A stretch of DNA of 64,000 nt from Verrucomicrobiota bacterium. GTDB taxonomy: Bacteria; Verrucomicrobiota; Kiritimatiellia; UBA8416; JABMPJ01. The stretch spans positions 101,896-165,895 of the forward strand of contig JABGQM010000001.1 of assembly GCA_018648805.1 (NCBI GenBank). The letters are read 5' to 3'. The notes under the pieces were generated by a model. That model was not told where the DNA came from, ran no database searches, and saw only the letters and a program-made list of their open reading frames with translations. A program made the translations under genes and the position numbers. Shown here piece after piece: positions 1 through 64,000 of this stretch. How positions within the stretch are numbered: the first letter of the stretch is position 1; each line of letters opens with the position of its first letter.

Positions 1-345
1 GCCGTGATCGACGATCCATCCCGGCTCCCCGTCGCCGCCCACCAGAAGCCCTGTCCCGCCCCCGGCGACGGCTTCATCGGTGCCGCCGATGCCGAGGCGA
101 TCGGCCGGGCCTGCATCGCACTCGGTGCCGGCCGACAGCGCGTCGAAGACCGCGTCGATCACGCCGTGGGCATCAGTGGCATTCTCAAAATTGGCGAACC
201 CGTATCGCAAGGCCAGCCCATGGCCATCATCCACGCCAACAGCCAGGCCACGCTTGACGCGGCCCGGCCCTTCATGGTGACCGCGTTCCAGGTCAGCGCT
301 GATCCTGTTGTTCCTCCTGATCTCATGGGAAAGGTTATCACATGA
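1..345 (+). CDS. deoA: thymidine/pyrimidine-nucleoside phosphorylase, C-terminal part (5' end lies outside the window)
   Basis: ORF 4..345 translation (…VDHAVGISGILKIGEPVSQGQPMAIIHANS…) matches the C-terminal domain of thymidine phosphorylase; its stop overlaps the cdd start (ATGA at 342-345). Confidence 0.7.
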   Translation, partial: AVIDDPSRLPVAAHQKPCPAPGDGFIGAADAEAIGRACIALGAGRQRVEDRVDHAVGISGILKIGEPVSQGQPMAIIHANSQATLDAARPFMVTAFQVSADPVVPPDLMGKVIT

Positions 346-731
346 AACCAACCGACCTGCTGGCCATGGCCGCCGACGCCCGCCACAACGCCCATGCACC
401 CTATTCTGAGTACCAGGTGGGCGCCGCCCTGCTGGCTGAGGACGGAAGTGTGACCATCGGCTGCAACGTAGAGAACGCCTCGTATGGTCTCACCATCTGT
501 GCCGAGCGTGTCGCCATCGGCAGCGCCGTGGCGGCCGGGAAAACAAAATTCACGGCCATCGCCATCGTCGCCGACGGCGGTCCCGCGCCCTTTCCGTGCG
601 GCGCCTGTCGCCAGGTGCTGTCGGAATTCTGCGCGCCTGAGCTCCCGGTCTACATCGCCGGTGCGGGTTTCACCGGTGCCCACGAAACCACCACCCTCGG
701 TGCGCTCCTGCCCCACGCCTTCAGTCTGTGA
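342..731 (+). CDS. cdd: cytidine deaminase
   Basis: 129 aa with the CAERVAI and PCGACRQ zinc-binding motifs of the cytidine deaminase family; translationally coupled to deoA. Confidence 0.85.
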   Translation: MKPTDLLAMAADARHNAHAPYSEYQVGAALLAEDGSVTIGCNVENASYGLTICAERVAIGSAVAAGKTKFTAIAIVADGGPAPFPCGACRQVLSEFCAPELPVYIAGAGFTGAHETTTLGALLPHAFSL

Positions 732-752
732 AGCGGGAACGCGGACGACGAG

Positions 753-780
753 CATCCGTGTCTATCCGTGACATCCGTGG
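753..780. repeat. tandem ATCCGTG heptamer x3 (catccgtg tct atccgtg a catccgtgg) in the cdd / Gfo-oxidoreductase intergenic region
   Basis: Direct reading; the same heptamer recurs in an array at 13144-13228. Confidence 0.6.
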
Positions 781-797
781 TCGAAATTGCTTCCGCC

Positions 798-1844
798 TTA
801 CGGGGTGATCTTTACCGGCTCGCCCAAGCGGGCGCTTTCGTAGATCGCATCCAGGAGCTCCATCACGATCAGACCCTCCTCGCCCGTGGCGATGTGGGGG
901 GTGTCGGCCACCAGCGCGTTGACAAAGTGGGCCTGGGCGGACTCCACGCCCGGCACCGGTGGCCGCAACTCCATGTCGTACTGCGCGCCGTCGCGTTCCT
1001 CGTAAAGCTTCGCTTCGAACTCGTAGGTCCCGTTGACATTGTGCTGCAAAAGGCCGGCTTTTGTGCCGAGCAGACGCGTCTGCATCAGTTCAGATTCGGC
1101 GATGTTGCCCGCCCAGCTCGCCTCGACCTCGAGCGTCGCGCCGTTGTCGAATGTGATCAGGGCTACGGCCATGTCTTCGACATCGAACGTCTTGCCCTGC
1201 TCCTTGGCCAGCGCCGAGGCGATGTGGTCGTAGGTGCGGCCCATGACCCACACCGGCTGCGGATAGCCCATCAGCCAGAGCGCCAGGTCGAGACGATGCA
1301 CCCCCAGGTCGATCAGCGGACCGCCCCCCGCCAGTGCTTTCGTGCCAAACCAGCCGCCGAAGCCCGGCATCCCGCGTCGGCGCAACCACTGCGTGCGTGC
1401 AAAGTAGATGTCGCCCAGTGTGCCGCGATCGACTTCCTTCTTGAGTGCCCAGGACTGTGGCGAGAAGCGGTACGAAAAATTGATCATGAGCCGCTTGCCG
1501 GCGGCGCGTCCCGCCGCAATCATTTCGCGCGCCTCGTCCGCGTTCATTGCCATCGGCTTTTCGCAGAAGACGTGCGCGCCTGCCTCGAAGGCCATGAGCG
1601 TGTAGGGGTGATGAAATTTGTTGGGTGTTGCGATCGAGACGATATCCAGCTTCTCCGCTGCGATCATCGCCGCCGCGTCCGTGTAGCGTCCCGCCACGTC
1701 GTTGGCCTCTCCGACCTCCGCCAGCCGATCTTCATCCTGATCACAGATCGCGACCACCTCGGTTTGCTCATGCGCATTGAACGCCTTCACATGGCTGCGC
1801 CCCATCCCCAGACCGATAACCCCCACCCGCATCACATCGCGCAT
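798..1844 (-). CDS. Gfo/Idh/MocA family NAD(P)-dependent oxidoreductase
   Basis: 348 aa; N-terminal Rossmann motif VGVIGLGMGRSH, EKP motif, C-terminal alpha/beta domain typical of Gfo/Idh/MocA. Confidence 0.8.
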   Translation of the reverse strand: MRDVMRVGVIGLGMGRSHVKAFNAHEQTEVVAICDQDEDRLAEVGEANDVAGRYTDAAAMIAAEKLDIVSIATPNKFHHPYTLMAFEAGAHVFCEKPMAMNADEAREMIAAGRAAGKRLMINFSYRFSPQSWALKKEVDRGTLGDIYFARTQWLRRRGMPGFGGWFGTKALAGGGPLIDLGVHRLDLALWLMGYPQPVWVMGRTYDHIASALAKEQGKTFDVEDMAVALITFDNGATLEVEASWAGNIAESELMQTRLLGTKAGLLQHNVNGTYEFEAKLYEERDGAQYDMELRPPVPGVESAQAHFVNALVADTPHIATGEEGLIVMELLDAIYESARLGEPVKITP

Positions 1845-2110
1845 ACCCGACTCCTATCTGTGAATCCAAACCATAAACCGAAGGCCCGTCTCTACCATCC
1901 CCCCGCAAACAAAGCAAGCCCCACCCAAAAGACCACACCTTCCACCAGAATTCCACCCACCACCAGAACTCCACCCGCCAAACACCCCGAAAGCCACGCC
2001 CGCGGCACCCAAAACCCTGTCATATAAACTCACGATCGTGAGTCTATATGACAGGTTTTTTCTATAAGAAGTTATAGACAAACAGGTTATCCTGTTGTCA
2101 TAAGTGAGAA

Positions 2111-3187
2111 TTACCGGTCGGTTTCGAGCCAGGTTATGATTTTCTGGTCGGCGGCGGGGAAGGGGTAGGTGCGCAGCTCGGGGATGGACACCCATTTGAC
2201 GGCGTCGACGGTGACAGCGCGGGCACGGCCTTTGACCGGTGTACACTCAAAGACATGCAGGGTCATCTTGAAGTGACTGAAGGCGTGGCGGATGGCGCCG
2301 AGTTGGCGGCGCACCCGGATGTGAATGCCGATCTCTTCATCGATCTCGCGTACCGCCGTCTGCTCGAGCGTTTCACCGGGCTCCTGCTTGCCGCCGGGAA
2401 ACTCCCACAGACCCCCCAGCATCTGGTCAGGGCGACGACGGGCAATCAGGATGCGTGGGCCGCGCCGAATCACACAGGCCGCTACGTCCATGTGCGGCAC
2501 GGGCTTGCGCGTGGGACGCACCGGGAGGGTCGCGGTCAACCCCTTGGCGTGCGCTTCGCACCAGCGCTGCAGTGGACACCCTTCACACACGGGATTACGC
2601 GGCTTGCAGACCAGCGCCCCGAGCTCCATGACCGCCTGGTTGAAGTCGCCGGCACGCCGCGGCGCAATACACCGGGTCACCTCCGCAGTCAGCGCACGGC
2701 GCACGGCCGGAAGCGTGCTGTCCTTCCGGATCCCGAGCAGCCGGGCGAAGACGCGTACGACGTTGCCATCCACGGCTGGCACGACCTCACCGAAACTGAT
2801 GCTGGCAATGGCGCCGGCGGCATAGGGGCCAATACCGGGCAGGGCCTGCCACTCGCTCGACAGGCGTGGCAACACGCCGTCACGCTCCTTGACAACCCAC
2901 ACGGCAGCCTTGTGTAGGTTGCGCGCACGCGAGTAGTACCCCAACCCCTGCCAGATTTCGAGAACGGCCTGCAGATCGGCCGCGGCGAGCACAAAGACGG
3001 TTGGGAAGCGCGCCATGAACCGCTCGAAGTAGGGCGTGACGGTTGCCACCTGGGTCTGCTGCAACATGATCTCGCTGACCCAGACCTTGTAAGGCTCGGG
3101 ATCCTCACGCCAGGGCATGGGGCGGCGTGCCCGGTCGAACCAGCGTAGGAGCGACCGCCGCAGTGGTATGGGATCTGGTATTGTCAT
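2111..3187 (-). CDS. mutY: A/G-specific adenine DNA glycosylase MutY (HhH-GPD domain + 4Fe-4S cluster + NUDIX-like C-terminal domain)
   Basis: HhH-GPD region (LPGIGPYAAGAIASISF), FeS loop C-x6-C-x2-C-x5-C (CKPRNPVCEGCPLQRWC), C-terminal MutT-like domain; the ORF extends to 3235 but MTIPD (3187) is the more plausible start. Confidence 0.85.
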   Translation of the reverse strand: MTIPDPIPLRRSLLRWFDRARRPMPWREDPEPYKVWVSEIMLQQTQVATVTPYFERFMARFPTVFVLAAADLQAVLEIWQGLGYYSRARNLHKAAVWVVKERDGVLPRLSSEWQALPGIGPYAAGAIASISFGEVVPAVDGNVVRVFARLLGIRKDSTLPAVRRALTAEVTRCIAPRRAGDFNQAVMELGALVCKPRNPVCEGCPLQRWCEAHAKGLTATLPVRPTRKPVPHMDVAACVIRRGPRILIARRRPDQMLGGLWEFPGGKQEPGETLEQTAVREIDEEIGIHIRVRRQLGAIRHAFSHFKMTLHVFECTPVKGRARAVTVDAVKWVSIPELRTYPFPAADQKIITWLETDR

Positions 3188-3228
3188 GCGGGAAGGATAG
3201 CAGAGAAGCGCGCGGTGTGCAGTAGGCA

Positions 3229-4515
3229 GTGACATACGGCGTGTATTCTGATGGTGCAGCTGATATGTTCAGTCGCAATCCGACTCGGGATATGATGATG
3301 CCAACCACGCTTTCAACCAATGTGATCACGCAGCTGCGCCGGACCTACCGCGAGGCGTACGATCTGACTAGTCTGCCGATCTCGGGAAACGGCGTCATTA
3401 CAGACCGCAACCGGAGTTCGGCCCTTCGCAACAACGCTATTTTCTGCCGTGCCCGCGCCCACGCCCTGCAGGAAGCCGTGCGCTGGGGTGAACCCTATGC
3501 CCTCTTCCTGGCGCCCGGCCTAATGACCTGGGTGATTCCGCTAGTGAACGGCGAGGAACTGGCCGGCGGTGTTAGCGGGGGTGAAGTCCGGATCGAGGAA
3601 GACGCCACCGACAGCACCGAGCTGGTCAACTTCATCGTATCCGCCGGGGTTAGTCGCAAAGCCGCCGCGGCCTACGTATCCAAGGTGCCCGCTTGGCCGC
3701 AACCGCGCGTACACGAGGCCGCCGCCAGCCTGTTCGAATCGTTCTACCAGCTCAGTGGCTGGACCCCCGCCCTCCTGACGCGTAACCGGATGAATGCGCT
3801 GCAGCAACGCCAGATCGCCGAGGTGATCCACGAGCGCAAGCGCCAGCCGCACTCGGCCTATCCCCTCGAAGAGGAGCGTATCCTGCTGTCGCTAATCCGG
3901 GTGGGCAACCGTGCCGGGGCACGCAGCATGCTCAACACGATGCTGGCCGCGATCTATCTCTACTCGCCACGTGAGGCGGTGATCCGCGCACGCATCATCG
4001 AAATGATGGGCTACCTGGTACGGGCCGCCGTGGAGGACAGTCCGCTCCTTGAACCGCTCCTCGAGCGACAGCAGAAGTGGATGGAACAGGTCTTCACGAC
4101 GGATGGGTTCGAATCGCTCTGCGTCGTGGTGCGCAAGGCGCTGGACGATTTCATGGACAGCATCTTTGAGCAGGGCTATGGCCGCACCAATAAGAAAGTC
4201 CGCAAAGCCATGGACTACGTGGCAGAGCATTTCACCGAGGACCTGCGCCTGGAGGACGTGGCCGCACATGTCGAGCTGAGTACGTTCCGCATCGCCCACA
4301 TGGTTAAAGACTTCACCGGACGCACCATTCTTCAGCAGGTCAAGCGGCTGCGTACGGAGAAAGCGCGCCGGCTACTCGAAGATACCACGCTGACCTGTGC
4401 CGAGATTGCCTACGAGGTGGGCTTTTCCGACCAGAGCTTCTTTACACGCCAGTTCCGCGAAATGACCGGCACCACGCCCGCCAGGTACCGCCGTGAACGA
4501 CGCGAGATCACGTGA
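3229..4515 (+). CDS. AraC-family transcriptional regulator (large N-terminal sensing domain + C-terminal dual HTH)
   Basis: C-terminal AraC HTH (…EIAYEVGFSDQSFFTRQFREMTGTTPARYR); paralogous to 8582..9790; start may be internal (3265 or 3292). Confidence 0.8.
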   Translation: MTYGVYSDGAADMFSRNPTRDMMMPTTLSTNVITQLRRTYREAYDLTSLPISGNGVITDRNRSSALRNNAIFCRARAHALQEAVRWGEPYALFLAPGLMTWVIPLVNGEELAGGVSGGEVRIEEDATDSTELVNFIVSAGVSRKAAAAYVSKVPAWPQPRVHEAAASLFESFYQLSGWTPALLTRNRMNALQQRQIAEVIHERKRQPHSAYPLEEERILLSLIRVGNRAGARSMLNTMLAAIYLYSPREAVIRARIIEMMGYLVRAAVEDSPLLEPLLERQQKWMEQVFTTDGFESLCVVVRKALDDFMDSIFEQGYGRTNKKVRKAMDYVAEHFTEDLRLEDVAAHVELSTFRIAHMVKDFTGRTILQQVKRLRTEKARRLLEDTTLTCAEIAYEVGFSDQSFFTRQFREMTGTTPARYRRERREIT

Positions 4516-4593
4516 GTTTATAACGTTCAAATGTTAACGCCTGAACGCACAGGCATGAACCCGGAAAGGACAATTGGCAAGCACGAGTGTCTT

Positions 4594-4763
4594 CACACTT
4601 AAGCCCACACTTGATCGCACACTTCGTCGCCACCCTTCGTTGGTTACGCTTAGTCGAACGGCTTAGTCGCTCAGCGACATAGATTGACGATCAAGCGGGT
4701 CGACTAGGTGTAACCAAGTAAGTGTGAGATTAAGTGTGGGACTAAGTGTCCGCTTAAGTGTGG
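4594..4763 (+). repeat. MITE-like imperfect palindromic repeat element, copy 1 (ends CACACTTAAG … CTTAAGTGTG)
   Basis: ~170 bp; a near-identical ~55 bp core (caagcgggtcgactaggtgtaaccaagtaagtgtga[g/a]attaagtgtgggactaagtgt) is shared with copy 2 at 17210-17395; internal cttagtcg / ttaagtgtg sub-repeats; lies ~130 bp upstream of the HK gene. Confidence 0.6.
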
Positions 4764-4921
4764 ATGGTAACCCATCCCCTTGGATACTACATTGTCGATC
4801 TGCTGCTGGGCGTTGCCCAACATGTGGACGATGCCCATGAGTTTCACCTGCTTTTCCGATTGGACCTGATCCGGCCGGGTAGGTAGTATGGACCGGTTGG
4901 CGAACATGCGGGAGTAGCAGT

Positions 4922-6109
4922 ATGAGCACGGAAAACCGGGACGACCTCATCCAGGCCAAGCGGCAGCTCAACAATGTGCTGCGCGAGTGCCACGAAAAAG
5001 AAGTTTTCAACTTCGCCCTCTTTCAGCACAACCCCTCCGCCATCACCGTGGTCGACAAGGACGGCAAGGTGGTCAAGAGCAACCTGGCCCGCCGACATGC
5101 ACACGATCCGCTGCCCGAACTCGGGCACACGCTTTTCTCGGGCGAATCGGAGTGTGACGTCATCATGAAGTCGGAGCTGAAGAAGGTGCTCGCGCAGAAC
5201 ACGGTGCGCGAGGTGTCGGACGTGCGCGCCGGCGGCCACATCTACGCCTTTACGCTGGCCCCTTTCGCTCACGGGGTGATCGTCATCCGCCAGGACATCA
5301 CCGAACACAAGCGCGCTGAGGCCCAGCTCGTGCAAGCCCAGAAACTGGCCGCCCTCGGCACGCTGGTCTCCGGCGTGGCGCACGAGGTGAGCAATCCCAA
5401 CAACGTCATGCTGCTCGGCCTCAAGACACTGCGACGCGTGGTGGACGACCTGCTGCCGGTGCTGGATGCACACCGGGAACAGGCGGGCGACTTCGAGGTC
5501 GGCATCGGCCCCTACAGCGAGTTCCGCGAGGAGCTTCCCGAAATGGTCGACTCCTGCTATCGCGCCGCGGAGCGCATCAACCGGCTTGTGACCGATCTCA
5601 AGGGGTATGCGCGCAAGGATGAGGGCGAAGCGCATGTGCCTTTCGACATCAATACCGTTGTGCAGAGCGCGGCCGACCTGATGGGCTCCACCATCCGCAA
5701 GGCCACACATAACTTTATTCTCGACTGTGCCGACGATCTGCCGCCGGTCCACGGGGCGGCCCGCCGCATCGAACAGGTCATCATCAACCTGCTGAGCAAC
5801 GCCTGCCAGGCTCTGCCCCGCCAGGACGGCCACATCACGGTGTCGACCGCTTACAACCGCGCCGCCAAGGAAGTACATGTGCGCGTCCAGGACGACGGCG
5901 TCGGCATTCCGCCCGAAGCTCTCTCGCAGATTACGGATCCCTTTTTCACCACCAAGCATGACACCGGCGGCACCGGGTTGGGCCTTTCGATCTCACGGCA
6001 GATTGCCGACAACCACGGTGGGGCCCTGGTATTCAGTTCGGCTGGCGGTCGCGGCGCCCTCGTGACGCTGACCCTTCCCGCCACGTCACACGAGGAACCC
6101 CACGCATGA
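4922..6109 (+). CDS. PAS-domain sensor histidine kinase (NtrB/ZraS-like)
   Basis: H-box HEVSNPNN, N/G1/G2 boxes (GGTGLGLSISRQIADNHGG); 4-bp overlap with the downstream response regulator. Confidence 0.85.
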   Translation: MSTENRDDLIQAKRQLNNVLRECHEKEVFNFALFQHNPSAITVVDKDGKVVKSNLARRHAHDPLPELGHTLFSGESECDVIMKSELKKVLAQNTVREVSDVRAGGHIYAFTLAPFAHGVIVIRQDITEHKRAEAQLVQAQKLAALGTLVSGVAHEVSNPNNVMLLGLKTLRRVVDDLLPVLDAHREQAGDFEVGIGPYSEFREELPEMVDSCYRAAERINRLVTDLKGYARKDEGEAHVPFDINTVVQSAADLMGSTIRKATHNFILDCADDLPPVHGAARRIEQVIINLLSNACQALPRQDGHITVSTAYNRAAKEVHVRVQDDGVGIPPEALSQITDPFFTTKHDTGGTGLGLSISRQIADNHGGALVFSSAGGRGALVTLTLPATSHEEPHA

Positions 6110-7548
6110 GTAAACCCGCTTTTCCCGTCCACCCCGTCCTTCTGGTTGATGACGATAAAGACCTGCTGCGCACCTACGTCTACGCGCTGCGCGCAGACGG
6201 GATCACGAATGTGATTACCTGCCACGATGGGGCCGATGTGGCCGATCTGATGAAGGGGCACGAGTTCGATGCGGTGATCCTGGACCTCAATATGCCGCGT
6301 GTGTCGGGCCGGGAGGTGCTCCCGGTCATCGCGCAGCGTCATCCCGAACTGCCCGTGATTGTGGCGACCGGCGTGGACGAGGTCGATATGGCCGTCAAGT
6401 GCATGCGCGCCGGTGCGTTTGACTACATGGTCAAGCCGGTCAAAGAGGAGCATCTCCTGGCCGCCCTGCGGCGCGCTCTGGATGTGCGTGATGTGCGCCG
6501 GGAAAACGCGCTGCTGACGCGCCAGCTGCTTTCGACCGAACTGACCCAGCCGGATGTATTCAGCGAGCTGATCACCAGCAACCAGGGCATGCGCAAGATG
6601 TTCCAGTATATCGAAGCGATTGCCTGTACTCCGCAGCCGATCCTCGTGACCGGGGAGACCGGCGTGGGCAAGGAGCTGGTGGCACGCGCCATCCACAACG
6701 CCAGCGGACGTCAGGGCAATTTCGTACCGGTCAACATCGCGGGCCTGGATGACAACGTCTTCTCGGATACGCTCTTCGGTCACGTCAAGGGGGCCTTCAC
6801 GGGTGCCCTGGATGTGCGCAAGGGGTTGATCGAGAAGGCCGAGGGCGGCACGCTCTTCCTGGATGAGATTGGCGATCTGAACAGCATGTCGCAGGTCAAG
6901 CTGCTGCGCCTGGTGCAGGAGCGTGAATACTTTGCGATGGGATCAGACAACGCCAAGCGCACCAACGCCCGCATCGTGGTAGCCACCAATCGCGACCTGC
7001 AGGCTATGCAGCGCGCCGGGGAGTTTCGCGAGGATCTCTACTTCCGCCTCCGCTCACACCATGTCACCGTGCCCCCCCTACGCGAACGGCTGGATGATCT
7101 GCCCCTGCTGCTGGACCATTTCCTGGCACGTTCAGCTAACGAAATGAACAAGAAGAAGCCCACGCCACCCCCCGAGTTGGCGGTGTTGCTTTCGACCTAT
7201 GCCTTCGCCGGGAATATTCGCGAGTTGGAGGCCATGTGCTACGACGCCGTGAGCACACACAAGGCCGGCGTTCTCTCGATGAACACCTTTCGCGAGGCTA
7301 TCTCGCGCGAAACAGGATCGCTGCCCGAGCCCCCCAGTCTCCCGGCCCCGGACCTGACGCCACCCGATTTCCTCAGTCCCGATCAGCCCCTCCCCTCCAT
7401 TCGCGAGGCGGAGCGACTTCTGATCGAGGAGGCCCTGCGCCGCACCAACGGCAACCAGACCATGGCCTCCCAACTGCTCGGGATCACCCGGCAGACCCTC
7501 AATCGCCACCTTAAAGCCATGCGCACCAAGGAGGAAAGCGCGCTGTAA
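6106..7548 (+). CDS. sigma-54-dependent response regulator (NtrC family; REC + AAA+ sigma-54 activator + Fis-type HTH)
   Basis: REC Asp, Walker A GETGVGKE, GAFTGA sigma-54 contact motif, C-terminal HTH. Confidence 0.9.
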   Translation: MSKPAFPVHPVLLVDDDKDLLRTYVYALRADGITNVITCHDGADVADLMKGHEFDAVILDLNMPRVSGREVLPVIAQRHPELPVIVATGVDEVDMAVKCMRAGAFDYMVKPVKEEHLLAALRRALDVRDVRRENALLTRQLLSTELTQPDVFSELITSNQGMRKMFQYIEAIACTPQPILVTGETGVGKELVARAIHNASGRQGNFVPVNIAGLDDNVFSDTLFGHVKGAFTGALDVRKGLIEKAEGGTLFLDEIGDLNSMSQVKLLRLVQEREYFAMGSDNAKRTNARIVVATNRDLQAMQRAGEFREDLYFRLRSHHVTVPPLRERLDDLPLLLDHFLARSANEMNKKKPTPPPELAVLLSTYAFAGNIRELEAMCYDAVSTHKAGVLSMNTFREAISRETGSLPEPPSLPAPDLTPPDFLSPDQPLPSIREAERLLIEEALRRTNGNQTMASQLLGITRQTLNRHLKAMRTKEESAL

Positions 7549-7582
7549 CAATGTTTGACACCGTACTGCTTTAGTACATGCC

Positions 7583-7613
7583 TGGCGCCCTATAACATGG
7601 GGCGCCATTTTCT
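7583..7613 (+). terminator. rho-independent terminator after the NtrC-type gene
   Basis: tggcgccc-tataacat-gggcgcca hairpin followed by TTTTCT. Confidence 0.6.
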
Positions 7614-7657
7614 ATAACTATATGATATAGAATAAATTACAACATCTTGAGTCATCC

Positions 7658-7672
7658 TGGCACGCCTACTGC
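7658..7672 (+). promoter_or_regulatory. candidate sigma-54 (-24/-12) promoter TGGCACgcctaCTGC upstream of the caspase-like gene
   Basis: GG and GC elements with canonical spacing (TGGCAC-N5-cTGC), ~40 bp upstream of the ATG at 7711, directly downstream of a sigma-54 activator gene. Confidence 0.45.
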
Positions 7673-7710
7673 GATATATAGCGGCACAAGCGAGAACAGG
7701 AGTTAAAAGG

Positions 7711-8532
7711 ATGACAACAAGAAACAACACGATCAAGCGGACGCTGGCAGCAACGGCAACCTTCCTCCTGGCCGCCACCCTGAGCAGCTACGCCGCGAGC
7801 GAAGCCTATGGCCGCCGGATCGCGATTTGTATTGGCATCAACAGCTACCCCTCCTACGCCCCCCTCGCCTGCTCGGTTAACGACGCGGTCGGGATGTCAC
7901 AGGTCTTCCAGAGCTACGGATTCGACAAGGTGCTGCTCCTGACGGACGAAGAGGCCCGCCGCGACGACATCGTTGGCGCGCTGAAGGAAGTCAGCGATGA
8001 GATCGCTAAAGACGATCTGCTGGTCTTTTTCTACGCGGGCCACGGCTGGACCGGCGCCGATGCCAACGGAAACCAGATGGGCTACGTGCTGCCCGTCGAG
8101 ACGCGCAAGGGACACGAGGCGGATGACGGCATCTCGATGCAGACGCTGCGCGAATCCGTCGAGGCCATGTCCAACCGTCACAGCCTTTTCATCATGGATT
8201 CCTGCTACTCAGGTTTCGGCATCAGTGTGGCCACATCCTCTTCCGACTGGACCTCCTCCCGGAGTATACAGATGCTGACCGCCGGCGGTGCGTTAGATCG
8301 CGCGTTCGAAGCCGATGGTCATGGTCTGTTCACTCGCTACATCCTCAACTACTTCCATCGCTCCGGGGGGAGGGACAGCGGTGTTTCGGCTCTGAAGCTG
8401 GCGGCTTATGTGCGCAACCGTGTGCGCCGCGAGACCTCGGGCTGGCAGACACCGCATTTCGGCCGCATGGGCGCAGGCGAGATCACGATCGCGATGAATG
8501 AGCCGGTCGCTGCCCTCGCAATGGCCAACTAG
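7711..8532 (+). CDS. secreted caspase-domain peptidase (C14 family, metacaspase/ICE-like)
   Basis: Signal peptide; catalytic dyad motifs FYAGHGW (His) and DSCYSG (Cys) with caspase-typical spacing. Confidence 0.75.
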   Translation: MTTRNNTIKRTLAATATFLLAATLSSYAASEAYGRRIAICIGINSYPSYAPLACSVNDAVGMSQVFQSYGFDKVLLLTDEEARRDDIVGALKEVSDEIAKDDLLVFFYAGHGWTGADANGNQMGYVLPVETRKGHEADDGISMQTLRESVEAMSNRHSLFIMDSCYSGFGISVATSSSDWTSSRSIQMLTAGGALDRAFEADGHGLFTRYILNYFHRSGGRDSGVSALKLAAYVRNRVRRETSGWQTPHFGRMGAGEITIAMNEPVAALAMAN

Positions 8533-8581
8533 CCGGAAGCCTGAGATCAGAGGTCGGAGGTCAGAGACTTCCACACCATCC

Positions 8582-9790
8582 CTACCCCGCACGGCGAAAG
8601 CGCAACGGCGTTGTGCCGGTCAGTCGCTTGAAGTGCTTAATGAAGTAGCTCTGGTCATTGAATCCCACAGCGTAGGCGATATCGGTACAGCTCTGCGCGG
8701 TGGTGGTCAACAGCTTCTGAGCATGCGTTACGCGCATCTGGTGGATCAGCTGCATCACCGTGCGGCCGGTATAGGTCTTCATCAGGTGGGCCAGGCGGCA
8801 GGGACTCAGGGCCACCTCGGCAGCCACGTCTCTTAGTGATATGGGGCGGGTGTAGTGGCGCCCGATATAGTCGATCGCCTGCGACACCTTGACGTTCGAG
8901 CGGTTGACCCCCTGTAGATAGATCGCGTCGCTGAAATCGTCCAGGGCGGTCATCAGTAACTGCGAGAGTTTCTCGAAGCTGCCCGCGGCAACCAGTTTTT
9001 CGGTCCAGGTGTGGTTGCGTTCAATCATCGGTTCGAGCAAGGGGTTGTCCTCAATGGCGGCGCGGGTCAGGCAGCTGAGCAGTTCGACTGCACGGGCGCG
9101 CAGCACGACCAGCTTGGGTGACGACATATAGATTACTGCCAGCATCTCGTTGAGCAGGCTGCGTGCCCCGTTGCGGTCCCCCGCCCGGATCGTGGCCAGC
9201 AGCATGCGCTCCTTCTCGAAGGCGTAGAGGGCTGGCTGGCCCTGCCGACGCTGATCTTCAATCGCCCGGTTGAGCTGTTCCATCTGACCACGCCGTAACC
9301 GGTTCTCCTCCATAAGCTCGGCCTGCCAGCCGCTCTGGAGGTAGAACACGTTCATCAAGTCGCGCGCCGACGCCTCGGCTCGTGCGCTGTCCCAGGCCGG
9401 CAGGTTCTCCAACACCGTTTCAACCGCCTCGGTCGCCAGCCCATGCTTAAAGAGATACTGCCGCGTCGGTTTGAGTGTCTGGCCCTCTTTCAGGCAGAGC
9501 ACCTCACCGCCGATCAACCCGCCGTGTATGCGGCGACGATCCTCCAGGGCCACCATCCAGGAGAGAATCCCCGGTGCCGGCTCAAAGAGATAGGGCACCC
9601 CCAAATCAATGCTCTGCTGCAGGGCGTAGCTGCGTCGGCGACGGGCCGTGTCGAGGGCGGCCAGCGGATCGTCCGATCCACTCACCCCACTCACCCCGCC
9701 CCCCACCGCCATCAGCCGCGCCGGCAATCCGTGCTGGTCACGGTAATCCCGGCTGACCGATTCAAAAAGCCGCTTCGACAATATCGCCAT
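8582..9790 (-). CDS. AraC-family transcriptional regulator (paralogue of 3229..4515)
   Basis: C-terminal AraC HTH; central region shares long colinear similarity with the 3229 protein (LLATIRAGDRNGARSLLNEMLAVIY… vs LLSLIRVGNRAGARSMLNTMLAAIY…). Confidence 0.8.
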   Translation of the reverse strand: MAILSKRLFESVSRDYRDQHGLPARLMAVGGGVSGVSGSDDPLAALDTARRRRSYALQQSIDLGVPYLFEPAPGILSWMVALEDRRRIHGGLIGGEVLCLKEGQTLKPTRQYLFKHGLATEAVETVLENLPAWDSARAEASARDLMNVFYLQSGWQAELMEENRLRRGQMEQLNRAIEDQRRQGQPALYAFEKERMLLATIRAGDRNGARSLLNEMLAVIYMSSPKLVVLRARAVELLSCLTRAAIEDNPLLEPMIERNHTWTEKLVAAGSFEKLSQLLMTALDDFSDAIYLQGVNRSNVKVSQAIDYIGRHYTRPISLRDVAAEVALSPCRLAHLMKTYTGRTVMQLIHQMRVTHAQKLLTTTAQSCTDIAYAVGFNDQSYFIKHFKRLTGTTPLRFRRAG

Positions 9791-9804
9791 ATGAATAACC
9801 TATC

Positions 9805-9828
9805 TATATCCAGATATATGGATATATA
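9805..9828. promoter_or_regulatory. 24-bp perfect palindrome TATATCCAGATATATGGATATATA in the divergent AraC / B12-binding-protein promoter region (candidate operator)
   Basis: Direct reading; AT-rich divergent intergenic region 9791-9983. Confidence 0.45.
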
Positions 9829-9983
9829 CGCACTTTATTTCTTCGATGCAACAATATCGTTATAGTTTGTGCAAAGAAAGGACTAGAGCGCACGCGGATG
9901 TCGGTCTAGGATATTCGTTTTCATGAAGTGGCATTTTTGGATCTCGTTGATGTAGGGATCTGTAACCAACACATAGGAGCACC

Positions 9984-10610
9984 ATGAGTATACTGCAGGA
10001 GATCGCTGAGAACCTGATGAAGGGCAAGGCCAATGACGTGAAGGCGCTGGTTGAGAAGGCGTTGGGCGAGGGTAGCGCACCGGGCGACGTGCTGAACGAT
10101 GGGCTGCTGGCCGGCATGAGCGTGATCGGCGAGCGCTTCAAGAAGAACGAAGTATACGTACCCGAGGTGTTGATTGCCGCCCGCGCGATGAAGGCCGGGA
10201 TGGAAATTCTTCAGCCGCAGCTGGCCGCTGCCGGCGTGGAGCCGATTGGCGTGGCCGTCGTGGGCACGGTCAAGGGCGACCTGCATGACATTGGTAAGAA
10301 CCTGGTCTGCATGATGCTCGAAGGCGCCGGCTTCAAGGTCGTCGATGCGGGTATCGACTGCGATCCCCAGAAGTTTGTCGACGTCGCCAAAGAGAGCAGC
10401 GCGGCTGTGATCGGGATCTCGGCCCTGTTGACCACAACCATGACCAACATGAAGTCGGTCGTGGATGCCGTCAAGGCCTCGGACCTGAGTACCAAGGTTA
10501 TGATCGGTGGCGCTCCGGTGACGCAGGCATTCTGCGACGAGATCGGAGCCGACGGTTATGCGCCGGACGCAGCTTCGGCGGCCGACCTGGCCAAGTCGCT
10601 GATGGCATAG
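9984..10610 (+). CDS. standalone cobalamin (B12)-binding protein (B12-binding_2 helical cap + Rossmann B12-binding domain; corrinoid-protein / AerR-like)
   Basis: DxHxxG B12 ligand motif (GDLHDIGKN), an SxL-like segment (GISALLTTT) and G-G (MIGGAP) segments; AGGAG RBS before the ATG. Confidence 0.8.
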   Translation: MSILQEIAENLMKGKANDVKALVEKALGEGSAPGDVLNDGLLAGMSVIGERFKKNEVYVPEVLIAARAMKAGMEILQPQLAAAGVEPIGVAVVGTVKGDLHDIGKNLVCMMLEGAGFKVVDAGIDCDPQKFVDVAKESSAAVIGISALLTTTMTNMKSVVDAVKASDLSTKVMIGGAPVTQAFCDEIGADGYAPDAASAADLAKSLMA

Positions 10611-10634
10611 TTCGCCGACAGAGTTGATGGAAGA

Positions 10635-10667
10635 GGGCACAAGGCTTCGGCCTTGTGCCTTTTTCTT
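10635..10667 (+). terminator. rho-independent terminator after the B12-binding gene
   Basis: ggcacaaggc-ttcg-gccttgtgcc hairpin followed by TTTTTCTTT. Confidence 0.6.
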
Positions 10668-10734
10668 TGGAGGGGTACGGTGCCTCAGACGGGTAGGGGG
10701 AACTCAACATCCAATGTCCAACAACGACTATCCA

Positions 10735-11661
10735 ATGTCCAAAGGCGATCTGGCAGCGGAGCTTTGCATTGTCGGACCGGGGGCCATGGGGTGTCTGTTG
10801 GCGTGCCGGCTGAGCGCGACGGGAAATCGTGTGGCGCTGGTGGACCATGATCCGGCGCGTGCGGCGCGCTTGAATGGGCGCGGGATTGTTCTGGTTGAGG
10901 ATGCGGTCGAGACAGAGCATGCCATCCCCGTGATCGCCCCGCCCTTTAACGCCCCACCCCCGCGCTGGCTCCTGATCTGCGTCAAGCGGCCGCAGACGCC
11001 CGCCGCCCTTAGAGCGCTGGGGCCCCTGCTAGGTCCCGAGAGCTGCCTCGTCTCTTTCCAGAACGGCATCGGGCATGAAGCGCTGCTTGCCGAAGCGGTC
11101 GGCAAGGCGCGGCTGCTCTGCGCCGCGAGCGCGCTGGGGGCCACGCTCCTCGGTGAGGGGCGGGTCAAGCCGGCCGGCGCGGGATGCACCCGCGTAGCGG
11201 CATGGTCGTCCGACGGCGCACCCCAGGCCGCGGCGCTGGTGGCGTTGCTCGCCGGGGCTGGACTGGAAGCGCGGGAGCACCCGGACGTGCGCGCCATGCT
11301 ATGGAGCAAGCTGATCGTCAACGCCGCGATCAATCCGGTCACCGCTCTGGCCGGGGTACCCAACGGGGCCCTGCTCGAACGCGACGTGCTGCGCCGCCAG
11401 GCGCATGCCGCCGCGCGCGAGGGTGAAGCCGTCGCGGCCGCACTCGGAATCGCGCTCGACTACGCGGATGCCTGCCGCCGCGTCGATGAGGTCTGCGCCG
11501 CCACGGCAGCCAATCGCTCCTCGATGCTGCAGGATGTCGAACGCGGCAGCGCGACGGAGATCGACTGCATCAACGGTGCGATTGTTGCTGCAGGGCGTGA
11601 GGCCGGGATCGCGGTGGGGGTCAATGAGGCGCTATGCCGGGACATCCTCGGGATCCGCTGA
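10735..11661 (+). CDS. panE: 2-dehydropantoate 2-reductase (ketopantoate reductase, ApbA/PanE family)
   Basis: N-terminal Rossmann motif IVGPGAMG; ApbA C-terminal domain; ORF starts at 10624 but lies downstream of the terminator, so the start is taken as 10735 (or 10714). Confidence 0.7.
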   Translation: MSKGDLAAELCIVGPGAMGCLLACRLSATGNRVALVDHDPARAARLNGRGIVLVEDAVETEHAIPVIAPPFNAPPPRWLLICVKRPQTPAALRALGPLLGPESCLVSFQNGIGHEALLAEAVGKARLLCAASALGATLLGEGRVKPAGAGCTRVAAWSSDGAPQAAALVALLAGAGLEAREHPDVRAMLWSKLIVNAAINPVTALAGVPNGALLERDVLRRQAHAAAREGEAVAAALGIALDYADACRRVDEVCAATAANRSSMLQDVERGSATEIDCINGAIVAAGREAGIAVGVNEALCRDILGIR

Positions 11662-11666
11662 GGGCG

Positions 11667-13061
<1,395 letters not shown>

Positions 13062-13143
13062 CGTATCTCTCCTTCTAACCGGATCTATTCATCAACCAGG
13101 ACACAAGCAGATAAAAACACACAGGATGAAGTCCTTTTTGACC

Positions 13144-13228
13144 ACGGATTACACGGATTGAACGGATTGCGGGCCGCAAGCGGCCCGGGTGGCGAAACCA
13201 CCCATCAGTGTCATCCGTGCCATCCGTG
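13144..13228. promoter_or_regulatory. repeat array between the HK and RR genes: CACGGATT x3 direct, 8-bp GC hairpin cgggccgc-aa-gcggcccg, then CATCCGTG x2 (inverted relative to the first array)
   Basis: Direct reading; outer ccacggat / atccgtgg form an inverted repeat around the hairpin; the same heptamer is found at 753-780. Confidence 0.45.
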
Positions 13229-13297
13229 GTTGTATCCATAAGGCTTTGCTTGTTCGTGTGTTATAACATCCATCTACGAGTTCGTGAATAATTCAGG

Positions 13298-14521
13298 CTA
13301 AAGTGGTTTCGCGCGTTTGCGTGTCGATTGCGCATTGAGCAGACGTATGCTGCGTTCGGCCAGGGGAAGCAGCACGGTAAAACCGGTGCCGGTGTCGGGC
13401 TTGCTCATCACCTCGATCTGGCCACCGTGTTCCTGCACGATGCGCTGGACGATCATGAGGCCGAGACCCGATCCGCTCGACTTGGTGGTGTGGTAGGGCT
13501 CGAAGATGCGGCTGAACTCCTCGCGACGGATACCGATCCCGGAATCGCGGAAGGATATGCCGAGGTATTCATCGGTCGTAAAGAGCAGAATCTTGAGCTG
13601 CCCGCCGTCGGGCATGGCCTGGAAGGCGTTGCGGATGACGTTGAAAAATACCTGCTTGATCTGGTCGCCATCGACCTTGATCTGCGGCAGCGAATCGGGA
13701 CGATCGATCTCGATGCTGATGTTACGGTCCTGCACCTCCTGCTTGAGCAGGGTCAGGGCTTCCTCGAGCAGCATCTCGATCCGGTTCGGCACCAGCTGCG
13801 GCCGGGTAGGGCGGATGGCCTGCAGAAATTGGGTGATGACCTGGTCGAGCCGCGTCACCTCAGTGCGCGCCACCTCGGTCAGCTCATGCAGCTCATCCAG
13901 ATCTTTCGCGCTCGTGGCGGCACCGTCAGCGGCGTCTTCACGCAGGTTTCCGATTTCGCGATCGAGCAGCTGCAGATGAATGTTGAGGGCGTTGAGCGGA
14001 TTCCCGATCTCGTGCGCCACGCCGGCGGCGAGCAGCTTGACCGCATTGATCCGCTCCGACTCACGTGCCGAGGCCTCCTGCTCCCGCTCGTGTGTCACGT
14101 CACGCAGAATCACCAGGGCCCCGCGACTGTCGGCGGAATCCTGATGCATCGGGACCACATAGAACGTTAGAAAGCGCTGTACGGGATAGGTGACCTCAAT
14201 CTCGCGCGAGACCAGTTTCGACCACTCCTTGGTGTCCAGACTCAGAATGCGATCCCAGTCCACCTCGCCCAGGTAACGCGAGACCGGCCGGCCCCGCTCG
14301 GAGTCCAGCGTGAAGCCCAGAAACTGCTCGGCGGCACGGTTGGCGTAGTCGAGATTGCCCTCGCTGCTGACCACCAGGATGCCCTCCTGGATCGACTGAA
14401 AGACCATTTCGAGCAGACCGCGGTCCTGTGCCAGGCGAAGAAAATGAGACTGCAGGCTTTCAGGATCCAAACGATCCAGTCGTTCGATAAGCTTCTCAAC
14501 AAATCCTGATTTCATTGGCAT
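13298..14521 (-). CDS. PAS-domain sensor histidine kinase (partner of the NtrC-type regulator downstream on the minus strand)
   Basis: H-box HEIGNPLNA, G-box GSGLGLMIVQRIV, N-terminal PAS. Confidence 0.85.
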   Translation of the reverse strand: MPMKSGFVEKLIERLDRLDPESLQSHFLRLAQDRGLLEMVFQSIQEGILVVSSEGNLDYANRAAEQFLGFTLDSERGRPVSRYLGEVDWDRILSLDTKEWSKLVSREIEVTYPVQRFLTFYVVPMHQDSADSRGALVILRDVTHEREQEASARESERINAVKLLAAGVAHEIGNPLNALNIHLQLLDREIGNLREDAADGAATSAKDLDELHELTEVARTEVTRLDQVITQFLQAIRPTRPQLVPNRIEMLLEEALTLLKQEVQDRNISIEIDRPDSLPQIKVDGDQIKQVFFNVIRNAFQAMPDGGQLKILLFTTDEYLGISFRDSGIGIRREEFSRIFEPYHTTKSSGSGLGLMIVQRIVQEHGGQIEVMSKPDTGTGFTVLLPLAERSIRLLNAQSTRKRAKPL

Positions 14522-14677
14522 TTGTAAGCACTCTCCCTGTTATGGATGCGACAATCTGACCCAACCATAGCGCGATAGTGCGGCGTTCGCAAGCGGTTTG
14601 TGTGGGTCATGTTGGCAGTCAGTTGGTAGTGGCACAGATTCAATCAAAGGTTAAGAACAGGCACGATTAAGGAAAAA

Positions 14678-14744
14678 GATTAGGGCGAAGGATTAGGGGG
14701 TACTTTTCAATCTTGATCTTTCGCCTTAATCTTTCGCCCTAATC
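14678..14744. promoter_or_regulatory. inverted repeat GATTAGGGCGAAGGATTAGGG …27 bp… CCTTAATCTTTCGCCCTAATC (19/21 match) in the divergent HK / LarA-like intergenic region
   Basis: Direct reading; each arm itself contains a direct GATTAGGG repeat; ~160-220 bp upstream of the HK start, consistent with an enhancer-like binding site. Confidence 0.4.
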
Positions 14745-14912
14745 TATTGGTATCGCTCAGATGGTGATACCTGGACTTGCAGGCATAAACCCAGATTTCT
14801 TTGCCATCGTTGGCGGTAGATGGTAACAGCTTATTTATTGTTCTTTTTTTTGGTGACACAGGCGTGGATATGGGGTTGACTGTGCGTTGCCCCTAATAGA
14901 GGAGAGAGTTGT

Positions 14913-16193
14913 ATGCTCTATTTCGAACGTGGATCGGAAAGCGATGTTATCACTCCGGATGAGGCCCGCGCGGCGCTGACGGGAGTGCTGGATCGGTTGG
15001 GTGCACGCGAGCGGGTATTGGCGATTCCGCCTGATTTTACCCGTTTTCACTCGCAGGCCGGGATGCTGACCTGTTTTGCTTTTGATTACTACGGTGATCG
15101 GTTAACTGATGTTTTGCCCGCCCTGGGCACGCACTCTCCCATGACGGCGGAGCAGCTTGACGAGATGTTCCCGGGCATTCCGCACTCACTTTTCCGCGAG
15201 CATGACTGGCGCGAGGGGGTGGTGACGCTGGGCGACGTACCGGCCGAGGTTGTGCGCGAGGTGTCGGGCGGGGTGGTGGACTATGCCTGGCCGGCGCAGG
15301 TGGATCATCTATTGACCGATGGCGGACACGATCTGATGCTGTCGATCGGGCAGGTGGTACCGCACGAAGTGGTCGGCATGGCCAATCACAGCAAGAACAT
15401 CTTTGTGGGCACGGGCGGGCCGGAGGGGATCAACAAGAGTCATTTCCTGGGCGCGGCCTACGGCATGGAGCGCATGATGGGGCGGGCCGACACCCCGGTG
15501 CGCCGGGTCTTGGATTATGCCTGCGAGCATTTTGCAACTGAGCTCCCGATTCTCTATGTGCAGACGGTAATTGGACGTGGCGACGCGGGCGCGCTTGAGC
15601 TGCGCGGTCTCTACATCGGTGACGGGCGCGAGTGTTTTGAGCGGGCCGCGGCGTTGTCGCTCAAAGTGAACTTTGAAATGCTGGATCAGCCGCTCAAGAA
15701 GGTGGTGGTCTACCTGGACCCCTCCGAATTCAAGAGCACATGGCTGGGCAACAAGAGCATTTACCGCACGCGCATGGCGATTGCGGACGAGGGCGAGCTG
15801 ATCGTGTTGGCACCGGGTGTACGCGAGTTTGGCGAGGACCCCGAGATCGACCGGCTGATCCGTGCCTATGGCTATTGCGGCACGCCGGCGGTGATGGAGG
15901 CGATGGCGGCCAATCCGGAGTTGGCGCAGAACCAGAGCGCGGCGGCCCACCTGATTCACGGCTCCTCGGAGGGGCGTTTCTCGATCACGTACTGTCCGGG
16001 TCACCTGAGTGAGGAAGAGATCCGGGGCGTGAATTTTGAGTATGCGCCGTTGGAAGAGATGCTGCAGCGCTACGATCCGGCCACGTTGAAAGACGGGGTC
16101 AACGTGATGGATGACGGCGAAGAGATTTTCTATATTTCGAATCCGGCCATCGGCCTGTGGTCATGGCGGCAACGGTTCGAGCAGAGCGAATAG
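14913..16193 (+). CDS. LarA-like (DUF2088/lactate racemase family) putative alpha-hydroxy-acid racemase/epimerase
   Basis: ~426 aa; overall size and motif pattern (ALGTHSPM, HEVVGMANHSKNIFVGTGG) recalled from the LarA family; assignment by memory, not searched. Confidence 0.4.
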   Translation: MLYFERGSESDVITPDEARAALTGVLDRLGARERVLAIPPDFTRFHSQAGMLTCFAFDYYGDRLTDVLPALGTHSPMTAEQLDEMFPGIPHSLFREHDWREGVVTLGDVPAEVVREVSGGVVDYAWPAQVDHLLTDGGHDLMLSIGQVVPHEVVGMANHSKNIFVGTGGPEGINKSHFLGAAYGMERMMGRADTPVRRVLDYACEHFATELPILYVQTVIGRGDAGALELRGLYIGDGRECFERAAALSLKVNFEMLDQPLKKVVVYLDPSEFKSTWLGNKSIYRTRMAIADEGELIVLAPGVREFGEDPEIDRLIRAYGYCGTPAVMEAMAANPELAQNQSAAAHLIHGSSEGRFSITYCPGHLSEEEIRGVNFEYAPLEEMLQRYDPATLKDGVNVMDDGEEIFYISNPAIGLWSWRQRFEQSE

Positions 16194-16201
16194 GAGCAGA
16201 G

Positions 16202-17059
16202 ATGAGTGTACCATTCAAGATTGAGCTGGAAGGCAAGACGGCGGTCGTCACCGGGGGCGGGGGCGTATTGTGCAGCACGATGGCCAAGGCATTGGCTGAG
16301 TGTGGCGCCAAGGTTGCGGTGGCAGATTTGCGGATCGATGCGGCCGAGACGGTGGCCAAAGAGATCACAGCCGCCGGCGGCACCGCCATCGGCGTGGAGT
16401 GCAACGTATTGGAGCGGGCCAGTCTCGATGCGGCACGTGAGCGGATTGAAGCCGAGCTGGGCCCGGTCGATATCCTGATCAATGGCGCCGGGGGCAATCA
16501 TCCCAAGGGCACGACCTCGATGGAGTTTCTGACCGAGGAGGTCTTGAAGCAGGCCGGTTCGGACGACACCACCTTCTTTGACCTGGATCCGGACGGCATA
16601 CAGTTCGTCTTTAACCTGAACTTCCTCGGAACGCTTCTGCCGTCACAGGCGTTTGCGCGCGGCATGGCCGAGCGGGGTGGGGGGGTCATCATCAACACCT
16701 CCTCGATGAACGCGTTTACGCCCCTGACGAAGATTCCGGCTTACAGCGGTGCCAAGGCGGCGGTGAGCAATTTCACGCAGTGGCTGGCGGTGCATATGTC
16801 AAAGGTGGGGATTCGGGTGAACGCGATTGCGCCGGGCTTCTTCCTGACCGATCAGAACCGCTCGCTCCTGACGAACGAGGACGGATCGCCGACGGCGCGC
16901 GGTGGCCAGATTATCGGGCAGACCCCGCTGGGCCGCTACGGCACACCAGAGGAGCTGGTGGGGACGTTGTTGTGGCTGGTGTCGGATCAGGCGGCGGGAT
17001 TTGTGACGGGGACGGTGATTCCAGTGGATGGAGGATTTTCGGCTTTTAGCGGCGTTTAG
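16202..17059 (+). CDS. short-chain dehydrogenase/reductase (mannonate/fructuronate oxidoreductase-like SDR)
   Basis: TGGGGVLC Rossmann motif, NGAGG, catalytic YSGAK; start taken at MSVPFK. Confidence 0.85.
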   Translation: MSVPFKIELEGKTAVVTGGGGVLCSTMAKALAECGAKVAVADLRIDAAETVAKEITAAGGTAIGVECNVLERASLDAARERIEAELGPVDILINGAGGNHPKGTTSMEFLTEEVLKQAGSDDTTFFDLDPDGIQFVFNLNFLGTLLPSQAFARGMAERGGGVIINTSSMNAFTPLTKIPAYSGAKAAVSNFTQWLAVHMSKVGIRVNAIAPGFFLTDQNRSLLTNEDGSPTARGGQIIGQTPLGRYGTPEELVGTLLWLVSDQAAGFVTGTVIPVDGGFSAFSGV

Positions 17060-17073
17060 AGCTATGCAGCGCT

Positions 17074-17151
17074 CCGGCTCAGGCGAGGGTTTCTTGGCTG
17101 GGGAGCGTGGAATACCACGCTCAAGGCCTACGAAACCCTCGCCTGAGCCGG
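17074..17151. repeat. nested perfect hairpin: 20-bp stem ccggctcaggcgagggtttc / gaaaccctcgcctgagccgg enclosing an 8-bp stem gagcgtgg-aata-ccacgctc
   Basis: Direct reading; immediately 3' of the SDR gene, no T-tract; abuts MITE-like copy 2. Confidence 0.5.
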
Positions 17152-17209
17152 AGCTGGGGGTAGGAGTAAACGCCTTGGGGGGTGCCTCATTAGTGGGGGG
17201 AGAATTTGT

Positions 17210-17395
17210 ACACTTAAACGCACACTTGATCGCACTCTTAGTCGCCACCCTTAGTCGGATACGCTTAGTCGAACTGCTTAGTCGCCGGATCTGCCCGGAA
17301 AAAGGAATACAGTGATTTACGACCAAGCGGGTCGACTAGGTGTAACCAAGTAAGTGTGAAATTAAGTGTGGGACTAAGTGTACGATGAAGTGTGA
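17210..17395 (+). repeat. MITE-like imperfect palindromic repeat element, copy 2
   Basis: Shares the ~55 bp core and arm structure with copy 1; ~75 bp upstream of gnd. Confidence 0.6.
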
Positions 17396-17471
17396 ACGGC
17401 AGAGCCAATGGCGGAGAGTGTGAAAATGACCCCGCCCTGTGTGGGGAGATAGTATAAGAGAAGGAGTCACG

Positions 17472-18926
<1,455 letters not shown>

Positions 18927-18932
18927 ACACAC

Positions 18933-18975
18933 AACGGGCGCCAGAATTCATCGTGAACTCTGGCGCCCGTTTTCT
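18933..18975. terminator. bidirectional rho-independent terminator between gnd and the convergent OMP gene
   Basis: aacgggcgccaga-(13 nt)-tctggcgcccgtt hairpin followed by TTTTCT. Confidence 0.65.
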
Positions 18976-18991
18976 ATCCAGCCCTCGTTCT

Positions 18992-19675
18992 TTAGAACGT
19001 ATACGACAAGCCCAGAGTCACAACCGGATAGAGCACGAATGGATCGACGTCTTCATCGACCTCTTTGATCTCTTCGGCAATAGCCGCGTTGAGATTATCC
19101 TGGAGCTCCTGATCCGAGGCCGTGGCCTTGATCGAGATATCCGGGCTGCCCTGAATCAGCACGCCTAAGTCGCACGAGAAGTGCCAGCGCGTATCCTCTT
19201 GCGCCGCGTTGCCCCATCCCAGCCCCACATAGGGCGAGAGGGTGTTGAAATTGACAACCCCATCCAGGCTCTGCAGCTTGAACGCCTCGTTATTGATACT
19301 GACCGTATCATCGGCCGACGCGGAGAGGCGGCCCTCGTTGGCATTGTAGTAGACACCACCCGACAGACGGAATGTGCCGCCACCCGGATGCCAGTCCAGC
19401 AATGCGCCGACAGTGAAAAAGTCGATGGTGGCCTCTACGGTATCCACAAGCTCATCGATTATTGCCTCATCCTCATCGAACTCATAGTCGTCATAGGTGT
19501 ATTTTACTCCGTTAGCTGACAGGCGGACATTGGTTTTTTCGCCCAGCCCCACGGTCAGGTCTGCCCCCAATCCCAGCGTTCCCACTTTTACCGACAGCCC
19601 GACATCCCCCATGGCTGCGGAGGCACTAGCCGTTGCCAGTGCCATGATGATCCATATGGATAACCATCGTTTCAT
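18992..19675 (-). CDS. outer-membrane beta-barrel protein (OmpW/OmpA-TM-like)
   Basis: Signal peptide, alternating amphipathic beta-strands, C-terminal aromatic residue (…GLSYTF). Confidence 0.55.
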   Translation of the reverse strand: MKRWLSIWIIMALATASASAAMGDVGLSVKVGTLGLGADLTVGLGEKTNVRLSANGVKYTYDDYEFDEDEAIIDELVDTVEATIDFFTVGALLDWHPGGGTFRLSGGVYYNANEGRLSASADDTVSINNEAFKLQSLDGVVNFNTLSPYVGLGWGNAAQEDTRWHFSCDLGVLIQGSPDISIKATASDQELQDNLNAAIAEEIKEVDEDVDPFVLYPVVTLGLSYTF

Positions 19676-19690
19676 TGTGACCCTCCCTCT

Positions 19691-20275
19691 CTATATCCCG
19701 ACACCGGTACTGATGCCGACAGTCCAATAATCACGCTCGCCGTCATTGGAACTCCACGTGTAGCGGCCCATCACTTCGAGGAGCTGCAGGCGGGAGTTAA
19801 ACCAGATCCGCACCCCAGTCTCGACATGGCCGCCCCAGTAGGACTCGCCAGCCGCGCTGTAGTCGTCGCCCTGCACGACCAGGGCGCCGTCACTGGCGTT
19901 GGCCTCGGCGCGGTTAAAGGAGTAGTTGTAGCTGCCGCCCGCCCCCACGAAGGGGGCCACAGTCCAATGCGGCATGAGTCGCAGGGTCATGCCGATGCCG
20001 CTGTATGTGGCTTCCTCAATGCCGTTGTAGAAGAGGCGCACGAAGTAGTCGCCAAAGATGGGGGTATCGGTCAGCCAGGTGCCGGAGCCAAGGCTGATGC
20101 CCCAGATATCGTCGGACGGATTGAGCAGAAAGGCGAAACTGGGCCCGGCCGGCTCCTCGTAATCTTCACGTTCATAATCATCATTCCAGAAGCTACCGGC
20201 CCGCAGGGGCAGGCTCAAAAGCGGGATCGCCAGAAGAAGGACAACTAGCTTACACTGTCGGCTCACGTTACGCAT
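19691..20275 (-). CDS. putative outer-membrane beta-barrel protein
   Basis: Signal peptide, Gly/aromatic-rich beta-strand pattern; start is only 12 bp from the divergent 20288 gene, so the start is uncertain. Confidence 0.45.
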   Translation of the reverse strand: MRNVSRQCKLVVLLLAIPLLSLPLRAGSFWNDDYEREDYEEPAGPSFAFLLNPSDDIWGISLGSGTWLTDTPIFGDYFVRLFYNGIEEATYSGIGMTLRLMPHWTVAPFVGAGGSYNYSFNRAEANASDGALVVQGDDYSAAGESYWGGHVETGVRIWFNSRLQLLEVMGRYTWSSNDGERDYWTVGISTGVGI

Positions 20276-20287
20276 GGAGATGTCATC

Positions 20288-23200
20288 ATGAACCGATTCG
20301 TTGTGGTCCGCAAGCTTCCTTCACTCCTTCTCGCGCTCCTTTTTCTGGGCAGTGCGGCCACCATGGCAGGGGCCGCTAAGGCACCCGACCTGCTCGACCG
20401 CGATGATGTGATTGAAGCGGCCGAGGCGGTAACGGCCGAGGTGTATCCCAACGCCGACGATGTGGTGGTGGATGAGCATATCCATACGGTCTACCAGGCC
20501 GACGGGACCTACCAGACCTGGGATGATGAATACATCAAGGTGTTGACCGAGAAGGGCAAGCGCAACCACCAGATGCTATCGCGCCATTATACGCTACCGT
20601 ACGGGACGGTGGAGGTGACGGAGCTGGCGGTGATCAAGCCGGACGGCACGCTGATCGAGGTGGACGTGGCCGCCAACAGCCGGGTCATGGTGAATCCGGG
20701 TCAGATGAGCGCCAACATCTACAACCCCAACAGCAAGATTCTGCAGGTCAGTGTGCCGGGTCTCGAAATCGGCGACACGCTCCACATCCGCTCGTTCCGC
20801 GACACGGTCAAGGCGCGCGTGCCCGATACCTTCAGTGACTACAATGTCTTCGAGTATACCGCCCCGATCAAGCATATCGAGCTCGAGATTCACGGGCCCA
20901 AGGAACTGCCCCTGGTCAACATACAACTCTATGACGCCGTGACCAACTCGGTCACCTTTAGCGAGAAATCCAACCGCAAGGGCCACCACTACCGCTGGGA
21001 GGTACGCGACGTGCCGCGCATGTTTTCAGAGCCACGCATGCCGGCCCTGCACACCGTGGTGCAGCGCCTGCTGGTCAGCACCATCCCGGACTGGGAATCG
21101 ATCTCACGCTGGTACTGGGAGCTCAGTGCGCCGCACCTGGATGCGGTCACGCCCGGGATGAAGAGCAAGGTGGCCGAGTTGATCGACGGGGTCACCGAGC
21201 GCCAGGCGAAGATTGAGCGACTCTTCACCTTTGTGTCGCAGCAGATTCGCTACATGGGCATCACGACCGAGACGACCGCACCCGGCTACGAGCCGCACGA
21301 TGTGAACATCACATTCGACAATCGTTATGGGGTCTGCCGCGACAAGGCGGCGCTGCTGGTGGCCATGCTGCGCCTGGCCGACCTGCCTGCTTATCCGGTG
21401 CTGATCAATGCGGGGCCACGCAAGGATGAAGAGGTGCCGCAACCCTATTTCAACCATGCCGTGGTAGCGGTCGGGAACGAAGACGGCTCCTATATCCTGA
21501 TGGATCCGACCGACGAGAACACCACCGAACTGTTCCCGCCTTATCTCGGCCACATGAGCTACCTCGTGGCCCATCCCGAGGGGGAGGGGCTGCTCACCTC
21601 GCCGGTATTACCCGCCGCGGAGAACCTGCTCACGATTGATACGCAGGGCACATTGGACGGCCTCGGAAATATCGCCCTGACCAGCCGCCTGACATTCAAC
21701 GGCATCAACGACAATGCCTATCGCGGCCACTTCACGCGCCTCAAGCCGGAAGAGCGCCGCCAGTTCTTCGAAGGCCAGCTCAAGCAACGTGTGGCCGGGG
21801 CGACCTTGACCGCTCTTGAGATCACACCGGCCGATATGCAGAATACGTCCGAGCCGCTGGTGGTGCAGCTCGACTACAAGGCGGCCGACTACCCGATCGC
21901 GGGGGCGCGTCACAGCATGCTGGCGGTGCCGTGGCTGGGCAACGGCATGGGGTATGCTAATTTTCTGCTGGGCAGCACCGGTCTCGATAAACGCAAGTAC
22001 CCGCTCTACACACGTCTGACGGCCGGGGTTGAGGAGTCTTTCACGCTGACACTGGATCCGGCCATTGGCCGGCTGGCGGGAACCCCCGCCGCCGCGTCAC
22101 TCAGTTCGGACGGCCTGCGCTACACCCAATCGTTCGGGGTGGTCAGCAACCGGCTCAACGCCACGGCGGCCTTCATGGTGGACGCGGTGGAGTTCTTACC
22201 GGCGGCCTATCTCGAGCTTAAGCAGCTGCTCAAGGCACGTGAGTATGAGCAGCGCAAGCGGGTGGTGTTTGCCCATGCGGCGGACACCGAACGGGCCAAC
22301 GATGTGCGCATCCTCTCCGATGACATCGTGGTCGAGCTGACCGATGCCACACACTGGACCGAACGACGCTCGATTACGAAACAGGTATTGACCTATGCCG
22401 GCAAGAAGGACCATTCAGAGCTCAAACTCGGCTTCAACCCGGCCTGGGAGACGGTGCGCCTGGCATCGGCGCGTGTCGTGAATCCGGATGGCACGGTGCA
22501 CAAGGTGGTCGATGATGAGATGAACCTGATGGATGCACGCTGGGTCGGGAGTGCGCCGCGCTATCCTCCCGCACGCACTCTGGTGGTCAGCCTGCCCGGC
22601 GTCGAAGAGGGAAGCGTGATCTCCTACGACGTCATCCGTGAAGTCAGCGGCAAGCCCTTCTTCTCACTGAACAAGAGCTTCCAGGGCTTCGATCCGGTTG
22701 ATGCGGCCTCGGTCAGCGTCACGACCCCGACCAACCTGCCCCTGCGCATTACGGATCGAACCGGCACAGAGAGCTACACACGGTCACCACGCGGCACGAC
22801 GGTTCAGCACCGCTGGAGCCTGGGCCCGCAGGCCGCACTCAAGCCGGAGAAGCAGCTACCACCGAGCTGGGACTACCTGCCCTCCCTGCTCATCTCGGCA
22901 GGGAGTTGGGAATCCTACATGGATGCACTGACGACCGTCTTCGATGCTGCCATGACCAATCAACCCGCCTGCGAGAGCAAGGCCCGCGAGCTGACCGCAG
23001 GTGAGACAGATGCACGGGCACAGATCCGCCTGCTGCGTGACTTCGTCGCACGCAATATTCGCAGTGCGGGGCCGGGACTGGCCTCCCTGCCGCTGAGTGC
23101 GGTCACGGTCGCCGACACCACGCTGGCCGATGGGTATGGCAACACGACCGACCGTGCGATTGTGCTGGCCGCTATGCTTAAGGCGGTCGGCCTTGAGCCG

Positions 23201-24079
23201 GAGCTGGTCCTGACCTCCGCCTGGGCACCCGAACTCGAGCCGCTGACCCGTCCGCTCCTGCAGACCCCGCAGCGCGGCGCCTTCACACATGTGCTGGTCA
23301 AGGTGATGGACGGCCGACGACCGCTCTACCTCAATGAGACCGATCACTACGCGCAACTCGGCAGCACCCCGTTTGAGGGTCAGCCCGCTTTGGCGCTGGA
23401 TGGTAGCCTGTCGGTTATTGAGCCGCCGCGCGATATGACCGAGCGATCACGGGCCGATTACCTGCTTGAGCTGAGCGCCAATGGCGATGCCCAGCTCACG
23501 GCCACACGGACCTACTACGGCATGTCGTTCGGCGCCACGCGACGTCACTATGCCGAGCTGCCACCTGAAGAGCGGCGGCGTCACTTCATGGAGTTGGTCG
23601 CCGGCCTATCGCAAGCCGCCGTGCCACGCGGCGCGCTCGAGACCGACTTCGAAACCTACCCCGGCTTCCGCGCCTTCACGGTTGATATTCCGCGCTTTGG
23701 GGTACGCGACGGGAAGTATCTTTACGTCACGCTGCCGCACGGCGTGGGGGATGTGCTACAGCTCGCCACTGACTCCCGTGAGCAGGCCTTCTATCGCGGA
23801 GCGCCGCTACGCAGCACGGTGCGTTACGATGTGAAATTGCCGGCCAATACCAAGGCCGTACACCTCGTCCCGCCCGAGATCGACTGGGAGGGGCCCAACG
23901 ACTTCGGCACGCTCCGCTTCACCCGGCAGCCCGGCGAGGCGGCCAACCACCTCACCCTCCTGCAGGACGTGAACATCAAGCCGGCGGTCGTCCGGCCAGA
24001 GGCCTATCCCGTCCTGCTCAACCTGCACCAGCGCCTGCGCCACCCCTCGGCCAGGATGCTCCTGGTCGAGTTGGAGTAA
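20288..24079 (+). CDS. secreted tandem DUF3857/transglutaminase-like protein (two DUF3857 + transglutaminase-core units)
   Basis: Signal peptide; first unit has a Cys-His-Asp core (GVCRD … NHAVVAV … LMDPTD); second unit is colinear but Cys is replaced (GYGNTTD … FTHVLVKV … LNETD). Confidence 0.7.
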   Translation: MNRFVVVRKLPSLLLALLFLGSAATMAGAAKAPDLLDRDDVIEAAEAVTAEVYPNADDVVVDEHIHTVYQADGTYQTWDDEYIKVLTEKGKRNHQMLSRHYTLPYGTVEVTELAVIKPDGTLIEVDVAANSRVMVNPGQMSANIYNPNSKILQVSVPGLEIGDTLHIRSFRDTVKARVPDTFSDYNVFEYTAPIKHIELEIHGPKELPLVNIQLYDAVTNSVTFSEKSNRKGHHYRWEVRDVPRMFSEPRMPALHTVVQRLLVSTIPDWESISRWYWELSAPHLDAVTPGMKSKVAELIDGVTERQAKIERLFTFVSQQIRYMGITTETTAPGYEPHDVNITFDNRYGVCRDKAALLVAMLRLADLPAYPVLINAGPRKDEEVPQPYFNHAVVAVGNEDGSYILMDPTDENTTELFPPYLGHMSYLVAHPEGEGLLTSPVLPAAENLLTIDTQGTLDGLGNIALTSRLTFNGINDNAYRGHFTRLKPEERRQFFEGQLKQRVAGATLTALEITPADMQNTSEPLVVQLDYKAADYPIAGARHSMLAVPWLGNGMGYANFLLGSTGLDKRKYPLYTRLTAGVEESFTLTLDPAIGRLAGTPAAASLSSDGLRYTQSFGVVSNRLNATAAFMVDAVEFLPAAYLELKQLLKAREYEQRKRVVFAHAADTERANDVRILSDDIVVELTDATHWTERRSITKQVLTYAGKKDHSELKLGFNPAWETVRLASARVVNPDGTVHKVVDDEMNLMDARWVGSAPRYPPARTLVVSLPGVEEGSVISYDVIREVSGKPFFSLNKSFQGFDPVDAASVSVTTPTNLPLRITDRTGTESYTRSPRGTTVQHRWSLGPQAALKPEKQLPPSWDYLPSLLISAGSWESYMDALTTVFDAAMTNQPACESKARELTAGETDARAQIRLLRDFVARNIRSAGPGLASLPLSAVTVADTTLADGYGNTTDRAIVLAAMLKAVGLEPELVLTSAWAPELEPLTRPLLQTPQRGAFTHVLVKVMDGRRPLYLNETDHYAQLGSTPFEGQPALALDGSLSVIEPPRDMTERSRADYLLELSANGDAQLTATRTYYGMSFGATRRHYAELPPEERRRHFMELVAGLSQAAVPRGALETDFETYPGFRAFTVDIPRFGVRDGKYLYVTLPHGVGDVLQLATDSREQAFYRGAPLRSTVRYDVKLPANTKAVHLVPPEIDWEGPNDFGTLRFTRQPGEAANHLTLLQDVNIKPAVVRPEAYPVLLNLHQRLRHPSARMLLVELE

Positions 24080-24106
24080 CTCGTATAACTGACTGGAGTG
24101 TGACCC

Positions 24107-25270
24107 ATGAGAGATGACCTGAAGCTTGGTATTATCGGTGCATGGGGACGTGGCATGGTCGGGCGCCACGGACATAAGCCTGGCGAAGGATCCCGCATTA
24201 CCATGTGCTGCGACATAAGGGAGAAAGCGATCGATCGCTGTAGAGAGCTGTGTGGACCCGATGTGGGATTCACAACGGATTACAGGGAGATGCTTGCCTC
24301 TGATGTTGATGCCGTTTTCATCGGTACCCCCGACTACCTGCATGAGGAGCAAGCAATCGCTGCGCTCGAAGCGGGTAAGGCCGTCTATCTGGAGAAGCCT
24401 ATGGCCATCACGATCGAAGGATGTGACCGCATCCTGGCGACGGCCATGAAGACAGGCACCAAGCTCTATCTCGGGCACAACATGCGACACTTCGAGTCGA
24501 TCCTGACCATGAAGAAGATTATCGACAGTGGAACCATCGGCGCGATTCAGGCGGTATGGTGCCGCCACTTTATAGCCTATGGCGGCGATGCCTATTTCAA
24601 GGACTGGCATTCCGAACAGCAGTATGCCACCGGGCTCCTTCTGCAAAAGGGCGCGCACGACATCGATGTGATCCACTGGCTGGCCGGCGGCTATACAGAG
24701 CGGGTAACCGGGATGGGCAAACTCTCCGTATACGACAAATGCAAACGCCGCAGCGCTGACCAGAGGGGTGACGCGACCTTCCATGCCGAGAACTGGCCAC
24801 CACTGACGCAGACAGATATGTCGCCCGTCATTGATGTAGAGGATCACAGCATGATCCTTATGCAGCTGGATAATGGTGTGCAGGCTTCATACATGCAGTG
24901 CCACTACGCCCCCGATAGCGTCCGCAACTACACGTTCATCGGCACCAAAGGACGCATTGAGAATGTTGGGGACAGCGGTGCATGTCAGGTGGCCGTATAC
25001 ACGACGCGCACGGACGGAAATGCGGCTCTGCCGGACATTGCCTACAATCATAAACCCCAATCAGGCGGACATGGGGGGTCAGACCCCGCCATTGTGCAGG
25101 AATTCGTTGAGTACGTGCGCGACGGGAAGAAGGCTACCACCTCACCCGTGGCGGCCCGCTATGCCGTCGCCTGCGGATGCTGCGGCACTGACTCGCTACG
25201 ATCAGGGTCAGCCCCTCGCGACATCCCGCCTCTCGATCCGGAGATTGTCGCCTATTTCGAGAACAACTGA
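24107..25270 (+). CDS. Gfo/Idh/MocA family oxidoreductase
   Basis: N-terminal Rossmann fold, EKP motif (YLEKPMA), C-terminal alpha/beta domain. Confidence 0.8.
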   Translation: MRDDLKLGIIGAWGRGMVGRHGHKPGEGSRITMCCDIREKAIDRCRELCGPDVGFTTDYREMLASDVDAVFIGTPDYLHEEQAIAALEAGKAVYLEKPMAITIEGCDRILATAMKTGTKLYLGHNMRHFESILTMKKIIDSGTIGAIQAVWCRHFIAYGGDAYFKDWHSEQQYATGLLLQKGAHDIDVIHWLAGGYTERVTGMGKLSVYDKCKRRSADQRGDATFHAENWPPLTQTDMSPVIDVEDHSMILMQLDNGVQASYMQCHYAPDSVRNYTFIGTKGRIENVGDSGACQVAVYTTRTDGNAALPDIAYNHKPQSGGHGGSDPAIVQEFVEYVRDGKKATTSPVAARYAVACGCCGTDSLRSGSAPRDIPPLDPEIVAYFENN

Positions 25271-25382
25271 GCACCACCACAGAATGACAGGACGAAAGCG
25301 ATAGAGAAACATCCAGTATGTTTAGACCGGCTGAATTGATGCATCATCAGATCCGCGGCGGCAGTTGCCGGGGAGACCAACG

Positions 25383-26234
25383 ATGAGGATATCTACGAGA
25401 GCAACATGGGCCTGTATGCTGGCGCTGGTATGTGGGGTGAACGCAGCGGAGAAGAGTGTGCCTGATAGAACATTGACCTACAAGAAGAGCGGCGCGGTGG
25501 AACTGAAGCTTCATGTTTTCAGCCCTGAAGACCACAAGGCGTCCGATCGGCGACCGGCCATCGTATTCTTTTTCGGAGGAGGCTGGCATAGCGGAACCCC
25601 GAGCCAGTTCTATGAGCACTGCACCTATTTGGCCTCCCGCGGCATGGTGGCCATGTCCGCTGAGTACCGCGTGAAATCCCGCAATAAGACGACACCACGC
25701 GAGTGCGTCATGGACGGGAAGTCGGCGGTCAGATGGATCCGGAACCATGCCGAGGAACTTGGTATTGATCCGAAACGGGTTGCGGCAGGTGGCGGATCAG
25801 CCGGGGGACACGTGGCGGCGGCCACAGGCACCACCAAGGGGTTTGAGGAGGAGGGGGAAGACCTGACTGTCAGCTCTCGCCCCAACGCCCTGGTCCTGTT
25901 CAATCCTGTCTACGACAACGGACCCGGTGGATTCGGCCACGCGCGTGTCGCGGGGTACTGGAAGGATTTCTCTCCGATGCACAATATCAGCAAGGAGACC
26001 CCTCCGACCGTCGTTTGCCTCGGCACCAAAGATAATCTCATACCCGTGAAGACGGCCAGGGAATACAAGCGCCTTATGGAGGCAGAGGGCCGGCGTTGTG
26101 ACCTGCACCTGCATGAGGGGCAGCCTCACGGGTTCTTCAATTACAGCCAACGAGAGAACTACACCAAGACCGTGATCGAAATGGATCGCTTCCTCGCTTC
26201 ACTGGGATATCTAAAAGGTGAGCCCACATTGTAG
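25383..26234 (+). CDS. secreted alpha/beta-hydrolase (esterase/lipase; carbohydrate-esterase-like)
   Basis: Signal peptide; HGGG oxyanion motif (FFFGGGWH), nucleophile elbow GGSAGG, C-terminal His in HGF. Confidence 0.75.
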   Translation: MRISTRATWACMLALVCGVNAAEKSVPDRTLTYKKSGAVELKLHVFSPEDHKASDRRPAIVFFFGGGWHSGTPSQFYEHCTYLASRGMVAMSAEYRVKSRNKTTPRECVMDGKSAVRWIRNHAEELGIDPKRVAAGGGSAGGHVAAATGTTKGFEEEGEDLTVSSRPNALVLFNPVYDNGPGGFGHARVAGYWKDFSPMHNISKETPPTVVCLGTKDNLIPVKTAREYKRLMEAEGRRCDLHLHEGQPHGFFNYSQRENYTKTVIEMDRFLASLGYLKGEPTL

Positions 26235-26307
26235 AACAATGTGCACCACCACGCCGGCTGGCGGGTCATGATGGAGGGGCGGGGTCATTTCGATACAGGA
26301 GGATGCT

Positions 26308-26718
26308 ATGAAGCCTTGTAGAGAGTGCCAACACGAGATATCAGAGCAGGCCATGGCGTGCCCGAAGTGCGGGGCGCCTTTTCCGGCCAAGGAGCAATGG
26401 GATGGATGGGGCTTCGAGTACAAGTCCAAGGTGATGGTCTGCGGCTTGCCCTGGCTGCACATCTCATTCAAATACAGGCCCAACCGTCGGCCGGTTCCGG
26501 CCCGGGGCGTCATCGCCATCGGGCAGTTCGCCTGCGGTATCATTACGATTTCCCAATTCGGCATTGGTGTGCTCAGTGTGAGTCAGTTCACGATCGCCGG
26601 CTATGCCGTGGCGCAGTTCGCCCTGGCCTATTCGCTCATTGCGCAGATGGGAATCTATATTCACGAAGGCCACGGACAACTGGTTAAATCCGTGACGGAA
26701 TTGCTGGAAATGCTCTGA
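26308..26718 (+). CDS. hypothetical zinc-ribbon protein with hydrophobic C-terminal repeats
   Basis: CxxC…CxxC (CRECQ…CPKCG) followed by repeated GxxxxQF hydrophobic segments. Confidence 0.5.
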   Translation: MKPCRECQHEISEQAMACPKCGAPFPAKEQWDGWGFEYKSKVMVCGLPWLHISFKYRPNRRPVPARGVIAIGQFACGIITISQFGIGVLSVSQFTIAGYAVAQFALAYSLIAQMGIYIHEGHGQLVKSVTELLEML

Positions 26719-26824
26719 GGACAGCCTAGGATATGCGCCGGTGATTAGAAACCGCATCGCATATTCTAATAGCCGCCATGGCCCCGTGTCTCATAGCATC
26801 GACCCCAACAGATAAGGAGGCGGC

Positions 26825-27361
26825 ATGCGCATATGGATTATACTCTTGGTGACGATGGTTCTCGTAGCGGCTACAAGCTTCGCAGAGGTGTTCGTCTTGA
26901 ACAACGGCGAGGAAGTCGAGGGCACCATCGCCCGGACAAGTGCCGACGGGCGGGTCACCATCAAGATGAAGTCGGGCGTTCGTACGTACCGTGTTACGGA
27001 GTTTGCAGAGGCAACCAGGGCGAAGCACTTCGCGGACCTGAAGGTCACGATGCCGAAGCAGAGGCGGAACGTCCGGACGTCCAGTGCAAAGGTCGCTGGC
27101 GCGTCGCTGGCTGACCCTTCCGAACAAAAGCAGCTGGCCGGCCTGATCATTGCCGGCATTGTGCTGATCTGTATAGGCGGGTTGTGGATGACCATTGCCG
27201 CCTTCGCCGAATCGCCGATCTGGGGAATCGCATTCCTGCTCTCGGGAGGGGTTGCTGAACTGGCCTTCATGGTCCTACATTGGGATCGGGCCAAGGGCCC
27301 CATCGCTACGCAGGTGCTGGGAATAGGTCTTTTAATAGCAGGCGTTGTCCTTGCAAGCTAG
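26825..27361 (+). CDS. hypothetical membrane protein
   Basis: N-terminal signal/TM segment and two C-terminal TM helices; no recognisable domain. Confidence 0.45.
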   Translation: MRIWIILLVTMVLVAATSFAEVFVLNNGEEVEGTIARTSADGRVTIKMKSGVRTYRVTEFAEATRAKHFADLKVTMPKQRRNVRTSSAKVAGASLADPSEQKQLAGLIIAGIVLICIGGLWMTIAAFAESPIWGIAFLLSGGVAELAFMVLHWDRAKGPIATQVLGIGLLIAGVVLAS

Positions 27362-27384
27362 CTGCAGCAGAAAGGAGTAGCCGC

Positions 27385-28185
27385 ATGATCGTATTCGGAT
27401 CGCGAATGTATGGCCGCAAGCATCTCGTGAAGGGGTGGGGCTATTGCGAGGCCTGCGCCACCTATGGCAAGCACATCAGCTACACGGGGCGTAAATGGGG
27501 CCATCTGTATTTTATTCCGTTGATTCCTCTGGGGTCCCGCATGCGTGTCATGAAGCAGTGCAAGAGCTGCTCCAACGGGGTCCATATCCCGGAGAAGGAC
27601 GTCCCGACGACCTTGAACGAGTTGCGCCAGCGTACAGACCGTGCATTGGCGGCACTCATTGCGGGGCAGAAGGAGTTTGATGACAATGGAACCATGATGC
27701 CCTGCTCGGCGTCGCTGGTAGGGGCGATCGAGTTGCTCTATTGCATGTCTGCGCAGGACTACGTTCGACTGGTTCTGGCCGCGCTGGAAGAGAAGGGGCT
27801 CACCTACACGTATCACCTGGTTAGAGGTGAGGCGGTGGAGTTTGAGGGAAAGCCCGGCGAAGCCGCCGGCGCCTATAAGCTGGCGGCAGACTGTGAGCCC
27901 ACCGAGACGCTGCCTCTGATGGCCCTGGGGGCAGTTCATCTCAACGGAGGTGACCTCGAAGATGCGCGGGCTGTCTATGAGAAAGCCCTGGAGCTGTCGG
28001 ACGACAAGTTTGGGGTCTTGCGGGTACTTTTGAAGGTCTATGGTGCCCTCAAGGATCACGCGAAGTTGGCTGAGACCTATGAGGCGTGCTTCACGCTCGT
28101 GCCCGAACTGGCCCAGGACAAGAAGAGCGTCAAGGCATACAAAAAGGCCTGCAAGAAGGCGGGCAAACAACCGGCGCTGAAATAG
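27385..28185 (+). CDS. hypothetical zinc-ribbon + TPR-like helical protein
   Basis: CEAC…CKSC zinc ribbon; helical C-terminal repeats; RBS AAAGGAG before the 27385 ATG. Confidence 0.5.
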   Translation: MIVFGSRMYGRKHLVKGWGYCEACATYGKHISYTGRKWGHLYFIPLIPLGSRMRVMKQCKSCSNGVHIPEKDVPTTLNELRQRTDRALAALIAGQKEFDDNGTMMPCSASLVGAIELLYCMSAQDYVRLVLAALEEKGLTYTYHLVRGEAVEFEGKPGEAAGAYKLAADCEPTETLPLMALGAVHLNGGDLEDARAVYEKALELSDDKFGVLRVLLKVYGALKDHAKLAETYEACFTLVPELAQDKKSVKAYKKACKKAGKQPALK

Positions 28186-28205
28186 GTGTGGTGAATGGTT
28201 GCGGC

Positions 28206-28793
28206 ATGTCGCAGGTGACTATGAAGCAAACGCTCAAACTGTTGGCCCCGTACCTGGCCGTTGCTGTGTTCTGGTGTGGGCTATCCAACGCGTGGCTTGC
28301 CATTCTTGCCTATCATGCTCAAATCCTATTCTGGTCGCGCCGTGACCTCACTACGCTCGGGAGAGGTTGCAAGAGACGTATCATGCTGCTGGCTCTACCT
28401 GCCGCGCTGGGGGGGCCGCTACTCTACGTTCTGTTGCCGTTCATCACGCACACGGAGCTCGCGGAGTGGTTAAGCAACCACCACCTCACCGGGTGGTCCT
28501 TCATGCTCATGATTCCCTACTTTGGTCTGCTTCATCCGTTGCTTGAGCAGGTTCACTGGGCGTCACTGCGGGAGCAGACCCCGTTGGCACATCCCCTGTT
28601 CGCGGGCTATCACCTGCTGGTACTTTACTCCCTTCTGACCGGGCCCTGGCTGATCGTGTGCTTTGCTGTTCTGACGACGGCCTCTCTCCTGTGGCAACAG
28701 ATGGCGCGACGGTCCAACAGTTTGGCCGTGCCGGTGGTGTCACACAGTCTGGCGGATCTCGGCATCATCATGGCGGCCTGGATGAGCCTATGA
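28206..28793 (+). CDS. CPBP-family intramembrane metalloprotease (CAAX protease/Abi-like)
   Basis: Multi-TM; motifs resembling EExxxR (LEQVHWASLRE), FxxxH (FAGYH) and HxxxD (HSLAD). Confidence 0.55.
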   Translation: MSQVTMKQTLKLLAPYLAVAVFWCGLSNAWLAILAYHAQILFWSRRDLTTLGRGCKRRIMLLALPAALGGPLLYVLLPFITHTELAEWLSNHHLTGWSFMLMIPYFGLLHPLLEQVHWASLREQTPLAHPLFAGYHLLVLYSLLTGPWLIVCFAVLTTASLLWQQMARRSNSLAVPVVSHSLADLGIIMAAWMSL

Positions 28794-28888
28794 AGAGTGG
28801 CGGCCCGCTCGCCGCTGGACCGCGTTCCGTTCCGTTGGTAGAGTCACGAACAGAGAGTCACGAACACTATGATCGATAGGGGGGAACC

Positions 28889-30067
28889 GTGAAGAGCATT
28901 ACAGGCTGGCGCGTCTATGTTTTGATGTTTGCAGGTATGGCACTTGTGGGGTGCGCCTCCATGAGTAGCGACATGTACTCTATGCGTGACGCGTCCATGC
29001 CCTTTGGCGCGGAGATGCTCGCCGACGCCGCTCCTTCGGACAGTGCGGCGGACTCTGAGGCCGCGTCGGAGCGGCACACCATGGCGGCTGATCTCGCGAC
29101 GCCTAAAGACCGGCTCGTGATCTATTACGGCTCGGTGGCACTGCTGGTGGAAAGCATCGCCGAACAGATGGATCGGATGCTCGTGCTTGTCAAAGAAGCG
29201 GGCGGCTACATGCAGTCGCTGAACGACAAGGTGGTTGTCGTGAAGATCCCCGCCGCACAGTTCGGTGATGTTGTGGCGCGGATCGAGCGTTTGGGAGAGG
29301 TGACTCATAAGAACATTGTGGGCGAAGATGTTACCGATCAGATGCGTGATTTTCAGATCCGGCTCAAGAATGCCGAACAGATCCGCGATCGACTCGCCGC
29401 CTTGTTGGATCGCGCCGAGAAGGTTGAAGATGCGCTGAAGATCGAACGTGAGCTGGGGCGTGTTACCGAGGGCATCGAGCTGCTCAAGGGGCAGATCCAG
29501 ATGATCGCGAACCGCATCGCGTTTTCCACGCTGACTGTGACTTTCAATTCGCCGCTGCCGCAACAGACCGTCAAGCAGGAGATTCCCTTCCCCTGGGTTT
29601 TGCAGCTGGGCGGCGACATGGTAACCGGTAGCCGAGGCCGGAGCCGCTACCACAGCGCGAAGAGCCGACGACGTGTGAAGTTCGATCTGCCGGAATCTTT
29701 TGCTAAGTATGAGGAGGATCACTACCGGACCCGCGCCATGTCGGCAGACGGGGTCTTTCTGAAGGTGGAGCGTCACGACAATGTGGAAGGTGGTGACCTC
29801 ACCTTCTGGACCACCTTTATCAAGCGGGCTCTTGCCGCGCGCCGCGCCTTGCGGGTGACCGATGCCGCCGACATAGAGATCCATGGCGGCAAGGCTGGTG
29901 TGATGCTATCGGCCGCGAAAGAGATCGGCGCCAAGCCACACCGCTATCTCGTAGCCGTCACGCAGACAGACAAGTATGTCGTGACCTATGAAGCCTGGGG
30001 TCCCGCCGAAGCCTTCAAGAACGCTGAAACGGCCATCAGGAAATCTGTTATGACCGTAAGGCTATAA
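28889..30067 (+). CDS. lipoprotein with a central coiled-coil (DUF4349-like)
   Basis: Lipobox LVGCAS; coiled-coil region; DUF4349 assignment by memory. Confidence 0.45.
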   Translation: MKSITGWRVYVLMFAGMALVGCASMSSDMYSMRDASMPFGAEMLADAAPSDSAADSEAASERHTMAADLATPKDRLVIYYGSVALLVESIAEQMDRMLVLVKEAGGYMQSLNDKVVVVKIPAAQFGDVVARIERLGEVTHKNIVGEDVTDQMRDFQIRLKNAEQIRDRLAALLDRAEKVEDALKIERELGRVTEGIELLKGQIQMIANRIAFSTLTVTFNSPLPQQTVKQEIPFPWVLQLGGDMVTGSRGRSRYHSAKSRRRVKFDLPESFAKYEEDHYRTRAMSADGVFLKVERHDNVEGGDLTFWTTFIKRALAARRALRVTDAADIEIHGGKAGVMLSAAKEIGAKPHRYLVAVTQTDKYVVTYEAWGPAEAFKNAETAIRKSVMTVRL

Positions 30068-30131
30068 CGGAAGGGGAAACAGATAGCCAATAGGATGCAC
30101 GCGCGTGTGGTGTCACGTAACGGGGCTGAAT

Positions 30132-31244
30132 CTAATTCTGGCCGGCTTTGCGTATGATCCGCATCGCGTCACGGGTGCCTATAGGGTCGACGCCATCCAC
30201 CGAGAGGGTGGCCGAGACCGCGCAGCCGTGCAGGTAGTGGGTTGTCGTGACGGTTACGGCATCCGGGTCGGCTGAGTCGGCGGGGCGGTATTGCCAGCGT
30301 GGGCCGATGTGGGCACGCTCAGGCAGGCTGTCGAATGCGGCTTCCGTGAACTCCGTGTCCAGATGCGGACAGCTCAGGACGGTGGCGAGGTGGGCCGTGA
30401 GGCTTTCTGCGATGGCGTGCTTGTCGAAGATGAATATCGCGTCGTCGCGGAAGTGTCCGAGTCCCATCCACGGCGCGCCCGGTTCCCATGGCATTCTGCT
30501 CAAGCGGCATCCCCACGGGTTCATGGGTCCATCCGGCATGCCAAAGCAGTAGGTCTCCGGATGTTCGCTCGCGGCGCGGCATTTCATGCAGGCCTCGACA
30601 TCAGCCGGGAGAGCCATCGGTGCGCTGCTCGGCTGCTCAGTGGGTGCCTCCCTATCCTCTGTCGTTGCGTCAGGCGCAAGAGCGGCGACGGCCTCATCGG
30701 GCACCGGTGTCGGTGGTGGCACCGCGGGTGTGGGTGGCTTCTTTTCAGGCTTCGGTTTCGGTATGGGCACCGGTTTGGGCACCGGCTTAGAAGCCGGACG
30801 TGGCGGCGGTGGTGGTGCGGGGATCGGAGGGGGCGCACTCTCGTCCGTGTATGCTGAGGGTTTCCTACCTACGCGTTTCAAGGCATTCTTGGCGCGCTGT
30901 ACGGCCAAGTCCATGTCGGCCTGCGCATACCCCATGGCTTTCGCCATCTTCTCGATCGGGGCCGACTCCATGGGTGAGATGTGGCCGTCGGCGAGAGCCA
31001 CCATGATCATATCTTGCAGGTTGGCCAGACGCTCACCCGGGGCTTCAGGAACCTGCAGCTGGTAGTGACCGTCCGCGAGCATATCGCCCGCGGCGGCCAC
31101 ATCATCTCGGGTGCCTCCGATACTGTGGATGATCGACCGCAGTACGAGGGATTCGGTTGCAGCGACCTCCCCCCCTACCTTGGCAATGCAGAGCACATTG
31201 GCCAGATAGGCGGGGCGATTCACTTTAGCTACGACCTTACTCAT
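30132..31244 (-). CDS. TerB-like N-terminal domain protein with Pro-rich linker and Cys-containing C-terminal domain
   Basis: N-terminal TerB/DjlA-N-like helical domain; PPPPRPASKPVPKPVP linker; last gene of the NfeD-flotillin operon. Confidence 0.45.
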   Translation of the reverse strand: MSKVVAKVNRPAYLANVLCIAKVGGEVAATESLVLRSIIHSIGGTRDDVAAAGDMLADGHYQLQVPEAPGERLANLQDMIMVALADGHISPMESAPIEKMAKAMGYAQADMDLAVQRAKNALKRVGRKPSAYTDESAPPPIPAPPPPPRPASKPVPKPVPIPKPKPEKKPPTPAVPPPTPVPDEAVAALAPDATTEDREAPTEQPSSAPMALPADVEACMKCRAASEHPETYCFGMPDGPMNPWGCRLSRMPWEPGAPWMGLGHFRDDAIFIFDKHAIAESLTAHLATVLSCPHLDTEFTEAAFDSLPERAHIGPRWQYRPADSADPDAVTVTTTHYLHGCAVSATLSVDGVDPIGTRDAMRIIRKAGQN

Positions 31245-31256
31245 AGGATTGCAGCC

Positions 31257-32744
31257 TTATGCGGTCGGGGGCTCATCCACCGGCGCGTCATTGCTGGCGG
31301 TCTTACCCAGGTATTCCGGCAGATCCAAACCGATCTGCTTGGCCAGCTCGTGCATCGGCGGCAGAGCGCCCATCATGCGCTGTCCAAGTCCGGACATCCC
31401 CTGGTTCTCTCCGCCGGTGTCCCAGACGAAGATCTTGTCGATCGGCAGGTCTTGAATGGCCTGGGCCTGGATCCGTGCGATCTCCTGCAGCTTCTCGATC
31501 AGGAGCAGCGAGGCCGCCTGTTCGGCTGAGGCGCAGGACTGTACGAGGCGTTGGTAACCCTCAGCCTTGCCGTCCAGAATGGCCTGCACACCCTTACCTT
31601 CAGCGGTCATGCGTGCCAGCGTGGCCTGGGCTTCACCCTCGGCGATGCGCACGGCTTTCTGCTTCTGGGCGTCAGCGGCAATCACGACCTTCTCGCGGTC
31701 GGCGTTGGCCGGCACCACGATCTCGGCGTTCAGGCGTGCCTGCTCACGTTCAGAGCGCGCTTCTTCAGCCATCTTTTCCGCGACTTCCTGGGCCACGCGA
31801 ATGGCACCATCTGCTTCACGTGCGGCAGATTCGGCGCGGTTACGGGCCTCTTCCTCGGCCACGCTCTGATTGGCCCGGAAGGCCGCCTTCTCGGAATCGG
31901 CTTCGGTTTCGCCCGACACCGCCTGCGCATCCAGGGCGGCTGATCTTGTGCGGCGATCCTTATCGGCCAACGCTTCACCAATCTCAGCATCGGCATTGGC
32001 TGCTGCCACAGCCACGCGCTGATCACGGTTGCGCTCGGCGACACCGGTCTTACCCGTTTTCTCCTGCTCGGCCACGTCGACGTTGGCCTGGTTGATCGCT
32101 TCGGCAGCAGCGCGGCGTCCTAGTGCGACGATGTAGCCGGACTCATCCTCGATGTCGCGGATGTTGACGTTGATCAGGGAGAGACCGATCTTCTCCAGCT
32201 CGCCGCTGACCGCATCATTCACCTTCGCGAGGAAGGCTTGCCGGTCCGCGTTGATCTCTTCGATTTTCATCGTGGCGATAACGGCACGCATCTGGCCGAG
32301 GATGATGTCCTGGGCCTGATCTTGGATCTCCTTGCTGGTAAGCCCAAGGAGGCGAATCGCCGCGTTCTGCATGATCCCGGTTGTTGTTGAGACGGCCGCG
32401 GTAACCGTGGTTGGCACCGTGACACGGATGTTCTCGAACGAGAGCGCATTCTTGAGATCGATGGGGACCACGAAGGGCTCCAGGTCCAGGTAGTCATAGG
32501 CCTGGATCAGCGGCCAGACGAATGCGGCGCCACCGTGAATACAGCGGGCGGCTCCGGCGTTTGTTTTTCCGTAGATCACCAGGATCCGGTTGGACGGACA
32601 GCGCTTGTAGCGCCGCGCGAAGCTAATGAACAGTATGATCACGGCCGCGGCCAGGATCATGGCCAGGACCAGAGCCACGGGGGCTCCCGATTTTGCCGAA
32701 CGACCGGCCTGGGCGATTACTATAGGTAGCATTGAGTTGATCAT
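31257..32744 (-). CDS. flotillin-like SPFH/band-7 protein (YqiK/FloA-like)
   Basis: N-terminal TM, SPFH domain, long Ala/Glu-rich coiled-coil flotillin repeat region. Confidence 0.85.
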   Translation of the reverse strand: MINSMLPIVIAQAGRSAKSGAPVALVLAMILAAAVIILFISFARRYKRCPSNRILVIYGKTNAGAARCIHGGAAFVWPLIQAYDYLDLEPFVVPIDLKNALSFENIRVTVPTTVTAAVSTTTGIMQNAAIRLLGLTSKEIQDQAQDIILGQMRAVIATMKIEEINADRQAFLAKVNDAVSGELEKIGLSLINVNIRDIEDESGYIVALGRRAAAEAINQANVDVAEQEKTGKTGVAERNRDQRVAVAAANADAEIGEALADKDRRTRSAALDAQAVSGETEADSEKAAFRANQSVAEEEARNRAESAAREADGAIRVAQEVAEKMAEEARSEREQARLNAEIVVPANADREKVVIAADAQKQKAVRIAEGEAQATLARMTAEGKGVQAILDGKAEGYQRLVQSCASAEQAASLLLIEKLQEIARIQAQAIQDLPIDKIFVWDTGGENQGMSGLGQRMMGALPPMHELAKQIGLDLPEYLGKTASNDAPVDEPPTA

Positions 32745-33355
32745 TTCTTACCTCCCTCTTCTGTTTCTGAGACGACTTCTACTTCTACTGTTGCCGGGCC
32801 CAGGATGCGTGTGACGACGACGGGCGTCCCCGACGTGATCGCCACACCACTGTGGGTCCTCGCTTTTACGAATGAAATAACATCACTGACCGCAATCCGC
32901 ACCTCGCCCTGGCCGGCTTCTGGGATATCCAGGTAAACCGTGCCATGTGCGCCCAGAGTTGAGGCAATGCGTTTCGTGCCGGTGTGCGCCAGTTTTGGGA
33001 GCAGCGAAAGGAGCACGGCCACACTGGCCATACCGGCCAGACCCCAGATCGTCGAGATACCCATGGCACGGCCGAGCGCCTCCCCGCGGCTGAGATAGAG
33101 TGCACTGCCCCACGTGAAGAGGGTGCAGAACGTGACGATGGCTCGTATGCTCAGCAGTCTGAATGCCACGACGGTGCCATCCGCATCGGCATCAAACTCA
33201 TCCGCGCCGGCGCCATCCCCCACGTCATCGCCGCTGTCATCATCCAGCCCGATCATCGCTGCAATCAGTTGCCACAGGAAAAACACACTGAAAAATGCCG
33301 CCGCACAGAAGAATCCTCTGTTTATGGTCGTTAGACCGTCCCACCAAGCTGTCAT
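32741..33355 (-). CDS. NfeD-like membrane protein (YqiJ-like; OB-fold C-terminus)
   Basis: TM helices plus C-terminal OB-fold; 4-bp overlap with the downstream flotillin gene, the classic nfeD-flotillin pairing. Confidence 0.7.
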   Translation of the reverse strand: MTAWWDGLTTINRGFFCAAAFFSVFFLWQLIAAMIGLDDDSGDDVGDGAGADEFDADADGTVVAFRLLSIRAIVTFCTLFTWGSALYLSRGEALGRAMGISTIWGLAGMASVAVLLSLLPKLAHTGTKRIASTLGAHGTVYLDIPEAGQGEVRIAVSDVISFVKARTHSGVAITSGTPVVVTRILGPATVEVEVVSETEEGGKK

Positions 33356-33469
33356 AATTTGCCCCTATCCAGTGTCAAGGTTCAGGTTCTTCTGCTCACG
33401 GAATCTGCAGTCATTGTGCGCTCTTGCATATCATGCACAAGTCGGAGTTGCAAGGTCCGCACTGAATCC

Positions 33470-33931
33470 TCAGGTCTTGCTCTTGTATTCACCACGCTCA
33501 CAGGCCACGACGAAGCTCTCGGCAACCGACTTCAGATCTTCCCATTCACGGCGCAGCTCCTCGGCCTCGCCCCCATCGATCTTGCCGTCGTCACGCATAC
33601 CGGCGGTCACGCTCTGCAGCACATCGGAGAACTCCTTGAGCATCTTCTGCGTGGACTCGAACACCGATCCGGAATATTCCTCATCGGCCTCCGTGTTCTG
33701 TACAAAGAAACCGTCAACTTGACGGCACAACCATTTGATCGGTCCACGGTCACCGGTTAGGTCACACAGCGCCGCGACACGGTCGAGGGGATTCTTGGCC
33801 CCGGACGCATCCGGCGAGTCACTGGCTTCGCACCAGCGATAGACCATGGCGGAGGACAGCTTCATATCAGAGGCCACGGACTTCACCCCGACCCCGCTGA
33901 CCGCCTTCTTCAGAACTTCATAAGATTCCAT
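33470..33931 (-). CDS. phage CII-like HTH transcriptional regulator
   Basis: N-terminal segment GVGVKSVASDMKLSSAMVYRWCEA resembles the lambda CII HTH (…AEAVGVDKSQISRWKRD); at the left edge of the lower-GC island. Confidence 0.45.
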   Translation of the reverse strand: MESYEVLKKAVSGVGVKSVASDMKLSSAMVYRWCEASDSPDASGAKNPLDRVAALCDLTGDRGPIKWLCRQVDGFFVQNTEADEEYSGSVFESTQKMLKEFSDVLQSVTAGMRDDGKIDGGEAEELRREWEDLKSVAESFVVACERGEYKSKT

Positions 33932-34351
33932 CTGACCTCCTCGATGCGCCGCCATAATCGCAGCAGGCCTTTCTGACGGCCATTAGAATCTGCAGGTTTG
34001 TTTATACCGGTGTGCGATGCCCTTGTCCACGCTGTCGCATGACTGATTCTTTTGTCACAGCTCTGCCAGGGAGAGCCGTTTTCCAGAAGATCGCCGAGGC
34101 ACGGCAGACATACGCCATATTACGCTGTGCACGAAGATGTTGCATCAACAGCGACGAAATCCAAAAGGTAGAGCGCCCGATAATGCCCGAAAGTGAATGG
34201 CAAACACGCAAGAAGCGGATTTACGCGAAGTTGAGGGCCTAACCTGACCCACAGGGCCTGTATCCCTGTGGAGCACGTTCATCCGCAAATCCGACCTTCT
34301 CTCTTGCGGTGATTTTGGCTATAACCCCTGCAATTGAAAAGCTGATCTGTT

Positions 34352-37300
34352 TTGAGGTGCATGAAAGGCGTTGGGATGATCGACGATTTGGTACAGGGGT
34401 TCGATGCGGAGCTGTTCTGCACACTTCTCAACGAGAAGTTTGCCGGGACGTTCTCGCCTATCGCGAAACCTATCCCCGTCGACAAGGACTTGCCCTGGAA
34501 AAGCGCGGAACAGCTCGGCATCGTGAAGGCTCTCCCTGATGCAAACGATGTCAATATGCCACTGCTGGTTGTTGCCGCGGAGTTGCCTGAGGGCGAGGAA
34601 CTGCGGGAGCGTAGCAGCCGCATCAAGCAGTTCAAATTCGCCAAGAAGGTGTTGGACTCGGCAATGTCCAGCCCGTCCCCCGGTGTCGACGGGCTGCCCT
34701 CGCAGGGGCTGTTCGTGTTCCACGATGACCAGGGGAACTTCCGCCTCAGCCTTGTCTACGGGAAGCCTGAGGGGACGAAGCTGGTGTGGAGCGCAGTCAA
34801 GCGACTCAGCTTCTACGTCGAAGCCGGAGACGGCAATAAGACCTTCCGTGATCGCGTGGCACTGCCGTGGAGCAGTTTCGACAAGTTGAAAGACGCCTTT
34901 TCAGTCGAGAAACTGACCAAGGAGTTCTACGGCCGACTCTTCAAGTGGTATCAGTGGGCGTTGTCCGATGAGATGGGTGTGACGTATCCCAACGATACGG
35001 AAACAGACGAGGATGACCGACAGATAAGCGAACACATCATCCGGCTGATTACCCGCCTGATGTTCGTCTGGTTTCTGAAACAGAAGCATCTCGTTCCTGA
35101 TGATCTCTTTAACCAAGCCAAGCTGAAGCAGGTCCTCAAGAAGTTCGATCCCGTTTCGGGCGACAACTACTACAGGGCCATCCTTCAGAATCTCTTCTTT
35201 GCCACGCTCAACTCGGAAATCCCCGAGCGCGCGTTCGCCACGCAGACAGGCGACCGAAGCGAGCACTTCGATATCAAGACTCTCTACCGTTACCCCAAGG
35301 AGTTTTCGATTTCAGAGGCTGACGTACTCGAGCTGTTCAAGGGTATTCCATTCCTTAACGGTGGGCTCTTTGAGTGTTTGGACCGGGGTCGAAACTACTA
35401 TGATGGATTCTCTCGTAACCGGAACAAAGCGGCAAAGATACCCAATCGGCTGTTCTTCGATGAGACCGAGGGCATTATTCCGCTTCTGTGTCAGTACAAC
35501 TTCACCGTGGAAGAGAATTCACCTGGCGACGAAGAAGTGGCACTCGATCCCGAATTACTGGGGCAAGTGTTTGAGAACCTCTTGGGTGCTTACAATCCGG
35601 AAACGGAAGTAGCGGCGCGTAAGGCAACGGGTTCGTTCTACACTCCGCGCGAGATTGTCAACTACATGGTGGACGAAAGCCTGATTGCCCACCTCAAGGC
35701 CCGGTGTGGCGAAGAGCAAGAAGAGATGATCCGCAAGCTCTTCGATGATGGAGAGTGCCCTGAGAACAAGGCGTTGTGCGAGCAGCTTGATCAGGCGTTG
35801 GTGACGGCCAAGATATTGGACCCCGCCTGCGGGTCGGGTGCCTTTCCGATGGGCATACTGCTGCGGATGGTTGAGCTTCTGCGTGTTCTGCGGGGAATTC
35901 CGGAGGACAACTCGGTCTATGAACTGAAGTTGCAGTTGATAGAGAATTGTATCTACGGCGCGGATATCCAGTGCATTGCCGTTCAGATTTCAAAACTCCG
36001 GTTCTTCATCTCCCTAGTTTGTGAGCAGAAGAAAGATGACTCCGCCGAGAACTACGGCATCAACTCTCTCCCGAATCTCGAAACGAAATTCGTGGCGGCG
36101 AATTCACTGATCGGTCTGCCGCAGTCTGGCAGAGATATTCTGGATCTGTGTACGGGCGACATTGCCACGCTCAAAGAGCAGCTTTTCGAAGTGCGTCATC
36201 AGCACTTCTCAGCAAAAACATTTCAGGAGAAGAAGGGGCTTCGCCGTGAGGACAAGAAGCTCCGCGGCTCCATCAAGCACACGGTGCGCCATGATGCACA
36301 GCCCGACCGCAGGCACCTTGAGCTCTTGCTCAAGGAGCGGGAGAAGGTGGCAGAGCCGAGATGGGAGGAGATTGCGCCTCCCCCCGCCAAGCAGGAGGAG
36401 ATGTTTGCTGGTTTGGCTCAAGCAGACACTATCCCTGCTGACCTCAAGTACGATGCCAACGAGAAGCAGCGTAAAGCACTCGACGCGGAGATTGCCCGCG
36501 AGAACAAGAGGCAGGATGTTCCGTCCACCGAAATTGATTCGATCGCCGACATGCTTGCCTCTTGGGACCCGTACGACCAGAACACTAGTGCGAGCTTTCT
36601 CGATCCCGAATGGATGTTCAATGTTACCGATGGATTTGACCTGGTCATCGGGAATCCACCGTATGGTATCCGCTACCAACGAACGGCACCGGAGCTTCGT
36701 TTCCCCGGTGCAGACCACGCTCTAAAGGTCCCTGACAGCTACATGGTGTTCATTCTTCGGTGTACGGGCTTTATGGTGAGCGGCGGCTCTATGAGCTTCA
36801 TTGTGCCCAATACATTCTGCGATCTGGAGAATGCTGATGCCTTTCGTCGCCACGTCCTTCGTTCGTTCTCGCTAAGGAATATATGGCAGACCGGATGGGC
36901 TTTTGACTCTGCCGTCGTCGATACGCTGGTGTTCTTCATGAGTAAACGGCCGCCCAAGGCCAGGGCCATGGTCGAGATCCTCATCGACGGGCGTACGTTT
37001 GCTCGCTCACTGCAGAGTTTCCTAAGCAACGAACTGTCAAAGATAGATTACCGTAACGATGCCAGTGACAGGAAATTGCTCGATAAGCTCTCCACTGTTG
37101 GAACACCGCTTAGTAACCTGGCTTCGGTCAAAGCGGGTGTCAAACTCTACGAACGGGGTAAAGGTATTCCACCCCAAGATGCCCGCGTTATTGCCAAAAA
37201 GCCTTATACAGTGAAAGAAACCTGCCCCAAAGGGTGGCGTCCCCTTTTCAGAGGGGGGCATGTGGAACGGTATCGCCTGGCCGTAACCGGCGAATTCGTC

Positions 37301-37909
37301 CATTACGGAGAGTGGCTGGCCGCCCCAAGAGCACCCGAACTATTTGAGGGTCCAAAGATCCTAGTCCGAAGAACAGACGATGTTCTTCGCGCAGCTCTCG
37401 AAGAGCACGGGGGCGTTGCCGTCAACTCATGTCATGTCATCAAAATTCTCGATAGCCGTAGCGAGAGACCCGCCTATGAGTACTTGGCTGCTTGCCTGAA
37501 TTCGCGACTACTTCAATATTTCTTTGAACGGAAGAATCCGCAGATGGTCGGAAAGACATTCGCCGAAATCAAGGTCGTGTATGTGGAGCGGCTTCCTGTT
37601 CGGGTCATTGACTGTGCCAATGAGGTAGAAAGCGAGATACGAGATACGCTGATTGGCCTCGCAAGACGGGTCACCTCCGCGAGGACAACCAATCCTTCTG
37701 CCGATGTATCTCCCCTTGAAGCCGAGATCGACCAACTTGTCTACAAGCTCTATGGTCTGACGACGGATGAGATTGCACTCGTCGAGGAGAGCGCGGCGAC
37801 TGCCGGCAAGGCTTCTGGGCGTTCGAAGAAGACAGCAGCAATGCCGAAGAAGAAGGTGCGCAGGAAGCGGAAGGCGGACCTCCCGCCATCCTTGCCTGGT
37901 TGGGATTGA
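34352..37909 (+). CDS. large N6-adenine DNA methyltransferase, PglX/MmeI/Eco57I family (gamma-class; MmeI-like N-terminal domain + MTase + C-terminal TRD-like region)
   Basis: Motif X GSFYTPREIV, motif I LDPACGSGAFPMG, motif IV VIGNPPYG in gamma-class order; 1185 aa; N-terminus resembles the MmeI/PglX N-domain but no clear PD-(D/E)xK triad; start could also be 34361 or 34376. Confidence 0.85.
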   Translation: MRCMKGVGMIDDLVQGFDAELFCTLLNEKFAGTFSPIAKPIPVDKDLPWKSAEQLGIVKALPDANDVNMPLLVVAAELPEGEELRERSSRIKQFKFAKKVLDSAMSSPSPGVDGLPSQGLFVFHDDQGNFRLSLVYGKPEGTKLVWSAVKRLSFYVEAGDGNKTFRDRVALPWSSFDKLKDAFSVEKLTKEFYGRLFKWYQWALSDEMGVTYPNDTETDEDDRQISEHIIRLITRLMFVWFLKQKHLVPDDLFNQAKLKQVLKKFDPVSGDNYYRAILQNLFFATLNSEIPERAFATQTGDRSEHFDIKTLYRYPKEFSISEADVLELFKGIPFLNGGLFECLDRGRNYYDGFSRNRNKAAKIPNRLFFDETEGIIPLLCQYNFTVEENSPGDEEVALDPELLGQVFENLLGAYNPETEVAARKATGSFYTPREIVNYMVDESLIAHLKARCGEEQEEMIRKLFDDGECPENKALCEQLDQALVTAKILDPACGSGAFPMGILLRMVELLRVLRGIPEDNSVYELKLQLIENCIYGADIQCIAVQISKLRFFISLVCEQKKDDSAENYGINSLPNLETKFVAANSLIGLPQSGRDILDLCTGDIATLKEQLFEVRHQHFSAKTFQEKKGLRREDKKLRGSIKHTVRHDAQPDRRHLELLLKEREKVAEPRWEEIAPPPAKQEEMFAGLAQADTIPADLKYDANEKQRKALDAEIARENKRQDVPSTEIDSIADMLASWDPYDQNTSASFLDPEWMFNVTDGFDLVIGNPPYGIRYQRTAPELRFPGADHALKVPDSYMVFILRCTGFMVSGGSMSFIVPNTFCDLENADAFRRHVLRSFSLRNIWQTGWAFDSAVVDTLVFFMSKRPPKARAMVEILIDGRTFARSLQSFLSNELSKIDYRNDASDRKLLDKLSTVGTPLSNLASVKAGVKLYERGKGIPPQDARVIAKKPYTVKETCPKGWRPLFRGGHVERYRLAVTGEFVHYGEWLAAPRAPELFEGPKILVRRTDDVLRAALEEHGGVAVNSCHVIKILDSRSERPAYEYLAACLNSRLLQYFFERKNPQMVGKTFAEIKVVYVERLPVRVIDCANEVESEIRDTLIGLARRVTSARTTNPSADVSPLEAEIDQLVYKLYGLTTDEIALVEESAATAGKASGRSKKTAAMPKKKVRRKRKADLPPSLPGWD

Positions 37910-37937
37910 TAGTAAGAGCTGAAAGCTGAAAGATAAA

Positions 37938-39614
37938 ATGGTGCACACGCAGGAAGAGCTAAAGCTGATTCTGGAGAACCTGATTGCTTCATGGGAGAAC
38001 GAGGTCGTTGAGTTCAAACGGGCTGGGGATGACTACAGCACGGACAAGATCGGCAAGTATCTCTCCGCTTTGGCGAATGAGGCCAATCTGCGGGGCATCG
38101 AACGCGCATGGCTGGTTTTCGGCGTCGACGACAAGTCGCGCCAGGTGGTTGGCTCAGACTACCGCCCCGAAACGGAACGTTTGCAGTCAATCAAGATGCA
38201 GATGGCGGAAAATACGGAGCCGAGTGTCACCTTCCGAAATGTGCATGAAGCCGTGTTTGTCGAAGGTCGGGTTGTTATGTTTGAGATTCCGGCCGCCCCC
38301 CGGGGAATTCCTATTGCATGGAAAGGCCATTGCTATGCGCGCGCCGGGGAGAGTCTGGTTGCGCTGGGCTTGGACAAGCAGGATGAAATCCGGAATCAAA
38401 CGGCGGCCACGGATTGGTCCGCTCAGCCCGTTCCCAGCGCGACAGTTGACCATCTCGATCCGCAAGCTGTCGCAACGGCTCGTCGTTCATTTACACAGAA
38501 ATACGCTAATCGGTTTGACAAGGAAACGGTAGATGGATGGTCCACATCGACGTTTCTTGACCGTGCCCGGTTGACTCAGGGCGGAGCGATTACCCGTACT
38601 GCGCTTCTGTTGTTGGGTAAGGCGGAGGCAGCACACCTTTTGTCCCCGCATCCGGTGCAGCTGACATGGAAGCTGCAGGGGGCTGAACGCGCCTATGAAC
38701 ATTTTGGGCCTCCCTTTCTGTTAAGCTCCAGTGCGTTGTATCAGCGTATCCGCAATGTGCAGGTCCGGGTGTTACCGGATGATGAGCTTTTGCCGGTTGA
38801 AGTTTCAAAATATGATCAGCGCGTGGTTCTTGAAGCCCTGCATAACTGCATTGTTCACCAGGACTATGCGCGCAATGGGAGGGTCATTGTCACCGAGATG
38901 CTGGATAAGCTTGTGTTTGAGAATGAGGGTGATTTCTTCGAGGGGAAGCCCGAGGACTATATTGCGGGTGAAAAGACCCCGAGTCGCTACCGGAATCCAT
39001 TTCTTGCCCAGGCGATGGCGGAGCTGAACATGATCGACACCATGGGCTATGGTATCCACGATATGCATATGGGACAGGTGAAACGCTTCTTCCCGCTCCC
39101 GGACTACGACTTGGGCAAGCCCAATTCGGTGCGAGTGATCCTCTACGGAAAGGTGGTCGATCCTGCCTATACACGACTGCTTATCCGGAACACCGATCTG
39201 CCTCTGGCCGATGTGTTGGCCTTGGATCGGGTCCAGAAAGAACTCCCTGTAGAGGATGCCACTGTTAGGCGATTACGTAGAGCGGGCATGATCGAAGGTC
39301 GGCGGCCGAACCTGCATATTGCCGCAAAATTGGCAGAAGCAACGGGAACAAGAGCTGCATATATAAAGACTAGAAGGCAGGACGATGCCTACTACGCCAA
39401 ACTCGTTACGGATTTCTTGAGACAATATGGCACAGCTACCCGTAAGGATATGGATGATCTGCTGCTGAACAAGATCAGCGACGGGCTAACGCACCAGCAG
39501 AAAAGGAACAAGGTACACAACCTTCTTGGCAAATGGAAAACTCAGGGCTTGATTGAGAACCAGGGCGGACGGGGTAATGGAGCTCTGTACGCTTTGATAA
39601 GTGATGACGAATAA
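37938..39614 (+). CDS. AlbA_2 (divergent AAA/Schlafen-like DNA-binding) + HATPase_c_4 + C-terminal HTH protein (RecG-C-terminal-like; RM-associated accessory)
   Basis: N-terminal ENEVVEFKRAGDD…LVFGVDD (AlbA_2 signature); HNCIVHQDY (HATPase_c_4 signature); 29 bp downstream of the MTase. Confidence 0.75.
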   Translation: MVHTQEELKLILENLIASWENEVVEFKRAGDDYSTDKIGKYLSALANEANLRGIERAWLVFGVDDKSRQVVGSDYRPETERLQSIKMQMAENTEPSVTFRNVHEAVFVEGRVVMFEIPAAPRGIPIAWKGHCYARAGESLVALGLDKQDEIRNQTAATDWSAQPVPSATVDHLDPQAVATARRSFTQKYANRFDKETVDGWSTSTFLDRARLTQGGAITRTALLLLGKAEAAHLLSPHPVQLTWKLQGAERAYEHFGPPFLLSSSALYQRIRNVQVRVLPDDELLPVEVSKYDQRVVLEALHNCIVHQDYARNGRVIVTEMLDKLVFENEGDFFEGKPEDYIAGEKTPSRYRNPFLAQAMAELNMIDTMGYGIHDMHMGQVKRFFPLPDYDLGKPNSVRVILYGKVVDPAYTRLLIRNTDLPLADVLALDRVQKELPVEDATVRRLRRAGMIEGRRPNLHIAAKLAEATGTRAAYIKTRRQDDAYYAKLVTDFLRQYGTATRKDMDDLLLNKISDGLTHQQKRNKVHNLLGKWKTQGLIENQGGRGNGALYALISDDE

Positions 39615-39842
39615 TCAAACGAACGGCCGCATCTATCAAACGAGAATCAAACGGATTGGCGTAAGTGCTTATGTATCGGATGGTTGTGGTTTGCTTGATG
39701 GAGCGAACTAAGGTGTGTGCGATAGCAAATGGGGGCGGTTTACACGGATGCAGTATGCGCCTATAAGCTGGGAGCGGATTGCCCTACACAGAAGTACCGG
39801 CTCACGGCCAAAGGCCGCGAAGTCTAGGAGAGGAAGAGCCCG

Positions 39843-42800
39843 ATGCTGATCACGAATATAAGCGAAGAGAACAGCTTGCTGACGCGGTTGGATCATCTAA
39901 TCGCGGAGAGCGAGGAGATGCGGGTTTTAGTGGGGTTCTTCTATTTCTGGGGAATCAGTGCCCTGCATGGCGGCTTGAGCAAGAACAAGGATTTTAAGGT
40001 TAAGATACTGGTGGGGCTGCAAGCGGAGGAGCATGCGGGGAAGATTGTTGAATTTGCGGGCGAACAGAGCCCGGAGATGACGGATGAAGAGCGGCGTTCG
40101 GGCTTCCTTGCAAGCCTGCGGTCAGTGATGCGAAGCCGCGAGGTTGATACGCAGAAATACTATGAACGAGTCTCGTTGTTTGTCGACCTGGTGAAGTCGG
40201 GGCAGATTGAAATCAAGAAGCCGCGCGAACCGAACCACGCGAAGCTGTATCACTATACACTGAAGAAGGGGCTGGCGCAGACACTGGACCGCAAGTACTG
40301 CTGGATTACGGGTAGCAGCAACATGACACGGCCCGGGCTGCTGGAGCAGAACGAGCTGAATGTGCAGCTTCTGGACTTTGGCGGCGAGGAGGCGAAGCAG
40401 TTCTTTGATGCACTGTGGAAGACCGCCGTGCCTTTGACCGACGATCCGGCCACCAAACAACGAATCATTGAAATGGTGGATGGCGATGAATCGCTCTTGG
40501 CCTCTGTTACTCCGTTCGAAGCATACGCGCTAGTCCTGAAGAACTACTTGGAACATCGCGATCTTTCCGACAGAACTCCGTCAATCGAGCGCGTTCTTGC
40601 TGAGCCGAAGGATGACGATGATGACTGCAAATATCGACCCTTGAGTTTTCAGGTGGATGCGGTCAATCAGGCCCTTTCGATCTTGCGTGAATACAATGGC
40701 GTGATCATTGCGGATGTGGTGGGTCTGGGTAAATCCGTGATGGGTAGCGTACTGGGCCGGGTGAATGGAAAACGGGGCATTGTGATTGCGCCACCGGGAT
40801 TGGTGGGAGATCAGAGCACAGGAACCGGCTGGTGGGGGTATCTGGAGGATTTCGGGCTGCATGACTGGCGCGCTGTTTCGCGCGGGAAACTGGATGAGGT
40901 ACTGGATCTCGTCAACCGCCAACGCGATTTCGAACTGGTTGTGGTAGACGAAGCACACTATTTTCGAAATCAGGACAGCGAGGATTATCACTATCTTTCG
41001 CAGATTTGCCGTGGCAAACAGGTTGTGTTGATGACGGCAACGCCCTACAGCAATCGCCCGAGCGATATGCTCTCACTTCTCAAACTGTTTACCCCCGCCC
41101 GACAATCGCTCTTGACTCCCGACGGGAATCTGGAAGCGCTGTTTCGAGGGTATCAGATTCAATACAACCGGGTTGACTACGTGTTGAAGCACCTTGAAAG
41201 TCCCGACCGTGCGGACAAAGTTGAGAGTCACTTGCGGAAGCTCGGCATATCGCTCGATGTCACGCAGGGGAACTACAAGAAGATCCGCCATGAGGTCAAG
41301 GCGCTCTGCAAAGGTTTGGCGCAGGAAATCCGGCAGGTGGTTGAACCGGTGATGATCCGCCGCAACCGGCTGGATCTGAAAGGCGATCCGGATTACGCGG
41401 GAGAAGTTGGCCAGAACCTGCCGACGATGCACGATCCGGTAGAGCAGTTCTACGAGCTGTCGCCAGAACAGAGCGAGTTCTACGATTTGGTCATCAGTGA
41501 GTATTTCGGCGAAGACAGCGCGTTTACGGGTGCGATTTATCAGCCCGGCGCCTATATGCCCGACCGGGCAGATGTGGACGCGGAGGCCGAAGAAGACGTG
41601 GGCGACTCTCGAGCGCTGGCCAATACCCAGCAGCGTAACATGTACAAGTTCATCCGCCGCTTGCTCGTGCGGCGTTTCGAAAGCTCATTCGGAGCTTTTG
41701 CCAACACGCTGGACAACCTGATTCGTGTGCACAGGAACGTAAGGCGGTTGGCCGTGCCCGCCCCGCTTGGCCGGGGGTTAATCGTCTTGGACCGTACGTT
41801 GATGGACAAGTTGGCGAATATGGAGAACGCATCTGACGAGGAAATCACCGAGATACTTCAGCGTCAGGAAGATCTGTTGAGTCCCGATGAGCTGGAAAAG
41901 CAACAGCGCAACCTACAAGTGTTCAGGGTTTCAGAGGATTTCGACGACGCAGGACGGGAGCAGTTCAATGCGGACCTACGAGCAGATATTCAGTTGCTGG
42001 AAAAGGTGAAAGCAGAAGTCGAGGCGCTCGACCTGATCGCCGATGATCCGAAGGCCCGAAAACTGATCGACGAGATTGAGGCGGTCCTTGCCGGGGAGCA
42101 CCCCGAACTCATCAGTGTTTCCAACGAACCACAACGGAAGATCCTCGTCTTCAGCGAGTTCGGTGACACTGTGAATCACCTGAAGGTGTATCTTGATGCC
42201 AAGTTCCCCGATCAGGTGTTGACCGTCCGCTCGCTGAGCAAAGGAGTTGCAAAAACGGTCCGCCAGAATTTTGATGGAGCCTGCAATCCTGGGTTGCAGC
42301 AAGATCAATACAAGGTCCTACTCGCAACCGATAAGATGTCCGAGGGATTGAACCTGAATCGCGCCGGATTGGTTATTAATTATGATATTCCGTGGAATCC
42401 GACGCGGGTGATCCAGAGAGTTGGGCGTATCAACAGAATCGGCACCAAAGTGTTTGATGATCTCTATCTGTTCAACTTCTTTCCGACCGAACAAGGCAAG
42501 GATCAGCACAATGTTCGGCAAATCGCGTCCAACAAGATGTTCATGATTCATGCATCAATCGGTGAAGATGCGAAGATTTTCGATACGGATGAGGAGCCGA
42601 CCCCGGCGGGGCTGTTCGAGAAGCTGAGCAGGAATCCCGACGAACTCGAAGAAGAGAGCTTTCTCACGCAGGCGAAGCGCGAGTGGGCTGAGATCCGCAA
42701 GAAGCATCCAGAGGTTGTCGAGAAGATCGGCAAGCTGCCAGGTCGCGTCAAGACCACGCAGCAGAGATCACCGGAAGGGGTCTACATGTTTGCTCGCAAG

Positions 42801-43280
42801 GGAATGACTCTGTTTGCCCTATGGCAACAGGTTGCGGGTGAAGAAGCAGAGATCGCTCACCTTTCGCTGCATGATGCCATAACCGCGATTAGATGTCCGT
42901 TTGATGCCAGGCCGGGCAAGCAGGTTGCGGACACGTTTTGGCCAAGCTATGAGGCTCTACAGGAAAGCCTGACCGATCGGCGGCATGCAAATCCACCGGG
43001 AGCAACGTCCCTAATCACCAAAGCACGCAACGTGCTTGCGACAGCGATTGGCAGCGGATCTGGTGGCTCTTTCGTGAAGATACTGCTGGACGATCTCCAG
43101 AATTGCGGCACTCTTTCAGATCGGACCTTGCGGAAGCTCATTGATGCCTCACGGGACAGCAAGGCGTTTGCGAAACTGATCAAGCAGCTTGAAACTGAAA
43201 TGGGGGCGGATTACCTGAATGCCATCAAGACGCGGATGCCACCCAATGAGGTGGTCATAGCGTTTGAGCACCAACTGTAA
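39843..43280 (+). CDS. PLD-family nuclease :: SNF2/SF2 helicase fusion protein
   Basis: N-terminal HxK…GSxN PLD motif (NHAKLYHY…ITGSSNMT); Walker A DVVGLGKSVMG, DEAH box VVVDEAHYFRN, helicase-C motif VI QRVGRINRIG; ~300-aa C-terminal extension. Confidence 0.85.
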   Translation: MLITNISEENSLLTRLDHLIAESEEMRVLVGFFYFWGISALHGGLSKNKDFKVKILVGLQAEEHAGKIVEFAGEQSPEMTDEERRSGFLASLRSVMRSREVDTQKYYERVSLFVDLVKSGQIEIKKPREPNHAKLYHYTLKKGLAQTLDRKYCWITGSSNMTRPGLLEQNELNVQLLDFGGEEAKQFFDALWKTAVPLTDDPATKQRIIEMVDGDESLLASVTPFEAYALVLKNYLEHRDLSDRTPSIERVLAEPKDDDDDCKYRPLSFQVDAVNQALSILREYNGVIIADVVGLGKSVMGSVLGRVNGKRGIVIAPPGLVGDQSTGTGWWGYLEDFGLHDWRAVSRGKLDEVLDLVNRQRDFELVVVDEAHYFRNQDSEDYHYLSQICRGKQVVLMTATPYSNRPSDMLSLLKLFTPARQSLLTPDGNLEALFRGYQIQYNRVDYVLKHLESPDRADKVESHLRKLGISLDVTQGNYKKIRHEVKALCKGLAQEIRQVVEPVMIRRNRLDLKGDPDYAGEVGQNLPTMHDPVEQFYELSPEQSEFYDLVISEYFGEDSAFTGAIYQPGAYMPDRADVDAEAEEDVGDSRALANTQQRNMYKFIRRLLVRRFESSFGAFANTLDNLIRVHRNVRRLAVPAPLGRGLIVLDRTLMDKLANMENASDEEITEILQRQEDLLSPDELEKQQRNLQVFRVSEDFDDAGREQFNADLRADIQLLEKVKAEVEALDLIADDPKARKLIDEIEAVLAGEHPELISVSNEPQRKILVFSEFGDTVNHLKVYLDAKFPDQVLTVRSLSKGVAKTVRQNFDGACNPGLQQDQYKVLLATDKMSEGLNLNRAGLVINYDIPWNPTRVIQRVGRINRIGTKVFDDLYLFNFFPTEQGKDQHNVRQIASNKMFMIHASIGEDAKIFDTDEEPTPAGLFEKLSRNPDELEEESFLTQAKREWAEIRKKHPEVVEKIGKLPGRVKTTQQRSPEGVYMFARKGMTLFALWQQVAGEEAEIAHLSLHDAITAIRCPFDARPGKQVADTFWPSYEALQESLTDRRHANPPGATSLITKARNVLATAIGSGSGGSFVKILLDDLQNCGTLSDRTLRKLIDASRDSKAFAKLIKQLETEMGADYLNAIKTRMPPNEVVIAFEHQL

Positions 43281-43308
43281 CAGGTCGTAAGTAACGAGGA
43301 GGGGAAGA

Positions 43309-43818
43309 ATGAGCAAGACAGGCAAATGCAAGAAGGCGGATCAGAGCCTAAAAGCCCTGGATGCGCAGGTCGCTGCGGTTACGGAGCATCTGATCTGTGT
43401 GTACGATGTTCTGGCCGGGATATGCAAAAAGAAACCCAAAGCTAAGTCACACACAAGGGTTCAGGAATTGAAGCAGCTTCCGGTAAAGCAAGGTGGGCTG
43501 GATTTCTATATCCAGTTTGCCCTCGTAGCAGATGATGCGGAAATAGAAGGCGCAATTGTTTACGGAGCATCCCGAGAACCTTGTTATCCAAATTCTCTTT
43601 GGCCGAATCCCGACAAGAAGCAACAGGAACGACCTCTAGCGTGTTTCTTTCTTGATTCCCTCGGAAAGGTCAGCATCAAAGGTAAATTGCAGGATGAGTG
43701 GTGGCTTACTGGCACAGAAGCAGATACCCAGGCAGCAGTTGAAGAAATGCACTATCGCGTCCTTGATATGATTTGGCGTGATGCATTGAACTGGACAAAC
43801 GAGCCACTCTTGCCCTAG
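43309..43818 (+). CDS. hypothetical protein (169 aa) in the island operon
   Basis: RBS GGAGGGG; no recognisable motif; AT-richer composition than the genome. Confidence 0.5.
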   Translation: MSKTGKCKKADQSLKALDAQVAAVTEHLICVYDVLAGICKKKPKAKSHTRVQELKQLPVKQGGLDFYIQFALVADDAEIEGAIVYGASREPCYPNSLWPNPDKKQQERPLACFFLDSLGKVSIKGKLQDEWWLTGTEADTQAAVEEMHYRVLDMIWRDALNWTNEPLLP

Positions 43819-43831
43819 CGGAGAAGGATTC

Positions 43832-45409
43832 ATGGAAAAGCTAACAGTACTGTCCCTCCTAAATAAATATCAGACATGGGTCAGAAATGGCGACATACAG
43901 TTTCTACCGAAAGCCTCTGAAGCCCAGAAAACCATCCTTGATCTTCTCGCCGAGCTTATTCCTGATTTCGAATTGGCAGGCGCGCAGGAGGGGGGGCTGA
44001 GCAAGAACCTTGACTGGTATAAAACACACGCGAAAGGCCGGAAGCTGTGGCAGGAACTTGTTAGCGCCTCTCTGAATAGCATAGACCCAGATTCCAAGGG
44101 AAATTCCACGCTGTTCGACTATCTAGAGAAAGCGACTCTCTTTGAGGATGTCTTGTATGGTCTTGAGGAGTACTACCGCGATCATACGCTTCACTCAATT
44201 TGGGTCTATTTGATAGGGGAATACATGCTCAGGGATCACCTCTCGGATGTCCGCAGTAACCTGAACTGGTATCTTTACAACGATTTTGAGAGTGAGAAGG
44301 CGTCCTACAAGCGGGATCTGATGCGCTACGCTCGTAAGAAGGAGCAGGATATTCGTGCTCAGGTAAACGAGAAACAAGATGCTGTTTGGTGCATCATGGC
44401 CCTTTGTCATGATTTAGGATACTCCCCCGCCAAGTTGAACAAGATCAATGATCGTGTCAGGGACGTTCTGAAGTTCTTTGATCTGCCGGAATTCAAACAA
44501 GTGGGGTATTCGCTGGATCTTGAGCAGCAGTTTCTCGTATCGCAAGTCCTTGAAATGATGGCTATGGATGTGCGCATCGTTCCGAGCGAGAATTACAGAG
44601 ATCCAGAAGTTGATACCGACGAAAAAGTGAAAATCAGAGGGTATCGTGATGACGCAACATACTGGCGCCTCTGCCGTGCTCTCGAGAAGCGACAGCATGG
44701 GATTCTAAGTTCCTATCTCCTTTACAAACTTGTCGGGTTGTTCGCCGAGTCGTGGGTTCGCGGGACCGGGGAAGAATGGGGACTTGAGGATTCTGAAGTG
44801 GTGGAGAATATCATTCGAGGTGACATTCTTTTTGCTATTGCGCAACATGAGTTCGATTATGCCCACATGAATCAGGTGGGAAGCCTCGCGGAAATCTTGT
44901 TCATTGCTGACGAGCTTGAGGAGTTTTCCCGGTATGGACGGCAACTTCTATCGCGGGAATACTCAGATACCACGGCTGAGACCGCCATAGAATTCACACC
45001 ACAAAACCCGAAACAGGGCGAGGATGTGGAGATCAATATTCTTTATGATTATGACACATCGCGAGGTCTGGCTGATTACTTCAACTTTTTCTGGCGAAAG
45101 GCGCAACGCCTCTGCACCGTCTATTCGCTTGATCTGGAAAAGGGTAGCGAGAGGTACTGTACAATCAACCGAGTCAAGATAACCGTCGCACGCGAGCGGC
45201 ACGAATTCTTCTTTGAGCTTCGCAAGGGAGCAGAGAACAAGAACAAGGGCTTCTTGCCTAGGACGAAGATTGGCCCTGTAGACTATGAAGAGGGAGAGTA
45301 CCTCCTCTCGTGCACGGATGACCGAATAGATGTGCTGACGAAGAACGGAAAAGTGAACCTGAAGGATTGGTGCAAGGATGCGGACAAACAGTACTCGTCA
45401 GCATCTTGA
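43832..45409 (+). CDS. putative HD-domain phosphohydrolase-like protein
   Basis: Candidate HD-superfamily motifs RDHTLHS and MALCHDLGY (cf. LLHDIGK); spacing longer than canonical; lowest-GC gene of the island. Confidence 0.4.
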   Translation: MEKLTVLSLLNKYQTWVRNGDIQFLPKASEAQKTILDLLAELIPDFELAGAQEGGLSKNLDWYKTHAKGRKLWQELVSASLNSIDPDSKGNSTLFDYLEKATLFEDVLYGLEEYYRDHTLHSIWVYLIGEYMLRDHLSDVRSNLNWYLYNDFESEKASYKRDLMRYARKKEQDIRAQVNEKQDAVWCIMALCHDLGYSPAKLNKINDRVRDVLKFFDLPEFKQVGYSLDLEQQFLVSQVLEMMAMDVRIVPSENYRDPEVDTDEKVKIRGYRDDATYWRLCRALEKRQHGILSSYLLYKLVGLFAESWVRGTGEEWGLEDSEVVENIIRGDILFAIAQHEFDYAHMNQVGSLAEILFIADELEEFSRYGRQLLSREYSDTTAETAIEFTPQNPKQGEDVEINILYDYDTSRGLADYFNFFWRKAQRLCTVYSLDLEKGSERYCTINRVKITVARERHEFFFELRKGAENKNKGFLPRTKIGPVDYEEGEYLLSCTDDRIDVLTKNGKVNLKDWCKDADKQYSSAS

Positions 45410-45424
45410 ATAGGTGAGATCTTT

Positions 45425-45802
45425 ATGGCGGGGAAAGTATACGGCTACGAGCTGATTCTGGATCTTCACGGTTGTGATGTGTCTACATTCAACCGCGAGA
45501 GTCTTGATAGCTATTTTGAGAAGCTCTGCAAGGCGATCAAGATGGTGAAGTGTGAGCGGTATTTCTGGGATGACGTCGGCGTCCCTAAGGAGGAGCAGCA
45601 AACTTCCCCGCATACGAAAGGCACGTCGGCGGTGCAGTTCATCCTGACTAGCACTATTGTGATTCATACACTGGAACTGATGGAAGCGGCCTACATAAAT
45701 ATTTTCTCCTGCAAAGAGTATGATGCAGGAGTGGCGGAGCAAATAACACGAGAGTGGTTTGGTGCAGAAGAATGCAAGACGCACTTTATCGAGAGGATCT
45801 GA
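45425..45802 (+). CDS. SpeH-like pyruvoyl-dependent S-adenosylmethionine decarboxylase family protein (small AdoMetDC fold)
   Basis: Colinear with bacterial SpeH: GYELILDLHGCD ~ GRHVISELWGCD; FILTSTIVIHTLELMEAAYINIFSCK ~ [26 protein letters not shown]; processing Ser retained but the flanking ES-H is T-S-T. Confidence 0.6.
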   Translation: MAGKVYGYELILDLHGCDVSTFNRESLDSYFEKLCKAIKMVKCERYFWDDVGVPKEEQQTSPHTKGTSAVQFILTSTIVIHTLELMEAAYINIFSCKEYDAGVAEQITREWFGAEECKTHFIERI

Positions 45803-45803
45803 C

Positions 45804-47180
45804 ATGCAATTGGTAGAGAAAGAGATACTGATCCCGGCACGCGATAACCAAGATGGACTTCTTGAGTATCTTGGCCAGGCGGTGGCCGCTGGCCTGAATG
45901 GCGATGAGATTCCCGTACGTGTTGCCGTTACGCGGACGGACAGTGAAGGATATCACTGTGAAGTGGGCATTCTCTCTGGAGTTGATCACTCCAAAGCCGA
46001 GAGTATTGAGTCGATGTTTGACCTTCGCCGCCGTGAATATGAAAACAACCAGGATTTCAATGCGGCGCTATTGGTTCCCACTGGAATAGGGGCGGAGATC
46101 GGTGGTCATTCGGGAGACGCTGGGGCCGTTGCACGGCTGATGGCCGCGAGCTGTGACAATCTCATTACGCATCCCAATGTCGTCAACGCCGCCGACATCA
46201 ACGAGTTGCCGGAGAACGGTCTCTATGTTGAAGGAAGTGTCATTTCCCGGCTGATGATGGGCACTGTCGGTTTACAGAAGGTCCGGTCAAATCGCGTGAT
46301 GATGATTGTGGATCAACACACTGACAAGATGTTCCATGAACTGTCCATCAACTCGGCCTCTGCCGCCCGTGCGGCCTTGGGACTAGACTGTCCTCTCGTA
46401 GTGAAGATGGAAGACCGTATTCTGATGCGTGCGTTGTTTTCAAAGTCAGGACGCGCTGTTGGCCAAATCGAGTTTCTGGAGTACCTATGCGAGGTGCTGG
46501 AAGAGCACCGGTCTGAATATGATGCCGTTGCCCTCACCTCGTTGATCAGTGTGCCAGAGCGTTTCCATAGCGACTACTTCGATAAGGACTCTGACATGGC
46601 TGTCAACCCGTGGGGCGGTGTTGAAGCCATGCTGACGCACGCTATCTCGATGCTATTTAACGTGCCATCAGCACATTCCCCCATGATGACATCGTCCGAA
46701 GTTATGAATCTGGATGTTGGCATCGTGGATCCCCGGAAATCGGCAGAGGCCGTTTCATCCACATATCTGCACTGTATTCTCAAGGGGCTGCACCGCAGCC
46801 CGCGGGTTGTGCCAGACATACCAATCCATGGCGATCCGGGGCTGTTGACTGTTGCGAACGTATCTTGTCTCGTGATTCCAGATGGGTGTGTTGGGTTGCC
46901 AACACTTGCGGCACTTGAGCAGGGCATCCCTGTTATTGCCGTCAAGGAGAACAAGAACTGCATGCGGAACCGGCTGGAAGATCTGCCCTTCGCACCAGGC
47001 AAACTCTTCATCGTTGAAAACTACCTTGAGGCCGCTGGCATCATGACGGCTCTAAGAGCAGGTGTTGCAGTGGACACTGTCCGCCGCCCCTTGGCGGATA
47101 CTGTGGTTGTGAACGCTCGCCGCCAGCACCATACAGAGTTTGCTCCGGCCGCAACCGAAGAGCGCACCTCGAGGGTGTGA
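45804..47180 (+). CDS. conserved hypothetical protein (458 aa), translationally coupled to the SpeH-like gene
   Basis: TGA-C-ATG coupling with the upstream gene; glycine-rich segment VPTGIGAEIGGHSGDAGAVARLMA and C-terminal VIPDGCVGLPTLAAL suggest Rossmann/SLOG-like folds (speculative). Confidence 0.5.
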   Translation: MQLVEKEILIPARDNQDGLLEYLGQAVAAGLNGDEIPVRVAVTRTDSEGYHCEVGILSGVDHSKAESIESMFDLRRREYENNQDFNAALLVPTGIGAEIGGHSGDAGAVARLMAASCDNLITHPNVVNAADINELPENGLYVEGSVISRLMMGTVGLQKVRSNRVMMIVDQHTDKMFHELSINSASAARAALGLDCPLVVKMEDRILMRALFSKSGRAVGQIEFLEYLCEVLEEHRSEYDAVALTSLISVPERFHSDYFDKDSDMAVNPWGGVEAMLTHAISMLFNVPSAHSPMMTSSEVMNLDVGIVDPRKSAEAVSSTYLHCILKGLHRSPRVVPDIPIHGDPGLLTVANVSCLVIPDGCVGLPTLAALEQGIPVIAVKENKNCMRNRLEDLPFAPGKLFIVENYLEAAGIMTALRAGVAVDTVRRPLADTVVVNARRQHHTEFAPAATEERTSRV

Positions 47181-48187
47181 TGAACAGGACGTTGGGATAC
47201 ATTCTTCTGTTGGGGGCTCTGCTCTCTCTCACTCCCGGCGTTTGCTCGGCTCGGAACCCGATCAGTGATTTCATGGCATCCATACGATATCGTCGGGCCT
47301 ATCAGCATGCCTGCGATGCGCATGCCTGTAAGCAGTCCGAGGACTACGATGGTGCCATCAAGAGTGCCTCGAAAGCGATCAAGGCGAACCGCGGGTATCG
47401 ATATGCGTACGAACTCCGTGCCGTGTGTTACTCGCACAAGGGCAACTTCAAGTTGGCTTTGGCCGACTGTAACACGGCCGCCGGTCTCAAGCCTTCCACC
47501 TCCTATATCTACACGCTGCGGGCAAGGGTGCATTCTGCCCTTGGCAACGACATGGCGTGTATTGCCGACTGTGACCAGGCGATCTCTCTAGACCCCAAGA
47601 GCGCTTATAGTTACGGGCTGCGCGGCTGGGTCAAGATGGGGCAGGGCCATCATGAAACGGCCATCAAGGATTTCGATACGAGCATCTCTCTGCAGGATGA
47701 CGAGGGCAAGACCTACTTCTGGCGGGCACGCGCCCTGGCGGCCACCGACAACTTCGAGGCTGCCTTGAAGGATCTTGAGTCGGGCGCCGCGCTGGACGGC
47801 TGGAACCATCACGCCTACCTGATGCGGGCACGGGTCCATGCCGACATGGGGTCCATCGCGAAAGCCATTGAGGATTGTGACCGGGCCATGGCGGCGGCAG
47901 AGGATTCACCAGAGCCCCTCAACACCAAAGCCTATATGCTCTGCACCATGCCCGATGAGAAATGGCGCAACGGTACGGAGGCATTGAAGTTGGCGCAACG
48001 CGCCTTGGAAATCTGCGGGGAGCGCCCCGCGCATATTCTGGATACCCTCGCCTGTGCCTACGCTGAGCTGGGCCGGTTTGACGAGGCCATCGCGGTTCAG
48101 CAGGAGGCCGTGAAGAAGCGTCCGGAGCACGCCGTTCTGCTTGAGCACATGGAGGCCTTCAAAGCACGCCGTCCCTGGCGGGAGTAG
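47180..48187 (+). CDS. secreted TPR-repeat protein
   Basis: Signal peptide then Cys-rich N-terminus and multiple TPR-like repeats; start overlaps the upstream stop (TGATG). Confidence 0.6.
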   Translation: MNRTLGYILLLGALLSLTPGVCSARNPISDFMASIRYRRAYQHACDAHACKQSEDYDGAIKSASKAIKANRGYRYAYELRAVCYSHKGNFKLALADCNTAAGLKPSTSYIYTLRARVHSALGNDMACIADCDQAISLDPKSAYSYGLRGWVKMGQGHHETAIKDFDTSISLQDDEGKTYFWRARALAATDNFEAALKDLESGAALDGWNHHAYLMRARVHADMGSIAKAIEDCDRAMAAAEDSPEPLNTKAYMLCTMPDEKWRNGTEALKLAQRALEICGERPAHILDTLACAYAELGRFDEAIAVQQEAVKKRPEHAVLLEHMEAFKARRPWRE

Positions 48188-48322
48188 GGAATTGAACCGC
48201 CTTGTGGGGCATTCATTCACTTCTTCCAGAGCTTCAAGCCCCATTGTTCTCACGTGGAGTTTCGCGTTGGAATCCCATTCTGTTCTGTAACTGCCTATCG
48301 CCATAATGGTAGGAAGATCGGC

Positions 48323-49156
48323 ATGAATATTGAATTAGGAGACAAGCAGCATCTTACCAGCTATCGTAAGATTGCGATTGCGAGCTGGCGGCATCCACGC
48401 AATCCGGAGACCTATACCATGTTGGATCTGCCGGTGGAGCCAGCTCTGGCGTTTCTTGAAACGTTGGAATCCGAGGTGCCGCTGACGCTCACGCATTTCG
48501 TAACGAAGGTTGCGGCACACTGTCTGGATCGCTATTCCGAGCTTAATCATGTCCTGAGGCTGGGCAACCTGTACAAGCGTAAGCATATCGATATCTTCAT
48601 CACAACGCTGTTGAAGACGGCACGGGGTAAAGATCTCTCCGGGTTTGTCATTCGCGATGCAGACAGAACATCCATTGCGGAGGTCGCGAGTATAGCCAAA
48701 GCACGCGCCTATGACCTGCGCCAGAACCGAGACCGGGAGTGCCTGAAAGTGCAGCGAATAGTGGATCCGCTCCCGTCGTGGATTCTGAGGCCTTTGCTCC
48801 TGGTTCAAGAATGTCTGCAGTTCACGCTCAATATAGCGCTGCCGGCGGTGGGCATGCCGAAGGATCGTTTCGGATCAGCCATGATCACTAACATCGGCGC
48901 GCTCGGTATTGAGAATGCCTTCATCCCGCTTTCACCGTACTCGCGCTGTCCCCTTCTGATCGGGATTGGAAAACCGCGCAAGGTGCCGATTGTACGTGAT
49001 GACCAGGTCGTTGCAGGAAACTCCGTGATGATCACCTTCACGTTCGACCACCGCTACGCTGACGGCGCGCACGGCTCGCATCTCATGCGGCGCTTCAAGA
49101 AGATCTTCGCCGATCCTGAGGCATTCAGGTCTATTTTTGAAGAGGAGCGTGCTTAG
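48323..49156 (+). CDS. standalone 2-oxoacid dehydrogenase E2-type acyltransferase catalytic-domain protein (CAT-like fold)
   Basis: DHRYADG catalytic His-Asp motif near the C-terminus; no lipoyl or E3-binding domains. Confidence 0.55.
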   Translation: MNIELGDKQHLTSYRKIAIASWRHPRNPETYTMLDLPVEPALAFLETLESEVPLTLTHFVTKVAAHCLDRYSELNHVLRLGNLYKRKHIDIFITTLLKTARGKDLSGFVIRDADRTSIAEVASIAKARAYDLRQNRDRECLKVQRIVDPLPSWILRPLLLVQECLQFTLNIALPAVGMPKDRFGSAMITNIGALGIENAFIPLSPYSRCPLLIGIGKPRKVPIVRDDQVVAGNSVMITFTFDHRYADGAHGSHLMRRFKKIFADPEAFRSIFEEERA

Positions 49157-49260
49157 GTGCCAACATGCAAGGAGTAGGGCGGGGCTTATGCTCCGATCAG
49201 TTTTGTCGCCTTCGCGGCCACCTCATCGTCTCGCAGGTCGCTCTCACTCTAACGCACCGT

Positions 49261-50652
49261 TTAGACGTGAGAAGGCATCAGCCCCACGGGGTGTGTGCCA
49301 TCACTGGGCACGGTGGCCTCGGTCGTGGAGGGGATGCCGTCGCACATGTTGGCGGGGGTGTTGCGGCGTAGGGCTTTGAGACCGTAGAAACCGTTCATGC
49401 AGAGTGTCATCAAGAAGGCACCCAGTCGCAGCCGATGGGTCGATCGAAGAAGACGGCCGACACAGTGGCGCAGTGAGAAGGCCTTGGTCCATAGCTGGCG
49501 GTGTGCTTCTTTCAGCTCATCCGCGTCCATGTTAGCCGGCGTGAAGGCGACATTGAACCCGTTGTAGAACTCCCATCCGCGCTGCGGTATGAGACGCCCC
49601 TCCTGCTCAAAGGTGTCGTGTAGCGCGGTGCCTTTGAACGGGGTCAGAATGCTGAGAAAAGGAACGTCGACACCGATGTCAAATAGCTGATCGCTCATCG
49701 CAACGATGCTGGCCGGGGTGTCGCTGTCGAAGCCGGCGATGAAGCCAGCCATCACGCAGATCCCACGCTCATGAAGGAGCGCAATGCAGCGTCGGTACTC
49801 CTCAATACGGTTATGTTGCTTATGTGCTTGCTGGAGTGCGTTCTGATGGAAAGACTCGATGCCGAGGAAGATTCCTATGCAGCCGGATTCCTGCATGAGA
49901 TCAAGCAGTTCTTCGTCGCGTGCGATATCGATGCTGGCCTGGGTGAGCCACCACTTCTTGTGCGGAATCATGGCGCGCAACAGCTCCTTGGCGTAACGCC
50001 GGTCGGCCAGCAGGTTGTCGTCCCAGAACCAGACCAGCTTTCGCTGCCACCATCGCTTGAAGTGATTGTAGGTGATGTCACGCATGACGTCGGCGACCGG
50101 GCGCATGCGAAACCCGGGGTTGAGACTCGGAACCGAACAGAACGAGCAGGAGAAGGGACATCCGCGCGTGGCTTGAACCACCCGCTTCACAAAGAAGGCG
50201 TCCGGCAGCAAGTCATAGCGAGGGGAGGGGAGCCCCTCCATCGCACATGGCCCCCCGACATAGCGCGCTTTCAGCAGCCCCTTCTCTGCATCGGCGATCA
50301 TCGCCTGCCATACGGCTTCTGCCTCTCCAATCACGATGGAGTCGAACACGCGCGCGGCCTCGTCCTCGCAGAATGTCACATGGGGGCCACCCCCTATGAC
50401 GGTCTTCCCGCGCCGTTTGAACTCGGCGGCGATCCTATAGGCCGCTGGCGCGAATCCGCTCTGTGTCGAAATGGCGATCAGATCCGCATCGCTGTCGAAC
50501 GGAATCGGCTCCACCTTCTGGTGAATCACGCGGACCTCGTGCTGTGGTGGGGTCAAGGCCGCAAGATGGATCCCCGTCAGTGGCGGGACGAAGGTACGCA
50601 GGTGGCCTTTGCGGTAGCGCGGAATGTAGGCGACGATGATGTCAATTTGCAT
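49261..50652 (-). CDS. B12-binding-domain radical SAM protein
   Basis: N-terminal B12-binding Rossmann region; CxxxCxxC (CPFSCSFC) radical SAM cluster motif; start taken at MQIDII. Confidence 0.8.
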
Positions 50653-51108
50653 GATGAGCTCCTTGCTTTGTGCGGTTCTCTGTGGTTCCAAGAGAGACGA
50701 GTATCATACCGCAAAGCACTTTGCAATACAAAGTGACAAAGAAATGCCGGGTACCTTCAAGAGGTAATACCTGGACCCCCTGCCGGTTCATCCGGCAGGA
50801 GTCAAAGACTGTCAGTCAACCGATGTGATCTCAAGACCTTCTGCGGCTGGCAGCGCGAGGAAAGCCCTGTGGGCCAGACTCGCACCAGACAGCCGCAGGT
50901 TCTGCTTTACCTCTTCTCTATAGACGGGGAATCTTTTGCACCTGCCGGGTAAACCGGCAGGGGGCATTCGGCAGCCATTAACAGGTGAACATTCCCGGAA
51001 TCTTGGCGGGTGTGGCAGTCCGAAATGGAAGATGGATCTAAGACTGGGGCATCGAGTTCCGTCTACTCTGTAGAGACCCAACGGCGGATCTGACTGAAAG
51101 GAGACATC

Positions 51109-52680
51109 ATGTCGACTGAATATGAGGCGTTGCGTGAGTTGATGGCGAGACACGGATTGCTTTCACTGTTCACGAAGCGGTCGCTGCGCGAGCGGATCCA
51201 CAGAGTGCGCGCAGGACTGAAGGCGGAGAAGGGGAGCGGCGAATACAAGTATGCGCGGCTGCAACTGGTTCGTCTCTCGGCGCCACTGAGCGCCGTCATG
51301 GTGCCGCTGCTGGCGGTCCTACTCCTGACGCTCCTGGCCCGGGCCATTCCTGAACACAGCTCTAGCATGATCGTGGAGATGATCCCGGAGGAGCCCGCAC
51401 CCGAGCCTCTCGATCCGAACGTCGAGGTGGAGATAGATCCCCTCGAGACGCCTACGCCGACTGACGTCGAGACTTTGCCGGACACCCCCATGACCGTCGA
51501 TGAACCGAATGTGTTGGACACGCCGGCGGTAGAACCGGTCGCCGACATCGTCGAGCGCTTCACGGTGGACCTGACCCGGAGCCCCGTGTATTTTCCGGGA
51601 CCCTTTGGGCCACGCGGCGACCCCGGTGGCCGCGACGAGGCGATGGAGACGTTCGATGCGCCCGGCAATACGGAAGACGCCGTGATACGGGCACTGCGTT
51701 GGCTGCAGGCGGAACAGCTGCCGGACGGCTCGTGGGCCAAGACCAAGCCGGCCATGACGGGCCTGGCGCTGCTGGCTTTTCTGGGGCATGGTGAAAAACC
51801 TGAATCTGAAGCCTATGGCGAGACGGTGTTGAAAGCGATCCAGTGGCTCGTGAACAATCAAGAATCAAGCGGCCTCTTCAGAGGGCGCGATGGTCACAAC
51901 TACAGCCACCCGATTGCGACCTACGCCCTGTGTGAGGCCTTTGCGCTGACACAGGTGCCGATGGTACGCGAGGCAGCCGAGAAGGCGTTGGCCGTTGTGG
52001 TTGAGGGACAGCACTCCAGCGGCGGGTGGGACTACAACTGCAAACAGTCGACGCGCGATGATACCTCCTATATGGGGTGGTGCGTGCAGGCGTTGAAGGC
52101 GGCCAAGATGGGCGGCTTGGAGCATCCCGGTCTCGATGCGGCCATGGCACGCGCCGTGAAGGGCATGCAGAAGAACGCACATCCGCAGGGCGGATTCGGC
52201 TACACCCGTCCGGGGCAGGGCGGGTTGACCGGTGTGGGCGTGCTCTGCATGCAGATGCTTGGCGCCGGCCATGAACCGGAGGCGCGGCGCGGGTTGGCGA
52301 ACCTCCTGCAGACGGCAACCTTCGACTGGCAGAAGCCGTGGGGCGGCTCGCCAATGTATTACTGGTACTACGCCACGCAAGCCCACTTTTTTGCGGGAGG
52401 CAGCGCCTGGGAGAAATGGAATCCGGGTTTTGCCCATCAACTGGTCCGTGGCCAGACGGTGCTGAGATCCCAGGCCGAGGGCGAGAAGAATATGGGCTAC
52501 TGGGACTCTCCCGGTCAGAAAGAGCACAGCGACGGCCGCGTGCAGGACACCTGCCTGGCCACCCTCCAACTCGAAGTCTACTACCGCTACCTGCGCACCC
52601 AGCAGCGCCCTGGTGAAAGAGAAGAGGAGAACGACTTGGCCACCGGCCAGAAAGAGGTAAAAGTTCAGATTGTGATCTGA
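51109..52680 (+). CDS. membrane-anchored prenyltransferase/squalene-oxidase-repeat (terpenoid cyclase-fold) protein
   Basis: TM anchor, Pro/Glu-rich linker, repeated QW-like motifs (LPDGSW, SGGWDY, QGGFGY). Confidence 0.7.
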   Translation: MSTEYEALRELMARHGLLSLFTKRSLRERIHRVRAGLKAEKGSGEYKYARLQLVRLSAPLSAVMVPLLAVLLLTLLARAIPEHSSSMIVEMIPEEPAPEPLDPNVEVEIDPLETPTPTDVETLPDTPMTVDEPNVLDTPAVEPVADIVERFTVDLTRSPVYFPGPFGPRGDPGGRDEAMETFDAPGNTEDAVIRALRWLQAEQLPDGSWAKTKPAMTGLALLAFLGHGEKPESEAYGETVLKAIQWLVNNQESSGLFRGRDGHNYSHPIATYALCEAFALTQVPMVREAAEKALAVVVEGQHSSGGWDYNCKQSTRDDTSYMGWCVQALKAAKMGGLEHPGLDAAMARAVKGMQKNAHPQGGFGYTRPGQGGLTGVGVLCMQMLGAGHEPEARRGLANLLQTATFDWQKPWGGSPMYYWYYATQAHFFAGGSAWEKWNPGFAHQLVRGQTVLRSQAEGEKNMGYWDSPGQKEHSDGRVQDTCLATLQLEVYYRYLRTQQRPGEREEENDLATGQKEVKVQIVI

Positions 52681-52730
52681 TGGCCGGTTGAGGTAGTGTG
52701 AGCGGAAAGCGGAAAGCAAAGGAGACCAAG

Positions 52731-53228
52731 ATGAGACCTCATCAGTCGTGGATCGGGAGACTAGTCGTGCTTGCAAGTGCCGTCGCGCTCTGCCTGCCTG
52801 TTGCAGCAGCGGACCATAAGGAACTGAAGGCGTTTCCGCCTGCGAAAGAAGGCATGAAACGTCTCGTCATCGTGCTGCCGCACAAGGAGCGTGGCGAAGA
52901 AGATGCTTTCAAGGTCGAGATCGTCGCCGGCAAGACGATGCTGACCGATGGGGTCAACCGGATGCGACTCGGAACCGCCATTGAAGCTCGTCCCCTCAAA
53001 GGCTGGGGCTATACCTATTATGACGTCACGGGATCCGGGCACGCTATGAGTACGATGATGGCTCCGCCACCGGGGACCCCCAAGGTCAAGCGCTTTGTGG
53101 CGGGCACCTCCCTGACGATCCGGTACAACAGCCGTCTGCCCATCGTGGTCTACGCACCCCCGGAGTACGAACTGCGCTATCGGATTTGGAAGGCGCCGCA
53201 GCGCTTCGAAACGGTCAACAACGGGTAG
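52731..53228 (+). CDS. eco: ecotin-family serine protease inhibitor (periplasmic)
   Basis: Strong colinearity with E. coli ecotin: KEGMKRLVI, KGWGYTYY, STMMAPPPG, RYNSRLPIVVYAP, RYRIWKA; signal peptide. Confidence 0.85.
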   Translation: MRPHQSWIGRLVVLASAVALCLPVAAADHKELKAFPPAKEGMKRLVIVLPHKERGEEDAFKVEIVAGKTMLTDGVNRMRLGTAIEARPLKGWGYTYYDVTGSGHAMSTMMAPPPGTPKVKRFVAGTSLTIRYNSRLPIVVYAPPEYELRYRIWKAPQRFETVNNG

Positions 53229-53381
53229 GCGCCCGCGCCACAATACGAGACGCTCCGCCCCTTACCCGGCCTGTGATTCCCATGTTCAGTCAGTCCCCTC
53301 TGGGGCTCTCTCAGCCGTTTCCGTTGGCGAAATCGGAAGCCAGTGTCGACCACCGATGCCCCGATGCAATGCACTGCCTTT

Positions 53382-53723
53382 TCAGAGCCGAACGATTGTG
53401 GTCTCGGCCGACCACGACTTCCAAGGGGGCTTTCCCGACTTGAGTTGGTTGGCAATGTCCGGTGGGAGGTCTGATAAGAGTGTCCAGTAGACCGTCGTCC
53501 TGTGGCCGTGAAACATGAACGGCGCTTGCCCATACTCCAAGTATGCCCTCTGGTCTGTGTTTCCTATGTAGGTTGTCCAGTTGAAACTGGAGATCTGTTT
53601 CATGCGTTCTGCTCGGATGACAAATTCAGATCCGGACAAACGCTTGATGCGAGTGCTGGCACAGCCAGAGAGAGACATGCCGATCAAGACGACTAGAAGG
53701 GCTGTTGCTGCTCTTGTCATCAT
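53382..53723 (-). CDS. hypothetical lipoprotein
   Basis: Lipobox LSGCAS; no other recognisable features. Confidence 0.4.
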   Translation of the reverse strand: MMTRAATALLVVLIGMSLSGCASTRIKRLSGSEFVIRAERMKQISSFNWTTYIGNTDQRAYLEYGQAPFMFHGHRTTVYWTLLSDLPPDIANQLKSGKPPWKSWSAETTIVRL

Positions 53724-53807
53724 CTCGTCCTTTCTCTGAGAGACGTCTGGGCTCTCCGGCGGCCTTTAGGCCGTACGTGAGCAGCCCTTTGTTGGCCTCT
53801 CTGGTCA

Positions 53808-54107
53808 TCAGGCATGTAGAGGTGCAGCGTGCAGTTCGATGCCAAGAGCCTGAACCACTTTGAGAATTGTATCAAACCCCGGGGTTCGGTCACCGGAGAG
53901 GGCTTTATAGAGACTCTCCCGCGAGAGACCAGCATCCCTCGCAACTTGTGTCATGCCCTTGGCGCGAGCGATGTCACCGAGGGCCTTGGCGACGAACGAT
54001 GCATCGCCGTTTGACTCATCGAGGCACGCCTCAAGATAGGCGGCCATCTCTTCGGGGGTCCGAAGGTGCTCGGCCACGTCATATCGTGTGGTACTTGTCT
54101 TGCTCAT
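53808..54107 (-). CDS. HigA-family addiction-module antidote (HTH antitoxin)
   Basis: ~100 aa with an HTH and the conserved C-terminus of the putative addiction-module antidote family; immediately downstream of the toxin gene. Confidence 0.65.
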   Translation of the reverse strand: MSKTSTTRYDVAEHLRTPEEMAAYLEACLDESNGDASFVAKALGDIARAKGMTQVARDAGLSRESLYKALSGDRTPGFDTILKVVQALGIELHAAPLHA

Positions 54108-54117
54108 ATTCCTCCTC

Positions 54118-54408
54118 CTACAAGTTGCGCGATAGGCGCAACGCAGTGCTAATGTCCCGACTTTGGGTCCGCTTGTCACCACCGGCTAGCAATATGACCA
54201 ACGAGCGTCCTCGCTTCCTGAAATAGACCCGATAGCCGGGACCGTAATCAATGATCAACTCCGATACCCCTTCACCAACTGGCCTGACGTTTCCGGCATT
54301 GCCTGCGGCAAGTCGCTCGATCCTCGCAAGAACGCGAGCGCGTGCGCGTAGGTCGCGTAGGCCGTCAACCCACTTGGCAAATGTGGCCGTCTTACGGATT
54401 TCAATCAT
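54118..54408 (-). CDS. RelE/ParE-superfamily addiction-module killer toxin (HigB-like)
   Basis: 96 aa; typical N-terminus MIEIRKTATFAKW…; 10-bp gap to the antitoxin gene. Confidence 0.65.
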   Translation of the reverse strand: MIEIRKTATFAKWVDGLRDLRARARVLARIERLAAGNAGNVRPVGEGVSELIIDYGPGYRVYFRKRGRSLVILLAGGDKRTQSRDISTALRLSRNL

Positions 54409-54611
54409 CGGCTATACTGTATCCAGAAGGCTACACCCTGTCAAGTGTCGGGTTTCGGATTCCTCATCTTAGGCCAACGCCTCGCGGGGTGGAGGGACAG
54501 GCCACCAGAGTACCCCCAGCGGGTAGCCGCCCGCACCACAATGACAGCCGGTGGTGCCGGACACCACATTGCGTTGTTGCCGTGGGCGGGGGGTTATGGT
54601 TTGCTCAACAG

Positions 54612-56303
54612 ATGCTTGAGTCTGGTGCATATGGGCGATCGCCGCTGGGGCGGGCGGTTCGAAGAGTCGGGGGGCGTCTTGCCGTCGTGCGGTTCGCGCG
54701 GTGGTGGCAGTGGGCCTTTCTGTCTGCGGCCGTGCTGTATGCGGTTGTGCTGATCGTCTCGCGTCTGCTGATCTCGCTTCCCTTCATAGTGGATCCACTG
54801 ACGCTGGTGGTGATTCCGCTGATCTCACTGCCGGTGGCGTGGCTGGGCTATCGGCGGGTCAGCCCGTCCGATGGGGCGCGGGCGATAGATAAGGCAGAGG
54901 GCACCAGCGATCTCTTCCTGACGGCTGTATTGATCGAGGAGGGTGCGCCGGAATTTTCGGAACTGGTGACCTCGGATGCCGCGCAGCGTGTGGGGCAGGT
55001 GAAGCCGCGCCGCGTGGTGCCCTGGGATGGCCGGGCTGAGGCGTTGCGCTGTGTGGCGGCCGTGGTGGTGTTGTGGGCTGGGGTCGCATGGCTGCCGCAG
55101 CTCGATCCGTTTGGACATGTCGAGCAGCGCGAGCAGCAGGAGGCCCGACGTGAAGAGCTCTCACAGACCCGCCAAGTTACGCAGCTGCGCAAGGCGCGTA
55201 TCGCCACGAAGCTGCCGTCCGGCAAACTCAGCGAAGAGACCGAGCTGCGCATTGAGGAACTGAAGAAGACCTTTGTGAGTATGAATCCGGGGCAGCCCAA
55301 GAACAACTTCAAGGCGCTGACCCAACAACAACAGGAGCTGGGCAAGAGCTGGCAGCGCACCAAGCACTCCAGCGCCGCCCTGGGTGCCCTGCCGCGCCTC
55401 GACCAAGCGTTCGGCGCCCAGTCGCCCCGTACGGAGCAGTGGAGTAAGCAGCTGGCGCAGGGCGATGCAGAGGGGATGAAGCAGGAGCTGCGTGAGCTGG
55501 GCGATATGGCGCGTAAGCTGGCCGAGATGCCCGATGGCGAAGTGAAGCGCAAGCTTGAGCGTGAGATGAAGCGTCGCCTTGAAGAGCTCTCCCGTTTCGC
55601 CAACGACAAGATGGCCGCGCGCGCCCTGGCCGCCTCGCTCGAGCGGGCTCTGACCCAGATGAAGATGGGCGATTCCCAGGAGCTGTCACAGGAGGCGATG
55701 GAGGCCCTGGCCGAGTCCCTCAATCTTTCTGAAATGGAGCTCTCCCAACTGCAACAGTCCATGGATGATTTGAAGGCTCTGGAAGAGGCCCTGCGCACGC
55801 TCCAGATGGCGCAGCAGTGCAACCAGCAGCAGGCTCTGGATGGCGAGGCCTGCACGAATGCGGCCTCCCTCTCGGATTACGCCGCGATGTATGAGCAGAT
55901 GCTGGCCCAGCAAGGCGGCTGCGGTGCCTGCGAGGGCTGCCTGGCCGGCACGGGCTGCACCGGCGGCGGCGGGGCGGGACAAGGCATGGGGGGACCGGGG
56001 ACAGGCGAGGGTGGCGAAGCCCCTGAAGATGACTCGCTGGAGACCGATCATGTCAGCGAGACCTCGCGCTCGGCCATGCGCGCCGGCAAGATCCTGATGC
56101 AGTGGCAAACCGATGAGTCGGCTGACCGCGGTCGCGCCGCGGCCGACTACGATCGCCAGATCCGGGATCTGCGTGAAGGGATCAGCGAAGCCGTGCTCAA
56201 CGAAGGGGTCCCGCCGGTCTATCACGATACGATCCGCCGCTATTTCGATTCGCTGGCCGGCGGCGAGGAGGCCGCCGCACTGCCCGAGGAAGAGGCGCCA
56301 TGA
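54612..56303 (+). CDS. membrane protein with long coiled-coil and Gly/Cys-rich segment, first gene of the ABC-transporter operon
   Basis: Three N-terminal TM helices; Gln/Glu-rich coiled coil; stop overlaps the SBP start (ATGA); start uncertain (ORF opens at 54342). Confidence 0.45.
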   Translation: MLESGAYGRSPLGRAVRRVGGRLAVVRFARWWQWAFLSAAVLYAVVLIVSRLLISLPFIVDPLTLVVIPLISLPVAWLGYRRVSPSDGARAIDKAEGTSDLFLTAVLIEEGAPEFSELVTSDAAQRVGQVKPRRVVPWDGRAEALRCVAAVVVLWAGVAWLPQLDPFGHVEQREQQEARREELSQTRQVTQLRKARIATKLPSGKLSEETELRIEELKKTFVSMNPGQPKNNFKALTQQQQELGKSWQRTKHSSAALGALPRLDQAFGAQSPRTEQWSKQLAQGDAEGMKQELRELGDMARKLAEMPDGEVKRKLEREMKRRLEELSRFANDKMAARALAASLERALTQMKMGDSQELSQEAMEALAESLNLSEMELSQLQQSMDDLKALEEALRTLQMAQQCNQQQALDGEACTNAASLSDYAAMYEQMLAQQGGCGACEGCLAGTGCTGGGGAGQGMGGPGTGEGGEAPEDDSLETDHVSETSRSAMRAGKILMQWQTDESADRGRAAADYDRQIRDLREGISEAVLNEGVPPVYHDTIRRYFDSLAGGEEAAALPEEEAP

Positions 56304-57319
56304 AGCGACCCTGGCTGCGCATCGCCTTCCTCATACTCATGCTTCTGCCCGCCGCGTTCGTCATCACGCTGGTGCATCTGCGCGCGCCGGACCTGGTCGT
56401 CTACTGCGCCCATGACTCACTCTATGCCGACGCCGTCATCCGGAAGTTCGAGGCGCAGTCGGGTCTGCGTGTGGCGGTGAAGTATGACAGCGAGGCCACC
56501 AAGTCGCTCGGCCTGACCGAGTTGCTGATCTATGAGCACGAGCGACCGCAGTGCGATGTGTTCTGGAACAACGAACTGCTCGGCACGCGCGACTTGCAGG
56601 CGCGCGGCATGCTGGCCGCCTACAAGGGCGACGGGTATGCCCGTATTCCTGACAAGCACAAGGATGCCGACGGCCTGTGGACGGGCTTTGGCGCCCGCAT
56701 GCGCGTCTACATTGTGAACACGAACCGCTGCAACGCCTCGTATGCGGCCGTAGACGCACGGCTCGCCGCAGATGATCTCTCGCGCGTGGCCATGGCGCGT
56801 CCGCTCTACGGTACCACTCTGACCCACTACTGTGTGCTGTGGCAGCAGATGGGGAAAGCGGGAGTGCTGGGCTGGCACACCTCACTGCGCCAACGCGGTC
56901 TGCGCGAAGTGGCCGGCAACTCCACGGTCAAGAACCAGGTGGCGGCTGGGGCGTGCGATCTCGGCTTCACGGATACGGATGATTTCTTCCTGGCCAAGGA
57001 CGCGGGTGCGCCCGTGGCGTTGTTGCCGGTGGTGACGCCAAACAACACGACCATCGTGATTCCCAATACGGTGGCGATTATCGCAGGTGCCCGGCAGCCT
57101 GCCAACGCGCGGCGCTTCGTCGACTACCTTCTCTCGGCCGAGACCGAGATCGCTCTCGCCAATTCGCCTTCGCGCCAGATTCCCCTGGGCCTGGTGGATC
57201 CATCTCTGATCCCCCCCGAGGTCGCTGACCTGCTGCCGGCGGCCGCACGTGGCGGCACGCTGAGCGGGCTCAACGAGATTCGCACAGCCTGCATCGCCTG
57301 GTTGAAAGGGGAGGGCTGA
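56300..57319 (+). CDS. ABC transporter periplasmic substrate-binding protein (family-1, iron(III)/FbpA-like)
   Basis: Signal peptide; SBP_bac_1-like fold. Confidence 0.75.
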   Translation: MKRPWLRIAFLILMLLPAAFVITLVHLRAPDLVVYCAHDSLYADAVIRKFEAQSGLRVAVKYDSEATKSLGLTELLIYEHERPQCDVFWNNELLGTRDLQARGMLAAYKGDGYARIPDKHKDADGLWTGFGARMRVYIVNTNRCNASYAAVDARLAADDLSRVAMARPLYGTTLTHYCVLWQQMGKAGVLGWHTSLRQRGLREVAGNSTVKNQVAAGACDLGFTDTDDFFLAKDAGAPVALLPVVTPNNTTIVIPNTVAIIAGARQPANARRFVDYLLSAETEIALANSPSRQIPLGLVDPSLIPPEVADLLPAAARGGTLSGLNEIRTACIAWLKGEG

Positions 57320-57324
57320 GCAAG

Positions 57325-58758
57325 ATGCTGTCCGCTTCAAGCTGTTCGGGGCTCTCACGCGCCCTGCTCATTGGTGTGGCGGCGGTGCCGCTGGGCTATG
57401 CCGGTGCCGCCGCCCTCGCTTCGCGCTGCCGGACGATTCGGCTGGCGGCCTGGGGCGGTGCCGTGGCCTGTTTCTTTGCCCCGCCGCTTCTGACGGGCTA
57501 TGCCTATGCTAATTTCACAGGACTGCCCGGTGTTGCGTCCTCCGTGCGCAGTCTGTGCTATGGACTGCTGGTTCTGGCGCGTCTGCTCCCTGTGGCGGCC
57601 GTGCTCTGGTTGATCTGTCCGGGCCAGGTGTCGCGTGAGGCGTGGCATGCCGTGCGGCTGGCGTGGCCGCGTCTCACTCACCGGATGCGCCTGGTACACG
57701 CCTGGCAGCAGCTCTGTCACGGGTCCGCGGCGACGGCGGCGGCCGTGCTGGGGGCGGTCTTTGTACTGGCCTTCACTGAATTCGAGCTGGCCGCCTTTCT
57801 GGGCGTGGAGCAGTGGACCGTAACGATCTTTGATGCACAGGTGGGCGGCATGTCGCTGGCCGCCTCGCTGCGCCGGGTCGCTCTGCCGGCCGCCATGGCC
57901 GGGGGGCTTGCCGTCGCGGTGGTGCTCGTCCTGCGTGCGTCGCGTCCCGTTGCGACCGGTGGCGCATCACCCCGCCGCGGGTGGGCGCCGGTCGGCCTCG
58001 CGGTGTTCATGGCGGGTGCCCTACTCGTGGCGGTGGTGCCCGGCGCGATCGTGGTGCGGGGCGTATGGCCGGGGGCATTGACGGCGTGGCGCGGATTCGG
58101 GCTGGGCCGTGAACTGGCCAGCAGCCTGCTGGTCGCTGCGGCCGCGGGAGGGTTGGCCTGCGTGGCAGCGGGGTTGGTCTGCCGGCGGTCACCCCGTCCG
58201 GGACGGCAGGCGCTACAGATGGCGGGTGTGATTGCGCTGCTCGTGCCGGGGTTGCTGGGCGGATTGGTTGTGGGCCTGCTCTTTTTAGCCATGCTGCAGG
58301 TGCCGCTGCTATGGATCCTGCGCAGCACGCCGCTGCCGCTGATCGTGGCGGCGTCCTTGATGGTGATGCCGGTGGCGCTGCTGATCCAGCTTCTGCTGCG
58401 CGGCCGTCGCCGCGTGGCCGATCTGCATCTGGCGCGGCTCCTGGCGGCGAGTCCGGATCCGGGCGTGCGCCGTCGCGCGACATCCCTCAGCTGGGTGCGC
58501 GGCAGCCGCCCCCTTTTCTGGGCGGCGGCCCTGCTGATCTACCAGGTGTTCTCCGACATCACGCTGGCCTCACTCTTGGCCCCGCTGCGTATGCCACTCG
58601 TGATGCCGCGGCTCTATAATTTTATGCATTACGGTCGCAGCGCGGTGTTGACCAGTTCGCTGCTGATTGCGGTTGTGGTGCCGCTCGCGGCCCTGACGTT
58701 GGCATCGTTCACCTACCGCATCTGGAGGGCACGGCATGCCGCCACTCTGGACATGTGA
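57325..58758 (+). CDS. ABC transporter permease (duplicated-TMD FbpB-like)
   Basis: ~12 TM helices, two permease repeats. Confidence 0.8.
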   Translation: MLSASSCSGLSRALLIGVAAVPLGYAGAAALASRCRTIRLAAWGGAVACFFAPPLLTGYAYANFTGLPGVASSVRSLCYGLLVLARLLPVAAVLWLICPGQVSREAWHAVRLAWPRLTHRMRLVHAWQQLCHGSAATAAAVLGAVFVLAFTEFELAAFLGVEQWTVTIFDAQVGGMSLAASLRRVALPAAMAGGLAVAVVLVLRASRPVATGGASPRRGWAPVGLAVFMAGALLVAVVPGAIVVRGVWPGALTAWRGFGLGRELASSLLVAAAAGGLACVAAGLVCRRSPRPGRQALQMAGVIALLVPGLLGGLVVGLLFLAMLQVPLLWILRSTPLPLIVAASLMVMPVALLIQLLLRGRRRVADLHLARLLAASPDPGVRRRATSLSWVRGSRPLFWAAALLIYQVFSDITLASLLAPLRMPLVMPRLYNFMHYGRSAVLTSSLLIAVVVPLAALTLASFTYRIWRARHAATLDM

Positions 58759-59692
58759 GGGGGTTGTGGTGAAGGGCGCCACGCGTCCGCGCCTCACCTG
58801 CGATGGCCTGCAGATCGAGTCCGGCATCACGGCCGTGCTGGGGGAATCGGGCGCAGGAAAGTCTACGCTGCTGAACCTGTTGGTCGGGTTTGCGCGTCCC
58901 GATGCGGGCCGCCTGCGGAGCGCGCTGCCCGAGGATGACGGCCGCCTTCCGCTTTTCTGGGTGCCGCAGAACGAAGGGCTGTGGCCGCACCTGCGTGTGG
59001 CCGCCCATGTGAGCAGCGTGCAGGCCGTCGGCGCGGCGGACGTGACCAAGCTGCTGCAGTCGATGGAGTTGTCCGGACTCGAAGCGCGCCATGTTGCAGA
59101 GCTCTCCGTAGGGGAGCAGTCCCGCCTAGCGGTGGCGCGGGCCGTGGCGGCCGATGCCGCCGTAACCGTTTTAGATGAACCCTTCGTGCATGTCGATCGC
59201 GCGCGCCGCGGCCTGTTGTGGCAACGCGTTGTAGCGAAGGCGCGGGCGGCCGGCACCTCGCTCGTTTTTGCCACGCATTCAGCGCGCATGGTGTTGGGAT
59301 TCGCCGAGCAGGTGGTGCTCCTGCGTGAGGGTGCCGTGATTGCCGCCGGTAGCGTGGATGCGCTTTACTGGCAACCGGCCACCCCCGCGATTGCCGAGGC
59401 GCTCGGGCCAGTCAACTGGCTGGCCGCGGACGAGGCGGCCATCTGGCTGCCGGGCGGCGCAGAGAAACGCAACTACCGTCCCTGTGAGCTGCAGCTCGAA
59501 GCGGCGGAGGCGGACGCCCCGCTGCGAGTGGAGCGCGAACAATTCGGTGGCGAGGTCAGCGAGGTGACGCTGGTGCATGTTGCGAGAGGCCGGCAGCGCA
59601 GTTTCTGTCTCTTGCCCGGCACCCCGCTCCCGTCCGGTTCGCCCGTGCGGCTGAGTGCGCGGCCCTGCCGCAGCGCGGGAGGTGTCGCATGA
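58736..59692 (+). CDS. ABC transporter ATP-binding protein
   Basis: Walker A GESGAGKST, ABC signature LSVGEQSR, Walker B VTVLDEP. Confidence 0.85.
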   Translation: MPPLWTCEGVVVKGATRPRLTCDGLQIESGITAVLGESGAGKSTLLNLLVGFARPDAGRLRSALPEDDGRLPLFWVPQNEGLWPHLRVAAHVSSVQAVGAADVTKLLQSMELSGLEARHVAELSVGEQSRLAVARAVAADAAVTVLDEPFVHVDRARRGLLWQRVVAKARAAGTSLVFATHSARMVLGFAEQVVLLREGAVIAAGSVDALYWQPATPAIAEALGPVNWLAADEAAIWLPGGAEKRNYRPCELQLEAAEADAPLRVEREQFGGEVSEVTLVHVARGRQRSFCLLPGTPLPSGSPVRLSARPCRSAGGVA

Positions 59693-59770
59693 GGGGGTGG
59701 CTTCTGGTTTCAGTTGGCGCATTACATATGATACTGCGAGGCAGAAAGTCTGTTCCCCGTGGGCGCAAAC

Positions 59771-59916
59771 GACACTTAACCGCCACCTTTACTCGGATAC
59801 CCTTAACCGACTCACTTCAACGAGAAGCGGCCGGAAAACGAGAGAGTCGATCGTTTAAGGGTATCCGAGTAAGGGTAGCGAGTAAGGGTCCGCTTAAGTG
59901 TGCGCTTAAGTGTGTT
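59771..59916 (+). repeat. MITE-like imperfect palindromic repeat element, copy 3 (divergent)
   Basis: Same termini (cacttaa… / …ccgcttaagtgtg) and palindromic arm structure as copies 1 and 2, with variant arms built from cttactcgg sub-repeats; directly upstream of the NHL lipoprotein gene. Confidence 0.5.
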
Positions 59917-59931
59917 TGCTGTGTGGTTCAA

Positions 59932-60825
59932 GTGTTCTTCTTCGTTTCAGTTGCGGCCGCGCTTGTGGCGGGCTGCGGCGGGCGGACCGATCCGGTGCCG
60001 TTCGAGCATGAGGCGGTCTGGCGTATGGCGCCTTCGGAGACAGGCATTCCCGCGCCGCGCAGTCTCTGTGTGGCGAAAAATGGCGAGCTGTACGTACTGG
60101 ATACGATCGGGCGCGTACTGGTGTATGGACCCCGCGGCGCGTTGGCGCGGCAGTGGAGTATGCCTGAAACATCGGTCGGTCGCCCCGAAGGCGTTGTGGA
60201 GTTGCGCGACGGCTCCATCCTGGTGGCCGACACGCACTATCATCGCCTGGTCCGCTTCAGTTCGAGCGGTGAGGTGCTCTCGATGTGGGGCGGCAAGGGC
60301 GAGGGCCCCGGCGAATTCATTTACCCGGTGGCTGTGACACAGGATCCGGCCGGGCTCATCTACGTGGCGGAGTATGGCGGCAACGATCGCATCCAGGTCT
60401 TTTCGGAAACGGGGGAGCTGCTGCGCAGCTTCGGGAGTTTTGGCACCGGCGAGGGGCAGCTGCAGCGCTGTTCGGGTTTGGCTTACACGGGGGGACGTCT
60501 CTACGTGGCGGATGCGATCAACAACCGCGTGCAGGTCTACACGCCGCAGGGCGAGCTCGTGGCCAGCTATACACGGCCGGGCGATGTGCCGTTTCGTTTT
60601 CCCTATGATATCGCCGTCACACCGGCCGGCACGTTGGCGGTGATCGAGTACACGGCCGGCCGCATCAGCGTGATCAATCCAGATGGCAGCCTGGTGGGCC
60701 GCTACGGCCGCACCGGACGCGGCGAGGGGGCGTTCGCCACGCCGTGGGGCATTGCGGCGGGCGCCGACGGCCGCATCTTCGTGGCGGATACGGGCAACCA
60801 TCGTATCGTGGTGGTGCGCCCATGA
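59932..60825 (+). CDS. NHL-repeat (six-bladed beta-propeller) lipoprotein
   Basis: Lipobox LVAGCGG; repeated NHL blades (YHRLVRF, NDRIQVF, NNRVQVY, NHRIVVV); the track ORF opens at 59689 but its 5' part is the repeat element, so a GTG start near 59932 is more plausible. Confidence 0.65.
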   Translation: MFFFVSVAAALVAGCGGRTDPVPFEHEAVWRMAPSETGIPAPRSLCVAKNGELYVLDTIGRVLVYGPRGALARQWSMPETSVGRPEGVVELRDGSILVADTHYHRLVRFSSSGEVLSMWGGKGEGPGEFIYPVAVTQDPAGLIYVAEYGGNDRIQVFSETGELLRSFGSFGTGEGQLQRCSGLAYTGGRLYVADAINNRVQVYTPQGELVASYTRPGDVPFRFPYDIAVTPAGTLAVIEYTAGRISVINPDGSLVGRYGRTGRGEGAFATPWGIAAGADGRIFVADTGNHRIVVVRP

Positions 60826-63809
60826 AGCAGCCTCAGATCATCACCATGCTTTTTCCGTCGCCGCGTCGGCCGCTGCGTCTGCGCGACGTGTTGCCGCTTC
60901 TTATTTTCGGACTCCTCTTTGCGGGGACCTGTCTGACCCTTGAGTTGACGCACACGGTCCTATTCGCCGTGCCGCGCGCGTTCTGGCTCTCGCCGCTTTT
61001 TATCTGGCTGTGGTGGATCGGACTGTGCGGCCGCAGCGGGGTGGTTGGCCTGGCCGCCGTGACGTCTCTGCTGGTGCGCCTGCTCCTGGCAGGTGTGTTG
61101 ATCATGGCGCTGGCCGAACCCCGCGCCGTGCGCTCGAATGACGAAACGGTTGTGGTCTACGCGCTGGATGTATCCGACTCGATCAGTGACGAGGTGTTGA
61201 CGCGCGCGCTCGGGTTTATGAACCGCACCGTGCAGGGCAAGCCGGAACGCGACAAGGCCGGCTTGGTGGTATTCGGTCGCCGCGCCGGTGTCGAGCTGCC
61301 GCCGCGTGAGTCGTTTCCTTTTGAAGCGATTAATGTGCGCGTGCCGCGCGATGGCAGCAGCCTTGAGCGTGCCCTGGCGCTCTCCAGCGCCATGCTGCCT
61401 GATTCGAGTGCGGGGCGCATCGTGCTGCTCTCCGACGGCGCACAGACCGAGGGCGATGCCGCCGGCATGCTGTCGGAGCTGACCGCGCGCGGTATCCGCG
61501 TGGACGCCCTGCCGATCGCTTACACCTACGACCGCGAGGTCTGGCTGGAGCGACTCGACCTGCCGCGTGTCGTGAAAGAGGGCGAAACCTACGAGGCCTC
61601 GGTGGTGCTCTCCTCGCTGGCCGACGGAGCGGGCACGCTCACGCTCTCGGAAAACGGCGAGACCGTGGCTGAACAGCGCGTCACATTCAAGGCCGGCAAG
61701 AACCGGCTGGTCCTGCCGCTCTACATGCGCGGTCCCGGCTTCTATGAATATGCGGCGCGCATCCGCGTACCGGCCGATGAGGACGGGTGGAGCGAGAACA
61801 ACCTGGCCGTCAACCATCTCTTCCTGAAGGGGGAGGGGCGCGTGTTGGTGGTCACAGGCGGTTCGGGCGGTGGTGAGCAGACACGCTGGCTGGGCCAGGC
61901 GATGCGGCAATCGGGATTGCTGATTGATGAGAAGGACGCTTTCGAGCTCCCGCTGGACGCCCTCTCCTACCTGCCTTACGACAGCATCGTCTTTGTCAAC
62001 GTGGCGGCCGACGAGTTGGATGCGGCCCGTATGCAGGCCATTCACGATGCGGTGGTGGTGCAGGGCTCTGGCTTCCTGATGGTGGGCGGTCAGAACAGTT
62101 TCGGGGCGGGCGGCTACAACCGCAGCCTGATCGAGAAGATCCTGCCGGTCTCGATGGATATCAAAAAACGCAAGGTGCTGCCCAAGGGCGCCCTGGCGAT
62201 TATTCTGCATACCTGTGAGTTCGCCGAGGGCAACACCTGGGGCAAGCGCATTGCCAAGGATGCCATACGCGTACTGGGCGCGCAGGACGAGGTGGGGGTG
62301 CTGGTCTACTCCTATGGCGCGGGTAGCAGCGGTGAGCGCTGGCTGTTTCCACTCACGCCTGCATCAGAGTATGACGCGCTGGTGCCGCTGATCAACAACG
62401 CGACGATCGGCGACATGCCGAGCTTCGCCACCACGATGGAGCTGGGCTACAAAGGGCTGGCGGCCAGCGACGCGGCCTCGCGTCATATGATTATTATCTC
62501 CGACGGCGATCCCTCGCCCCCGCCCCCGCCCCTGCTGGCCAAGTTTGCGGCGGCCCAGATTAGCGTCTCCACCGTGGCGATCCAACCACACGGCGGCCAG
62601 GAGCAGGGCATCATGGCGGCCATCGCGAGTGCCACGGGCGGACGCTACTACTTTCCGCAGGATCCGGCCGAGCTGCCTTCGATCTTCATCAAGGAAGCCA
62701 AGACGCTCAAGCGCAACATCATCCAGAACCGCACCTTTGTGCCGGCGGCCGGATTTCCCTCGCCCATTCTGAAGGGCATTGAGACCGTGCCGCCGCTGCA
62801 CGGCCTGGTGCTGACGATGGCCAAGCCGCGCGCCCAGACGATTCTATTGGCGCCGGACGAAGACGACAGTGACCCGCTACTGGCCATATGGCGGCACGGC
62901 CTCGGTACCACCGCGGCCTTCACCTCCGACCTCTCGGCCAACTGGGGGCGCGACTGGGTCAAGTGGGATCGCTACCAGCCTTTCGTGCGTCAGCTCATGA
63001 CGGCAATCGGCCGGGTAGAGCGTGAGCGCAATCTCTTCGTGAACCTGCACGCCGAAGGGGGCGAGGCGCGGGTGCTGGTCGAAGATCACCACGCCAATCC
63101 CGGCTTCCTCGATCTCAAAGCCGAGGTCGCGCTGGCCGGCGGTGTGACGCGTCCGATTGACCTCCGGCAGGTGGGACCGCGGCTCTATGAAGGCCGCTTC
63201 GCCCTGGCTGGCAGCGGGCGCTACCAGGTCCTCGTGGCCGGATCGGGCGACGGGCGGCAAGAGCACGCCACCGCGGGCCTGATGGTGCCTTACTCGCCGG
63301 AATACCTCCGCTTCCGTTCCGACCCGGTTCTGCTCGAACGGATCGCCGACGGCACGGGCGGGCGTCTCTTGAACGGCACCGAGACGGGGGAGGACCTTTT
63401 CAATGCCGACCGCGAGGTGCGTCGCCAGACGCGGCCCATCACGGATTGGTTTCTCTGGGCCCTGGCCATTCTGCTGCCGCTGGATGTGGCGGTACGGCGT
63501 GTGCGGATCGACTGGCGCGAGCTGTGGGGCCGCCTGACCGGGCGCGCGCGACCGGGTAAATCGACCCAAACCCTCGGCTCGCTGCTGGCACGCAAGGAGC
63601 ATGTGGATCGCGGACTGGATGCGGTGCGCGACGCGCATCTGCCGCCGGTCACCCCGATCAAGCGTACGGACGCCAAGCGGCCGCGCCGCGCGCCGCAGGA
63701 GCGTAGCGAGAGCGCTGCCGATACGATTGAACCGAGTGAAGAACCGACATCGACAACCGGCCAGCTCCTGGCGCGCAAGCGCCGCTGGCAGAGCGATAGA
63801 GATGAATAG
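60822..63809 (+). CDS. BatA-like membrane protein with VWA domain(s)
   Basis: N-terminal TM helices; MIDAS DxSxS (YALDVSDSIS); second VWA-like region; C-terminal TM; ATGA overlap with the NHL gene. Confidence 0.7.
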   Translation: MKQPQIITMLFPSPRRPLRLRDVLPLLIFGLLFAGTCLTLELTHTVLFAVPRAFWLSPLFIWLWWIGLCGRSGVVGLAAVTSLLVRLLLAGVLIMALAEPRAVRSNDETVVVYALDVSDSISDEVLTRALGFMNRTVQGKPERDKAGLVVFGRRAGVELPPRESFPFEAINVRVPRDGSSLERALALSSAMLPDSSAGRIVLLSDGAQTEGDAAGMLSELTARGIRVDALPIAYTYDREVWLERLDLPRVVKEGETYEASVVLSSLADGAGTLTLSENGETVAEQRVTFKAGKNRLVLPLYMRGPGFYEYAARIRVPADEDGWSENNLAVNHLFLKGEGRVLVVTGGSGGGEQTRWLGQAMRQSGLLIDEKDAFELPLDALSYLPYDSIVFVNVAADELDAARMQAIHDAVVVQGSGFLMVGGQNSFGAGGYNRSLIEKILPVSMDIKKRKVLPKGALAIILHTCEFAEGNTWGKRIAKDAIRVLGAQDEVGVLVYSYGAGSSGERWLFPLTPASEYDALVPLINNATIGDMPSFATTMELGYKGLAASDAASRHMIIISDGDPSPPPPPLLAKFAAAQISVSTVAIQPHGGQEQGIMAAIASATGGRYYFPQDPAELPSIFIKEAKTLKRNIIQNRTFVPAAGFPSPILKGIETVPPLHGLVLTMAKPRAQTILLAPDEDDSDPLLAIWRHGLGTTAAFTSDLSANWGRDWVKWDRYQPFVRQLMTAIGRVERERNLFVNLHAEGGEARVLVEDHHANPGFLDLKAEVALAGGVTRPIDLRQVGPRLYEGRFALAGSGRYQVLVAGSGDGRQEHATAGLMVPYSPEYLRFRSDPVLLERIADGTGGRLLNGTETGEDLFNADREVRRQTRPITDWFLWALAILLPLDVAVRRVRIDWRELWGRLTGRARPGKSTQTLGSLLARKEHVDRGLDAVRDAHLPPVTPIKRTDAKRPRRAPQERSESAADTIEPSEEPTSTTGQLLARKRRWQSDRDE

Positions 63810-63820
63810 GAGGACCCGTC

Positions 63821-64000
63821 ATGCAGAACGATGAACAGCTCCAGCAGGAGGCCGCCCGTTTTAGGGAACAGTATCACCGCGCCCGTGAGGCGGTCGGCAC
63901 CATCATGGTAGGTCAGGATGGAGTTGTGGAAGGGGTCATGACCGGACTCTTCTGTGGCGGCAATGTCCTGCTCGAAGGCGTGCCCGGGTTGGGCAAGACC
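63821..64000 (+). CDS. MoxR-family AAA+ ATPase (N-terminal part; 3' end lies outside the window)
   Basis: …LLEGVPGLGKT Walker A at the window edge; classic VWA-MoxR pairing. Confidence 0.7.
   Translation, partial: MQNDEQLQQEAARFREQYHRAREAVGTIMVGQDGVVEGVMTGLFCGGNVLLEGVPGLGKT

Follow-up and report, generated by a model that had tools for sequence, protein, structure and literature searches.

A widespread gene pair encoding a small AdoMetDC-fold decarboxylase and a DUF3326 protein, a candidate polyamine-like biosynthetic module, recurs beside defence genes in bacteria

A small decarboxylase homologue of AdoMet decarboxylase (AdoMetDC) fold and a DUF3326 protein, encoded side by side in a genome of the Verrucomicrobiota, form a mobile and nearly invariant two-gene unit that bacterial genomes repeatedly couple to anti-phage nuclease modules. 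The interpretation that we prefer, and whose chances we put at about even, is that the pair encodes a mobile pathway of two steps to a polyamine-like compound, in functional association with defence effectors. Searches of the accessible literature for DUF3326, for PtuA with SAM decarboxylase and for pyruvoyl with phage defense returned no prior description of a link between this pair and defence. The window (the whole stretch of 64,000 nucleotides that was analyzed) carries the pair within the following string of genes:

34352-37909, + strand: type IIG-like DNA methyltransferase, 1185 aa, with Eco57I, TaqI_C and N6_Mtase domains (PADLOC REase_MTase_IIG, E 5e-56)
37938-39614, + strand: Schlafen/AlbA_2-HATPase_c_4 protein (Pfam), lying between the methyltransferase and the module
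39843-43280, + strand: SNF2 helicase with a PLD-like N-terminus (Pfam), with PADLOC BrxH/DrmD/HmaA-type matches at E 1e-31 to 1e-28
43309-43818, + strand: 169-aa protein of unknown function; partner of the HD-fold gene, which follows it
43832-45409, + strand: putative HD/PDEase-fold metal-dependent phosphohydrolase, 525 aa, with a C-terminal beta-rich domain; variable 'effector-slot' partner
45425-45802, + strand: decarboxylase proenzyme, 125 aa, AdoMetDC class 1b fold (Pfam PF02675), probably SpeDC-like (ornithine-type)
45804-47180, + strand: DUF3326 protein (PF11805), putative enzyme, 458 aa counted from the ATG; obligate partner of the decarboxylase
47180-48187, + strand: secreted TPR protein (TPR families), an adjoining host gene outside the module

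The last three open reading frames are those on which the initial annotation had centred, and all three are real. It had overlooked the 169-aa gene and the 525-aa HD-fold gene immediately upstream, which are the conserved partners of the pair, and the best reading of the working unit in the window is 43309-47180, comprising the 169-aa, HD-fold, decarboxylase and DUF3326 genes. The first two of these are separated by 13 nt, and 15 nt lie between the HD-fold gene and the 125-aa gene. The stop codon of the latter had been described as overlapping the DUF3326 start; the junction in fact reads TGA, a spacer C and ATG, leaving a gap of 1 nt. The TGATG overlap of the DUF3326 stop with the TPR start is present as described, but the TPR gene does not belong to the unit, being conserved with the pair in none of 82 related cellular loci (its sole match there is an unrelated 26% antisense one) and having a host-like composition (GC 0.597, GC3 0.73) similar to that of the flanking host genes. 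A 300-aa acyltransferase-like protein and a B12-radical-SAM gene were likewise rejected as operon members, neither being conserved in the 82 loci.

The module has a GC content of 0.49-0.55, compared with 0.60 for the window, and stands in a low-GC island with the type IIG methyltransferase, the Schlafen/AlbA_2 protein and the SNF2/PLD helicase, which bears out the earlier description of a defence-like island. No tRNA marker was found at the island edge, and a promoter and terminator scan gave results at chance level. In three other loci (L048, L058 and L062), tblastn likewise placed SNF2 homologues close to the pair. In L003, L004 and L078 the HD-fold gene is directly preceded by the gene for a homologue of the 169-aa protein, and small proteins of 198-224 aa fill this slot in L075, L078 and L101, where, as at all related loci, genes were called with a crude ORF picker. 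Family-profile searches, including PADLOC, gave no family match for the 169-aa protein, and none of the 125-, 458-, 525- and 169-aa proteins matched a PADLOC-DB v2 model at E <= 0.01.

The 125-aa protein matched Pfam AdoMet_dc (PF02675) over residues 10-124 (E 2e-14, 54.2 bits, cutoff 25), and this profile search places it in the AdoMetDC family along its whole length, as had been proposed. Its score against the NCBIfam SpeD equivalog TIGR03330 was 26.4 bits, under the cutoff of 75.65. In an alignment with Thermotoga maritima AdoMetDC, T75-S76-T77 falls opposite E62-S63-H64, and S76, H81, C96 and S68 align with S63, H68, C83 and S55; the initial reading of an atypical T-S-T site with the Ser and the His five residues later retained was thus correct. 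S63, H68 and C83 are essential for processing and catalysis in the T. maritima enzyme (PMC10407285), and their counterparts are conserved among the family representatives (Ser in 130/133, His in 129/130 and Cys in 120/124). The T-S site is widely shared: together with a Gln at -5 it is almost invariant in the decarboxylase family, with the Thr at -1 present in 120/135 representatives and the Gln (Q71 in the window protein) in 121/136, at the same spacing as in the Q-L-I-E-T-S of validated ornithine decarboxylase (ODC) domains. The window protein has T-S-T and HTLEL, the family consensus is T-S-(N/S/T) and HTL(D/E), and E-S-H is absent; the Pro of HTWPE is also missing from the window protein. 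The E-S-H motif and this Pro are fully conserved in true AdoMetDCs (PMC10407285).

These features recall SpeDC, a branch of AdoMetDC homologues that have become pyruvoyl L-ornithine decarboxylases and lost AdoMetDC activity (Li et al. 2023, JBC, PMC10407285; phage examples in PNAS 2023, PMC9992855). The window protein shares with SpeDC the class 1b size and fold, the Ser/His/Cys triad, the Gln five residues and the Thr one residue before the pyruvoyl Ser, and occurrence without SpeE; the SpeDC diagnostics given in PMC10407285 are this Gln and Thr together with a Phe and a Tyr. The AYI(D/N)IFSC..YD motif of the family matches the validated ODC domains (Fig. S5 of PMC10407285), and its Tyr (Y90) is kept in 91/127 representatives. 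No match to the diagnostic Phe was apparent: if it is the position following the His, where the validated domains have F, our family has T or A there. Against reference sequences of validated ODCs and AdoMetDCs taken by OCR from Fig. S5, BLASTP of the window protein gave 41% identity and 38.9 bits with an ODC domain, compared with 28% and 25.8 bits for that protein's AdoMetDC domain, and the family HMM scored 50.6 and 20.0 bits on ODC domains versus 10.2, 1.7 and 13.0 bits on AdoMetDC sequences. The resemblance has limits: the identity of about 41% spans a 49-residue core only, and the family carries before this core an insertion (W48-D49...K65) that the validated ODCs lack, which leaves room for a different substrate. 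On sequence grounds, the 125-aa protein is more likely an ornithine-type pyruvoyl decarboxylase than a SAM decarboxylase, with cleavage predicted between T75 and S76. The T-S site, the SpeDC hallmarks, the higher ODC-domain scores and the loss of the HTWPE Pro therefore make the SAM-consuming or dcSAM-producing role that had been suggested for it unlikely.

The 458-aa protein, previously left without a family, is a DUF3326 protein (PF11805, E 1e-87, profile positions 2-336 of 337), in which the DUF3326 core follows a beta-alpha-beta domain of about 86 aa at the N-terminus. Sequence and profile searches of the PDB with this and the 525-aa protein yielded nothing usable. The DUF3326 family is also conserved in cyanobacteria (PMC4284462). 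Its only characterized member is PavB of pavettamine biosynthesis (preprint, bioRxiv 10.64898/2026.06.12.731819), where the production of bis(5-aminopentyl)amine needs PavB together with the decarboxylase-containing PavA. As in our pair, then, a DUF3326 protein is encoded beside, and needed with, a decarboxylase of a polyamine-pathway family, and in the Pav system a symmetric triamine results. This comparison, made by family and gene context, has its differences: the PavA decarboxylase is a PLP enzyme, an alanine-racemase-fold domain within a 1119-aa Rieske fusion, whereas the window enzyme is a 125-aa protein of pyruvoyl type, and the Pav system includes a third gene, pavC, is confined to Burkholderia s.l. 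and has no defence context. The role of PavB in polyamine synthesis nevertheless disfavours the non-polyamine use of the AdoMetDC fold that had been raised as an alternative.

The coupling of the two genes extends well beyond the window. The decarboxylase gene adjoins DUF3326 in 74 of 82 cellular loci, which come from >20 phyla including archaea and CPR, and in 54 of 61 DUF3326-anchored viral loci, which bears out the tight linkage noted at first. Fused decarboxylase-DUF3326 ORFs were seen only among the representatives, in P0409 and, in part, in P0385, and both may be sequencing or frame artefacts; long matches in the homologue lists, checked for fusions, proved to be extensions or duplications. 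Identities of 70-86% between different phyla indicate horizontal spread. Phage loci, often beside terminase and portal genes, carry the pair without effectors; it is solitary in at least 54 phage contigs, and no third gene was conserved with it across 77 viral loci. Many cellular loci also hold the pair alone, and in some CPR and DPANN genomes it sits among housekeeping genes. A class III aminotransferase lies 3' of the pair in one locus (L038). Searching PLSDB plasmids and INPHARED phages by tblastn gave no matches for DUF3326 and only two for the decarboxylase, both at 29% identity in huge phages.

The slot directly 5' of the pair varies in cellular genomes, being occupied by PtuA plus PtuB, by the 525-aa HD-fold protein or by a 5-TM membrane protein. 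Each of these partner types appears at no fewer than 4 separate places on the DUF3326 tree, on the same strand and immediately upstream, a recurrent recombination of effectors with the pair. The Septu proteins PtuA (E 3e-53) and PtuB (E 1e-32) are encoded there in about 33 loci; neither is present at the window, and tblastn with the ten island proteins (34352-50691) matched none of the PtuA/PtuB regions of the loci that have them. The HD-fold protein, with an H...HD...D metal-binding motif and the helical fold of HD/PDEase proteins, adjoins the pair wherever both ends are readable, and its family was never seen without the pair. DNA methyltransferases adjoin 7 HD-type loci, and homologous or analogous methyltransferases stand next to the HD-fold/decarboxylase/DUF3326 string in L075, L078, L101, L020, L003 and L102. 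Other operonic neighbours include type I, ISP and type II restriction-modification genes, HD and HDOD. A PRMT/cyclase protein was observed as a further partner type. No spermidine synthase, whose absence had been noted at first, was found in the window ORFs scanned around the module or among the most frequent families in 60 scanned operonic neighbours of the cellular loci.

In the mechanism that we propose, the 125-aa proenzyme would cleave itself at T75/S76, yielding the pyruvoyl cofactor, and the processed enzyme would act not on SAM but on an amino acid like ornithine or lysine, which it would decarboxylate. By analogy with PavB, the DUF3326 protein would turn the diamine so formed into a triamine that is symmetric and homospermidine-like, and would thus be a non-homologous replacement of homospermidine synthase (HSS) in the SpeDC+HSS arrangement. 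In many bacteria the pair shares an operon with interchangeable effector genes (PtuA/PtuB, the 5-TM protein, or the HD-fold phosphohydrolase and its small protein), within islands rich in restriction-modification genes, and its product, or the enzyme pair itself, would control or complement the effector.

Parts of this scheme have parallels. Two-gene SpeDC+HSS homospermidine clusters are known and polyamine enzymes are common in phages. In SpeDC+HSS/SpeY clusters, too, a small pyruvoyl decarboxylase is followed by a diamine-condensing enzyme, also in CPR and viruses, although neither in sequence nor in fold could DUF3326 be related to HSS or DHS. SpeDC likewise occurs in CPR, DPANN, Nitrospirota, Omnitrophota and phages and has spread by HGT, but its genes cluster with speD/speE, casdh/casdc or hss, whereas those of the window family cluster with DUF3326 and defence effectors. 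The arrangement at the roughly 33 PtuA/PtuB loci resembles Septu and retron-Septu (Retron-Eco7/Ec78), in that PtuA/PtuB share an operon with another conserved module; the companion in retron-Septu is a reverse transcriptase, however, and here it is a metabolic-type enzyme pair that is absent from PADLOC-DB v2, while the slot in the window holds an HD-fold protein and not PtuA or PtuB. Against our explanation, a polyamine pathway operonic with nucleases has no precedent, and the membrane and PRMT/cyclase partners fit no simple scheme.

The same gene arrangements can be read in other ways. The small amine made by the pair might be an 'all is well' signal of a new anti-phage class, in a guard or toxin-antitoxin-like immunity where the product or complex restrains a toxic PtuAB, HD-fold phosphohydrolase or 5-TM protein until phage take-over releases it, and where phage-encoded pairs act as counter-defence. 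This functional layer, which is compatible with polyamine chemistry, we regard as unlikely. PtuAB is known as a modular effector restrained by the retron RT-msDNA (PMC12640716, PMC12804668), the set of partners (ATPase plus HNH, membrane protein, HD) resembles those of retron and TA effectors, the HD-fold family is never met without the pair, phages carry the pair and never the effectors, and in the jumbo phage L093 the pair adjoins NAD-salvage genes. Yet effector toxicity and amine regulation are hypothetical, none of the partners was found to have a ligand-sensing domain, and many cellular loci have the pair alone, which implies that it has value without an effector. If true, this reading would give the first polyamine-gated immune system and a biochemical function for DUF3326. 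We also think it improbable that the pair builds or installs an amine-type mark on nucleic acid, with PtuAB or the HD-fold protein restricting whatever is unmodified and phage copies protecting against restriction in the manner of 7-deazaguanine or thymidine hypermodification genes. A conserved core, swappable nucleases and solitary copies in cells and phages are the typical modification-restriction pattern, methyltransferases stand beside the 7 HD-type loci, and in phage locus L087/L089 the pair is preceded, at a distance of 3-4 kb, by genes for a 5-hmdU DNA kinase (PF18723, E 2.6e-50) and a TET-associated glycosyltransferase. However, such hypermodification genes were seen in one phage lineage only, and the 77 viral loci share no third gene; membrane and PRMT/cyclase partners are not restriction enzymes; the pair lies inside the str operon of a CPR genome; and the precedents for both protein families are small-molecule polyamine ones.

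Those precedents apply equally to ordinary housekeeping polyamine genes that happen to lie in or near a defence island, and stand-alone pairs are indeed found among translation genes (L024, ileS; L034, aIF5B; and L077, a CPR str operon where the pair sits between fusA and tuf). Chance placement is nevertheless quite improbable given that each of three partner families is met again and again in the same-strand slot directly 5' of the pair, at no fewer than four independent positions on the tree, that the HD-fold family occurs exclusively with the pair, that 70-86% identity across phyla speaks for horizontal spread, and that module GC is 0.49 against 0.60 for the window. Least credible of all is that the 125-aa protein truly decarboxylates or otherwise consumes SAM and in this way manipulates the pool of SAM or dcSAM beside SAM-dependent methyltransferases. 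Its Pfam family name and fold and the recurrence of DNA methyltransferase neighbours would suit this role, and since SpeE is absent any dcSAM would have a non-polyamine fate; but the score lies far under the SpeD equivalog cutoff, E-S-H and the HTWPE Pro, invariant in true AdoMetDCs, are missing, and the SpeDC diagnostics are present, validated members of that branch having ODC instead of AdoMetDC activity.

If the polyamine-like module that we favour is real, it would represent a new and very widespread way of making a polyamine-like compound with two enzymes and with neither PLP nor SAM, and would assign a role to DUF3326. Together, the pair, its operons with Septu nucleases or HD-fold proteins and its solitary phage copies suggest that polyamine-type metabolism and phage-host conflict are linked.

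All the ORFs of the initial annotation are present on the forward strand, together with two upstream genes that it had overlooked, encoding proteins of 169 and 525 amino acids and separated by gaps of 13 and 15 nt:

43309-43818 (+): 169-aa protein, upstream member of the tightly spaced string
43832-45409 (+): 525-aa HD-fold protein, also an upstream member of the string
45425-45802 (+): 125-aa protein, Pfam AdoMet_dc over its whole length (E 2e-14)
45804-47180 (+): 458-aa protein (counted from the ATG), DUF3326 (E 1e-87)
47180-48187 (+): TPR protein

The stop of the 125-aa gene had been described as overlapping the next start; it does not, TGA (45800-45802) being followed by a single C and then ATG, a 1-nt spacer. 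The DUF3326 stop does overlap the TPR start, as TGATG. An in-frame TTG at 45759 is an alternative start for the DUF3326 gene, giving 473 aa; the ATG is favoured because the N-termini of homologues (consensus MLL.EKEILIP) agree with it.

The Pfam match bears out the proposed alignment of the 125-aa protein with AdoMetDC along its length. A phmmer alignment with T. maritima AdoMetDC placed T75-S76-T77 over E62-S63-H64, H81, the retained His five residues after the Ser, over H68, and C96 over C83; processing and catalysis both require S63, H68 and C83 (Li et al. 2023, PMC10407285). The site had been called atypical, and although the departure from E-S-H is confirmed, it is no oddity but marks the family, and its significance has been published. 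We retrieved 3,314 homologues at E <= 0.001 from a 90%-identity clustered collection, and F(I/L)LTS(T/S)IV(I/V)H occurred in 119 of the best 120 (77-100% identity). When 1.84 billion representatives clustered at 50% identity were searched exhaustively, only 718 matched at E <= 1e-3. Counted over the best 150 of these, S76 was conserved in 130/133 representatives, H81 in 129/130, C96 in 120/124, T75 in 120/135 (Glu in only 4), Q71 in 121/136 and E9 in 128/137.

In SpeDC proteins, which are AdoMetDC homologues, pyruvoyl L-ornithine decarboxylase (ODC) activity replaces AdoMetDC activity; Gln, Thr, Phe and Tyr residues are diagnostic of this branch, and complete conservation of one Pro is confined to true AdoMetDCs (Li et al. 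2023, PMC10407285). Validated ODC domains read GFSLVQLIETSLVSGHFAN..AYIDIFSCNYYD (Li et al. 2023, PMC10407285, Fig. S5), these reference sequences having been obtained by OCR of that supplementary figure and a few of their letters filled in by hand, and the window protein reads SAVQFILTSTIVIHT..AAYINIFSCKEYD at the site and downstream block. Both share Q at -5, T at -1, H at +5 and an AYIxIFSC..YD block, whereas the 125-aa protein has an extra insertion and, like its family, T/A after the His where the validated domains have F. One fusion protein contains both an ODC and an AdoMetDC domain; by BLASTP, the window protein matched the former at 41% identity (38.9 bits) and the latter at 28% (25.8 bits). 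The family HMM gave two ODC domains 50.6 and 20.0 bits, but AdoMetDC domains only 10.2 and 1.7 bits and the T. maritima core 13.0 bits; against the NCBIfam SpeD equivalog the protein scored 26.4, far under the cutoff of 75.65. From these residues and score comparisons, we predict that it is most likely an active pyruvoyl decarboxylase belonging to the ornithine-type branch or to a sister of that branch.

The distribution of the pair was surveyed in 82 cellular loci, 79 from species-representative genomes and three from metagenomes. For ORF calling we used a simple longest-ORF picker, which sometimes took an antisense ORF instead of a small gene, and locus anchors were therefore placed by tblastn or HMM. 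In 74/82 loci the decarboxylase gene has DUF3326 directly after it in the same orientation, most exceptions being contig ends. Hosts include Planctomycetota, Verrucomicrobiota, Desulfobacterota, Nitrospirota, Acidobacteriota, Bacteroidota, Gemmatimonadota, CPR phyla and DPANN archaea, and identities between phyla reach 70-86%, which we read as a signature of horizontal transfer. The TPR gene, previously counted in the unit, is conserved in none of the 82 loci and has host-like composition (GC 0.60, GC3 0.73, like the host flank; module GC 0.49-0.55); it is thus an island-edge neighbour and no component of the unit. Two representative proteins, P0409 (562 aa) and P0385 (342 aa), carry both domains in a single ORF, being either real Rosetta-stone fusions or, since gene spacing is only 1-4 nt, frame errors. 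Three complete MAG chromosomes (CP070827, OZ253559 and OZ244626) each bear two separate module copies (L042/L061, L043/L067 and L047/L063). L077 (568-6678), from a Ca. Moranbacteria (CPR) genome, has the pair within the str operon, in the order rpsG, fusA, 88-aa ORF, decarboxylase, DUF3326, tuf.

Clustering of all neighbouring ORFs of the related loci revealed that several partners alternate in the slot immediately upstream of the pair. These are PtuA and PtuB of Septu (~33 loci; PADLOC E 3e-53 and 1e-32); homologues of the 525-aa protein (eight fetched loci besides the window, of which L001 and L002 seem one locus sampled twice); a ~400-aa protein with two N-terminal and three C-terminal hydrophobic helices (9 loci); a PRMT-like arginine methyltransferase with a class III nucleotidyl cyclase-TPR fusion and no obvious nuclease (five loci: L006, L009, L010, L013 and L058); and HDOD proteins. 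On a neighbour-joining DUF3326 tree every one of these types turns up in at least four separate places, which shows repeated recombination and no single ancestral accident. AdoMet_dc and DUF3326 follow the 525-aa homologue in 3/3 independently sampled cases (from an archaeon, a Bacteroidales genome and a third source), and DNA methyltransferases lie beside seven loci with this partner (the window, L075, L078, L101, L020, L003 and L102). Restriction-modification genes of types I, ISP and II are further operonic neighbours; spermidine synthase, reported absent from the window, was not found among the operonic neighbours scanned in related cellular loci either. Seven PtuAB-type loci (L018, L027, L033, L038, L050, L051 and L061) carry, upstream near PtuA and on either strand, a 4-HFC-P synthase (MfnB-like, PF04476, E 4e-37), an aldolase of methanofuran biosynthesis unexpected beside PtuA; L038 also has a class III aminotransferase downstream of the operon.

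In the window, the module is immediately preceded by a BREX/DISARM-like string (34352-43280, +). It consists of a 1185-aa type IIG-like methyltransferase, a 558-aa protein combining Schlafen/AlbA_2 and HATPase_c_4, and a 1145-aa SNF2 helicase whose N-terminus is PLD-like (best PADLOC matches BrxH, HmaA and DrmD); no complete known defence system was identified in it. A phage CII-like regulator (PF06892; 33470-33955, -), at the exact GC drop from ~0.60 to ~0.54, may mark the left island edge; adjoining TerB-domain and SPFH/Band 7 proteins (30132-32744, -) lie just outside the low-GC island, and the 64-kb window contains no tRNA. At 48254-50691, a 300-aa protein (+), whose 2-oxoacid dehydrogenase acyltransferase domain is represented by its C-terminal part only, faces a PhpK/BchE-like B12-binding radical SAM enzyme (-), neither being conserved with the pair in related loci. 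Beyond these, an ecotin homologue, a serine-protease inhibitor, comes after a secreted protein that bears an alpha-alpha toroid domain of the squalene-hopene-cyclase/prenyltransferase kind (51109-53228, +), and there is a HigB/HigA-like toxin-antitoxin pair (53808-54408, -) whose Gp49/DUF891 toxin (96 aa) overlaps an HI1420-type HTH antidote (124 aa).

Phages also carry the pair. The decarboxylase was found on seventeen IMG/VR contigs, and a DUF3326-anchored scan gave 61 viral loci, 54 with an adjacent decarboxylase, in truly viral surroundings of terminase, portal and tail genes. At ~335 aa, DUF3326 is shorter in phages: the N-terminal domain is missing, and the invariant motifs are kept. Among the viral loci we found neither effector partners nor a conserved third gene beside the pair, the commonest neighbours being terminase (8 loci) and portal (5 loci). 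Homing endonucleases sit between the two genes in two phages (L088, 813-1592, NUMOD3; L093, 8380-8964, GIY-YIG + NUMOD3). One phage lineage (L087, 2248-4152; L089 and L103 are from this phage too) encodes a TET-associated glycosyltransferase and a 5-hmdU DNA kinase, both 3-4 kb upstream of the pair, a hint that its amine product could feed thymidine hypermodification of DNA there; we retain this as a rival reading.

The sole functional data on DUF3326 concern PavB, which is needed together with PavA for bis(5-aminopentyl)amine, the pavettamine precursor (2026 preprint, bioRxiv 10.64898/2026.06.12.731819); the PLP decarboxylase domain that PavA contains is of the carboxynorspermidine/lysine decarboxylase type. 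SpeDC clusters with homospermidine synthase (HSS), making homospermidine, are already known. These two precedents suggest a scheme in which the decarboxylase would yield a diamine that DUF3326 would turn into a symmetric triamine. Such a two-step amine or polyamine pathway is the best-supported reading of the pair's chemistry, given polyamine precedents in both families, the common occurrence of polyamine enzymes in phages and stand-alone copies in reduced genomes; SAM-pool manipulation, suggested initially, is the least supported of all. The product of this putative pathway could possibly gate the effectors, protect the host or modify nucleic acid. The recurrent operonic coupling of the pair to defence effectors, of which we found no earlier description in the literature searched, is what makes the finding interesting.
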